Below are positions 1-64,000 of a stretch of DNA of 64,000 nt, piece after piece. The notes under the pieces were generated by a model. The model did no database searches. It was not told the DNA's origin and worked only from the letters and a program-made list of their open reading frames with translations. The stretch is taken from positions 744,001 through 808,000 of the forward strand of contig NOWV01000014.1 of assembly GCA_003344405.1 (NCBI GenBank), given 5' to 3'. The position numbers and the translations under genes were made by a program. The DNA comes from Trichoplax sp. H2 (taxonomy: Eukaryota). How positions within the stretch are numbered: position 1 is the first letter of the stretch; each line of letters opens with the position of its first letter.

Positions 1-3000
1 GTAGATCATCTAAAGGGCATGCTCTACGTCGCATATTAACATTTCAGAATTCTCTTCATTAATTAAAAGGGCCCTAACTAAATTTTATATTGATGATCTC
101 ATCTTTTTATTTTTTGCATAAGTTCTGCAATTATTTGACCTCCGTTCATGCGCCAACTTCTAGGAAATAGTTACAATAAACCATTTTTATGGATATTATG
201 AAACCATTAATTACGGTATCTTGCACTTTCGCAGTAATAGCAGTACTTTACTATGCAGCGTTAACGAGTCCAAGTTAGCAATGATCTCATTTTTACGTAG
301 TTAGAACTATAAGAACCATGTCTTGATATAATTCTACCGTTAAAAATGGATAATAATATCTTTGTTGATAATATACTAGGTACCTTCAGGACTTGTACAT
401 ATGATAATATTCATATATATCTTTTAGGTAGTACAATAACAGATTGTTTGTAGCAATATATTTAACAAAACAATCTTAGCAGAAATATCTTGGTATTGAG
501 ATTGTTATGCGTCGTTGTTTTGTTCTGAAGAATATACTTTTAAAATATATTGCTTTTTAAACAATAATGCTGTTGATGTAAACAGATGATAATACTGTAA
601 TCGATCCATATTATACTAATATATTATGCTTATTTATAGTTGCGGTCTACTCGGTATGCAAATAATACGAGAAAAACATATTATCATCATTCACCTCAAT
701 ACATATGTTACCACATATGGTACTATGAAACGATAATAAAGAAGAGGTATAAAATTTAGAGTACTCTAATGAACAATAAATTTTTGATAGTAAGAGATTA
801 GTGAAGCAGTAAACAGCTGGCTTTTACCAATTTAGCAATAGTAATACAATGTATATTCTCAATCAACTCGAAGACGATGAAAAACGTAAAGAAGTGCTGA
901 AGATGACTTTGCATAAATGATGTATTAGGAGTAATTAATTTTGTAAGATGTAACGTGCATCTTGCTTTATATAAGCTATAACTTCATTGATTTTTAAATC
1001 TTTATCGATCTATTTTGACGGTTAGCGATTTAGACAATATGTAGATTAGCTATTCAACCTATCTAAAGGGACCCTTGTTTTTATGCATGTTAGAAATTAA
1101 TTTAAGAATAGTAAGTGCGTGTTATACATTGTCATAGATATCATTTTCTTAATAATTATATAAAGAATACTAAACTGATTAAAGATGCTTATGTTTCTTG
1201 AATAATTAAGAAATTCTGATTTGATCCTAAATTGAACTGGCATTAGTTAAAGCAATCCTTCAAGTTATATTATAGTATCATGCGTGATATTAATCATATT
1301 AAATTGCGATTAATATCATGTATAGCACACATGCATATTGATTATACTGCAACTTTCAATGATGGCTATTTTATAACAAGTGGTAACGATGTCTTATATC
1401 GAGAATTAACGCTATAGTATTTTAAAAGAATCGCCATTGGTTCTACTTTTTGTATAATTTCAATAGTATAAAACTTCATGGCAGTTAAAGGTACAACTCG
1501 TATTAGATATTCCAGTAGTCAGCTCGAACGGAAGCGATTGTAACAATAAATGAATTTTTAATACTACAATTGTTTTTGACCACGTTGAATTGAAAATACG
1601 TTACAAAATATTAACATGTTTCTAATGTATACGCCACAACTGGTAAATTTTCTGCAAATGATTAGGTTCCTATCAATCGTGCTCTTCTCTGGTACTGAGT
1701 AACATATTAGTCACCGTTCTTTTAATTGCAGTAGTTTTGGAATCGGAATTTTAACTATCGATAGTAATACAATTGGCAGTTTTAGAATTTGAACTCCTGA
1801 TTTAGCTTTATCCGTCTTCTAGCCTTATTCTCGTAAGTTATATCGATCAAAGTAATAACAAATCAAGAGCTAATGTTATTTATTTATTAATTAGAATCCG
1901 TATTGCATAAATACTGTCCAGCATTACTGATTTTTCCACGTCTGTTAATAAATAATATGAATGAGAATATTAAAATTTAATTCCATCAATACGGAAGCAA
2001 AGTAGAGTGTAGAAATATTTTTATTTTCCGGATGAAACGAAGATTAAATTTTATTTTAGTCTATGAAAAATAACTTAGCCAGTTAGCTCCTTTAATTATC
2101 AACGAAATGCTACAGATTCTTATAACTTTTATCATAAATAACATTATTAGCACAGCTGTAAATGTAATAGGAGTCACTTGGCTTTTACGAAAGCTCTTGC
2201 TTTATATCAATATTGGATATATTTAGCTATCAGAATTATTTTATCACACAGTACTAAATAATATAAGCCATTAAGCTATATAATTTCTATTGATTGCAAT
2301 CAATATTCATACACACCCTCCTTCTCTGTATACTCGTACTTGTGAGGATTGCAACCCACTTTAAATAGCAACTGCAGAAGGAAAAAGTTACTTCAGGATT
2401 GACATAATATGTAATATATAAACTCAATTGAATATGAATAAGGATGATGACGGATGTCCATCCTATCTTTCATTTACTTTCTATTTGATTTACAGCTCGT
2501 ATTTAGCATTCTACAGCAGTGGTTGAAAACATCCGCTTGCATTGATTAGCAAAGAAATATTAACCAAACAATATTTTCAAAGCATAGCATTCACGAAATA
2601 TCATAAGATTATAAGCAGAAGCACGAGAAATGATATTGTAATTAGTGATAACTTTCATTTGCATATCGTAGCAGTGAACTATTTCCATTCTTTTTATCTT
2701 ATCATGGAGGCTATATAATAAATCTATTTCTCATCCTCATTTGTTTGAGTAAGCAAAGTATTCATTTTTTAAGAGTCTTGAATATATTTGCTACTCTATA
2801 ATACGAGCGTATATATCATATCAAAGATATGATGTTACGACAGCAGAGATATACGAATAGCTATGTTTGTAAGTTACTCTTAAGTTAGAAAGCCCATTTT
2901 AGAAAGCGTAATTCTATGAGAAGAGAAATCTTAATGAATAAACTATTTTAGGATGGTTTATATCGACAGCTAGCTCCTTGTTTTGATTACTTTACCATAG

Positions 3001-4494
3001 TATTTATGTATGTACAGTACGATAAACATTGAGATATTTGATTGCCAATCACAGAATTTTTAATTACATGAGATGCCTAAGATTTGTCAGCTATGGGAAT
3101 AAAATTAGTTTTTCTAGATCAGTGGATAAACTAAATCGACTTAGTGCCGAGAGATTCTATTTATCTTGAACTTTTTATTAATATTTAGAATAAATGTATA
3201 TTGCCTATTTACAGTTATGAAATTATAATTGTTTGAAATATCCAAGATTTGCAATCTGTTTGAATGGAATCATCCTTTTTTGGTCAGTAGATAGAATTAA
3301 TTGATACTGTATCGAAAGCTGAAATTTGTTTTGATCTTTATTCCTTGGTACTTTTAGTAAATAATGTACTGTCTGATCGTAATTGTAGAATTTTTAATTG
3401 CACGAGATACAGATCCAAGATTTGTCATTCATTTACAAATTAACCTTTTCTTGGTCAATTTATTGGAGAAATCGACTTTATGCTATTTTTGAAATATTGC
3501 AATTGCCCATAAGCGTTTCTCAATTTTATAATTTTCAATTTATCAAACATTCAATTTATATACGTATATTTGAGGAGAGAAATGAGGTTTTAATCTCACC
3601 TGTGAATAATTTTACAAGGATAATATGCTTGTCATTAGCTGACACAGTTATATTTTTCAACCGTTTAAAAGAGGAACATTTAAAGCTATGTGTGAAATTT
3701 CATAAAACCGGAACTAAATGTAATATAATGATGATATACTGCAGCTATTGGAGGCGTTCGACAATTTATTTCAATTCTAGATCAGAGATCCACAGTGACT
3801 GATTAACTGTATTTCGATATTTTCTGCTATGTTCTTATTAGTCTAGACTCAGATTGCATAATTTGATGTTGAATTTCTTACTTAGAAATCTAGTATTGCT
3901 AGAATAGTTATTTCATAGCTCAGTATAGGAGCTCCCAGTCATAAAAGTTACTCTATACATATACCAACCGTAGCAAGTAAAATATACAAATTTATAAAGT
4001 TGATGGTCATGAAATTAATTCTTTTACTGATAGTCCAATTAATTAGTTTTATAAATTTTAATATGAAACTGTCGATCTTAAGCGAATATTAAATTATATT
4101 TATGAAATATATAGCTGTTATAGTGATTATATTATTTAAGCATTTAGCAATAGTAAAGTGGCGTATAGATTTGTGCGCCTTTCAAATGAAGTTCCTCAAC
4201 ATAATAGCGGAATGAAAATAATTAATATTTGCAAAAGAATTTTCAGTCGGAATAAGAGTATGTTGGATATAATTTCTTATAAGCATCCATACCTCAAATA
4301 GTCCAAGTAATGATTTACAATATTACTAAAGAACGGCAGTGACTATGTAATCGATCAAAAAAAGTCCTTTCTTTTGATCACTGATTATCATTATATATTA
4401 TTTGTAAGATGTAAAAAATATTATATAAAAAAATAAATTACTCTCTCTGAGATTTATAAAAACTATATAGATAATCTATTTCTATGACGTTAAT

Positions 4495-5589
4495 TCATAG
4501 ATTTAATGTTTTCGTACGTTGATGATGATAAGGGTTCTGGATGTCATTAGCAAATATAGGAGATATTTTGTTACCAAATCTTTTAGATGAACAGCAATGT
4601 CCAAAGACAGAACATAGAGGATCTTTAAATTTTTTCATATGTGTAATGTAAATGATAGGATGATAAATTGCGACTGCTAACATGAATAAACATAAAAAGG
4701 CAAACATAATGGAGATGGCCAAAATAGACATTCTTTCATTGAAGAGAATAATACTGACCAAAATAAAAAAACACATTGTATCGCTTAAAACTTGCAAGGA
4801 GAAAGTAATTTGAAACATATGTACAATGGATTTATTTTTTCCAATTCTGAATTGTTCGACTCGCGAAAGTCGCTGCTGTCGAAGTCGAAGTCGTAATTGT
4901 TGCATTTTCATTGGCGTTAATGATCGATTTTTTAATTTGTGTAGAATACGTGGATAGCAATGTAGTATAGTTACCAGTTGTAGTATATATATTAATGCCG
5001 CTGTTGATATTACTAATAGCTTGACGGTAAATCTAGTTGCAATTAGACCACATAAACTTTCTATTGGAGGAAATGGACCACTTGTGATAGTTCTTGGCCA
5101 AATCATTAGGACACTCACTAGCCAAATTGCTATAATAATTAGTAATACGTGAATTCGTTTTAATTTTTCAACCGCTGAAGTTGCAATAGCTTTATAACGC
5201 TCGTAGGTAATTAAGACTACAGATAAATTAGATATCATAAAAGCAGTCACTAACGTAGGTACAACTAATTTGCAAATAAAGATTTGAAAAAATCTTTGAT
5301 GGAAAATATTAGTTAAATTTAACGTTGCTCCATATCTTCCCCATGTTAAAAAAGTAAATGATATTGTCAAGAAGACGTTCGCCACTGCCAAATTTCCTAT
5401 GCATATATAAGCCGGTGAACGCATATCTTTGTGGGAAATGATGATCATAATTAGATATAAGTTACTGAATAAACCGATGATTTCCAATGGTAGATAGAAA
5501 ATAGCAACTAATTGGTAGAGAAACTGTGAGCTATTATGTATTATATTTATATTATCATAAGAATCATTCCATGATGTTAAATTTTCCAT
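4495..5589 (-). CDS. Intronless class A (rhodopsin-like) GPCR, divergent orphan
   Basis: 364-aa ORF with seven hydrophobic segments. It has an N-terminal N-glycosylation site (NLTS), TM2 'NLAVA', a TM3 Cys and ERY motif (ITYERY), a TM4 Trp, TM7 'HPIIY' (NPxxY variant) and a C-terminal CC. Confidence 0.9.
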   Translation of the reverse strand: MENLTSWNDSYDNINIIHNSSQFLYQLVAIFYLPLEIIGLFSNLYLIMIIISHKDMRSPAYICIGNLAVANVFLTISFTFLTWGRYGATLNLTNIFHQRFFQIFICKLVVPTLVTAFMISNLSVVLITYERYKAIATSAVEKLKRIHVLLIIIAIWLVSVLMIWPRTITSGPFPPIESLCGLIATRFTVKLLVISTAALIYILQLVTILHCYPRILHKLKNRSLTPMKMQQLRLRLRQQRLSRVEQFRIGKNKSIVHMFQITFSLQVLSDTMCFFILVSIILFNERMSILAISIMFAFLCLFMLAVAIYHPIIYITHMKKFKDPLCSVFGHCCSSKRFGNKISPIFANDIQNPYHHQRTKTLNL

Positions 5590-8500
5590 CTCAAGCCAAT
5601 TTTTTGAATTTCTTTAAAAAATGTAACCTTATGAACTGGTATATATATCAGGTGTTATAGGCATGCTCTTGCGGCAGTGATTCTATAAATCATCAATTCT
5701 TAATTTTAGTTTATTCAATTTAAAGCTATAATTAATGAATTAATTATAATGGTTTATACCTATCAGGAGCTCATTACATTAATGAATTCTATTATTGAGA
5801 TAATTATATATTTCCATGACGCGATAGATGACGATTATAGTTTGGTTAGTATTAAGATTGAGAGCTAACGTGTGTACAAAGATAAAACTACATGCTGTCA
5901 TATTAAAAAGTCTGCAATAGTTAGTGTTATACACTTTTAAGGTATTATTGTCATGTATTTAGATAAATAAATATGTAATCGACAATTAGTTTCTTTCATA
6001 ACATACAGAAGAGCAAAATTACACTTCATTCTTACATTAATAATATCCCTTGTTACTTAGGATTGTCGTAGGCTGTTTAACTATTTTGATAATAAATTAT
6101 CAAAATTCGAAAACAAAGCGATTTTAGTTTCTATAATAGGTTAATTATAAGTAAAATAATGTTATAAAGATTACAATCTCACAATAAATGGTATTACATG
6201 CATACATGAATTTATTTATGTCGTTTGTGATAGTGGTTACTATTAAGAATCAAGATTTAAGTTTTAAAATTTTACATTACCTTTATCATGCTAATAGCTA
6301 CAAAATTTATTAATATATAGGTTGTCTTTTCGTTGCAAGTTTCCGTTCATTACTGATGTTGCACCTCAGACTAATATCATTCAATTTATTGTAAAATAAC
6401 CTACTTTAAGTGGAAACATATCTGCAAGTTTTAAATCTATAGTCGCTAGTAAATGAATTTTCAGCCTATCTTATATCGAAAGTTAGTCTCTTTTACATAA
6501 GTTAGAGAAATCAAAATAGTTTACAGTAGAGCTTAATTAGAAGATCTATAATAATGGTAAAGCCGTCACTTAGTCGATTCCTTGCAATCATAAAAATTTA
6601 TATTTATTATGGTAGCAGGTAGCCTACGTCTTGATGATATTTCATGAGCCACCGTTCCTCTCTGGTATTCGCTACTATAACTTAATTCTATGGTACATAG
6701 TCAAATTTATAATTTATAGTCGATTTCTAATTTTTTATGACGTATGAAGTTTGTATATCTTCTTTACAAGAAAATAGCTGATGAATAAAGACTTACAAAG
6801 AATAATTTGAGTGAAACAAATTAAAATAAGGTGAAGATTATAATACAATCGAATATAACTATTTTTTCCCTCGTTCAAATTACTCTCGGATTTACATTAT
6901 AGATATCTTTCATAGGAAATCTTTGTGTAATATCATGAACAACTAGGAAAGTGATCTTATGACTCCTTTTCAGCAGTTCACTTATAATCTCTCTTCTGGT
7001 AATCCATATCAAAATCATCCTGACCAAATCATTTTATAATGTGTCTCGTAATGACGCTAATGTCGTTATCAGTAGACTATTTTAAATTCATTTTTAATCG
7101 ACCAAGCTGCTTATTGATTAAATTTAAATATATACGTTAAGATTTAATTTTTGGGCTTACTTCCATTTACAGGAAGCGGTGAATTTCTTAATGAAATGCT
7201 AATGTGAGACATTACTGGAATTTTATAGTATTCAGAACTTTAATTGCTATAACGTTAAAATTTTATTGTAATAGTAATTATCTTCCTATAAATTAGCATT
7301 CTTTTTTGTAGTATCTTGGTTATTTCCAGGAAAATCTGAATCTAGCTTGATGAAAATAATATGTGTAACGAAAAGTTGTTTATTTAAAATCCCTAACTGA
7401 CTGTATTTATTCTTAATTTCCTGATTTATACAATTCTGCGATAGCACTGATAAGTTCATTTCATCTAATTGAGAAAACTTCCTCTTTTCAGATTATGTCA
7501 ATATAAATAAGCTTTAATGCTTTAGATGTAAATATCTTAGCAGTTATCAATCGACTATATCTATTAACAGGTACAAAGTAAAAATGTAGGTGTAACCATA
7601 TACGAGATTAAAATTGGATAGTGATATCAGTTAATGTTTATCTTTAGTATTCGAAACAATTAAGTTAAAAGTACTGAATATATGCCAGAATTTATATAAC
7701 TTTGGTAGGCCTATTTATAGTGAATTGTTGCAGTTACTATAGCTATTCCTAAGCTTACATTCTAATAGCGCAATAGCAGTTACGAGGGATAGACTATATT
7801 GAGCAGTTTTCATCGAAATATAATAGTCTAATTTGAAATATCCAATCTAATAAAATCCGATTTGGATACTGAGATGGTTGCGTCGTAAATTATTAAAAAT
7901 GTACTAGCGATTAAAAGGGATACAATTACATTTCTATGATGCATAATGCTGTTACTGAAATAAAATTTTCCATAGTTTGGTAGTATCTGTTCTGTAGGCA
8001 AGTATGCCAGTCATTGATTATTTACTAAGTTTAATACTTTACTAATCTTATAAGTAAGATTTCCATATCAGGTACAAATGTTCATTACATTTATGAATTG
8101 ATTTTGAACAAATAAAAGCTAAAAATGGAGGAAAGAAATTTCATAGTTCAAGATGATCCAGTCATTACTATAGGTAAGGGTTCAGTCTACAGTGAGTGGC
8201 ATTACTGAATTTGAGCTGATCTTGATAATTACTAATTAGTGTATGATATAAATTATGAACGAGAAACGCCTTACGTCGCAAATGATGTTTATTTTATTTA
8301 CAACAGTTACGTTTACTTACAGCTAATACGAATTTTTTTAAATATTGAATTACTTATTTTGACAATTATTTAAATAACTATAGTAATATTTACTGTGGCT
8401 TGTTGCACTCACCACCTGAGCAAATATAGTATAAGTGAGATTTCGATAATAGATAAAGAAAAGCAGACAGATATAAGTTAATTTTCACCCATGGGAGCTT

Positions 8501-9602
8501 TTAGTGATGATAATTCAATTTGCACAAAAACTCAAAATTTCGTTACATTTACATCATTTGTTAATATCTAATTGAAATAGCTTGTAAGTGTATAGTCTAC
8601 GATGTAGAGTATGCTGAACTATTCTATTGCTGCTATTATCTTAAATTAATAGCATTAACGAGCTCAGAATGACTGGTACTAATGCAAGTCATATACAAGT
8701 CGTAAGATGGAAAATGATTAACGTAACATTTTAAATCTGTTATCGATATGAGGATCGAAATTGCATTGCAATATAATTCAATTCTTTTCCTATGTAAAAG
8801 TATATCAAGTCAGTTAGTAGTAGGCCGTCTCCTTCATAGAAGATATCAGATGCATAACTAAAACTGACTTATAATTTTTAAACATACATCTTGTTTTAGC
8901 AGTGGATTGGTCAGCAACTGTAAAGACAAACTGGATAACATTAATTGGTGGGATGAATTAATCGTAACAGCTGCCTTGGTTCTTCTGACTGAAAACAAGC
9001 TTGTTAACGCTCAATGATTTACAACGCAATTAATGATAATGAGCAAGTTATGCGCAGAAGATGGTATTAAACAAATAAATTACTTCAAAAACATACTAGT
9101 TATCTAATAATCGTGACTTCAATGTTACTGGGTAGTAAAAATAGCATGCTCTCCAATAGTATTAACACAAGTGTATAATTACTGTATAACAAGTTATTAA
9201 TTAGAACTTTATTGAAATCTGCTGGTTCTATAATAATATCTAGATATAATAATATCACCGAATAGGAAAAATGGTAAAATCTCAAGTATTAGTACAAATG
9301 TATATTTACTGTACTGTATATCAGGTTATTGATTAATACTTTACTGTTACCGTCTATTTATCGAATGTTTTGCAATAACAATTTAAAACATTTACTTTAG
9401 AGCAGACTTGTTGGCTGCATACAATAATTATGTATGCAAGAATAATAACAATTTACTTAATAAATATCAGAGTCTGTAACATCTTGAAAAATTAATTACG
9501 TTGCAATAGATGTTCCGATATATGCAGGATATGATTATCAAGTTCATAACTGCAGAAAGGAATGCATTTAGTTGCATAAATATGTACTTTTAACGTCAAT
9601 TT

Positions 9603-11227
9603 CTATCGGCTTCTTTGAAAGCGTGCTAATCTTGCTTCTCTAACTTTATCAACATCATTAGAATTGGGCATCTGACTGGGCTGTGGATAAGTACGATGGA
9701 TATCATCCTGAACTAGAAGAGGAGGAGCAGTAGCAATCGGCCTAAGAAATTTTAAATTAAGAATTTGAAGTCCGTATCAGGCGTAAGATCTTGTCCTCGC
9801 TAGATAGATATTTTTACAAGCAGCGATATTTCACCTATTATGATGGCTTTCTTGTAAGCTAGCTTGTATTGCCTGTTGGAATTCAGGATCATCGTCATCG
9901 TTAATAGGTTCGTACTGTGGTCGTCGACTGCCTGGATAGGATGGACCGCTGACGTTATTGACGTTATCTGCATGGCTTGGAGTTTGCATTCTATAACCAG
10001 TCACTCCTATTTACGAGTATGAAGCCATTAATTATATAATGTATATACACTAGTATTAGTAATTTACGTGTACAGTATTTGACAAGAGGATTATATATTA
10101 TCAAAAGAAATTTGTTTCCTACCTGACGACTGAAATCTTTGACGATGTCTTCGATTACTAGAGCCTCTGCTACCTGTAACTTTATAGATGATGATAGAGA
10201 TTTTAATACTGTACATCATGCATACTTTTACTTTATTGGTTAATGCAGTTCTCTTGAGTTACTTGAAAGAGCACATAATAATCGGATTAGTAAAGCAAGT
10301 GGAATAATCTTTTACGATCAATCTTTAGTAATTGTTAATGTGTAGAAGAGATACTCAAAGTCTTTCTTACTTCGTAATCGCTAACTGTTCACTTAGTGAG
10401 AACTATGTCTAGTCTTACCAATGCTGAAGATAGAATCCAGGATAGATCCAATTGGTGTCTTTACATATGCTAATCCAACTAAGATACCAGCTAAGTGGCC
10501 TAGGAAAGAGCTGTTTGGTACTAAGACTTGGATAAGAACTAATTCAGCCCAACAGGCGTAGCGTGAGCTAATAGGAATCAAGTTCATTATATAATTGGTG
10601 CTAGGGGGTGAAACGTATGTCGCCACCACTTTAAGAGCAAATATAACTCCTAAATACAGTCAGAAGAAGAAACTTTATTATCGACAGTGTCTAGAAAAAT
10701 AAATAATGGCTTTAGATGGCGATTGAATTTTTCTCACAGAAAGAGTCTGATAGACATGTACTCTATGTAGAAAAATTACCTGAAAAACCAACAGCACAAT
10801 CGGTAAAGTAGTGTAGCTTGTCAGTATGATGTCCTATTGCGTAGCTTATTGCCACTAAGGTGACATTAGTTAATGCTGTAAAGCTGATAATCATAGATAG
10901 AAAGTGTAAGCTTCCATATTTCTTCTCTAAATGTATCCCTTTCCATAGAAATGAGACCATATTATAGTAAAGATGCATATCGCTAGCATGAAAGAAGGCT
11001 CCTAATATTAATCTTTGCCATTCGTTCATATACCAAACAGACTTGACACTAATGCAAACTTCACTTAAATGAGGTAATCGATAATCAGGTAATAGATTCA
11101 TAAACAGGATTGAATTGAGACCAATTGTAGCCAGTGTGATCGGTGGAATGCGATCTAAGCCTACATGAAATAGGTTAGCAAGGAGTAAAAGTAGACCAAA
11201 ATTGTTTCCGCGTCTCCTTAAGACCAT
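9603..11227 (-). CDS. RHBDD1: Rhomboid-related protein 4 (RHBDD1/RHBDL4), ER intramembrane serine protease; 5 coding exons
   Basis: Reconstructed exons: 11227-10780, 10649-10419, 10179(or 10173)-10123, 10006-9835, 9741-9603; all GT-AG and in phase. Motifs: WQR (WR motif), HxxxxHLYYNM, catalytic GFS|G spanning intron 1 (GFSGVIFALK) and GHLAG with the catalytic His. The tail has a UIM-like 'DDDPEFQQAIQASLQE' and a p97-binding-like 'REARLARF' before TAG at 9603-9605. Confidence 0.92.
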
Positions 11228-14200
11228 TTTGATCGGATCGGATGTTTGAAGCAAATATCTCGACAAGAGTAAGAGGCGATGATCCAAAAAGCTCGATATC
11301 GATGGCCACAGAATAAATTGAAAGATTTCAACGCGTGTCGCCAATATTGAAGAAAGCGAATGAAAGAAAAATTTCAATATTCAGCTAATAGATACTACAG
11401 GAATCATTTGCTGTCTATTCTATTTGAAAAGGACATTGAATATCCATTTCTCCTTCCTAACTGTTAATTCTACTGTCGAGTGTTGGCTTAAAACCTTTGT
11501 TGATATTGGTTGAAATCAGCGAACTCGTTATCGTATTGGGTTTCAGGATAGCACACTGATCTTTAGTATAGAGTGTTCAATCTTGGTAAGGTTACGATCG
11601 CCGAACACGGATTGCGCTGTGATCTTGCTAATACGTCTTGGGATGATAGCCAATCGTAATTGCATGCAGTAAAGCTTTAGAATAATAATAATAAATCAGT
11701 TAGAAGAAATAAGATGTCAGCATTAAGTTAGAAATAAGATTGGAGCGTAGAACATTTGTACACGTAGACCAGATGACGTCACCATAATTAATTTTAGAAT
11801 AGCATTCAATTGATAGTAAGACACTAGAGATCGGAGCGATGATTGAGTTGTCCTACTACCATATCAACGTCTTGTTTTCAAGGGATATTTTACTGCTTGT
11901 CGACATGGTTTGGGACTGACGTCGGATGGACAGACTTTCACTCTCGCTGAGGCCGAAAATGTCGAAAAATAGTAAAGCAGTATAGATCTTCCGAGACTAT
12001 TTTCGAAAGCAATCGTATTAATTTGAATAATATTTGTGATCTACTGCATGGTTGCTACTTCCAACCAGAGGTTAGCATCAGACGATGGAATACAATGTCA
12101 TATTACTTACTTCATTTAGAAAAAATCAGCCAATTCAGAATCGACTGTCTGCCTACTAAAGTATTCTCATAACAGAGTGTTTGGCACAATTTGTTGACGA
12201 AATGTGGCTAAATGTCTATCCAGTTCAGGTATTTTTCAACGAATGGTCTATGGTACAGTGCAGTATTACAGTAGACGATGCTGGTGGGACAGTAGTACCA
12301 ATCTTATCCATATAAAACTGTACCAATAAATTACAATCTAGAATCAAATCTGTCAGAACCAACTCCTACAGTACGTTAGAAATGTATTTCTCTGACTTTC
12401 GTTTCTGAGCCTATACTGCAAAGTATATTGCCTCTTGGTCAGATTTATCATATTCGCATTCATTTACCGTTTAAATAATATGAAATTGACTGCACTGAGT
12501 GCTCTACACTATTAAATCCATATAGCACAGTATACTACGAGCATAGTAAGGTAAAAAAGTACTACTGGTAGTCATGGACAACTAAATTACCGGTCTGTGC
12601 ATCGAGTAGACCATGTATTAGTACACTCAGTACGCCAAGTATAGCGATCTTAACGGGTGGGCAATTTTGTAAACAATAATAAATGTGTTTTCTTTGGCTT
12701 TTTGGTAAATTTACTATCATTGCCGTCGTCAGCCAGCTGAAGTAAATTTCGTCTTTTGAAAGTCAATTTTATTTGCCAAATAGTTATATGTTTATTATCC
12801 TCTACTGGTATCTAAGCAACTGTGAGCCACGCTAGTTACTATATTGTCGTTTTTTCACCGATATCACGATAAAGTCTCTCACTAGGATTTCAAATAAAAT
12901 AAGCACTAATTACAGAAATAGCAATCAGATCTCCAAGAGACCTTCAATTTTGCGAATAAAAAATAAAATTCGATTTTTTGTCAAACTCTGATTGGAAGTA
13001 CGTTAGCTTGTCACCATTGGCCAGCCAAGTAAATTTCACCGGCTGAGGAAAGGATTTTTGCCCGACAGTCATTTGGTGTATCTTGACTGTATTTCGTAGG
13101 ACAGTATTGTGTGATGTGTTATATTAACACGCTATCTAAGAGTCGATACGTCAAACATGAGAGACTATAAATCGCTTATTATAAACGATTTCCACTACCG
13201 TTTGCCATGGTTGTAACAGTACTATAATTTATATTCAAGTAGAAAGTTTATTTCTTAATGCGAATATTATGTCTGTTATCAATTTATTGGCAGGAGGTAC
13301 CATTTTGGTCATGTAGTATTTATATTCATATCTCAGTATTCTATTGTCGATAATGGTAAACAAGAATAAAATAATGATTTAGAGAAAAAATCTTGGACTT
13401 TCTTCTAGCCGCAACCTGAACTGATACATAGAAAGGAGATCCGGTCAATTGTATTACGTAAGATATGAAAAATGCATTTTAGAGCATTATATACTTAAAT
13501 GTTCCACAGTGCTGAAATCTCTCAAGTATTCAGAACTTTAACTTGGATTTAAATATCTTTGACAGCCTTTACAGCGGATCTTAATTTTTTAGACATCCAT
13601 ATAGAAGATGTTGATCCCAATACAGCATTAGGGTTGTGATGCATTTGTGAATCATGATTGATACGGAATTTGTAATGCCCGATTGTGTAATATTAGCGTG
13701 TACTTCCTTTTGTAATGTATTATCTTTTGAAGCAAGTATACAGCATACTCATATACTGCATAAAGCCAGATAGCTATCATATAAACATGCCCTACTTGTA
13801 ATTAAATGCCTGGATTAACGTAAACATAGCCAACGAATAAAAAATGTAGGGTATTGTAGATTTTGAGATTAATAAAGGAACTATAATTGACGTCATTCTA
13901 TCGGCGAGTTCATTTCCTGTAGTGATATATTAAAACGTAATTGAAACTGCATGCAAATATATTATGCTATAGAATAGGATATTATTTTGAAAGAAGGGAA
14001 AGCTGAAATTGTTGGCTTAGAGTAATTTTTAATCAATGCAGACGCGTTATTGATGCCTGCTTTTAGCGAATCATATCTGCTTCCATTGTTAGAATTGAAA
14101 TCATTCAATTTCCTACGGCCCTTTTTTGAATAAGTATTATCAAAATGTTTCAGAGAAATCGAAGTATAAAACAACATAAAGTACCGATTGACTACGATTT

Positions 14201-14282
14201 TGATTTAATTGTTCCATTTTACTGAAAAAGTTTTTTCTCTCATGTTTATGTATAATTATCCGTAATCAACATAGAATCAGTC

Positions 14283-15392
14283 ATGTTCGTTTGCCAAAAA
14301 GGTACAACTACGATTTCAATTTATCACAAGAATGAAACAAGCTTTAAGTATCCAACGATTTATGACCAATATCTTCAAGCTGCTGTGGTGTTAAATTCTA
14401 CCGTTGCTATCATTAGCATCATATTAAACACTTATGTTTTACTTGTTATTACCTATAATAAAACCATGCGATCAGCTGCTCACTTGGGAATGATAAACTT
14501 AGCTTTCGCTGGATTGATATGTTCGGCTTCGTTTTCAGCGGCTGATGGTATAATATATTACTCTAGTATCAATAAGCTACTACAAGATAAATTAGTTATT
14601 GATATTACATGTGGAGTTGCTGTTCCATTAGGTATGTCAGCTTATATGGCCAGTATCGCTACATTAACTTTTATTGCGATCGATCGTTATCGTGAAATGG
14701 CTGTACCGTCATCACACAAGTGGAAAAGATGGCAACTATTATTCGGATTGATTACAGTCTGGCTATTCGGCTCGTCAATAAGCTTTCCGCACGCTCTAAA
14801 TAAACTCAATTCTCAATCGCTTGTCAAAGCGTGCGATTTATGGGTTTTACGTTATGATGGCAGGAAAGTTAACCTTTATCTCATTGACATTCCTCTTTTC
14901 ATACTCTTTTTGATAATGCTTCTCTGCTATCTAAGAATTACGATCAAAATAAAAAGTACTAACAAAATTTTAGATGCTAATCAAGTGGATGATAATACTA
15001 TTTCACGAGTAGACGAAATTAGATCGCAACGTAGAAACTTATTACTGAAAGTCTTCCTGATCATATCCTTGATACAATTTTTGTTAATTCTTGTATGGCT
15101 TGTGATGATTCATGTCCTAGTTTTGGGTTACGACGTTGCTAATATCCATTTACTAGGGCTTTTATCTATTATGAATCATACATTTTTGATATGTATGAGT
15201 AGTTATAATGCTTTTATTTATATCTATTACTTGGAAAGATTTCGCTTCTTTGTTGAAAAAATGTTCCCGTGCTGTATGCGCTTAGAAGGTGAGGAACAAA
15301 TGAACCTAACAAATGATCGAGCACAAAATCCTTATGCGATATATCAAGGAGAGCCCGATGGTGCAGCCATGGAGACAAACAATGAAAATTAA
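14283..15392 (+). CDS. Intronless class A GPCR, divergent orphan; paralog of the 4495-5589 receptor
   Basis: 369-aa ORF with seven TM segments, TM1 Asn, TM2 'NLA', TM3 Cys plus 'AIDRY', TM4 Trp and TM7 'NAFIY'. Confidence 0.9.
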   Translation: MFVCQKGTTTISIYHKNETSFKYPTIYDQYLQAAVVLNSTVAIISIILNTYVLLVITYNKTMRSAAHLGMINLAFAGLICSASFSAADGIIYYSSINKLLQDKLVIDITCGVAVPLGMSAYMASIATLTFIAIDRYREMAVPSSHKWKRWQLLFGLITVWLFGSSISFPHALNKLNSQSLVKACDLWVLRYDGRKVNLYLIDIPLFILFLIMLLCYLRITIKIKSTNKILDANQVDDNTISRVDEIRSQRRNLLLKVFLIISLIQFLLILVWLVMIHVLVLGYDVANIHLLGLLSIMNHTFLICMSSYNAFIYIYYLERFRFFVEKMFPCCMRLEGEEQMNLTNDRAQNPYAIYQGEPDGAAMETNNEN

Positions 15393-18300
15393 AGATATAA
15401 TTGTAAAATAGCAATAACTGTGTAGCTAGAGTAAATAATGATTCGATATTCATGAACGTAATATTACACAAAATATGGATAGAGCATCCTTTGATCGATG
15501 ATAATATATTAAGACCGTTCTTGTCAGGTACAAAGCAACTATCTTACGAGGAATACTTTAGATCATGTATGCAAATGATATACGTACTGCACGGCATTGT
15601 ATATTATAACTACCCTATACTGGCACAGTTTTTGTAAACTATCCAAAATTGTTGACACAATAATTAGATGGCTAAAATTTTCGATTTCTATGAATTGCAT
15701 TGTTTTATTCATGTTAAGGTATGAATACTGCATTAGCACTGAGGAATTTATTGTCAGCGATATTGAATGTCTACTGTATAATATTAGTGAAGTTAGATCT
15801 AAGTTCATACATTTACTACAGCATATTTTTTTTTATAATATATCACAATAATAATCTTTACTAGTTATCTCAAATGGCCTACGGCTAGTGCAGTAAGATG
15901 TAGATTTAGTCACATCTGAAATCAAAAATTTCTGGTCTATTGAATTTTTATATACTGTAGCTGCTCGATTAAGCCGTAATATATATATTCTACGAAAATT
16001 CTTGTTTCTTTCGATAGGTCGTCGAAATAAAGTAGGAGGAATGACAGCCTCGAGTTGATATTTATTTCATTCCTTTATTCCAATGTTTCGCTTTGAATTT
16101 AATCCGAGCAAAATTTCATAATATATGCATGAGGTTGTATGAATATCCATCCAAAAAAGAATAAAATATCTAAATGATTCAATTATTTCTTAATTAAAAA
16201 TCCGGCAACATCTTTGTATGGCGAATATAATATCATTTATCATAATATAAAATTTTGCGATTCTCTTTTGTCGTCGATTATATTTCCAGTTACACATTAG
16301 CTATTAATGCTTAAAGATTACAAATTTTTTCAACTGAATTTCGTTATGAAATATTCAATTTATTTTAATAGTACTTTATCCATTCCCACTATCGAAGTTT
16401 GAGCCATTGTAAATATAATAAAATGTTGCCTTTATGATAGATAATCATGAATTCATAAGTTTTTTGCGATGAATAACTCTGCATAGTATGCTGAGGTTTT
16501 CCGGGTAATAGAAGCAGATTTTTTACGCTCCGTTTTTACATTTTTTTCTATCGAGCTATATCCAAACTTAATCTTAGATTCCTTCTACTGATTATGCAAG
16601 AATAAATACTAATTATTCATAATAAATATTTACCAATTTGACAAAGATAGGGCTGAAATTTATTAAATTCTCGTTTTAGTAGTGCAGTATACCAGTATTT
16701 CAAAGTGTAGGTTTATAATTTTATAGTTCATATTATTAACCTATAGATAATTTGGAATATCCTGATTGTATCTGCGCTGTTATTGAAAAATAGTTGTGTC
16801 TTTATGATACTCTGTCCCAATTACGAGATTTTAATTGGTTCGATAAAAATTTATGATGCAGTAAGGACATGGCAGAAATGTTTGTAGGTACATTACAGTA
16901 CAGCACGTACACATGATTTCGAAAATTTTACATAATAATCCCAAGGTAGTGGGGTGTGAGTGACAAGGTAATAACGTATTTTCTATTTATTATTTTTATA
17001 TTTGTGACGTTCTATAAATAAGTACTTATTTCAATAGAAATTTGTTAGCAGTGTGTAATAGAGCGTAAATCCAGTTTACTTCTATTTCGATCGGCGGAAT
17101 CTATCTAACAAATCCCTTTACAACCCCTTATGATACTTGAAGCACAGATGAAAAATATCCTTGACATTTGGCAGCGCACCTCAAATCATGATTATCAGCC
17201 ATATGAATATTGATTAAGGTATTAAAAATAAAAAGGATCTAAATGAAGACTATAATAGTCAGGAATGAGATCGACATGAGAGATAAGTATTGATTCAGAA
17301 CAGAAGTCATGAATTTAAAGGGTATAGCTCATATGATGCAATAATGTAGCATAGCTGGTTGAATGGACGTCATTAGCTTACCTAGTCGACTGCCCTTGTC
17401 AATTGTATAGTTGCAGTATTTTATCAATTTATCTTGCAAAGTACAATCGGGAACATGCACTACTGAAAAATCTTCTTTTAAGACTTTACGATGTGGAATT
17501 AGTGACCTTGAGGTTGAGTTATTTGGGCATTCATATGGGTGTACCGATTTTTAAACTGACAGCAATAGTTTAAAAACAAAAATATTGGTGCTGAGTGATT
17601 TAGGAGAACAAGTTGACCGTATACTAGTGTACAGCCACTGCATATTTTTATTACTGTACTAGTACTACAGATTACGGTTTACAAATACGATACGCATTAC
17701 GCCGTTATAATTAATAGTGAGTAGAAATATATGATAATTTGTTTATTTAATATAATTATGTAAATTTATGATTGCGCAATTTGCATTTGTATCTAAGTAT
17801 AGAAGTACAATTTGCCTTGCATATTTTCTTATACAGTAAAATTTAAAATTTTAAGATTATCTTTATTACCATTGTCAGTAGATCAGTGTCACCGTAAATT
17901 CTTTAACATATGCTTTAACATGCTTTTGATTAATTAATATGATCAATAAGACTGTACCTCGTCGGTTCGATACTGCTTTCAGCAAAGTCTTGCGAACACT
18001 ATTAACTGTAATCGGCGATCCAATTTAAAATTGTTTCAGTTTTATCGCAAATCATAATTTACAATGTAATGCTTATAAACATAGCAGTAAAAATAATAAC
18101 TTTGGTTTTATCATTGTTTCTACTGATGGCAATAAATGAGAGTTGATTATATGAGACTAACTTTCTTTTTTACTCGTATTTATTACGGTAATTTGCAAAA
18201 TAATAGATTTATCAATTATGTATTGACGCGGATTACAATAAGATGAGATTCCCCACGAATCGCTTGACATTTTATGGTAATTATGTATCTCCTAAAATTC

Positions 18301-18414
18301 TATTTATTCTACTTTAGCTAATTAACGGCAATAAATAATTTAATGTAATGCAACTACTGTACTTAATAGGATTATACTTAATACGGTATAGAAAGTGATA
18401 ATAATTCTCAATAG

Positions 18415-19332
18415 CTATGCCTTATTAGTACGATTTAGAAGATTTTGAATGAGTGTTGCGAGGTTATGAGCACAGCGACGATCGAATCGAAAGAATAGTT
18501 CAGGCTCTAGTATTTCGAACTCTGATAGTAGTAATTGATTTTGAGAGTCGTATATAGCATCTACTCGAGCGTAAGCCGGTTTAGTCCTGCATTTCTCTAC
18601 AACATTTTCGGCAAAATGACGTTCCTGATCCGATGCAGTATATGGAAAGACATACCCTCCATAGTCGTCTTGAATCTTAAATTCTCCTTTTTTAGCTACT
18701 TTAAGTACACTATGAGTTAGTTTACCATCGATGACCACAAAGGACATTTCGCCTTTTGTAGTATAAGCTTCCATAAATGGCTGGGCAAGCAATTCCTTCT
18801 GTGATATCAAATCTGTGAGAATACTCTTGTATTCATCGATTTCATCGCGTTTTATCTTGAAAGTATTTTTGGCAGCAGCTGACACAGCCGGTTTAACGAC
18901 TATAGTTTGTGTCTGGAGTTTATTAAAGATATTATCAATATTTCTTAGATCATTATTGCATAATTTTATCGTTTCCACGATAGGAATTTTCTTTTCTTGG
19001 AATTCAAATAAGTAATTTTTGTCTATATTCCACAAGCATAGATCTGCTGAATTAATTAAAATCGTCTTTTTCTCTGTTAGATGTATCCATTCTTTAAAAC
19101 TTTCCCAATAATCGGAATAGTTCCATGTAGAGCGAATGATAGCACAGCGTACAGTCTCCCATTCGAATGGAATATCCCAAGCAACACGTATTGCAGTTAA
19201 TCCCACATTTCTTAGGCAATGGATGAGTAAGCTTTCTTCAAATCTAGACTGGATACGGTAGAAATCGTGATCGGGCAAATCTTGAAACCGGCTACTGTTA
19301 CAAGATTCGGTTACAATTGCTACGTCAATCAT
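18415..19332 (-). CDS. Bacterial-type ATP-grasp ligase (DcsG/RimK/glutathione-synthetase-like), copy A
   Basis: Intact 305-aa intronless ORF. Motifs match the prokaryotic ATP-grasp family: RSTWNY (cf. RSTWDY), WNIDKNYL, VVKPAVSA, QPFM, GEMS, KGEFKIQDDYGG, YARVD and the metal-binding EFEILEP. Confidence 0.85.
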   Translation of the reverse strand: MIDVAIVTESCNSSRFQDLPDHDFYRIQSRFEESLLIHCLRNVGLTAIRVAWDIPFEWETVRCAIIRSTWNYSDYWESFKEWIHLTEKKTILINSADLCLWNIDKNYLFEFQEKKIPIVETIKLCNNDLRNIDNIFNKLQTQTIVVKPAVSAAAKNTFKIKRDEIDEYKSILTDLISQKELLAQPFMEAYTTKGEMSFVVIDGKLTHSVLKVAKKGEFKIQDDYGGYVFPYTASDQERHFAENVVEKCRTKPAYARVDAIYDSQNQLLLSEFEILEPELFFRFDRRCAHNLATLIQNLLNRTNKA

Positions 19333-20318
19333 TGTCGTTCACGATTCGTCTTCTTTTTCCTACACAATATTTCGACAATCAAATACTACGGTGCTACACT
19401 AGTTAATTAATTAAGTTAAGCCTTCCAACGCTTAGTACTATCCTTAAGAAGAAATTTTTCAAAAACTAAGCGATTTTTTTAGCTTTAAAACCTTGCAAAG
19501 GAATAATGGATAGTGCTGGAACTGCAGGATAATGTCCATCTTGTGCGTTATTCGAAGACGGTTCGTTTGGAACCACTTTCATACCGGGTAAAATTTATTG
19601 TTTATATATAACAGGCTGGCATTACCGACGTTGGCTGTAACATATTGTGTTATTATATAATTACGGTATGCTAGTCCTATAATTATAATCCGTGGCGTGG
19701 CTGACAGACTGTGACTAATAGCGATGTTGGCCGTAACATATTGTGTTGTATCACACCAGCTTGCAAGAACCTGCTACTTCTCATCGCTGGAACAGCTCTA
19801 TCCGTTCTCTTGTCCAAATTGAATATAATAATTAAATTTCATGCAGTGTCAGCCTTGTGTAGTGATAGGTATTTGCAAGCAAGGGTAAGTACCGTCTTGG
19901 ACCATGATACAGTGTAAAAGAATAATTTGCTTCGCATATTTCCTTATACCGTAATATTATTTAACTTCAGGGCTAATCATATTAATTATATAATTTTTCA
20001 TCATTGTCAGAAGGATCAAAGATGGAAAGTAACAGTCATGATTTTATTATTGCATCGAATGATGACGGCAATAAGTATCAATTTATAATTACTTTGTTTA
20101 CGCAGTTACTCAAAAGTTACTTGAAATTGATTTTATTTAAGTACGGAAATACAGAGTATGCAATAACTATGCATTCATCTTTCATTATAATTTACGCTGC
20201 ATATCTATAGACTTGAATCAAACTATTATACGTAAACTATAATTTAAGATACTGCAACTACTTTGTAGGATTATACTTTATACCGTGTGTAGAGTGATAA
20301 TTATTCTCAATAGTTACT

Positions 20319-21239
20319 TTATACCTTATTAGTACGATTAAGAATATTTCGAATAACTGTTGCGAGGTTATCTGCACATCGTCGATCGAATCGAAAGAAT
20401 AGTTCAGGCTCTAGTAGTTCGATCTCCGTTAAAAATAATTGATTTTGAGAGTCGTATATAGCATCTACTCGAGCGTAAGCCGGTTTAGTCCTGCATTTCT
20501 CTACAACATTTTCGGCAAAGTGACGTTCTTGATCCGATGCAGTATACGGAAAGACATACCCTCCATAGTCGTCTTGAATCTTAAATTCTCCTTTTTTAGC
20601 TACTTTAAGTACACTATGAGTTAGTTTGCCATCGATGACCATGAAGGACATTTCGCCTTTTGTAGTGTAAGTTTCCATAAATGGCTGAGCAAGCAATTCT
20701 TTCTGTGATATTAAGTCTGTGAGAACACTCTTGTATTCATCGATTTCATCGCGTTTAATCTTGAAAGTATTTTTGGCAGTTGCTGACACAGCCGGTTTAA
20801 TAACTATCGTTTGTGTTTGAAGTTTATTAAAGATATTATCAGCATTTTTGAGATCAGAATTGTTCAATTTTATCGTTTCCACGATAGGAATTTTCTTTTC
20901 TTGTAATTCAAATAAGTAATTTTTGTCTATATTCCACAAGCATAGATCTGCTGAATTAATTAAAATCGTCTTTTTCTCTGCTGTACGTATCCAATTTTCA
21001 AAACTTTCCAAGTTATCGATATAATTCCATGTAGAGCGAATGATCGCGCAGCGTACAGTCTCCCATTCGAATGGAATATCCCATGCAACACGTATTGCAG
21101 TTAATCCCACATTTCTTAAGCAATGGATGAGTAAGCTTTCTTCATATCTGGTCTGGATACGTGCAAAATCATCATCTGGTATATCCTGAAATCGGCTACT
21201 GTTGCAAGATTCGGTTACAATGGCAACGTCAATCATCAT
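20319..21239 (-). CDS. Bacterial-type ATP-grasp ligase, copy B (tandem duplicate)
   Basis: Intact intronless ORF; first ATG at 21239 (MMIDVAIV...). Same motifs as copy A, with 32 substitutions in 305 aligned residues by manual count (~90% identity). Confidence 0.85.
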   Translation of the reverse strand: MMIDVAIVTESCNSSRFQDIPDDDFARIQTRYEESLLIHCLRNVGLTAIRVAWDIPFEWETVRCAIIRSTWNYIDNLESFENWIRTAEKKTILINSADLCLWNIDKNYLFELQEKKIPIVETIKLNNSDLKNADNIFNKLQTQTIVIKPAVSATAKNTFKIKRDEIDEYKSVLTDLISQKELLAQPFMETYTTKGEMSFMVIDGKLTHSVLKVAKKGEFKIQDDYGGYVFPYTASDQERHFAENVVEKCRTKPAYARVDAIYDSQNQLFLTEIELLEPELFFRFDRRCADNLATVIRNILNRTNKV

Positions 21240-21840
21240 TGACAATTTATCTTTTTTAGCTCTACGCGTATTTCACAATCAAAACACTACAGTATTGCTC
21301 TAGTTCAACAAGAACGCGTCTAGAAATCATTCAACTGCGAGCAATCGTACAGTACAACAGAGGATTAGCAGTTATTTCATTTATTCTATAGCACAGTTCA
21401 CTTTGCAGACAACTTGACGGATACTTGGTTGCACACGGTAAGTCAAAAAGTAGATCATTGGAGTTTTGCTGACTGGTGGCTAACAGTAGCTAGGGACGAC
21501 AACTAGTCGTGCCCAGCGGGAAGGAAAATGGATCACGATGAACTCTGCATAGCTCATACAGTACAATATGGAGCTTGCTGCCACTATTGTCATACAAAAT
21601 ACAGTACAGTATTGCATAAAGTTGCATCACTTGCTTTTACTATGCCAACATACAGTACGTACAGTACTGTAAGCCTCAACGGTACAGTACTCGAAAATTG
21701 AATGGAATATTGTACTGTGGCCGACAACTGAGCGCTGACCACGCTGACAATATTCTGAGTACTATGTATTCACTGCCACCAGCCTCCTGTAGTCTTGGCA
21801 ATCTTCTAGATAGATCGAGTGACATGATTTATTAGGGATT

Positions 21841-22190
21841 TGTGGATGTCCGACAGACAGGTTAGGAAGACATATATCTAGGAGTACATATCTTCCTAAC
21901 CTATCCAATTATATATGATTATATTGATTTAAATTATTGTTCTTAATTGATAATAAATAGTGAGTCTATGTTGTCATGTACTATAGATTGTTATGCTATA
22001 ATGTTTATTGCCATGTACGATCGGACAGGTTAGGAAGACATGTATCTTGGGGAGTACATGTCTTCCAACTTGTCAGATTATATTTATTTAATAATAAAAT
22101 AATTGTTCGTTATTACTAATCAATAAATGATGAGCCTATGTAGTCATGCAGATTGTTATGCTATAATATTGATTGTAATGTGGATACTAA
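21841..22190. repeat. Two-copy ~170-bp tandem repeat, each unit carrying a ~50-58 bp hairpin
   Basis: The units share 'gacaggttaggaagacat..at...gtacat.tcttcc(t)aac.t.tc' and downstream 'agattgttatgctataat'. Hairpins lie at 21856-21905 and 22021-22078. Confidence 0.8.
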
Positions 22191-23762
22191 TATCAGGAAG
22201 ATAAATTTGGGTTTGCTCATTTTACTGATATACTAAGTACCGTATTTTGTGAACATGAGGAATTAATTGAGGTTCATTAAATGCAAGCTGTGCGAGCTGT
22301 ACTTACTGGATATCATTAGTGCGATTTTACCAGCACAGTCACAACGGCTGTCTGACAAACAGTTTCATCGATCTGCAAGATCCGCTCAGATGATATTTTC
22401 ATCGCCAATACTGTTTGCATGCATGTTAGTGAATAAATGGCCTGTATTGATGAATGATGAAGTCTTTGACTAGTTATGACTTTCGCAATCGTCATAAATA
22501 CAACTGAGTCCTCTAGAAGTATGGCAATACTCATACCATGATATTTACTGTACTGCATAAGTGCATATTAGTGCTCTGTAATCCCACTTGGACTAAATCT
22601 CACTAATCGTTATTACGTGTACAGTGCATTTATTCATAACTTCAGTACAATCGGATACTCAAATTATTTTATGGGTGACCAATATACATGCTCGTATAGA
22701 GTGTAGATAAATAGTAATAAAATAAAATTATAATCGTTCATTAACTGTGAGTCAGTGATAAATTAGACAGTAAAGTACAAGTACTGTACGAGTGTACAGA
22801 CGAGTATGATATAGTTACTGTAGTAAGCGAACGTATGAGCGCATGATAAATCAGCACTTACTTCCAAACCTGCTTCGGGGTTTTATTGCACATCTCAATC
22901 AAGATGCAGTACAGTACTATTAAGCATAGGAGTAACGATCTCAGTTTTGCTATTATTATACATGAATTCGAAATCGTTACACCGATAATTGCAAGATTTC
23001 AAGACATTACTTGGTGAAAACAGGATTTTTACCGAGGATAGTACATCAATTAGGCCATTCTTAATTAAAATATATAGCAACAACGATATCAGATAATGAT
23101 AAGTAGATAACCATTGCAAATTTGAATAGACCTGAAACGTATACAGTACATACTCAGCAACTACTGTACTGAACATACGTGGAGATGGTACAGTAGTACA
23201 GCAAATTGTAACTATGTAGTAACGAATTCAAAGCAAAGACATACAAAAATACATTGTATCTAATTATTGTTCTGTATTCTGCAACTTCCAACTACCAGTA
23301 AATTATGCAGTATTAAGCAGAGTTATAAGCTTGAATAATGAACTTATAAGATAATGATATAATTGAGGAAAACATAATAACGCGAGACAATACTGGCTGC
23401 AATGCATATGTTTCGAATGACGACGTATGGCATAGTACCATCAGTAAGCCATCAGTCAGTTACTTCACATCACCGGTTACTGCAGTATAGTGTTCATCAG
23501 TGCGCAATGGCTTTACATACAGTAGTTGCAAGAAAGACCTATCCGTGCAGCATTGCATGCTGATTCAATCCATTTTACTAAATATTCTGCTTTACAAGGT
23601 ATTACATATGTGTCAATCAAATTGTGTTATCACTTATTCATCATCTACTACAACTGTATCACTACTTCATAACCCCTATTTGCAAAATCGGAAAGCCGAC
23701 TATTTTACAAATAGAAGAAAAAATTTGTCGCTATTAAAAATTGCAACTAACTATGAATGCAT

Positions 23763-24131
23763 TTATTTTTGAGGTTGTCCACTTTCCAGTCCTAATTGCT
23801 TGAACATACATTCATCATAAGCACGCTGAGAGGGCCGACAATATTCAAATTCGTGATTATTGTGATCTAAGCAAGTCCAGTGTTTAGTAAAGTCTTCTCT
23901 ACAACTGGCGTTGACTTTTTTAAAGAATTCAACAGCACATTCGCTTACGCGGCGTCCTTGAGGCAAGCACTTTCTTGGATCGGTGGTTTCGTAGCGACAT
24001 AACATAAATTCGTGGTTGGGCTTGTCACAATAATTTCCATAATGGTACGCTGCTGCGGCGAGTACGGCCGACGTTACATTGACTTCTTCCACTAGCAAGT
24101 CTGACACTGGAACATCTCTTGTAGAACTCAT
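23763..24131 (-). CDS. NDUFA8: NADH dehydrogenase (complex I) subunit NDUFA8, intronless
   Basis: First ATG at 24131 gives 122 aa. Signature 'EEVNVTSAVLAAAAYHYGNYCDKPNHEFMLCRYETTDPRKCL..G..V..C' with eight cysteines in CX9C-type pairs and 'FTKHWTCLD'. Confidence 0.93.
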   Translation of the reverse strand: MSSTRDVPVSDLLVEEVNVTSAVLAAAAYHYGNYCDKPNHEFMLCRYETTDPRKCLPQGRRVSECAVEFFKKVNASCREDFTKHWTCLDHNNHEFEYCRPSQRAYDECMFKQLGLESGQPQK

Positions 24132-24339
24132 AATGACTATTTCAGATCTTGACACAGCTAAATCACTCTTTGCTGTACGTTAGGCTTGTTCAGTATAGTA
24201 CATAGGTTTAGAATGAATGACAGCACCCAATGAAGATACTTTATTCCCAACTTTGCGCTGCTCTCGATTGCAGACCAGATTCTCAAGATGGCACTCGAAA
24301 GCGAGCGTTCTCCAAAGACAAGCGTGACGATGTCTGCAT

Positions 24340-24850
24340 CACTGTGTGCACTGCAGTGCCGTAGTTTCCACTGTACAATGTACCCTGTAGAGGCCAGGAC
24401 TACAGTACTGTACTGTACTGTACTGTACAGTGCAAGAGGTAAAAGGAAAAAATTCCACATGAAACTGTACTGTACAGTACTGTACAGGGTTAGGGTTAGT
24501 ACTGTGTAATTTGTAATTGACATACTGTACTGTACTGTACACGCTGTAGTGTACTGTACAGTACAGTACACGGAGAAAGGATTCTGAACCCAACACGCTA
24601 ACATACTGTACTGTACTCGAACTGACGCCTGCGCACTTTGTCACTAAGAGTTTGTTGTAAATACAGTACAGTAGATTATGCAGTTGCAGTGTTGCACAAA
24701 TCCGTACAGTACTACTACACGGAGAAAGGATTCTGAACCCAACACGCTAACATACAGTACAGTACTGTAGCCCTTATTACTGTACTCGAACTGACGCCTG
24801 CGCATTTTGTCACCAAGAGTTTGTTATTGATAAATTATGCAGTTGCCATA
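24340..24850. repeat. ACAGT/ACTGT-rich block containing a ~130-150 bp direct duplication
   Basis: Dense tacagtactgta pentamer arrays. 'cacggagaaaggattctgaacccaacacgctaacatac...tgtactcgaactgacgcctgcgca.tttgtcac.aagagtttgtt' occurs at ~24569 and ~24718. Confidence 0.85.
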
Positions 24851-25700
24851 ATTACGGTGGAGGAAAAAACTTCAGTTTGGTGTCTGCTCGCTCTTGTGCG
24901 TGAGAACTGTATAATGAATCATTTGAATCATCAAGTTAAAATAGACAGTACTCACAGTAGCAGGCTAACTGGTCGATGGCAATACGTGTATATCCTTTAG
25001 TGATAGGATAGACAAACTGTCAAGTAGAATAAGCTGGTTCTTGCAGACGCATTGTACAGTATAGTTAGTAGACGTATACGTATTATCATTGAAAGTAATC
25101 ATCACACAAAAATAGTAATAACGTCTTTTATGACGTTGAATGGTGAAAATTATTAGTTTCTCTCCAAGTTCTGTTACTAGCAAACATATTAGAAAAATTG
25201 GGCTCCAAGGCTTATAGCTGAGTGAAGAACTTAAGGTGATAGAGTAGCTAGCATTCAACTCAAAGTATTATTCAAAAAGATTGATGTTGATGCTACCATT
25301 TGGGAGTCACGACATATTTGGCGATAAAATATTCGGCGGCTGATCGTTCCATTTATTGTTCAAATAACGCGAAAAGAAATAGCTACGGCAATTCTACAAT
25401 CTACGCTGCTGGTAAAACCAAAATTTCGTGTAGATTGCTTTATTCTCAGTTGGCAAGTTGATATCACTAGCTAAGAAATCGAGATAGCTGATACATCACC
25501 TTGAATGATCGATATTTATATGCTTTGGCAATTGCATCACATTGGCCTGAAACAGCATATCAGTAATTAAACAGCTTTGGGCAATCGCTCACCAGAAGTT
25601 AGCAAATTAACTTATTCCTAGTACAAGCTCCCATAAGTGTTTGAGTAACTACTTCTTGGACAAATCAATTGAAAAACTTAAAAATTTTACGGTATTTAAA

Positions 25701-28700
25701 ATGGACGAGAAAATTTGCGATAAAACAAAGGATACGTTAGGAAAAATTATCAAAAAGCCACCATTAACAACAAAATTACTTAGTAAACCCCCTTTTCGAT
25801 TCCTACATGATATATTGACGGAGGTCGGTTTTACTTTATTTAAATTACATTTAATTTTAAGTTCATTCCATTGGTTTTTGCCAGAATTTTTCTTTCTACT
25901 TTAGAGCAACCACATTATAATTATAATCAAGTGATTTTCTCAACCGTCTTCTAAAATTTCTAATATTGGAGTATAGGTAATTCGGACAACTGGCTTTATG
26001 GAAGGTTTATATACCAAAGATGAGATGAATTCTCAAAATGTTAAGGTTATTTGATATAATATAGTTGTTTCTTAAAAATATCCATTAGTTGCAAGGTTAC
26101 AGGATATCGTCATGCATTTAAACTTCGAGTAGAACGACTATTGGTTGCAGTCGTTTACGTTTCTCTAAGTTCCCCAATTTTTATTTGAATATATTTGGCG
26201 TTGTATGCGAGGTGATAGTACTGCACCTGTTGACTTGTAAACTTCTTTCATAGGATAAAGATAGCAAAATGGCCTTCCTACAAAAAGCTGTGGATTGTAT
26301 TTGTAAGTAATATATGTTGCAAATATTAGTGACGTACGGACTATTAAGTTAAGGTTGATATTAGCAAATTTTGGGCATATCTACTTTTTCTTTCCGTTGT
26401 ATATGTGCGATCTTTGTGAAACTAAAATATTTAATCATTGTTGGTTGTATAGGCCATGTTGCACACCAAAATTTATCAGTAAAGCCATCTAAAATTGTGT
26501 CCGGTCACGAGCCAGAAAAAACTAATGAACTTTTACAAGTTATGGCTTTGGCTATAAGTAATAAGGTAACAACACTTTACTGCCGACAAAATGATTGCTT
26601 CTTACTCAAAATAGGAATAGTACGTAAAATATGATTGCATATGAAAGCAACTTTGAAATATGTTCATGTTCTAGACGGATAGCTCTGATGCTGTTAAGAA
26701 AGTTTTATCTGGTGTGAAACCGTCGAGGGTATCTTCGGGGTAAAATATGAAATACTCATTATATTCTAATTAATCTAAAGATTCTAGTATTGTTGCTAAA
26801 AATTTACTGCATAGGTGCTAATGTTGATATTGTTCGTATAGCAAAAAAAGGGAAGGAGGTTCAGGTAAATCAAGTCGTTCTAAAGAAAATGATGTCCGAC
26901 AATCCAGTGCCGAACGATCACAGAAAGAAGTACGTTGTTTAAAAGATAAGGAATGTTTCATTGTCGTCTATACGTGCGCCTTATTAAGTTTTTCATTATA
27001 ATTTTGGTAGCAAAAGAACGGTAATCAAGAAAATATACCTAGTCATACTGAAAATGAAGAAAGATCTAGAAAAGAAAGACACACGCCAAAGGAAGAGAAG
27101 AAAGCTGAAAAAGAAGACAATTCAAAGGTATTAATTTGGATTGAACTAAGTAATTAGTATTTAGTCCGTACTGCAATATATTCTTATCGTTACCTATATC
27201 TATATGTGTACTACGTGTCATGTTACGCACGCATTAATGTAATTAGATGCTATAATAATTAATAATAAATAACGGTTATTGCTAGCAGAGGGTTCCTCAC
27301 GATGAAGAGGTTAAAGGCAATGATACGGCACCAGTTGAACAGGATTCTCGGGGAAAACAGGTTAATTTTGATTTAGATTTATAAAAAATGGGAGTCATCG
27401 GTGCGTCTCACCATTCTTGATAGAGGTGATGATAGGTGATAAAAATGAAGACCTTTTTGATAAATAATTTAGAATGATGTTCCGCCAGAGGCTGACCAAC
27501 GTCCATCTTCACCAAAAGGATCTCGGGCTACCAGAGAAAAACTGGATGACGGTATATCTCATATTTCTTGTATCTACTGATCAGAAAAAAAGTCTCTCTA
27601 ATTAACTATTGTATACAACCTCTCTAAATTTATATTATAGAAACAAACGATAAAGCTCTACGCAAGCCTCGCTCTGGTAATTTGTTTTTACAGTTTTAAT
27701 GTGGTGGTAAATGTTTTCTGGCACCATATTTGATTTAGCACTGCATAAAAAATGCTATATTGCAGCGAGCTTATAAAGATGATTGACTGTTTTTATTGAT
27801 ATAGCCTATAATAATGTACTTATATAATATTAGCCAATAAGGATACAACAGATGGGCCAATCAGATCTGCAAAATCCGATCGGCAACGATTAAATGGAGC
27901 GATGAATGAAAATGATGAAACTCCTGTGCCCCGTGTTTATAGCGGGTAAAGCATGTTTTTGGCGGAACTTTTCAATTAATACCTCCTATTATCATACGAG
28001 ATATCTAACGTTATGAAACGAAATTAATTTAGTCACGTAGAACGACCTAGTAGTGCAAGACCTGCACCACCGAGGCCTCGGAAGCCTGGTTCTGGAGATG
28101 ATCGTACTAGCCGGTACAGTTTTGAATTACTTTTCAGTTCTGTTTTCCTACGTATGGTTTTATATAATTTTATTTATATTTTATGGTATTAATGTTTGCT
28201 AAATACTTTAGGAATAGCGGTTCTGCAAAAGCTGTTGCCAATGTCATTGTTGATAATGGCAATGAACAAGAGTCAGAAGATGAAACATTTGTCGTAGAAG
28301 AGACACAACCTACTATTATAAAGGTTAATCATAAAACTAATTTTTATTGTGCTGGACGCTAAATTTTCTATGGAGGCTTGTGCCATATAAAACATTTAAA
28401 AGAATACTGATAGCCGTCATGTTTTTAATTTAAGAATACATGTACAAAGAGTATAGTATGTGTTAGAAATATTTTACTTGCAATGTATTTTGAGTATATA
28501 TTAAGTGTGTGTTGAGCAGTGAATTTTATATTGAACTGTAAACAGGATGAGCAAGTTGTAGACAATATAGAAATTGAAAATGAAGAACACGGTGGGCTTG
28601 TAAAAAAGATTTTAGAAACAAAGAAAGAACTCGAGAAGAAAGGGCCTAAAGGACCTGATACGGTAATCAACACATTTAAGAAAGTTTAGTAAGGAAGTGG

Positions 28701-29932
28701 CGCATCTAGATGTATTCTTTCTATATTATTTGCACATTATTACAAATGATAAACCTAAAATTCTTTGTTTTGACAGTCCAAATCCATTATACCAGATGCA
28801 ACTAGGAAGAAGGAAAGGGAATTAGTGGAGAAAGAGGTTTGTTAATTCGATTTGCAAGAATTTAAGATATATGATATTTTTAAGTAATGTTATGATGATT
28901 ATTAAACTAGATTGAGAAGCTGAGAGTCACTATTCAGAATTTATGCCGAAGTGCTAATCCATTAGGTAAGATTATGGATTACGTGCAAGAGGACATTGAC
29001 AGCATGCAGAAAGAATTAGAAACGTGGAGATCAGAAAATACCGATCATGAAATGGCTCTAAAGCGCGAGAGAAAGTAATACTTTTATTCCGAAAGCTTAT
29101 TAATTTTAGTATTTGGAATACTTTCATTTCATGTCTAAAGCGTTTGAAAGCTAACGATTGCTTATTCTATTTTTGTTTAGTGCATCTGAAACTGCGATTG
29201 AACCATTAAAATCACAACTGAAAGAGATTGAATTAGGCATAGCCGATAAGGTATAACTATTTTTTTCTGGCGAATACTTCTGATTATACAGCATGTTACG
29301 ACATGGGAATTGTCATCTTTAAATAGATTGATTGCTTAGATGGCTTACACATACAGTATGTATCACTGCTATGCGAAATTGTCAATCTTGCATTGCTGTG
29401 AATTATAATATTTATTGGAGGATATATTTTTTTTATCAGATTATTGATTTAATTTTTAGTAGTTTGATATATTTTACTCTTTCGCTGTGCAGTATATTTG
29501 TAGAAATAAAAAGACTTTGCAGTGAATAGGAATGCTTAGCCTACGAATTTAGTATGTAGTTAAAGTAACGATGGTAGTTGCAATTCGTTGATTGAACCGT
29601 AAAAATACTATATTTATAAAATTGTTAGGCGTTAATACTACAGTGTTTTAAATATATACTAAGTTAGTCCTCGTATCATAAAGTAAACCTAACTAGGCAA
29701 ATCGTACAATACTACGATTAAACTAGTGCTCTATAATAATTGAAAAGTATGGATTAAGAAGTGGCAAGATTTTCGTGTTCAATTTGTTATTTATCATTCG
29801 TTTCAACTAAAATCGATTTTTATTTGGAATCCATTCCAGATTGAGCTTATTAGCACCGTAAAGGCCAATATCTTGAGAAATGAAGAAAAAATGCAGAAAA
29901 TGATTAATGGGATATTTAGTTCTAGGTCGTAA
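25701..29932 (+). CDS. TRAF3IP1: TRAF3-interacting protein 1 / IFT54 / MIP-T3 (intraflagellar transport complex B), multi-exon
   Basis: Exon 1 (25701-25823) encodes the CH-domain start '[29 protein letters not shown]'. Later exons encode '[19 protein letters not shown]', '[11 protein letters not shown]', '[18 protein letters not shown]' and the coiled coil '[33 protein letters not shown]'. The last exon reads '[15 protein letters not shown]' with TAA ending at 29932. Confidence 0.93.
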
Positions 29933-30414
29933 TTGTTTATAAAATAGTAATTATTCTTATTGGTATTAAAGGTCCTAATTTGGGAGATATCGTTGTGACA
30001 TACATACAGTACATGCTATAGCTGTTTAGTAAGCGCGATCGTAAAGATTGATCACAATCGTTCATTTTTGATCCTGTACAGATAATGTAATTTATGTGGC
30101 GACTCTGTATTACAGTTAAAGGTAAAGTTGGTATTTGTAACTTTTGACGCATCCGAATGGTCAAAGTTTCCTTGTATTGTCGATTGATTGATTGATGTTG
30201 ATGTACCTACTGTCCACTTACGTAATGTAGCACTGATTAAAGTTGTAGTTATGGAAATTGTATCATGGCCGTTTTGATGATGGAATTGTACTATGGACTG
30301 GCAAGTTTGAGATATGTTGTGAATAGTATCCTATTGATTGCAACCAGAATGATTTCACTATTTCACTTTCATCGCAGTAGGTATTGACTAGAAGTCCAAG
30401 AATTGACCCAGTTC

Positions 30415-31375
30415 GTACGTGCAGTACAGTACAGTACTACAGTGTACAGTATGTAGAAATGCTTTTTTCACAACTATACTGTACTGTACAGTACAGTACA
30501 GTTCCAGATTCTGCGCTGTAAAAAAGTTGTCGCTTTCGGGCCACCGTAGTGTACTGTACAGTACAGTCCACAGTACAGCACAGTACTGTACACTGTAGTG
30601 GAAGGTTGGCATGTCCGTCCGCACTGTACCTCCAGTGTTACGCAGGAACATCAGTAGATTCAGTTCTGTAGTACTGTACACTGTAGTGGAAGGTTGACAT
30701 GTCCGTCCACACCGTACCTCCAGTGTTACGCAGGAACATCAGTACTGTACTGTACAGTACAGTACTGTAAGTTTTGTTAGTTCTACAGTATAGTACTGTA
30801 CAGTACTGTACACTGTAGAGTACAGTACAGTTCCAGATTCTGCGCTGTAAAAAAGTTGTCGCTTTCGGGCCACCGTAGTGTACTGTACATACAGTACAGT
30901 CCACAGTACAGCACAGTACTGTACACTGTAGTAGAAGGTTGACATGTCCGTCCGTACTGTACCTCCAGTGTTACGCAGGAACATCAGTACTGTAGATTCA
31001 GTTCTGTAGTACTGTACTGTACAGTACAGTACATACTGCTCTCTGTGTGGATTCTACTGTACTGTACAGTATAGGACTGTAGAAATTCTTTTTTCACACC
31101 TGTACTGTACAGATTCTGCGCTGTAAAAAAGTTGTCGCTTTCAGGCCACCGTAGTGTACTGTACAGTACAGTCCACAGTACTGTACACTGTAGTGGAAGG
31201 TTGACATGTCCGTCCGTACCGTACCTCCAGTGTTACGCAGGAACATCAGTACTGTAAGTTTTGTTAGTTCTACGGTATAGTACTGTACAGTACCGTACAC
31301 TGTAGAGTACAGTACAGTACTGTACGTACTCCTCTCTGTGTGGATTCTACTGTACTGTATAGGACAGTAGAAAAA
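30415..31375. repeat. Modular complex repeat array interleaved with ACAGT/ACTGT pentamers
   Basis: Module A (cagattctgcgctgtaaaaaagttgtcgctttc.ggccaccgtagtg) occurs 3 times at ~30502, 30831, 31110. Module B (ctgtagt.gaaggttg.catgtccgtcc...cctccagtgttacgcaggaacatcagta) occurs 4 times at ~30585, 30673, 30918, 31180. Further modules occur twice each. Confidence 0.9.
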
Positions 31376-33178
31376 CGCGGGCAAATCAAAATAAAATAAA
31401 ACCTCGAATGTATACGAGCGGGTTGAAGTTAATAAGTGGACGCGGACAGTAAATCTGTTTGCATCGAGACGGCACCCAAGCTGATAGGGATTGACTAGCA
31501 ATTATAAGGTTAAAAAGTCAGGCTTAATCGTCTTGAAAATCATCATTTATTGTGGTTAAAATCAATTCAACTTGACTTAATACAAGATTGTGGAAAAGAC
31601 GAAGGTCATCGTGGGACTACTGTTGGTATTCGATTGTCCTACATGCTTGGATAACTTTCTCATTCGTCGTCATTTCCGTCGTTGATTTAGCCATTATTAT
31701 TACGCTTGTGCAACTGAAGGTGTCGTCTACTGGTGTTACTCCAGTTGCTGCCGATTGCACCTGAATTATTAAAAGGCAAAGCTTACTGCTTGTATAGGAT
31801 ACATTGAATCATCAAGAAATGGCTCCAACTGCCATCTTCTTGTCATAGTTCTCTGGATTGGTTTTACTCCATTACTACAACGTACTTGATATTTCCAAAG
31901 AGTTTGAAGGTAGGCTTGATGATGGCACCAGTGTTGTTTGCTTTGAAGATCGATCTTTAATTGGTATCCTAAGTTAGTATCCCAATAATCATTTCACATT
32001 AATCTTATCCAGTGGAACCTTATATCGTATTGAATCTTTGTTATTACTACGTTACATCGTATTAGAAAAGGGGGGGGGGGGGAGAAAAATAGTGCAGCAC
32101 TGTCTTGAAAGCCGATATAGTACTAATAAGTGAATCAGATTGGCTGCTTCCAATATTGCTGGAATAAACTCAGGAAGCCGTTTGTAGCTGGTGTATAGTG
32201 GTATAGTGTAGTATTTTGCGTAGTGGATAGCATGCACAGTATTTCTAGGAAAATTGGAGGATAACCGCGTATCATCGAGTAAATAGTACTGATTTGAAAC
32301 GGTTTAATACTGTCTTGTATCTTAGTGACTACCCGTTGTTGTTATACTGTATACTTGATAATAACGCTAGGGAAAAAATGCAAAGAAAAAAGAATAAAAG
32401 TGATGTCCTTTTTCTCTTCTTTTTATACATATGATTCCTTCATGATGAGCAACGTAATTATGTGAGCACATTATGCTATGATTATTGATTGTTAAGAAGA
32501 GGATTAGACGCGTTGTACATTCGATTGGAGTTCTATATCAAGCGTAAAAAGAGTTATGCGTTGAAGTTATGCACTGACAGAGGACAGGAATGGAAATAAA
32601 TTAATCGAATTGAATTATTCTCAGTCTTGGGTAGTTACAAAATGGTAACGGTATCTACGTATGAAGACAATAACTACAAAGACTCAACTGTACTTTACTG
32701 TCGTTATTTTGAGAGAATGTTTATACGGTTAATTTGAGGGAGATTAAATGACTACTGATTTAAAAACAAGGAGACCGATAGCATTTTGAAAGCGTATGAT
32801 CACACCGCATGGTAGTATTGAATATCTACAGTGAAAGTATTTTCAAAAAATAGCAAATGAAGTACGATTTGATCGATAGAGTGTATACCTTAGTGACATC
32901 CTAAATGCTTGTACTTTATTAAATAATAATAATAATAATTAGAGAATGAGGATATCAACTAGAGATCTTCAAGGTCATGTGAAGCGTACGATCGAGATTG
33001 GCATTATAATTTTATGTTTACGTAATCCTACTCAGAACTTTTTAGATCCTCTCAGGCGATGCCATCAACTTACTCAGTAGCCTACAATACAGTGTTAACA
33101 CACGTATTAACTGTTACCAATGCAATATTTTATGCAAGTATAGGTCAGAGAATTTACATCGAAGATTAGGATTGAACT

Positions 33179-36100
33179 ATGGCTTCATTACATCAAGACT
33201 TTCTGAAATTGTGCCAAAACGGAGCTGATAGCGTAAAATTCACCGATTTTATGATCCGCAATGTAAGGGTGTACAACGATAGTGTTGCGGTTACAGTTAT
33301 TTACAGTAGCGCGATAAATTCTTGACGACCAATGTGCTAATATATTTTGTAGTAAATTAGTCAATGTTAGCGATTCAGTTTATTATCACAATAAGAGATC
33401 GTGGATAAATCTAATCTGATAAGGTACCCTACACATTATCATTATATCATAATTAGAACAAATTCGAATTGTACTGTTGTAGCCTTTATAATGTTATAAC
33501 TTTTCTAGCTACACAGCTACGATAGTTTATAATTGTGTATTTCCTATCGTTATTTTGTCCCCACTTATGTGACATAGAATATGAATTGATAAATTTTAGG
33601 ATTTACGCCAACTTAACATGAATTCTCGCTCTGTAAAGTTGATAATAAATTATAGCGTGATCTAATAGAAATATAATATTTACAAGTACATTATTGTTAC
33701 TGTAGATAATGTAATAATGAAATATGATTTGATTTTTATTATTTCGCTAGTGTAAGCGTAACAGTTCTTTCAGTTTGCCGGAAGTACTTCAAGAGTTAAA
33801 CAAACAAGAATCGAATCAATTGTGGAAAGGGATATTGGGTATTTGCAATTCTGTCCTAGGTAATTTTCATTTTGAATTGGCAGAAAATGAATTTTTTGAG
33901 CAGGATTTGCAGGTATGTTGTTAAGTATAAGAATTAAATGCACATGAGCTATGATAATATTTAGTACAAATTTAATCGTGAGTACTACTGTAAAGGAACA
34001 GTTTACACCACAGTTCGCTACTTAATTATGGAAATCATCTGATATTTTTTATGTTGTTAACTCTATTGCATCGATTATCTTGGAAGTCACAGTCATTATC
34101 GATTGTAGTGATTCAATAGTCTTATTGGCTACAAATTTTTCATAGTTTTATTTCTATAATTTAGGATCGGATGGGTGCTGTCGATTGTTTGCACGAAGTT
34201 ACCAAAGTTATTAATGCTGCTTTACAAATCAAGACAGACAAAGATGGTATTGAGCCTTCGTTGCATGAGATTGCTTCAATACTACACGGTAATTGTTGAA
34301 GCTTAATTGCTTTGGTAAATTTTACAATTATAGCAAGTAATACTGTAGTGCAATTATTATGAGGTACACACGTCATTTCGATGCCTTTAAAATATTCTGA
34401 AAAATGCTGGAATGCATAATAGTACTGCAATCTATGAGATCATTACATTTTAAATGGCTTTGCTGATTCTTCATATCATTGAGATGATCTTAGGTCAGTG
34501 TTTTATAATTTAACATGTAGGTATTTTAATGTCACTTCCGGAAGCCGCGATTACTTTACAAGATAGTATTTCACGGATCTGCGAATTGTGGTATGAGATA
34601 TTCTAATGCATTATCATTGTTGAAAGAAATAGATTTTCAATCTTAACATCTATTATATGATCTATTAGGTGGAGTAAAGACTTTAGTGCTAAGGAGGAGC
34701 TGATTCCTCATATGGTTCCATATCTGTTAATGAGATGCTTACAGCCTGATGCCGTTTTGAAGGATATCAAACGTTTATGGCAAATACGCAATTGTCTCCT
34801 GCTGTTGGATTATGATGATCCATCAGCAGATTCTACAAAGCTATTGTTGCTACGCTGCTATATGCAACCGTTATTTTTGAAAACTGATGAGGTAGAAACT
34901 CAAATTCAATAAATCGTGTTTAAATATCCACAAGAAATTGTAAATTTTAGTAGTAGCCGTAGTAATGTAAGATGATACTAACCCATACTTAAACTGCCTC
35001 TTTATATTGCTAATTACTCTTTATAGATACTTCTGTAGCTTTCATTGTGGTTATTAAATTTTAATAAATGAATGAGTGTATTGGCAATAGACATAACAGG
35101 ATTAATTATATTTCGAAAGGACTTTATTTGAAGATATTCATAACTTAGTTTTGATTAGTATTAATAATTATTCACGGTTAGTACTCTTTTTCCTATAGGG
35201 TCGTCGCATCTTAACTTATACATTTGGTTTACATGTTCCATTGATTGAAGACATTCATGCTACTATTAAAAATAACATACCATCATCTTCAAGGTAAAAT
35301 TTGAAATTTTTAGGAAATTTGTTTAAGATCTTTGAACTCCGCTGATTACCCTTCTGATATTTGACCATGCAGTTTGTCGTTTTATTTACCAATCATTACT
35401 GTAATTACGCAATTGCTAACTGCCTGTACTGTACACTGCAAATATATTATGCATGTTCTGAATTATATCAATTTTTTAGTTACTGTTTATATAATTTAAT
35501 AAAAACATTGAATGATAGAGTATCTAGTATTTATTAATTGATTATTGTATTAATTTAAGATCACTTCAAGAATATTATGGGGAAGTTTATTTTCGGGCAT
35601 GGCGCTCTTCTTCTGGACCGTATCGCGAAAAAATTGAAAATTTCTGCATTCAAGATTTAATGCATCATGCAATTCATGCTAGAATAAGTAGGCCATCGAT
35701 AGCTGCTGCTCTGAAAAGGGTAATGACAAGTTAAATCGATATGTTATCTATTTAAACATTTAGGAATGCAGGTGTAGAATAGGACCACAGATAAAATTTT
35801 ATAGACAAATTTAAAGTGCTCAATCTACTCTTCATCAGATTTTAGATCAGTTTCATCGTGAAAAGAAACAAAGCGGTGTCGATAAAATGTTACTTACGTT
35901 ATATCAACCAATAATTTGGCGTTCTTTGAAAGTTGCTAACGCTATTGTTAGAGCTAATGCGGCGGCCTTGTTATTTAGTGCATTTCCATTGCATGATCCT
36001 GATGGCGCCAATGAGGACATTGATATTTTAATGCAACGTCAATTTGACGCTTTTGCCGTTAGTGCTTCTTTCAATTATTTATTATATCGTTGTTATTGAA

Positions 36101-39100
36101 ATTTTAGTTTTGGATCAATAATTACTTGATTGTTTTAGGATTTATTACAAGATCCATGTCCCAATGTTCGTGAGGTTACAGTTAAGGGTGTTTGTCGCGC
36201 TATTAGCATATTTTGGGAGTTGATTCCAATCGGCGTACTCAATTCATTGTTGAACAAACTTGTCAATCAGCTTGCAAATGATGGTTCATCAACAGGTGTT
36301 CGCTGTGCAGTTATTAAAGGCCTGTCTTTTATTTTGGATAACCATCTAAGTCAACCTTCCTTGAAAGCTTTATTACCGAAGCTAACAAATCATATTCACG
36401 ATTTTTCTGAGCGTGTTCGCCTTGCATTTATTGATCTTTTGATTCTTGTAAAAGGTTCACTTGGAATTAAGGTCAATATAAAATTCATTATTAATCGGTA
36501 GATTATTGTAATTATCGGCTGATTGAATATATAGTATTACTTCAATTACTTTTCTATGATTTTTTTATAACTGCTTCTTCGTACTTGTAATGATAGTTTT
36601 GGGAAATTGTTCCTAGTGAACATTTATTAGCTCGTCTTGAAATGGATACATCTGAAGTAGCTGGAAAAATTGTAGAATTACTATTTAATTCGTTTATTCC
36701 GCTAACTAGGGGCGAAGATGTTCAGGTTTGTGGTATTGAAAAATAATTAACTACAGATCAGTTTTGTCTGCATATTTTAAATTATTTATATAGCAGATTA
36801 TAAGTCTTGTATTTAAAGTTGTATGTATTTACTGGAAATCTCATTTATTGTTGATAGATAACTAGATGCGTAACTTTATTACGCACTAATTCCAATGCTG
36901 CACGTCGGTTTTACCAATTTGCAGTTCGTTATATGTCTGTCGACGCAACTGGTAATTTATCAACTGTATATTTGATGTTCAGAATTGGTAAAAATCAATT
37001 AATGGTTTATTTTGATATTACGGTATTTAGGAAAATATATTATAACTCTATGTCGTTACGTGCTATCTTGCCTCGAGTCGGATTTACGTCAACAAGATGA
37101 TAATATGAAAGAGAATGTGCGAGATCATAATGTAGATAATGGAATGGAAAGTGAAGTAAATGACGAAGTGAACGATGAAAAAATAATGCAAGGTTTAATG
37201 GAAACTATCGCAATTCTATGGACTCAAATTTATAATGAATTGCAAAAGGTTAAAAATATCTACCATTATCTTGTATGATTTCTTGTTTACTATTTCATTG
37301 TATATTGATTCAAACTGCTTTTTTTGATAGCCTGTAAATGAAAATATATGTAATAAACTTAAGATGAAATTTGGCAAGGCTTTACCAGTGCTCTGGACTG
37401 CTTTTAAGGTATTTTAATTGGGTTAATGGCTTTAAATGATAAAGTTTATTAATGATAATTGTTAATACGGAGCGTATGTTAAGGAAGTTTTATTTATTTT
37501 TATTTATACATAATTGAAATGCTAATATCTAGTATACTATAATAGACTAGTCCTTCTGCGGCTGCAACTATCACTATTGCAGGTTGCTTACCAGCTACTC
37601 AAGTCTCGGAACTAAGGTTTGAATGAAGTTCATTTTTAGCTTTCATTCCCGGTCATAACTTAATTGTTATTATGATTGATTTCTTTTATTAGCCAAGATT
37701 GCTATGATGATTTAGTTTCGGTATCCAATGATGCTCTACTGGATAATTTTAACCACTATGTTAGCAGTTTATGTATGTGGGGTCGATGTGATGTTATTTT
37801 AGAGCAAATTATGCGTTGGCTGCAGTTCGAAATTTCTAGTAAAGATGAAGCCGTACATGAAGCACCTGTAGGTGTAATCATACAATTATTAATTATGATT
37901 TAACGAAATTACACTGTCGCAGTATATTTTTATTATTATCTGAAGTTATCGCTATTTTTTATTTACGATAGTCTAAGAAAAAGAAAAGATCTAGAAAGAC
38001 TGCATTACACAATGCAGAAAAAAAACCAGAGTTAGCTTTGCGTATTCTAGATTTTATGATGGTAATAAGAGTCATGATGTTTGCCTTTTCGTAATATTAG
38101 AGTAGCATTTTAGCAGTTTATGAACTTTCTCATAACAAAATTTCTTTCCAGAGAGATGCTAAGTGTCGCCCTTGGATGCTTGCACGCCATGACAGATTAC
38201 GTCCTGTTATTGAAAGGTTGAAACTAAGTATGGTAAGTACTATATTAATAAGCATTTAATGACATAGAGTGTCAAATTTTTAGCTAATTTGTTATTATTT
38301 TATAAATATTCAAGGATAATATTGAAAATGTCTTCAAGAATTCGACAAGTAATAATGATGGTTTCCGAGAGTCATCGATCTTTAACCTTAAATTTGGTTT
38401 TGAAATATATCACCGATTACTTATTCACTTAGCTTTTGAGGTATAAAAAAATATGAGATCCTAGCGTTGATCTTTTGATTTCTCAGTAAATTGTTGCAAT
38501 ATGCTTTCATGGAAATATTTAGGAGCGGAATAATACCAGTCCTGCACTCTTTCTACGGGATGATATTTGTGATATGCTATCTTGGGTTAAGCGAGTTATC
38601 TTACCTAACGTTGAAGCTGTAAATGATAAGAGTGAAGACGATGACACTAGTAATAAGAAACGAAGTAATTCATCCAAAGTAACTGAAGTAAAAACCGATT
38701 TAGGGATTGGTATTTTGGAGGTGTGATATACTATAAGTATCACGCATTTCGTTTAATAAAATAATATCTTCATATTAATAATGAAATGCCGTAATAGTTA
38801 TTTGCATAGCATTTACGTGAAGCATCTATTGGGTTTTAAATTTAATCGTTTAGGTTGCGATGACTATCGTACATGATGCCTTAGTGTTCACACCTATAAA
38901 TGTAAGACTAGCTGGGGATGTCATTCAAATTTTAAAACAAACAGTTACAAAAGGTTTGTGCTGTACAACTTAGCTTGTATTTCAGCTACGAGATATGTAA
39001 TGGAACGTCAGGGAAATAAATTTCAAGTTTTGTCTCTAATTTGTAGTGGCAAGCAACCGTCAAATTTTTTTACAATCAGTAAAAATTGTTTGTCACCTAG

Positions 39101-40296
39101 CCAGGCATAGTTTATTTTCGTACATTGGCAATGACTCTGGTAAGGATAGACTTATGTGAAGACCGAAAAGTCTTGATGTTATTAAAGGAAATATTTGCTT
39201 ATGATCTTATATACTATATTGATTGCACTTACGCACCATACTTATTATCTCAATAGGCTACATAGATGTTTGCTCAAATTCTACTACATTGGAAATCGTC
39301 AAGTTTATATTAGAAACTTGGCTGACTTTATCCGAGGATAATTCGTACAAAGTTAGATTATAATTAATTGCTTACTGTGTGGATATTTTCATTCGTTATT
39401 TTCCAAATTCACTGATACTTACTCTTTATAACCGATCAGTATTGACTGTTTTGTTAAATTTTTAGGCTAGTACTAATGTGAACGGAGCAATTTCCGTTTT
39501 AATCTGGACATTAATTCGCCTCCAATGTGTCACGGATTCACCGGATGTGAATTACCTGAAATTAGTTACTGAACTTGTAATTTGTGACACACAACGCCAT
39601 TTAAAAAAGGTAATCTTTTCGAATTAAAATTTACATGACGATCAAGCGTCCCAAACTGACTTTAAAATGTAATTTAGTTCTTGCAATATTTATGCTTTTA
39701 TATAGCTTTGGCATGCAGATAAGTTGGAAAATTTTGAAGCAAATCTCATCAAGCCGATAGCTTCTAGCATCTTAGGAGTTTTATTTAGAAATTCTGCTGT
39801 TGAAAGGTACTACATATTGTCTAACGTCTTTATACAAGAAAATTTAATTCATTCGATTTCTCTACCTTTTATTGCGTCAGGCGCTGTGCGGAAGAAATTA
39901 TACAAGCAGTAAATAGTAGCCGTATCGATTTTTGGTATTGCGCCGCTATTGTACAAATATTAAGGCAGTTTAAAAAGGGTAACTATGCTTTAGCCATTTG
40001 CAACAGTTATCTACTGCAAAGTTTTATGAACTTTGTAGTATTGATTAACGGTGCTTTGTTGTCTTTGATTGTAGACGATAGAATAATTGATGCTGCATCG
40101 AGACAATGCCTGGAACAAATACAGAATTATTTTAACAGTAGGGAACTAGGCGATGATCAAGTGAACGATTCTCGGCTTAGGCTAGTTTTATGTCTATATT
40201 TTGGATTTGATATGACAAAGTATGTTGTAACTATTATTAACCCTTTTCACAACTTGTAGGCAAGAATTAATGGATATGGTGGTGGCTAATAAGTAG
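33179..40296 (+). CDS. NCAPG2: Condensin-2 complex subunit G2 (HEAT-repeat protein), multi-exon
   Basis: Exons translate to NCAPG2-like segments: 'FSLPEVLQELNKQESNQLW', 'EYYGEVYFRAWR', 'IENFCIQDLMHHAIH', 'GVDKMLLTLYQPIIWRSLKVANAIVRANAAALLFSAFP', 'LLQDPCPNVR', 'VRCAVIKGL..ILDNHLS', 'HDFSERVRLAFIDLL' and 'FWEIVPSEHLLARLE'. The start (33179) and stop (40294-40296) are inferred from exon chaining. Confidence 0.88.
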
Positions 40297-41817
40297 TATA
40301 TTGATACCTTTTGGGTCGATGATTACGTTGTATATTTTTATAGTACAATTACAAAAGTCATCATTGATGATTGATTGATGTTGCAACTACATCTTATTTG
40401 TGTTACAGTAACTATGGAGCACTTCTATGAAAAAGGATATAGTAAATCGATTGTTTTAAATGCCGCAAGTATTGTGAGAGTCACGAGTTAGAAGAATTAT
40501 TGTAATAACAATATACTGTACAGGATAGTGTCTCCAGTTAATAATTAAGCAACATAATTTCATAAAGACTTTACTAAAACCGTAGTGATGTGGCTAAGGA
40601 TCGACTGGATATTCAATGTTTATAGAATTTTCGATTGTAGTCTTGTTCTGATATATATTAATTATCAATGTGTACGTATTAAGTTAGTGACTTTTACGGC
40701 TTTGTATAAGTTCATGAATTTTAATGAGTCCTGTTTAGTTTCAATTATAAATTAGCTTTCATTTAATAGTCACCTTTTTAGGCACTGTTATAAATTTTAA
40801 ACTCGAGCTGTTTTTACTGATACAATCGTGTTATTATACTCAAATAAAATTTAATTTACGCATCATATTTGCTATCGACCTTCAGTAATATTGTAGGATG
40901 CACTCTAGCTAATCTCACTGTATCAGTGAGCTTGAAATATAATAAATAGTAGTAGCTCTCGAATGTTCTTGAAATGAGAGACATCATGACGCTAAGCTAT
41001 TGGCATGAACTTACAGGTTTTAAAATCTAGAAATCTATGGTATTGGTAATGTTTTTAAGGAAAGTAATACTTATTTATGACTTTATGATGGATTTGCTGA
41101 AGAACATCTAAGGTCATCAGTAACTTTGTAATCCTTGACAATAGCAGAATATCGTAAATTCATTTATTGCCATTCAATCATTTTGCCTACTTACTACTTT
41201 AGATTTTGCATAGATTTCAACTATAACCCAATGTGTTCTTGTACAGCCAAATACAGTATCTCATCGTAAACTTCAGTATTTTTCGACAGATATTATTTCG
41301 CTCGAAGACGCAATTACCCCAGATCAATCGCTTGTATTTGCGGAAGCCATAACATAGTGCATGGCTTGTATCAGAGAATCGTGCATTACTTTTACTTTAG
41401 GCTATATAGCACACTATTTGCCATAGACTTTCGAAGCAGTCATAATTAAACACTGTTCAAATCAAATAGCATTCGTAAAATTAATTTTCGATTTGAATGA
41501 ATCACAGAGCAATTTATTACCGTATCATGAAATTAAGCCCGACTATGTAACTAATTATGTAAAACAAAGTTCATCCTAGTACTCTAGGCACTATTCAGGT
41601 AGCTATACCGTAACATGGTATAGAAATACTTAGTAAATAGCTCAATTTAACGGAAAATAAGGTTCGAGGCCTATTTTCATGTGACAAGCGTAGCACCAAT
41701 ATTATCATACAGCTATGACCATCGATGTTCTACTTAATTTTATCATCTTATAATGAAACTTCTAGATTTGATATATGCCAGTATAGCGAGAGAGGTTAAT
41801 AGTAACTCACTAAATTA

Positions 41818-43554
41818 TCAGTCTTTCGCAGAAAATGCAGGATTATCATATTCATTCGTAGATGACTCCAGGCGATCCAGATTATACTCCGGCCCTATAG
41901 TTATGTAATATCGTGTTTGATGTTTAGTCTTCAAGTTACATAGTACCTAGAGGCGACTGTATAATAAGACCGCCTCATAGACGGAATATACGGAGTTCTA
42001 ACACCATGTGGAATTGTTTATTATTACTAGTAAACGTAGCATTTACTTACTGGGCAAATCTGATCTTTTACTTGATGGGTGTTTAACATCGATCATGCTT
42101 GGATTGTTTGATAGTGAATAAAGACGATAAGGAAGTAAAGAAAGTGTTTACTATAGTTTATGGCTAAGATGACAGTGTGAGAATAGGCTAAACTAGATCA
42201 GTGGCATAAATGATAGCGCTCTGATACTAAAGTAATAACGATAATTAATCTGTAATAGAACTTTCCCTTTCTTCTGTAGGAAAATATATGCTGCCAAAAT
42301 TATTGCAACACCAATTATGCTTTCAATAGCAATACCGATATACGTGCCAGCTGAAATAAATACATCACTGTCAGTATGACGATAACTGCAACCTATATAT
42401 GATTGCATTATATATATAGTGTATTAGGTTGCTTTTACCGTTTTGTGTTGCAGGACTTTGACAGTTATCTCCACCAAAGCCTCCAGAACAGCTAAAATCG
42501 GATAAAAATTTATGAACATGCATTACTTGAATTCTTAATTTTAATTTTAAAATCCTAATACGCGTATTTTTTTATATTAAAATTTCTTCGGGTATAAAAT
42601 ATATCTGAGTAAGGAATATCAACTAAACCGATTTTCAAAGTGGCTATATAACTAAAAAATTATAATATTTGATTACTACAATACCTGTAAGTTGGCTTGT
42701 TATTCATGTTACTTTGACCATTGTGGCTACAATGCCCTCGTGAACAAACAAAGTCTGCATTGCGCGGACGTCGGGGTCAAAGATAAACATAGCATGAATA
42801 AATATAGACGTTGTACGTAAAGTTAGGATAGATAAATTAAGAATGTATTAACAATTCTTAGTTTCAGAGTTATCTAGTCTGAGCGGTAAATAATAACTTC
42901 CCCTCTACATACTTATATTTGATGGATTAGACATTAAAATTTGATTATTAGTTGGATTCCGAGCGCGTCATGAAAACACTCCATCGTCACCGATTGACAA
43001 CGGGCTGAAAGTTAGATAAGATGTAATTCTAGATTTCAGATTGCTAACTACTTCCGTGATGTTAGTAGTATTTCTAGAAGTAAACGCTGTATTATCTTTC
43101 ATCCATGTTATAGAAAGTAGGGGCCGCCCTACAGCTACATTCTAATCTTGCAAAAGAGCCAACCTTGAATGTACTTGTATTAGCGGCAATAGATAGTATA
43201 GCAACTCCGATAGCTACAATAAATTAAAATGTACAGCACACTATTTGTACAAGATGCTCAATTATTTCCCATCATTCATTTATCGTCTTACTTTGAAAAA
43301 GGTATCACATGGATTTCCAATAATTCCAAAGTTACAGCTAAAATATTAAAAGGAGGCCACTAAGGCTATCGTAATAGTGTTTTGCATGAATATTAATTAC
43401 CTAAGTCAGGTGAAGCTAAATTTGGTACTATTAGGAATAGCATTTTTCCTGTTGTTAAACCAAAATATGCTTTATCTGCCTTGCAATAAATCGCTACCAA
43501 CGATATTACTACATGTTCCATTACCATTACAAAATTTCGGAAAGCAAGACATTC
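41818..43554 (-). pseudogene. Unprocessed pseudogene fragment (EGF-Ig-EGF-TM-cytoplasmic tail) paralogous to the 3' end of the 51.3-64 kb receptor
   Basis: Exon-by-exon homology to 55.58-55.31 kb and 53.1-51.28 kb. Lesions: frameshift after 'ARLEC' (~43135), TGA replacing the second Ig Cys (42968-42970), Cys->Gly, Cys->Ser and Cys->Tyr changes in EGF exons, and lost GT donors at ~43475 and ~42265. Confidence 0.85.
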
Positions 43555-45091
43555 CTAATTTACAATCACAGGAACGAATTCGATTGTGTAAATCAAAAAA
43601 TCAAGCATTTAATATTCTAACCAGACATTAATATACGGATTTAGAATCTTAAATATTATCAACAAGCTATACGTAATAAATAACAGCGGAAAGATAGGTT
43701 TGACCAACGTGTAGCGTTAACAATTGATATCTAAGCCATAAACAAGTAGACTTACTCCTAGCTAGGGCACCAGCAATTTCTTGTGTGGTTTCAGTATGAG
43801 TTACTTAAGCTACCTTTACATGATCGGCGTGTTACTAGTACAAGTGATACCTTTTCTTCTCAAAACAAGTAACTGAAAGACCAGTGACATTCGGTCAGAC
43901 TTTTGTGGCTTGCCGCTGAAAATATTCAATTTTTTATATTTGTAGCCGTTAGATACTTGGTCATTGAACGATTATTGGCTTAGACTTTGCCACCTGAAAA
44001 GTACTACAGTGGCTTCTATCTCAGTATAGAGAGAAGTGTGGTTAATGTATATTGTAATAAAATAATTCGAAAGAGTTTATAACTTAACTAATTAATGAGA
44101 TGTAAACGGCAAATTATCGCTTACTGTTGGACGCAAACTGCTCATGTAAAGCTAGCTTAATGTATTCCTTAACACATAACTGCTGTAATTAGCTGAAATC
44201 ATTACGTTGCTGTAGTATTTAATTGTAATCAATTGTTACGGTGTTGCCTTGTCATTAGGATAGTTGAATAAGTACAGTAATAGCTAGTATGGAGAATATC
44301 CATATTTGTAGTGCTAGGTAAGATAAGTAATGCCTTAACGTGGATGTTGTTTGTAGTAGTTCATTACATGTTTGATATTGATTGTTATTGAGTGATAGAT
44401 AGCAATAAGATGATTCAAATTCTAGTTGATGATAGTTGAATTAGACAACCTACGAGCTTAGATTAAGATTAAGTATGAGTAAGAGATTCAAAATATTTAC
44501 AGATAGAAAAGCTATAGTAATTGGTACTAGTTGGTAGCGTGACAGGCGTATAAAGAAATTATTGATAATATTTATAGCAATAACTAGAGGAACAGCATCA
44601 TGAGATTATTTTTAATTATTATCTTTTTCATCTATGTATCATCATTGTTCGACCGTGGTAAACAGACTCATCTGAATTAGTTTACGCCTATATAGTAATT
44701 ATGTGAATAGAAAATAATTAGATAATGACAGTGTTAAGGAAAATAGCAGTAACCAGATAAGGTAGCAAATAATATATTAATTAAATTATAATATGACAAA
44801 TGATTATATCAACTAATCTATATGAATTATTTACCGTTACACTTCCTATTTACAGATAAATTATACATCTTATAACTTATAATTCATGCTCAATAAATTG
44901 AAACTTAAAATCTTTTCCGATAGAAATTTATTCTTATATGTCATCTTTACTATGGTGTGAAACGTGTAGCATGATATCAAATATTTCATCCATCAAGTAG
45001 ATATAGGTAATAAGATCTAAGTCATATAAAGCTAATAATGTAATATACTGCAATTAGTTGTGTGACTTGTAGCAATATGCCAATGGCCGGA

Positions 45092-45245
45092 TTAAAGTAA
45101 CCAGGGACTACTCAACTAAAAATTCTCCCTCAAAAGCCGTAACTAAAAAATTTTTCGCCTACATTAAATACACGGAACTAGGGGAAAAACATTTTAGTTA
45201 CGGCTTTTAAAGGAGAATTTTTAGTTAAGTAGTTCTTAAAGTAAC
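45092..45245. mobile_element. Foldback MITE-like element with long inverted arms and 10-bp flanking direct repeats
   Basis: Imperfect inverted arms of ~55 bp (actactcaactaaaaattctccctcaaaagccgtaactaaaa / ttttagttacggcttttaaaggagaatttttagttaagtagt). Identical TTAAAGTAAC at 45092-45101 and 45236-45245. Confidence 0.65.
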
Positions 45246-47072
45246 ATAGAAGATGTGACAACTATGATTCTCATCATTCATAAAATTTAAGATTACGTCA
45301 TTAATCAATTATTTAGGCTATGCTACACAGTTTGTCAAGTGCGCTCGTTTATTTATACCATCTTTTGTAGGAAACTTATAAATGAATAAAGATGATTTTT
45401 AATTTATATTAAATAGCCAGATATTGTCGAGCTGATTAATTACGGTATTGACAAAGAATGGAAAATAAAGGACAGTCTTTAAATTATCCAATAAACTTTC
45501 AGATTAATTAACAGCTGGTAAGTGTAACTTTCTTAAACATCACGCAAACGGTCTGATGAGGTTATTATTAATCATTATTATAGGAAAGGCAATGCAAATT
45601 CATCATTTTAAACTGTAATTTAGTTATTACTATAGGTAATATTACCTTGTGAAGTAATGCCAACTATATTTTTCGGCTTAGCTCTTACAAATAAGAGCAC
45701 GCTTTCATTCTTTTAAATAAATAGGAAATTCCCAATATTATGTTACTTGCTATGATACCGATGTAACAGCCCAAATTGTAAATCTATAGGAATGTATATC
45801 CTGGCCAATCTAGTTTACTGCTTATGCAATAAAATCAGAATTTATTTGACTATTACGGTCAGTCTGAGAATTGGCCGCTTAATTCTTATGAATAATGGTA
45901 ACATTGTCATTGTTAAGAGTAAACATATCAAATTCTTTTCAATTCATCAAAAAGAACTTAAATTATTTATTATAATCAGTCACAATTGCACATTACGACG
46001 ACTTTTTTTCAATGGATTTACTATATAAGTTGGAGTCAAATGTATCTTAAGAACTAGACCACCTAGTTGGAACATTTCCAACTAACTCAATTACAGGGAA
46101 AACTTGCCTAATTATTAATATATTCAAATTCTTACACTGATTGTAAAAATATTTGATATATTTAAACATGAATAAATATGCAGTAGCAAGAATAAAAATT
46201 CTGTTTTTCAGCATCACATTCAATAATAAATAACTCAAGCAATTACGACATCTGTTTTGTTCTTTGCTTATGAATTTCTGCTAAGAAGTCCCTGGTTACG
46301 TTTTTAGCTTAACATCTTGTCACTTACACTTACATACAATTATCTAAATAATAAAACTTTGACAATTACTTATAAAAAATTATGTTTAGGACGGTAAATT
46401 TATCCATTAGACTACTCATGATCATGTTAGAGTTACATATATAATGCAAAGCAAAATTTGCTATCGGCTGCCAACATTTACTTAAGATAATGTCAATTAC
46501 CATGATAACAATATAATTTCTGACTACACAAAACTAAATTTCTTACAATACTTTCGCCAATACAGAAAGTTATCCTGATAAATACTTAAAATTAAATAAC
46601 ATTTGATAATAGTTATTATAATTTTACAATTGATTTGTTGCAATAGCCCAATAATATCATATCAAAAACATCTTAGTTTGTTTACCTAAATCGTTACTAA
46701 TTGTATTATAAAGTTTGTCCTTTCATCTATTTAAAGATTTCATTCTCACTCGGTAACGTAATTAATGTAAGTAAAAGAGATAATTTTTAAACCATACCAG
46801 ACCAATAATTGGCTCTTTAGATGATTGTATTTCTTTCCAGGACAAACTCATCGATTGATCTGATCGTTTTAATATTTGGATTTGATACCCATATTCTCAT
46901 TAATGCTGGTACGGTAACACCAAATGAATAATTTATTTGTATTATGATCAAGATAGAGAAACATTTTCAGTTATTTTAAGCTAAAGATCTACGATGAATT
47001 AATTCCTATTTTCCTTATTTTCGTCCTTACTCAATCATTTCCACATTGATTTCGACATAGACCGATGCCATC

Positions 47073-48074
47073 ATGAACGAATCTAGCGAAAATAACACCA
47101 TCGATTATGAACTAATTAATAGCATAGCATTTCTATCGGCTATTCCGATCACTATTATTGGCTTAGTAGTGAATTTATTCATTCTTTATATTCTCATCTC
47201 AGATAAAAATTTTCATAAAACTACTTACTATCTAATACTATTCTCCGTTCTATCTGATATCGCGTCCACAGGCGCATCTAGTTTATCTTTTACTACTGGA
47301 TCCGTACTGCAACTGCAACTCTATCAAGGCACAATACTTTGTCGCATGTTCATTTTCATCATTCTGGCATCATATGGCGTATCGATGATGACATTATGCA
47401 TTATAAGTGCCGATCGTTACATGGCGATTGTTAAACCAATGTCTCAATTCTATCGTCGATATAAGAAACTTATCATCTTCCTATTACAAATGGCAGTTTG
47501 CTGTATATCGCTTGTAATGGCAATACCAGCTTTACTATTTATAGGTACTTATTCTGATGATACGAAATTTTGTGATTTTCCTACCGTAACTTCATCAACT
47601 GCCCTATACTTTATCATGAGTTCGATTGTATTATATTTTATGCCAGTAACCTTCTTAGTAGTGGCATACTGTAAAATTATATTCCACATGAAAAATCATA
47701 TTAGGCCACCTGGATTATCAGTTCAACAAGCGGCCGAACGAAATCTAAAGAAACGAAAATTTATTCGATCCTTGATGTCTATCACAGCCGCGTACGTATT
47801 AACTACTTGGCCATTTTGGGCGACAAGTATAGGCATGGCAATCACACAAAAATCAATGCGCCAAATTCGCCAGCTAGGTCTATTCTGGTATCTTTTAGCA
47901 TTTGCATCATTCACGGTAACTACTTCAATTAGTGTGGTTAATCCTTTTCTATATTTAAAATTTGATAGCAATATCAGAAAAAAAGCAGCAGCTCTACTGA
48001 AGAGGTCAGCTGATGCCAATGACTATTATAATCCATCAACTCGAATAACAGTTATGACTCAAAACACAGTATAA
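47073..48074 (+). CDS. Intronless class A GPCR (peptide-receptor-like orphan)
   Basis: 333-aa ORF with N-glycosylation sites (NES, NNT), seven TM segments, TM2 'LSD', TM3 Cys plus 'SADRY', an ECL2 Cys, TM5 'YFMP', TM6 'TWPF' and TM7 'NPFLY'. Confidence 0.92.
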   Translation: MNESSENNTIDYELINSIAFLSAIPITIIGLVVNLFILYILISDKNFHKTTYYLILFSVLSDIASTGASSLSFTTGSVLQLQLYQGTILCRMFIFIILASYGVSMMTLCIISADRYMAIVKPMSQFYRRYKKLIIFLLQMAVCCISLVMAIPALLFIGTYSDDTKFCDFPTVTSSTALYFIMSSIVLYFMPVTFLVVAYCKIIFHMKNHIRPPGLSVQQAAERNLKKRKFIRSLMSITAAYVLTTWPFWATSIGMAITQKSMRQIRQLGLFWYLLAFASFTVTTSISVVNPFLYLKFDSNIRKKAAALLKRSADANDYYNPSTRITVMTQNTV

Positions 48075-51000
48075 TAAAATATAAGAGTGTTACAATTATT
48101 ACTTTGCGCACATTTATACAAAGTTTGAAGCTTAATAAGGAAATGGTGATAATTGGTCAAAATATACCCTGTAATGGATTTTACTATTATTTTCTGGACA
48201 AATGCCACCTTTTCGTAGACTCCAATATTATTGAAATTTAAATCAAAATATATACCTTATTTTAATTTAAGCTTGAACGTAAAGAGTCTCTTAGCCTAAC
48301 TATACGTGTATATGAGAAATTTATCGAATTTATTTCTATATGATATTACTTTGGAATATATTAACAGTCATTTTATTGCTAATTAAGGGTAGCGAAAGTA
48401 AAACTTCTTCCGATGGAATGACTTATTTTATGTCAGTTACTTTGTAAGAAGCTATCATTATTAGCTCAACGAATTGATGAAACTTTATGAAGCTATAATA
48501 ATTTTCTACTCGCATATTCCGTTATATTTAGAATTTTCAATAAATCCAACATATTTTAAAGTTTTAACTGGTACTAAAGTTCATTTTACTTAGGTTGAAT
48601 CAATCAATTGGCTGAAAGAAAGTATTTGCCCGTTTTACTCGATATTAAATCTGTTACATCATATTGAATGGATCAATCAATCAATCAATCACGTCCGTTC
48701 ATTCTTAAACGGGCAGATTTTTACGTCAAAGTAAAAAAAAATTAAACAATACATCATATATAAGTTAAGGAACTTCTTAATACATCGTAATAGTATTGCA
48801 AGAGTTGCTGGTACGACTGCTACTTAAAATAGTTAGATAAAGCGTTTTTTTTATAATCAGGCTGTATACGTAATTAATGTCAGTATTCCAATCCGGTCTA
48901 ATCAAATCGTCCGGTTCAGGACTATTCAAGTAAGCAGCTAGATTTTGCAATTGTGGCAGTAATTTAGACTGTTTATCAATTCAAATATTACATTAATTCA
49001 GATACATATCTTACCAAGAATTGTTATTTCGATAATGAATTAAGAAAAATTGCCGGAACTTAATGAAAGATGATTTAAATTAGATTATAATTTAAAATAC
49101 TAAAGTCTTCTACTCGAAATAGAACTCAATTAGTGTTGTTTAAACTTTCTATTGTTTAAGTTTAATGTAAAAGCCTGGAAACATGAATTTAGTATCACAC
49201 TTTAGTTGCTTCCATTTAAAGAAGTTCATTCGTGATAATAATAAAGTATACCATACGTAGCAACATACACAGCATAGATGTAATTTAAACTAGCAATTCT
49301 ATATCTTGGCGTAGGAGATAAAGTTTGTTTAAAAATATCTTTGAGATTATTTAAAATTGCTGTCGGATGTTCTGAAGGCTATATCAAGCCTATGTACATT
49401 TATAGGAAACCTGATGGACAATGTGTAGATAAATATTTAAATCTGTCTTAAAATTTCATATAAAATGGATCATTCTTTTATCAGCTATTTCAGATTAATT
49501 GATGCATTACTTTCAAGCGATAATGTTTGACTAGTTAAAATCCGTTCCATATTTTATGAATTTATGAATGTTCGTCATATTTATCGACTAATTGCGGTGA
49601 TAAAATTAATATAAGATAACGCTAAAGATTATGGTACATACTAACTCAAGCTTTGCAATAGCTAATAAAAATGAATTCGGTTACAGTTATATCATCCATT
49701 CCATATGAGATATAGAATCAGAAACACTTAAGTTACTATTAATAATATAGTGCAATTTTCATATACACCAGATTTATATTTGGCTTTTACTCTCATTCAA
49801 TTTTATCGAAGACATAAGGTACTATAACTTGATTCAAAAGTTAATTATATTCTTACCACTCCTCATACATAAACTACAGGTATTTTCTCCAGTTGTGTTT
49901 CTTTCCATGCGTTATAAGAGCGATTCTCAATCGTCTATTAGGCCAATTATTTCTGCTAGTTACACCACAATCTTATACATTTACGTTATTCTACTCTATA
50001 TTAGCTGCTCGACTGTATCACATCAATTAATATTATGTGCTACATGATTTTTCTCAATACTGATTGCAATAAAGAGTACGATATTTGTTACTTCTAATTA
50101 AACCGCCATTCTTTACTGTTTCAGTGACTTTCGATCTGCAGAAACATCACATTAATGTAATATTTTGTATATTTAATAGATTTGCTTTGTTGTCCTTTCT
50201 GTTTCTCGTTCATTTATATAATCATTTTTCTGGTATAAGGGCAAGTTTTAAAGTTTTGACTAACCGATACCGTAATTTGTAGATCGAAGAGACCTTGACT
50301 ACCTAAATAATTTTGTATTTAACGATAATTTGCACCCTAAAATGAATTACGATATAATGCTAATAATAAATTTACATAGTTAATATCTAAATTGAAAATA
50401 TATCAGTTAAATAGGTCGTAACAGTCCAAAATGTAAGTAGTTCGCTGCAGTTTATTCCCCAAAATTTATCCTAAAATAGGAGCCATGAAACTATGGTTTT
50501 TCATAATTTGATCGACTTTAGTACATAATGTAGTAGATTCAAGATAAAATAGTCAGTCTAATTGTACTAATAAAGCTATAAGACAGTGTTATTACCCTAA
50601 TCTTCGGCATATTTGTTCATTAAACTATGCTACGTAGCATCTAGGTGAATAGAAAGATATTCAGTGTTTTTGATAGCATAACACTGATTTATAATTAAAT
50701 TTTTTGTTAGATGGCTACGTGATGTAATAGCGAAACTATCTAAAAAATAAGGCTACCAGCATTTTTTGATTTTTCGGGAAAATACTAAATATTTTGATCA
50801 AATTAAGATAATCGATGACAGAGAATTGAACAAAATTAAAATTTACAGCACAGCTATTATTTTATGAAATGAATAAAACCCTGAAATAATTTTATTCTTA
50901 AAATAATGATTATCCAAAATGTTTGTTTGTATAAATAACTAAACACTATCACAACAACGGAAATGCTGGAAAAGAGAGCGAGTAGATCCTCATATCTTGT

Positions 51001-51277
51001 GTATTAACGTTGAATAGATAAACTGTAATGTATGTATTTGCAGCTAGAATTTCTTGATTTGAAATACACTAGTATAGCATTACGCTTAAGCTTAAAATGT
51101 TGGAACAAAATGTAGATTAATAGTGACTTACTTTATATAACTGGCATTAACTTCAAGTAATCGTATCCGTAAACGTATGCTACTGAGTATGCTAGGTTAA
51201 ATTGATATCTAAAATAATATTTCGAATACGATATGTGCCAGCCACCGACATAAGTCAGGGAAGCTCACGGTAATACA

Positions 51278-54200
51278 TCAATCTTCTTTACAAAATTCAG
51301 TACTAGTATATTCTTCGGTTAGAGATGAAATAAGAACATTCATGTCAAGATCTTTTCCTCCTAAAATTTAATGTTATGAATGATAACTCGGCCTCAGAAT
51401 GTGTGGCATCAAAAGATTACTGTATAGTAAGAGCGTTGTATAGGCTAAATATCCAGGATTTCTAGGGTAATCGAAATATTCTATATATTACTAGTGACTT
51501 TTTTGGTACATACCTAAGTTCATTGTAGGTCTTTTAAGTGCTAGACATCTAGTCCCAATAAATCTAAAATCATAAAATATTTAATAATGAAGGTGGAAAT
51601 AAAAGCGTATATATAAGTTCAATCTAAGATTACAATATGGATCTACACCAAATTCGGTTTATTAGCATTATGATTCTATATCACTATAACTTATATACTA
51701 CGCAGACAAAATTTACTAACCGAATTATACAGAAAAAACAAGAAAATATTCTATGTATATATATATACTATTATTCCAATAATAAATATGCTAGTCGGTA
51801 GCAGAGCTTACCTTTTCCTCCATAGTAAAGCGAATACTCCTACAACTGCCAGGACTCCAACAATACATCCAACAGCAACTCCAATAATTGTGCCATCTGA
51901 AATACATTTAGTGAGCAATGCAGTGATTTGAATTTCAGAATGAATATATAAATTCATAGCAATAAATCTATAATAGTGATGGCTGATTGTTTCTTACTAG
52001 TTTGTGTTATAGGACTTTGACAGTTATCACCACCAAAACCTCCTGAACAGCTAAATAATGAATACAAAGTTTACAAAATTCCTATATTTTAATTCCGTCA
52101 GATTGTAGGTACTAGGGTAATAAATCAAAATTTGAGGTACAGAGAACGTTAAACTCTAATGGTAATCTATAATGGAAAGTTTGTATATTTGTAAACGAAT
52201 CGATAATTGAATAAGGATAAAAGAAACGAATTAGATTATTATTTAGAAATATGAGTAATGATTTCATCGCACCCAGAGTTTAAGGATGGAATGAAGATAA
52301 GTATAATTTTACACTAACACCCAATTTTTTAAACAATTACATTAACATTCGTTACTTCTAAAGTAATTTCCTAAACTATTGCACGGCTTTGTCAAGATTT
52401 AACTAGTATGTTAAATGTTGATACAAACTCAAAAATAATGAAAACCGAGCGTAATATGAATTTGTTAACATTCTTTGGGATACAAATGATAACTAGGTAT
52501 GGTCCCAAATATCGCTTAAATCTATTTCATCATGGCTGTATGACTGATGACTGAGAATAATCTTCAACTTTTCCTTACCTGCAAATTGGTATATTGTTTT
52601 GCATGTTACATTGCCCATTATTACTACAATACTCTTCTGAGCAAACAAAGCCTAGACAGTTGTCAACGAATAGTATATCAGTTCCAAAGATACATTCATG
52701 TGTGATATGCACACATATGTAAAGAAGAAATTTCTTAGATACTTCAAAACATATCGCTAATATCATAATTAAGTAGCTTCAGTAGTAACTAATTCTTCTC
52801 CCTACTTATACGACTTGGAACTGAAGATAAGACATGGTTATTAGTAGGATCTTTAACACGGCACGAATAAACTCCACTATCACGGATCGATAGCGGGCTA
52901 AAAGCTAGGTAAGACGTAATTCTAGATTTCTCTTGGCTGACAATTTCTATAATTTTGCTAGTATTTCCTGTTACTAAAGTCGCCTCATCTTTCGTCCAAG
53001 TTAAAGAGGGCAGTGGACGTCCTATGGCTTGACACTGTAATCTTGCATAAGAGCCGACTTTGAATGTACTTGTGTTAGTAGAGATAGATTCTACACCGAC
53101 TGGAATCACTATAATGTATTAATCATACCGAACGATTATTAATTTTTTACAATAATATTTAAAATCAAATAGAAAGGGAGTAAAATTATACAAAACTGAC
53201 TCTCTAATTGAGTTTCGCAATTTTTGCCAATGTACAAAGGACCGCAGCTAAATATTTTAAAATTGGAATTAAGAGTAAGTTTAACAACATACATGTATTT
53301 TAGTTCCTGTCAGAAGTTTCGAAGAGAAAAGTAGCAGTAAGAATGTGATCATATCGCTAGAAATTAGCTTATTGCATAGGTGTAGCTTAATGACTACCGG
53401 TATTGTGTGATACAATATTTTGGGGGGGATATAGCTGTACTTGGTATATATTATAAATACTAGAATTTAATTTCACATGCGATATTTCTTGTACAAGTAC
53501 ATTTACTGATATTACAATGTAATTCTTTAGTACTAATTCTGGGAATGTATAATATTGCACACTATGGGCAAGTACTTAATAGTATCTAATTTAACGCTAA
53601 TTTTGCATGAAACATCCCGTACATGATACATCGCGCTAATTCTGTACTGTTACTCTTTCAGTATACAGTATCGGTATGCAAATAATTTAGAACAATCTTA
53701 ATTAAAAATTTGAGCTTATGGAACGTGATCCATTGGCCTCATTATATACAAAATCGTGATAGGCAGCCGCGTAAATACTCGAATGTACATTAATGAGAAT
53801 TTACTGCAGCTACTAGGTGAGTATGCTAGTGTACATAACTACCATACACTTTTTTATAGTACAGTTTATCAAATTACGGTACTTCATTTCGCCTTTAAAA
53901 GTATCTTTGGAAATTTAATGTACCATGCAAACCCACTTCTTATTAAGTACTCAGGTATGGCGTATTCATTAAAAAAATACCGTAGTTTTATTTGTGTGTA
54001 TTAATTATCGTCAATTAGAAATTTCTAACATTATTGAAGTAATAATATTTATAATTTGCATCGTCAGTAGAACAGTGTTTGTCAAACCTATTTACCGGCT
54101 TGCGTAGGATTAGAAAGGTAAAGTATTTACCTGCATTTAGGTCCAGAACTTTCTTGATTACATCGGCCTTGCGAATTGCAAAACGCAGGAGAACAAGAGA

Positions 54201-57200
54201 ACTCTACACATATGCACATTAGTCTCAATAGCGTTTAGAGTATAGATTACATTTAATACTATAGTTATATCGTATGGAAGTATAAAGAACGTTTACGTAT
54301 ACTCTTACAACTTAAAGCATCTTAAAATAAGTATTACTTACGTATATTCACAGCAGTGCTAGTTATACGTTTCATGTGCACATTATCGATGACTTGACAA
54401 TTATAAGAACCAGCATCGGTTAGTTGAAGATTTGAGATAGACAGAATCATAATACTAGTATCATTGGAATCAAGTGGGACTAGAGACATTTTAATACGAC
54501 TTCCTAATAAAATTCGTTTGCCGTTCTGGAACCAAATAAATGTAGGCCTTGGTCGAGCTCGAGCCTCACATTGTAAGCCTGCATAACTTCCAATCAAAAA
54601 TTGAGTAGCATTTGCCTTTACAGTTACAAGGTCTAGAGGAAGATCTACAAATGAATAAAAAAACAACGGTTTCCTGTATTAGCTTTAATTTATCCGTAAC
54701 ATTTTCAGTCTGCTGAAGAGCACCAAACGTAAAATATTGATAATTATAATTTAAAAGTATTAAAATATATAACACTTTCTATTTTATTAAGTCAATCATG
54801 GGTAGATATCAAATACTAAACAGTGAAGCCAAGTTTTGTAATATATTAACAGATCAGCATAAATTTTTCAAGTGTAGCTAAAAACATTTCCTATGATCGT
54901 TTAATCTAATGGTTATTAAAAATTTTACTTTTAGAAAACTTAACATAGATGGGATGTAAGCAATCATCCATAAACACTTACATATATTAGCTTTTTGACT
55001 GTAAATAATAAGAATGTATGCGTAATTTTGGTTATCATTATCAAATTTTAATATTAAATGTTAGGTTTCTTGCTTACTGCCTATAACATACAAGTATATC
55101 GTTGTTGTATTTTATATGTATCAGTCAAGTATGTATCCTGGTCATAAGACAATACTGAAATATGCAAAAGTATTCTTTTAAAGCTACAAGATTGTTTTTC
55201 TGATTGTTAGAGCGTCGAATGATTATATGTCGTTCTAGTATCAAAAACTGCTCTGCCGCTATGTAATCAGTAGTAAGTAAAAACATAAGCTTTACTAATT
55301 GCATATCACCATGCCTGGTAATATGGTATCACATCGATTTCCAGCAATTCCAAAGTTGCACCTATAAATATTATATAAGTGATGTTAATGATGATATTTG
55401 CATAACGTAACCATTGAATGCCTAAACTGATGAGAGCGAAAATAGTATTCATGATAATATAATATATAAAATATTTCATGCTGATGAGTAAACTTGTTTT
55501 ACCTGCATTGTAATAAATCGCTGCCAGCGATCTGACTACATGTTCCATTACCATTGCAGAATTCTGGAGAGCAGGATATTCCTAAATTAATTACAACCAT
55601 AAATTTGAAAGGCGCAATCTAAGTTCACAACATAGTAATAAAAGTCTATCTTTGCTTGAAGTGAAGATTATTTGTAGTATCCTTATCAGAAGGTAACACA
55701 AGAAAATGTAAGAAATACAAATTGACACTTATGACTTACTTAAAGCATATACCCGACTCTGAACAATTATCGTGGAATTCTTATAATTTCCAACACATCT
55801 ATAGTCTCCATTGTTATCAATTGTTAAAATACTTATGACTAAGATTGACTGTATTGTAGTAGGGGTGGAAAATCCTTCTTTGTATATGATGTTGATATTG
55901 CCACCACCGCCAATGGGTACTCCGTTTTTAGTCCATATCAGTGTCGAATTGGGACGCGATTTGGCCTGACAAGTTAGAGCAATGTAAGAACCAAAGGTAT
56001 GCAAGGAAGTATTACTCTGTAATGTCACGTTGGTTAATGGAATGTCTGAAAAAGGTCAAAAATAGGTATTCATACAACACCATTAATCATACTTCTAACT
56101 TTATTTATACAGCTTTTTAAGATTTAGCGAAGAAAAATACTATCGTTATGACCATTTGAACTGGTTGGCATTACGTTATTTCTAAATTATAGCTAGCATA
56201 CGATATTAAAATTATCGGTTGCAGCAGGCATCTGATTCAATAAGCTCACCCGATAGATTAGTTTCGCAGAAGACACCAGTGTGAAAGGGTCTACAACTAT
56301 AGATTGATTATAAGGTTAAAATTGTTTGTAGAATTAGTAAACTCACACACTATGCAGTATGTGGTAAGCAAAAATTTAGTTAACTGCTAAGGAATAAGTT
56401 GAAATTATGCTATGCACATTTTACAGATAATATGTCTATCAAAATTAAAAGTTCTGGCTGATACTTCTTTAGAATGAAATCGTAGATTGCAATAAACTAA
56501 ATTATCATTTATATTGCTGGCTTTGTAAAGGTATTTCTACTTGCCTACAGACAGGAACCGCATTTATGATATTACACTTTCCATTGTCATTACATTGGAG
56601 AGGAGAGCAAGGGATACCTGTAAGAAATGATTAATTTAAAATGTCTAATAGATTATCTATGAAAAATATAGCGTATATAGAATATCATGAATTTATTGGT
56701 TGTAATTTTTCTACAATTATAACAAGACTTAAAAAGACGTAATAAGAAGTTCAAGCTACAGTTAAAAATATATATGCTTAGTATTGGCTATTGCTAATCG
56801 ATTTTTAGTCATATCGGTGATCGAGCTAACGAATTCAGCCACGTCAGTATTAGCTATCCATACTGGAAGATATAAATTAAATTTTATGAAGCTGCAGCAT
56901 AGATAAAATTAAGATATGCGAAGAAATCCGTCATTAATACAACTGCCACAGCCAAAAGAAAGGTATATCACTTATGTTTGTATAAATATATTGTGACACT
57001 GTAATTCATGTTATAAACTATCAAAAATTAGGTTTCAAAATTTGATTTTTATAATATTATAAATATACTATTAACTAGATCACGGCAGATTTTTAAATTT
57101 AAGTTGGTAAAAAAATGAGACATTTCGTGCGTTTAAATATACCATACCTATGATTAAAAACTTACTAATATTGATGATGTTACTTTTAACTACTTTGCCG

Positions 57201-60200
57201 GTAGATGGCTGCGTTGCGGAACAGCTATAGGCTCCAGTGTCCTTGGGTGATTGTAATATGAAGGACAATGATGATTTAACTTGATAATATTCTTTGCCTT
57301 GTATCGAAATGACGGAATATTTATTCCCAACGGCTATTAGGATATTATTTTTACTCCAACTAATAGATGATAGAGGATAAGAAGGAGCTTCACAGTCTAA
57401 TCTAACATACTGGCCAACTTTATATGTCGTGATGTCGGATCTTACAACCACGAATCTGAGTGGTATACCTGTAGTTAAATTGTTGTTATCAGACAAATTT
57501 ATTAAGCAGTGGGATGCAGTAATGGTTTCAGCTAATTAGAGTAGTTATGTATACAGATATCGTTGCTTGCTACTTTGTTGTAATGTGCCGAATCAATAAA
57601 GAAAGTATATAATAATAGAATTGAAAGGGTATTGAGGGAAATGGAGCCACTAAAAGATGGAATTATACGATAATAATCACTTACTGGATATTGTCTATAT
57701 CCAACAGTAAGAGAATACTTACTTGGCATAATTGACTCGCAATAATGTCCAGTGAATCCAGATTTGCAATGACTAAAAATTAAGTCGTCAAGAAGATTCG
57801 TAATTAATTCGTAAATTTACACGAAGGAAAATAAATTATTTGTGCAAATACCTGCATGATGGTGAACCGTTGACCATAGAGCAATACCCATGATTACTGC
57901 AAAATTCTGGTGAGCAAGTAAATTCTGAAGTAGAATCAGATTAGTACATTTAGAGTTTGACCATTAGTTTAAATTAGTATAGGTATTAAAAATTGGATTA
58001 TTTATGGACATAGAACGCAAGTCCTCTGATTATTCCATAGTCTATCAGCCAGTGAGTAGTATATCATCCATCACTTTAAACTTGTAGTATCTGAATCCAT
58101 ATAAGTGATAATACGATAGAATACAGCTCATGTGTGTACTTATAAGTTTAATTTTAAAGTCTTATTATATTCAGTTAAATGTAACGGAAACTATTTAATG
58201 TCTTTAGATTGTTATAATTTTTAAAGAAATAATACTTACGAATTGTGACTGAGTTACTTCGCACAATCTTGCCCTTTGAATCCATACCATTGCATCTATA
58301 GACACCGATATTTTCATGAACGACAGGATTGAAGTATAGCGCAGATTCAGCAATGAATTCTGACATGCTACTTGTTCCGAAATTGATATTATCATCGGCG
58401 GATATTGGAATACCATTTTTTGTCCACGATATTTTTGCTAATGGGTATGCGTATGCCATACATTGTAAAGATAGTTGCTGTCCAATAAGGTGAGTAGTAG
58501 CATTGGCTTGTAAGGTTATCTGTGATAAAGCAATATCTGTAAAATGAAGAATATGGAATAAAATAAATCAAGATGGAGAATGACTGTTCTGATACAAGTG
58601 GTAATAGCTGCCGTACTTAAATAACGAAAATCGAAAGTAGAACATGCATCAAGGGAATAGCAACAATGTATCAAATTAAGCTTTGATCTTACGGATTAGT
58701 TTTAAAGAAAATCTTTTAATTTTACAGCTGTTATTTTGATGCTTTACCTCTAACACATTCATTCCCATTCCAATATCCTGAATCACACAAGCAAGTAAAG
58801 GTTACCACAGGCTGAAGTATGTCAATGCATGTCGCTCCATAACTTCCACAGGGCGAACTGAGACATGCGCTAACGTCTAATCATGCGAGAAAATTAGTTG
58901 TTTAAAATACTGAAACTTACAAAACGTGGAAGATATTAGTAAACTTATTCGTAGCAATTATTCTCAACAATCGATTTCCTAAATTGTATATTAAGATGTT
59001 GATACTCTGACATTATGATTGTTGAAATTTTGTCTAATGTAACTGCTGCCTTTGTATAGTTTTTTTTGTTCATAATGAGCAATCTAGTTTAAACGAAATG
59101 TGCATACATTGACTTATGTTTAATGTTCAAGTAAATTTGGTTATTTTCTTTCAATAGAAATTAAACTAATTACTGGTACAGTCCTTACAAGATGGGCTTA
59201 ACTCGATATTATTTATTATACCACTTTTTGACTTTGAAATGTCCAAACTATTTTACTGATTACCGCAACTACAGATTTTATCCGTACTTGAAAATTATTT
59301 ATTTATTATCCTATATAAATTACTTTTTGATGGTTAGCCATGATATTATGCTAGTAAATGCAAATAAATACACTTTTAATAATTGTTAATAAATACGAAT
59401 TTACTTACCGGTGTGGCATATATAACTATTCAATTATTCGGTTGCATAAGAATAAAAGAGATTAGTATGATTTGCGAAAGAGAGGTAATTTTACTAAGTT
59501 TAATTAGAAATCCTAACGTTTCAATTTTTATTTGCATAGTATAATCAATTAAATTTAAAAAAACGAAGATCATTTACTTGGAAGGGAGCTGCGTATTATC
59601 ATTAATGCTTGCATCTAGAGGTTGATCTATACATTTGAAGTAATATGGAGTCATTATAAAATAATTAAAATTTGTCGATTGAGCAATGTATCATACTGCT
59701 AGTATGTCGTCCGAAAATGTATTTTTTATCACAACTTACCGATACAGAATGCTTGAGCACTCATGGTGGCAGAACATTGCGATAGATCATTGGTAGTATT
59801 ACTTTGTGGGCAATTAGCAAGATTAGGCTCGTTACCCAAGCAATCGATTTTTCCAATAATTGTTGGCATATTACTCGTGCCGCAACATTGGCTACGTAAC
59901 TGCGTGTCAGCGAATCCAAGTTGACGACATGCTACTTGAGCATCTTGGAAATGCCAAAAGTTAGTACATATCTTACCCCAAACTTGGCCGTTATAAATTT
60001 CAACTTGGCCTTGATTATACGATGTAGAACTTGTTAAGCGGATTCCTATCACGGTAGAATCTAAGTATGGATAGGATATTAATCCTTTGTATTACATCAA
60101 AACCTCGCAATAGTTTTCTATTTATGCCTAACCGTATTAAATAGTCAAGCTTTCATAGTAATATAGCATGTGTTATAATGACGATGGTTGCACCCGGTAA

Positions 60201-63200
60201 GAATATATTAATTGAAGTCATAATTTAAATTTTAATTATTCACAATTATCAAAGTGTGATGCTTTACTTCAGGATAATATCTATGGAATTGGTAATGCCG
60301 TTGTAAGTAATATGTTTCATATATATGTGATCTATATTAATATACCACACCTTTATTTCTAAACTTTTGATTTGTCGAAATACTTACAAAATAGGCAATT
60401 ATATCCGCTGTAACCGACTGGACATTCACATGTATAATATCCGAGAAACTCTTTGCAGACAGCTAGTCCTCCGGCCATGGATTGACAAGGATTACTGGCG
60501 CATTCATCAATGTCTGGTGAGATCCAATATAAACAAAACCTTGTAGGATTAATTTGTTTTATGCGCTTTACAATTACGGTATTAGAACGGTTAACGAAGT
60601 TGAATAAAATATATCAATTTGTTACTTTATTGACGACAAAATATACATATGCTCAAGTAAGGCAGTTTCGTGAAAGATAGCGCTAATAGGTTAGATTTGT
60701 AGAAGAACTAATTTATATACACGTACATAGTGATGTTAATAAGAAATTAAATTTTCGTCATGTTATTTCTGAGACATTTTTTCGCATAGCACTTCTATAG
60801 TAGTAAAGTGCAATCTTGTATAGTATACTGTATCATATTAACGTTTCTGGCTTTAATTACCGATTTCACAATTTTTGCCAGTATATCCCTTATTGCACTG
60901 GCAGATATACTCGTGGTCTTGTGCAAGTGCTACGCAAGTACCTCGGTTATTACAGGTTCCATTTTTGATATCGCAATAATGACCTATATTTGAAAATTGA
61001 ATAAAATAAAGCGTTTGATATCTAAACGAGTAATCATTATAAGATAATCACATCGATTTAAATGGCTTTTGAATGCTCACTACTGCATCTAATGGTTGCA
61101 TCCATGCTGTGTGTGCAAGTTGCGTTGACAGGTATATTTCGAAGGCAATCTAATGGCGAAGCTTCATCACCGTTACAGTTTAAGCTGTCAAAAAGGATTT
61201 TTCCATTACCACTACCATAGATAGTAGATGAATAGATAGTGGTTGCATTACCGAAACCAGCTGCTCTACATATGACTGTTGCATCAACTAGATCAAGACC
61301 AATATTGCATACTGTGCCCCAAACGCCATTTTGGTAAATTTCCACAAAACCTATTCCAGCGAATTTGCTACTGCCATTTATTCGAATTGCCCCATTTGAT
61401 ACTGCTACAAATTGGCAATTATCACCATAGTATCCATTGGGACATTGACAATAGTAAGATTCTCCTTTTGAAGCAGTAAAGCATGTTGCATTACTAGGGC
61501 ATAAATTTGCAGAGCACCAATTACCTTCGCATTCCACACCAGCTTCCTCATCATTGATGCAATTATGATATCCCCATCGTCTATGTTGACAATTGGATAG
61601 AAAACTTTCATTACCAACACATTTGACATCATCTAGCCAATATTTGGTTATGTTTGAATTATATCTTGAGCAGCAGTAGTACTTGCGGACTTTAGTAAAT
61701 CCAAGCTGTCTGCATGCAACATCAGCTGCTTTCAGATCGAAATAGTCGTCGCAAACGGAGCCCCAGGTACCATTGTAAAAGATTGCTAAGTTTCCAGTAT
61801 ACTTGTTGGGTCCACCGATTAATTTTAGCGGCTTTCCATGAATTACTACAGTAATTTTATTAAACAATTAGCAGGGAATTTTTTACGCGGGAGCACTGCG
61901 TAGCGATAAACTAAAATAATTAACTAACTGCATGAAAGTTCAAGTCGTTATTTATATGCTTACGTTAAATTGCATTTACCTGTTTCGCAATGTTTACCGG
62001 TGTGTTCAGGTTCACAATTACATTGATAAGTTGTGGGTGATTTTGTAGTACATGTGCCTCTTGGACATGGAGATGAGTAACATGGATCATCTAGAATCGA
62101 AGGTTGTGGCGGAGTACAGACTCCGTCAATTAATTGTAGCATTAGCCTTAGTAATTAGTAATTAAGATTATATTAATTGTTAATAACATTTATTTATTGG
62201 GTATGGGATAATTGTAACATTATTAGTAGTCTAGTTATACTTGTTGTAGACTCTGTGCAGAGTAGTGTATTTACAGAAATGATAACTAATAGTAATTTCT
62301 GTTGCTTTGTGCTGAGCCTTTGATTGTTAATTGGCTCTTAATTAGTTCATAACTCATTAGTGTTGTTTACGCCGTCTGCCATACTAAACCATATAGACAG
62401 TCGGCTATACAAAAGCTGTATACTTTTAGAGTTGTTTACCTAAGCTGTGCACCGAGTGCAACCGGGCTAGGGTATATAAAGCCCAGCGCTCTCACTAGCA
62501 GTACAGTTGTCGATTGACCGTGTAGTTAGAGTAGTCTTGGATGGCAAGATTACCTTGTTTAAATAAACTATTTTAAAAGCCTAAGACTAGTCTACACTTA
62601 GCCCGTTAGGGCATACTTGGCTGTTATAGCCTTAGTATTCGTACAGCTTCAAAGGCCCAGGTTTCCTTGTCGTGGGCTGATCACGACAAAGGTGCATTGG
62701 AGTGATTAATTTGTAATTTTGTTTAAGGTAATAAATAAATCAATCTAAATCAACGCAACATACCGGCACATTGAATTCCGACCAGACTAAAGTAGTCGCA
62801 AGATGGAGAGATCTTTGTATTTAGTTTACAGTCTAAGATGGAAGTTTCATTTCCGGAGCATAGAATACCAGCTGTAAATGAAAATGTGATAGCATATACC
62901 GACGATAAGATGGCTTGAAATTACAACTAAGATAATCTAGCCGTAGTAGTAGATTTTACTTGACATCTAAATTAGTTCCGATGATGTTGTGATCTACATC
63001 TACTGTATAAATATTTTTGTGAAAGAATTTATTGCTACCATTTCCTTTCTAACAACGTTCAATTACTTCTCTTATTCTCGAAACATCGCTCGTGTTCATT
63101 TTACAGCTAATAATTTCATGATAGAATGATTACTATATCTTTCATTATTACTACGCTATTGCTTTGAGATAGGAAATTGTTTTACTAATTCTAGCAAACA

Positions 63201-63921
63201 GAATAAATTTGATCGGATCCATAGAAGCGAGATATTACAGGTCATGAAATGTATAGCACAGGTAGTAAAAGTCTTTCCTATTGATTCTAATATAGTATGT
63301 TAAGTAAATATACTATAAATTATGATCTTATGATGGCAATTTTATTATAAAAACGTTGGCGAAATTTATCCCATCTTAAAACATTAATAAATTGCTAATT
63401 CATAAAATAGCTAAATAAAAGAATATACTTGCATCTCTAACTTACAATAGAATATTTTTCCTGTGACATGACCATAGAAGCTCCTCTGGTAGCGATTTGC
63501 CATATAAGGATAATTTAGCTTCGAACAAATAAGCGAAGCAGCCGCGTTATTGAAGGTATTTTGATCACAGACACTGCCCCAAGTTCCATTGTGATATATT
63601 TGCAGCGTTCCTGCCATTACATTATTGCCTTGAGAAGATGTAAGCCTAACATCGCCTTCAGTCGCTCCTAAGTAAGCATAATGCTAGCTATTATTATACG
63701 CGTAAGTGCGCTCACGATACTTTATCGCAATGTTCTAATTATGATGCTAACTAGCGTATAATATATGGCTACTACGAATAATTTCAAGTTCTTTTACAGT
63801 TCTAACTAACTTTCTGTACAAAATCTTCCATGAAATCCTTGAGGACAATAGCAACTATATCCGTAAGGATGATCCAAACATGTGGCAGAATTACCACAAG
63901 GGTTATTATTGCATTCAATTT
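51278..63921 (-). CDS. Large type I membrane receptor, 3' part; 5' end lies beyond the window. Architecture: EGF-SRCR-EGF-SRCR-EGF-SRCR-EGF-EGF-SRCR-EGF-(Ig-EGF)x5-TM-short tail
   Basis: SRCR domains (G.L/V.I..NG.WG..C) at ~63.67-62.76, 61.83-61.52, 61.39-61.06 and 60.06-59.74 kb. Ig exons with C...W...DxGxYxC-type motifs at 58.5, 57.4, 56.0, 54.6 and 53.1 kb, separated by split EGF exons. TM exon 51897-51812 reads '[28 protein letters not shown]'. The tail ends '[13 protein letters not shown]' with TGA at 51278-51280. Confidence 0.88.
62242..62700 (+). mobile_element. Probable LTR-retrotransposon LTR with degenerate tRNA-Gly primer-binding site, inside an intron of the SRCR receptor gene
   Basis: GC-richer 447-bp island starting TGTTGT (62242) and ending ACGACA (62688), with TATATAAA (~62473) followed by AATAAA (~62562). 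It is followed by GGTGCATTGG (62691-62700), complementary to the tRNA-Gly(GCC) 3' end. No target-site duplication is visible. Confidence 0.5.
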
Positions 63922-64000
63922 CTGTAATTTAAAAAGCAATGACATGTAATTATCGGTTATATTATAAACATTGAAGTCTATAGTGGCTTAGAAAATTTAA

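Follow-up and report, generated by a model that had tools for sequence, protein, structure and literature searches.

The gene pair and its chromosomal setting

The window, i.e. the whole stretch of 64,000 nucleotides of Trichoplax sp. H2 DNA that was analysed, carries two copies of an ATP-grasp gene arranged in tandem on the minus strand (Table 1). A first-pass annotation made from the letters alone had described two intact, intronless ORFs of about 305 codons at these positions, and both are indeed present. The start of copy B was taken to be an ATG; the start given by the ORF lister is a TTG at 21245. Upstream of the ATG, the stop-to-stop frame holds only 2 codons in copy A and 11 codons in copy B, and thus no hidden N-terminal exon can be read in frame. 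The two proteins are identical at 273 of 305 residues (~90%) without any gap, and a signal peptide was found in neither. When the two halves of the locus were compared by blastn, one alignment was obtained (88.1% over 1077 columns), which corresponds to a unit of ~1.07 kb. Copy B encodes a protein that matches TRIADDRAFT_53893 of Trichoplax adhaerens at 99% identity.

Table 1. Positions of the genes, the duplicated unit and associated RNA-level features within the window.
Feature	Position	Strand	Remarks
ATP-grasp copy A (P0001)	18415..19332	-	ATG start, intact intronless CDS, 305 aa
ATP-grasp copy B (P0002)	20319..21239	-	ATG start, intact intronless CDS, 306 aa
Duplication unit, downstream copy	18335..19404		copy A CDS with ~72 nt of 5' and ~80 nt of 3' sequence
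Duplication unit, upstream copy	20239..21305		blastn partner of 18335-19404
Single RNA-library contig, 1253 nt (run X20 record 19)	20102..21344	-	colinear with the genome, spans the whole copy B CDS
RNA-library contig, 332 nt (run X19 record 11)	19185..19516	-	copy A 5' end and unique upstream flank beyond the duplicated unit, 0 other letters
AATAAA 3' of copy B	20132..20137	-	30 nt before the RNA-library contig end at 20102
Second AATAAA 3' of copy B	20043..20048	-	X19 contig end at 20006
AATAAA 3' of copy A	18303..18308	-	from sequence

The genes have a GC content of 0.36 and a GC3 of 0.32, and the GC3 of the neighbouring GPCR genes is 0.26-0.32. The host-like AT content proposed earlier is reproduced by these measurements, but it does not discriminate in either direction, the median GC of the 160 bacterial and metagenomic loci with relatives being 0.36 as well. 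Base composition was also rejected as a sign of amelioration, many donor-side genomes being equally AT-rich.

Both copies are apparently transcribed, RNA-library contigs covering all of copy B and the 5' end of copy A; a lack of transcription of either copy, which the first-pass annotation had named as an argument against its own proposal, was not encountered. The X20 contig includes 105 nt 5' and 217 nt 3' of the copy B CDS, with no gaps and 7 letters that differ, while records 12-14 of run X19 tile positions 20006-21500 over the same gene. No intron is seen in the contigs across copy B, and both genes have AATAAA signals of host type close by. These data are assembled contigs rather than raw reads, from random-primed metatranscriptomic libraries that were chosen for holding this stretch; neither poly(A) tails nor strand are visible in them, and DNA carry-over is formally possible. 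Three bins (13000-14301, 16906-18207 and 21680-22547) have zero depth in both RNA runs and are covered by the DNA runs, which is compatible with little DNA carry-over and is not counted as evidence here.

The ORFs that flank the gene pair are of animal type and include three 7tm_1 GPCRs, a rhomboid, a CHCH protein and an SRCR+EGF protein. The earlier statement that the pair shares its contig with spliced animal genes agrees with these neighbours and with a GT..AG joint (25821->25975), which is found in both RNA runs and is absent from the DNA runs. Bacterial contamination or mis-assembly has to be weighed at this point, since the ORFs are intronless and their family is bacterial. Bacteria are present in cultures of Trichoplax, and bacterial sequences are known from its first assembly (Driscoll et al. 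2013, PMC3641634). The ORFs of a food or symbiont bacterium might thus have been joined to the host by the assembler. We regard this as extremely unlikely, given that the pair is flanked on both sides by animal genes no more than 3 kb away and that the same proteins recur on large scaffolds. The scaffold with TRIADDRAFT_53893 measures 9.7 Mb. Entries identical to the window proteins exist for copy B on a 949-kb contig and for copy A on two contigs, the longest one measuring 9.7 Mb.

Short-read DNA contigs from runs X1 and X4, which represent two organism labels and two studies, tell equally against a chimaeric assembly. One set joins the interior of copy B to the CHCH gene (21089-24375 and 21089-24348), a second set extends from within copy A into the sequence 3' of it (17174-18508 and 17377-18508), and the region that separates the two genes is spanned as well (19185-20412). 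Contig depth is 54-64 in X1 and 25-35 in X4, equal to that of the flanking host contigs, and no break in depth or linkage of the kind expected from contamination was found in these contigs. Physical linkage to host genes at host depth is thus seen in bridging contigs, in the flanking animal genes and in two assemblies.

Nor was any other bacterial-type gene found in the window: 1402 proteins that adjoin the bacterial relatives of the pair gave no match elsewhere in it. The absence of other bacterial genes and the low identity of the best bacterial relatives (~43-45% amongst the matches listed) again speak against a contaminant. The same absence bears on the first-pass description of a "biosynthetic system", which was overstated, as the window contains one enzyme type in two copies and no bacterial companion gene.

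Family, predicted fold and constraint

Weak matches to Pfam models, above the gathering scores, were obtained for copy A (GSH-S_ATP 32.8 bits, RimK 25.4 bits) and for copy B (31.1 and 28.7 bits, respectively). In the precomputed Pfam domains, PF27100.1 (DcsG_N) is placed on both window proteins and on all relatives, and the ESM Atlas gives the N-terminal domain the same name; in the output of the local Pfam copy this model was missing. A profile of 20 family members aligns over its full length with the structure of DcsG (6jil) at an E value of 8e-53, compared with ~1e-7 for RimK. The AlphaFold2 model of copy B (pLDDT 95.9, pTM 0.93) retrieved DcsG 6jil first in a Foldseek search (TM 0.83-0.87), followed by ArgX/LysX, RimK, GshB and Ddl. 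All of the top matches are ATP-grasp ligases (E 1e-25 to 1e-13), so that an ATP-grasp fold with N, central and C domains is predicted. Orthology with DcsG was rejected, the NCBIfam model NF058666 giving 118.5 bits for copy A and 125.9 bits for copy B against an equivalog cut-off of 360.

The assignment to a DcsG/RimK/GshB-like ATP-grasp family, made earlier from motifs, is thus borne out by Pfam, NCBIfam, profile and Foldseek matches. The proteins had also been held to be unlike animal glutathione synthetase, TTLLs, carnosine synthase and RIMKLA/B. In agreement with this, the Pfam scan at E<=1 returned only the prokaryotic GSH-S_ATP, RimK and a sub-threshold DUF61, and no TTL or eukaryotic GSH-synthase model; the named relatives listed are all bacterial. 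No animal RIMKL protein occurs amongst the listed matches, even though RIMKLA/B carry a RimK domain too.

All of the motifs named in the first-pass annotation were recovered (RSTW[D/N]Y, WNxxKxYL, VKPxVS, QDDxGG, YARVD and ExExxEP), and in a family alignment of 142 sequences their columns are invariant or nearly so. Both copies have K148, Q185, E196, R257, D259, E272 and E274, which are invariant or at least 98% conserved in this alignment. From the ATP-grasp literature, we take the Lys of VKP, the QPF hinge, the Arg/Asp of YARVD and the acidic ExE to be nucleotide- or Mg-binding residues. At columns that are at least 70% conserved in bacteria there are only 9 departures, most of them conservative.

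Comparison of the two coding sequences gave a dS of 0.263, a dN of 0.057 and a dN/dS of 0.216, from which both copies are judged to be under purifying selection. A different reading would be that the genes are decaying relics, still transcribed but encoding non-functional enzymes. Members of the clade can degenerate, as is illustrated by the relative P0006, in which 9 of 30 conserved positions are no longer kept, acidic residues of ExExxEP among them. The window copies, however, are both intact and retain 30/30 (copy B) and 29/30 (copy A, the exception being L112F) of these positions. This retention, a dN/dS of 0.22 at a dS of 0.26 and the near-identity of the T. adhaerens orthologue (99% in protein) make decay very unlikely.

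Distribution, phylogeny and proposed origin

The family that combines DcsG_N with ATP-grasp is very large, with 5531 clusters at 50% identity (E<=1e-3), and its members are most frequent in marine Bacteroidota, Balneolota and Proteobacteria. The next-best cluster after the protein's own is only 43% identical to it. A pattern for a conserved stretch, built from a 9-row alignment, was matched 585 times in species genomes; 568 of these matches encode relatives, and all 80 that were listed are bacterial. Amongst the best 120 of 1952 and the best 120 of 1044 proteins, a eukaryote source appears only in Trichoplax entries; every other named match in these two lists is bacterial, and no other eukaryote source appears in them or amongst all 20 matches of a further search. 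This absence of eukaryotes refers to best-120 listings, and to databases in which non-model eukaryotes are poorly represented. In the ESM Atlas, the nearest clusters are 100% Bacteria, and a metagenome scan found relatives of at most 41% identity among the 80 loci kept. The closest relatives, P0004-6, are 53-60% identical and come from short contigs of 2-4 kb.

A maximum likelihood tree of 60 rows was calculated with IQ-TREE (bootstrap convergence 0.989, target 0.99); its deeper backbone is weak and its root was not inferred. The node of the window pair has support of 100/99, and the pair together with P0004-6 forms a clade (100/100) on a stem of ~1.0 changes per site. The sister of this clade consists of L082, from an Alphaproteobacteria MAG, and P0026 (node 98/90), and the next node outward adds P0024 (97/84). 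A quick tree of 92 rows contains the same clade with 99 SH-aLRT. Nesting amongst sequences of the donor domain, which the first-pass annotation had regarded as favouring horizontal transfer, was thus found with support at two nodes. In the L082 genome there is no match to the ATP/ADP translocase family PF03219, but since the control genomes have none either, this result is silent on an intracellular way of life.

Could the gene instead be an ancient eukaryotic or animal one that descended vertically and was lost outside placozoans? The long stem of the placozoan-type clade would fit such a history, as would the fact that no donor closer than ~45% identity was found. On the other hand, no other eukaryote source occurs amongst the listed matches, the nearest Atlas clusters are purely bacterial, and two supported nodes place the clade within bacterial and metagenomic sequences. 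The gene is moreover intronless in an intron-rich host, and very many independent losses would be required. It is the parsimony of the distribution, and not the tree, that excludes a root on the placozoan stem. Taken together, these points make vertical descent highly improbable.

We consider it likely that a bacterial DcsG_N-type ATP-grasp gene was transferred to the placozoan germ line, was later duplicated in tandem, and has been kept as integrated host genes that encode a putative carboxylate-amine ligase. The core of the first-pass proposal, a bacterial gene acquired by and duplicated in an early-branching animal, thus holds in the light of distribution, phylogeny, linkage, RNA contigs and selection; the "system" attached to it goes too far. 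The donor would have been a bacterium, the nearest named relative being the marine alphaproteobacterial MAG. The transfer most likely took place before Trichoplax and the source organism or organisms of P0004-6 diverged; should P0004-6 be bacterial, the transfer would be younger and this timing wrong. The ~1.07-kb unit would have been duplicated later, in the Trichoplax line.

Cases in which animals gained metabolic enzymes from bacteria are on record, although they are still few and are rarely documented in non-bilaterians. The present case has clean integration evidence in the form of bridging contigs at host depth, animal flanks, RNA contigs and purifying selection, and the transfer appears to be common to more than one placozoan-type sequence lineage. 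Other transfers to Trichoplax were proposed by Driscoll et al. 2013 (BPL_N, DapF, MurA, RsmE, PhrB, GNAT and MhpC); like the window genes, these are described in the main text as bacterial-type, mostly intronless and located on large eukaryote-type scaffolds (PMC3641634). That study started from Rickettsiales-like matches, and no mention of ATP-grasp, RimK, a glutathione synthase or synthetase, or 53893 occurs in its main text. No paper was found on TRIADDRAFT_53893, XP_002110173, EDV28339, B3RMC0 or Triad[G/T/P]53893. Likewise, no report of this transfer came to light in literature listings or in passages of PMC3641634, PMC6067683 and PMC6006793.

Putative activity and bacterial relatives

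On the strength of family membership, the pair would encode cytosolic ATP-dependent carboxylate-amine ligases. A substrate carboxylate would be phosphorylated to an acyl-phosphate, with the Lys of VKP, the Arg/Asp of YARVD and the acidic residues of ExExxEP serving Mg-ATP. Transfer of the acyl group to an amine would then yield an amide, or close a ring, on a small amino-acid-like molecule. Since the lineage-specific substitutions are few and conservative, the bacterial relatives probably catalyse the same reaction. These relatives, DcsG_N proteins of marine Flavobacteriaceae, Balneolaceae, SAR86 and other Proteobacteria, are annotated as 'glutathione synthase/RimK-type ligase-like ATP-grasp enzyme'; they are of the same length as the window proteins, are 34-45% identical over that length and have the same conserved positions. 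The window genes differ from them in lying on an animal chromosome as a tandem pair, on a long separate branch and without bacterial neighbours.

DcsG, the D-cycloserine synthetase of Streptomyces (6jil, NF058666), resembles the window proteins from end to end in combining DcsG_N with ATP-grasp in ~300 aa, and it shares the acidic ExExxEP motif. However, identity is only 20-21% in the structural alignment, a single-sequence search gave 55.8 bits, and the family loop K-x-G-[DE]-F-[RK]-[VI]-Q-D-D-x-G-G has no counterpart in the aligned stretch of DcsG. In addition, no dcs-type companion gene was seen in the window, for which the neighbours of the bacterial relatives served as queries. These differences in sequence, score, loop and companions mean that chemistry identical to that of DcsG is not implied; since the genes are not DcsG orthologues, D-cycloserine chemistry serves as an analogy only.

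The captured DcsG-type ligase might make a lineage-specific small molecule, either an antimetabolite directed against grazed biofilm microbes or a signalling compound. In this specific form the idea is speculative and, in our estimation, unlikely. Candidates for such a product may include a cyclised or amide-linked amino-acid or gamma-glutamyl derivative. The amide, dipeptide or cyclic metabolite suggested in the first-pass annotation, with a role in defence, signalling or symbiosis, is likewise no more than a candidate. To our knowledge, the only characterised member of the DcsG_N + ATP-grasp family makes an antibiotic, and the retention and duplication of a member in an animal give good reason to work out the function of the family. 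Placozoans would possibly have an animal-encoded small-molecule pathway of bacterial origin, which changes no general principle; if the small-molecule reading is true, the animal copies would be the first physiological handle on thousands of marine bacterial enzymes.

With the same origin, the enzyme might act not on a small molecule but on the C-terminus of a protein or peptide, as do RimK, LysX and ArgX. Together with GshB, these form a fold group that the window proteins share (TM 0.71-0.81) and for which the acyl-phosphate mechanism is presumed to be alike. ArgX/LysX and RimK are the next-best folds after DcsG, and the Pfam RimK match is above its cut-off. A survey of 127 bacterial gene neighbourhoods (loci of at least 5 kb, from 160) also revealed suggestive genes directly upstream in some bacteria, namely gamma-glutamyltranspeptidase (directly upstream in 8/127 loci) and the peptidases M14 carboxypeptidase and tricorn protease (4 bacterial loci each). 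By profile (8e-53 versus ~1e-7) and by fold, however, the closest characterised relative is DcsG, whose substrate is a free amino-acid derivative (PMC9298251). The RimK/LysX/ArgX/GshB models give profile E values of ~1e-7 and NCBIfam scores of 26-35 bits against cut-offs of 272-408, and their N-domain family differs from DcsG_N. A LysW-like or S6-like small partner gene is not conserved beside the bacterial genes, and none is found in the window. An action on C-termini is, in view of this, rather improbable, and a ligase of small amino-acid-like molecules is preferred here.

No conserved operon that would name a substrate was found in the bacterial family (127 loci), and no neighbour family occurs in more than 23 of these loci. 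Partial neighbour associations were rejected as a clue to the substrate, as they are too taxon-bound. Amongst the genes directly adjoining the bacterial relatives, a DEAD-box helicase lies upstream in 15 loci, and a membrane protein of 240 aa that belongs to no family lies downstream in 20/127.

Tandem ATP-grasp genes in host sequence

Both ATP-grasp paralogues, copy A and copy B, are intact, as the first-pass annotation had claimed. The two proteins align without gaps and share 273 of 305 residues, and the duplication itself covers about 1.07 kb of DNA (88% identity by nucleotide comparison), comprising the CDS with about 72 nt upstream and 80 nt downstream. Stop-to-stop reading gains just 2 (copy A) and 11 (copy B) codons upstream of the ATG, and thus neither protein has an in-frame N-terminal extension. 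GC content per kb is 0.27-0.43 across the window and 0.33-0.36 over both genes, while their GC3 of 0.32 compares with 0.26-0.32 in the adjoining GPCR genes, in agreement with the host-like AT content first proposed. All other long ORFs in the window are of animal type. Three of them, all intronless, encode rhodopsin-family GPCRs, and that at 14283-15392 is partly covered by contigs from the RNA libraries described below.

Features of the window, with strand and basis of assignment
Feature	Position	Strand	Basis
Rhodopsin-family GPCR	4495-5589	minus	ORF domain scan
Rhomboid exon	10763-11377		ORF domain scan
Rhodopsin-family GPCR	14283-15392	plus	ORF domain scan
Duplicated unit, copy A	18335-19404		nucleotide comparison
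Copy A ATP-grasp CDS, 305 aa	18415-19332	minus	ORF listing and translation
AATAAA hexamers 3' of copy B	20137-20132 and 20048-20043	minus	sequence positions
Duplicated unit, copy B	20239-21305		nucleotide comparison
Copy B ATP-grasp CDS, 306 aa from ATG	20319-21239	minus	ORF listing (lister starts at TTG 21245)
170-bp repeat, 1.9 units	21856-22175
CHCH-domain protein CDS	23763-24155	minus	ORF domain scan
148-aa ORF	24158-24604
High-copy short repeat	24284-24717
Rhodopsin-family GPCR	47073-48074	plus	ORF domain scan
SRCR/EGF exon	61058-61867		ORF domain scan

Linkage to host sequence, a check proposed in the first-pass annotation, was assessed by placing contigs of two DNA runs (X1 and X4; two organism labels, two studies) on 13000-26000, and was confirmed for both genes. 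Each run has one contig that extends from 21089, within copy B, across the spacer as far as the CHCH gene (to 24375 and 24348), and another that extends from 18508, within copy A, to sequence 3' of that gene (to 17174 and 17377). The two genes are also linked to each other, by DNA contigs over 19185-20412 that connect copy A at its 5' end with copy B at its 3' end. Breaks occur solely inside duplicated sequence, as expected of k-mer assembly, and contig depth is alike for genes and flanks (54-64 in X1, 25-35 in X4). Bacterial contamination is ruled against by this bridging to host flanks at equal depth in two runs. In database records, a protein identical to copy B is found on a 949-kb contig and one identical to copy A on two, of which the longest measures 9.7 Mb; copy B is 99% identical to TRIADDRAFT_53893 (XP_002110173) on a 9.7-Mb scaffold of Trichoplax adhaerens.

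Bacterial relatives and phylogeny

Scanned exhaustively with HMMER, 1.84 billion representative proteins yielded 5531 clusters at E<=1e-3, of which 667 reach E<=1e-30; the best cluster after the protein's own is 43% identical. Prokaryote genomes (one per species) encode at least 568 relatives among at least 585 pattern matches. All 80 relatives among the matches listed are bacterial (34-42% identity), mainly from marine Flavobacteriaceae (Kordia, Tenacibaculum, Winogradskyella, Psychroserpens), Balneolaceae, Crocinitomicaceae and Saprospiraceae, with some Gamma- and Alphaproteobacteria and one Verrucomicrobiota. For metagenomes the corresponding count is 539 relatives in 600 matches; identity does not exceed 41% among the 80 listed. 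Word-indexed protein searches with copy B (P0002), the 20-row family profile A1 and the relative P0004 gave no eukaryote source other than Trichoplax among the matches listed, the other named matches all being bacterial; the nearest Atlas clusters are 100% Bacteria. The closest relatives listed outside the Trichoplax entries, P0004, P0005 and P0006, come from 2-4 kb Logan/ENA contigs and are 60, 55 and 53% identical to copy B; the next matches listed reach at most 45%.

A quick tree of 92 rows (the two window proteins, P0004-6, 43 representatives taken from the copy B search and the HMMER scan, and 44 genome-locus proteins, at most two per genus, from the 80 loci L081-L160) grouped the five eukaryote-type rows as one clade (99 SH-aLRT) among bacterial rows, on a weak backbone. 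For a more careful tree (IQ-TREE, LG+C20+F+G4 PMSF; bootstrap correlation 0.989, slightly under 0.99) 60 rows were kept. The 32 dropped were eight flagged long branches (P0019, P0170, P0037, P0017, P0021, P0150, P0046, P0030) and near-duplicate genera or long rows (P0016, P0154, P0048, P0051, P0041, P0053, P0052, L086, L089, L103, L124, L107, L093, L145, L148, L134, L157, L138, L150, L132, L118, L088, L123, L135). Support (UFBoot/SH-aLRT) was 100/99 for the window pair, 100/96 for P0004-6 and 100/100 for all five, on a stem of about 1.0 changes per site. Their sister group consists of L082, a locus from an alphaproteobacterial MAG, and the relative P0026 (98/90), and the next node outward adds a further relative, P0024 (97/84). 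Provided that the root is not within this small group, two supported nodes enclose the five rows, and the maximum-likelihood phylogeny shows the nesting within bacteria that had been named as a sign of horizontal transfer. Reciprocal monophyly of the window pair and P0004-6 places the tandem duplication after their split. Transfer of a bacterial gene to a placozoan and subsequent tandem duplication, as first suggested, is supported. The donor may have been a marine bacterium, perhaps alphaproteobacterial. The L082 locus has a GC content of 45% and housekeeping neighbours (era, signal peptidase, relA/spoT, rpoZ and leuA-like ORFs).

Of the bacterial locus, the single ORF alone is retained. When 1402 proteins encoded beside the bacterial relatives were compared with the window by tblastn, all 244 hits fell in 18300-21300 and none elsewhere; the "biosynthetic system" of the first-pass annotation is not borne out, and nothing in the analysis favours the roles proposed for it.

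Both proteins are already public, as hypothetical or "ATP-grasp domain-containing" proteins. Identifier and topic searches of the literature found no paper naming the genes or reporting the transfer, and candidate lists in supplements may include them. A study of LGT in Trichoplax describes 12 candidates, with no ATP-grasp protein among them in the available text (PMC3641634), and "ATP-grasp", "RimK" and "53893" do not occur in its main text; the available portions of PMC6067683 and PMC6006793 hold nothing bearing on transfer of these copies. The capture of a bacterial metabolic gene by an animal is well supported here and is of an already known type. As a clean non-bilaterian transfer of an uncharacterised, antibiotic-synthetase-like ligase it is of moderate interest, worth a bench test and of limited surprise to specialists.

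Family, conserved residues and predicted activity

In Pfam, both copies score weakly but above threshold against the ATP-grasp domain of prokaryotic glutathione synthetase (31-33 bits, cut-off 23) and against RimK (25-29 bits, cut-off 21). The top NCBIfam model is the equivalog for D-cycloserine synthetase (DcsG), where 360 bits are required and the copies reach 118.5 (A) and 125.9 (B); they are thus relatives rather than orthologues of DcsG. PF27100, named DcsG_N in the Atlas, is precomputed on both copies and every relative. A 20-member profile matches the DcsG crystal structure 6jil over its full length (E 8e-53; about 1e-7 for RimK structures), and a single-protein search against DcsG gives 55.8 bits. 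With an AlphaFold2 model from 142 sequences (pLDDT 95.9), Foldseek ranked DcsG first (TM 0.83-0.87, 20-21% identity), followed by ArgX/LysX, RimK, PsnB, Ddl and GshB. Fold and profile matches thus uphold the DcsG/RimK/GshB-like assignment made initially, short of DcsG orthology. The motifs named at that stage occupy columns that are invariant or >=90% conserved. All 30 of these positions are retained in copy B and 29 in copy A, where L112F is the exception. The QDDxGG loop is family-wide, whereas the aligned DcsG sequence has no counterpart.

Divergence between the copies points to purifying selection (Nei-Gojobori dS 0.263, dN 0.057, dN/dS 0.22). Nine columns at least 70% conserved among 137 other sequences (rows 6-142 of the family alignment A3) differ in one or both copies (D34E, D72N, L112F in A only, G116K, A209S, R220K, V221I, L273I/F, and L275I in A only), and the changes are mostly conservative. 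From these sequences, the predicted activity is probably the ancestral one. The relative P0006 (ENA contigs, longest 3995 bp) has an open frame and has lost 9 of 30 conserved positions (W71C, Y73N, N103S, Q222L, G226E, G227W, E272D, E274K, E277K), including two acidic residues of ExExxEP; this relative could be a paralogue that has decayed or taken on a new function.

Fold, family and retention of catalytic-type residues are established from sequence and predicted structure. By analogy with established ATP-grasp chemistry, a carboxylate would be activated by ATP to an acyl-phosphate, which an amine would then attack. DcsG is described as cyclising a free amino-acid derivative to D-cycloserine (PMC9298251), which favours a small molecule over a protein C-terminus; a small amino-acid-like substrate is accordingly the reading we lean towards, and a peptide or protein substrate seems improbable. 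Bacterial gene context was counted at 127 loci of at least 5 kb. Directly upstream on the same strand are a gamma-glutamyltranspeptidase at 8 loci (marine Bacteroidota; gaps of 7-120 nt, 7-47 nt in seven), an M14 carboxypeptidase at 4 and a tricorn protease at 4. Directly downstream at 20 (Flavobacteriaceae) is a 240-aa membrane-anchored protein without a Pfam family, whose gene often overlaps the ATP-grasp stop by 10-16 nt. Such patterns are seen at L003, L004, L119, L124, L136, L140, L153, L155 and other loci. These neighbours hint loosely at amino-acid, peptide or gamma-glutamyl metabolism, and the transpeptidase or the 240-aa protein could form a functional module with the ATP-grasp protein in the bacterial family. 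By tblastn, none of the four is found in the 64-kb window.

Transcription and neighbouring repeats

Two random-primed metatranscriptomic RNA-Seq runs, X19 and X20, were chosen for containing the stretch; their contigs are strandless and carry no expression level. One 1253-nt contig of X20 is colinear with 20102-21344 without gaps and holds all of copy B, with 105 nt 5' and 217 nt 3' of it; in X19, three contigs tile 20006-21500. The 3' limits of this cover fall 30 nt (20102, X20) and 37 nt (20006, X19) beyond the AATAAA hexamers. For copy A, a 332-nt contig of X19 equals 19185-19516 with no differences and includes its start with unique sequence outside the duplicated unit. These contigs might in principle reflect DNA carry-over. 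A GT..AG joint, 25821->25975, is present in both RNA runs and in neither DNA run, marking an intron of a neighbouring gene, and so the libraries hold spliced Trichoplax RNA. Transcription is likely for copy B and probable for copy A; of the transcription check proposed earlier, the part resting on contigs over copy B and the copy A 5' end stood, and poly(A) tails were unseen in these contigs.

At six positions within or 3' of copy B (20268, 20279, 20688, 20730, 20832, 20841), the contigs from the RNA libraries depart from the window sequence. None of the differences is in X1, which has the same organism label, and X4 has three (20268, 20279, 20688); they are most simply read as strain variation, RNA editing being unnecessary. 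RNA-library contigs of 1403 nt run colinearly from the CHCH CDS to about 22750 (span 22748-24302), suggesting a 3' UTR of about 1 kb.

The CHCH transcript contig, at its 3' end, is separated from the 5' end of the copy B transcript contigs by a spacer of 1.2 kb. This spacer contains the 170-bp repeat (78% matches, with a short palindrome per unit), which may have a mobile or regulatory nature and is small. The short repeat at 24284-24717 is of very high copy, with a summed DNA contig depth of about 20,000 (X1) and 10,000 (X4) compared with about 60 and 30 elsewhere; alternative joints and loose ends at this repeat number in the dozens. The 148-aa ORF that it overlaps lacks a Pfam match, reads as repeated 'STVQY' and is probably not a gene but repeat sequence.
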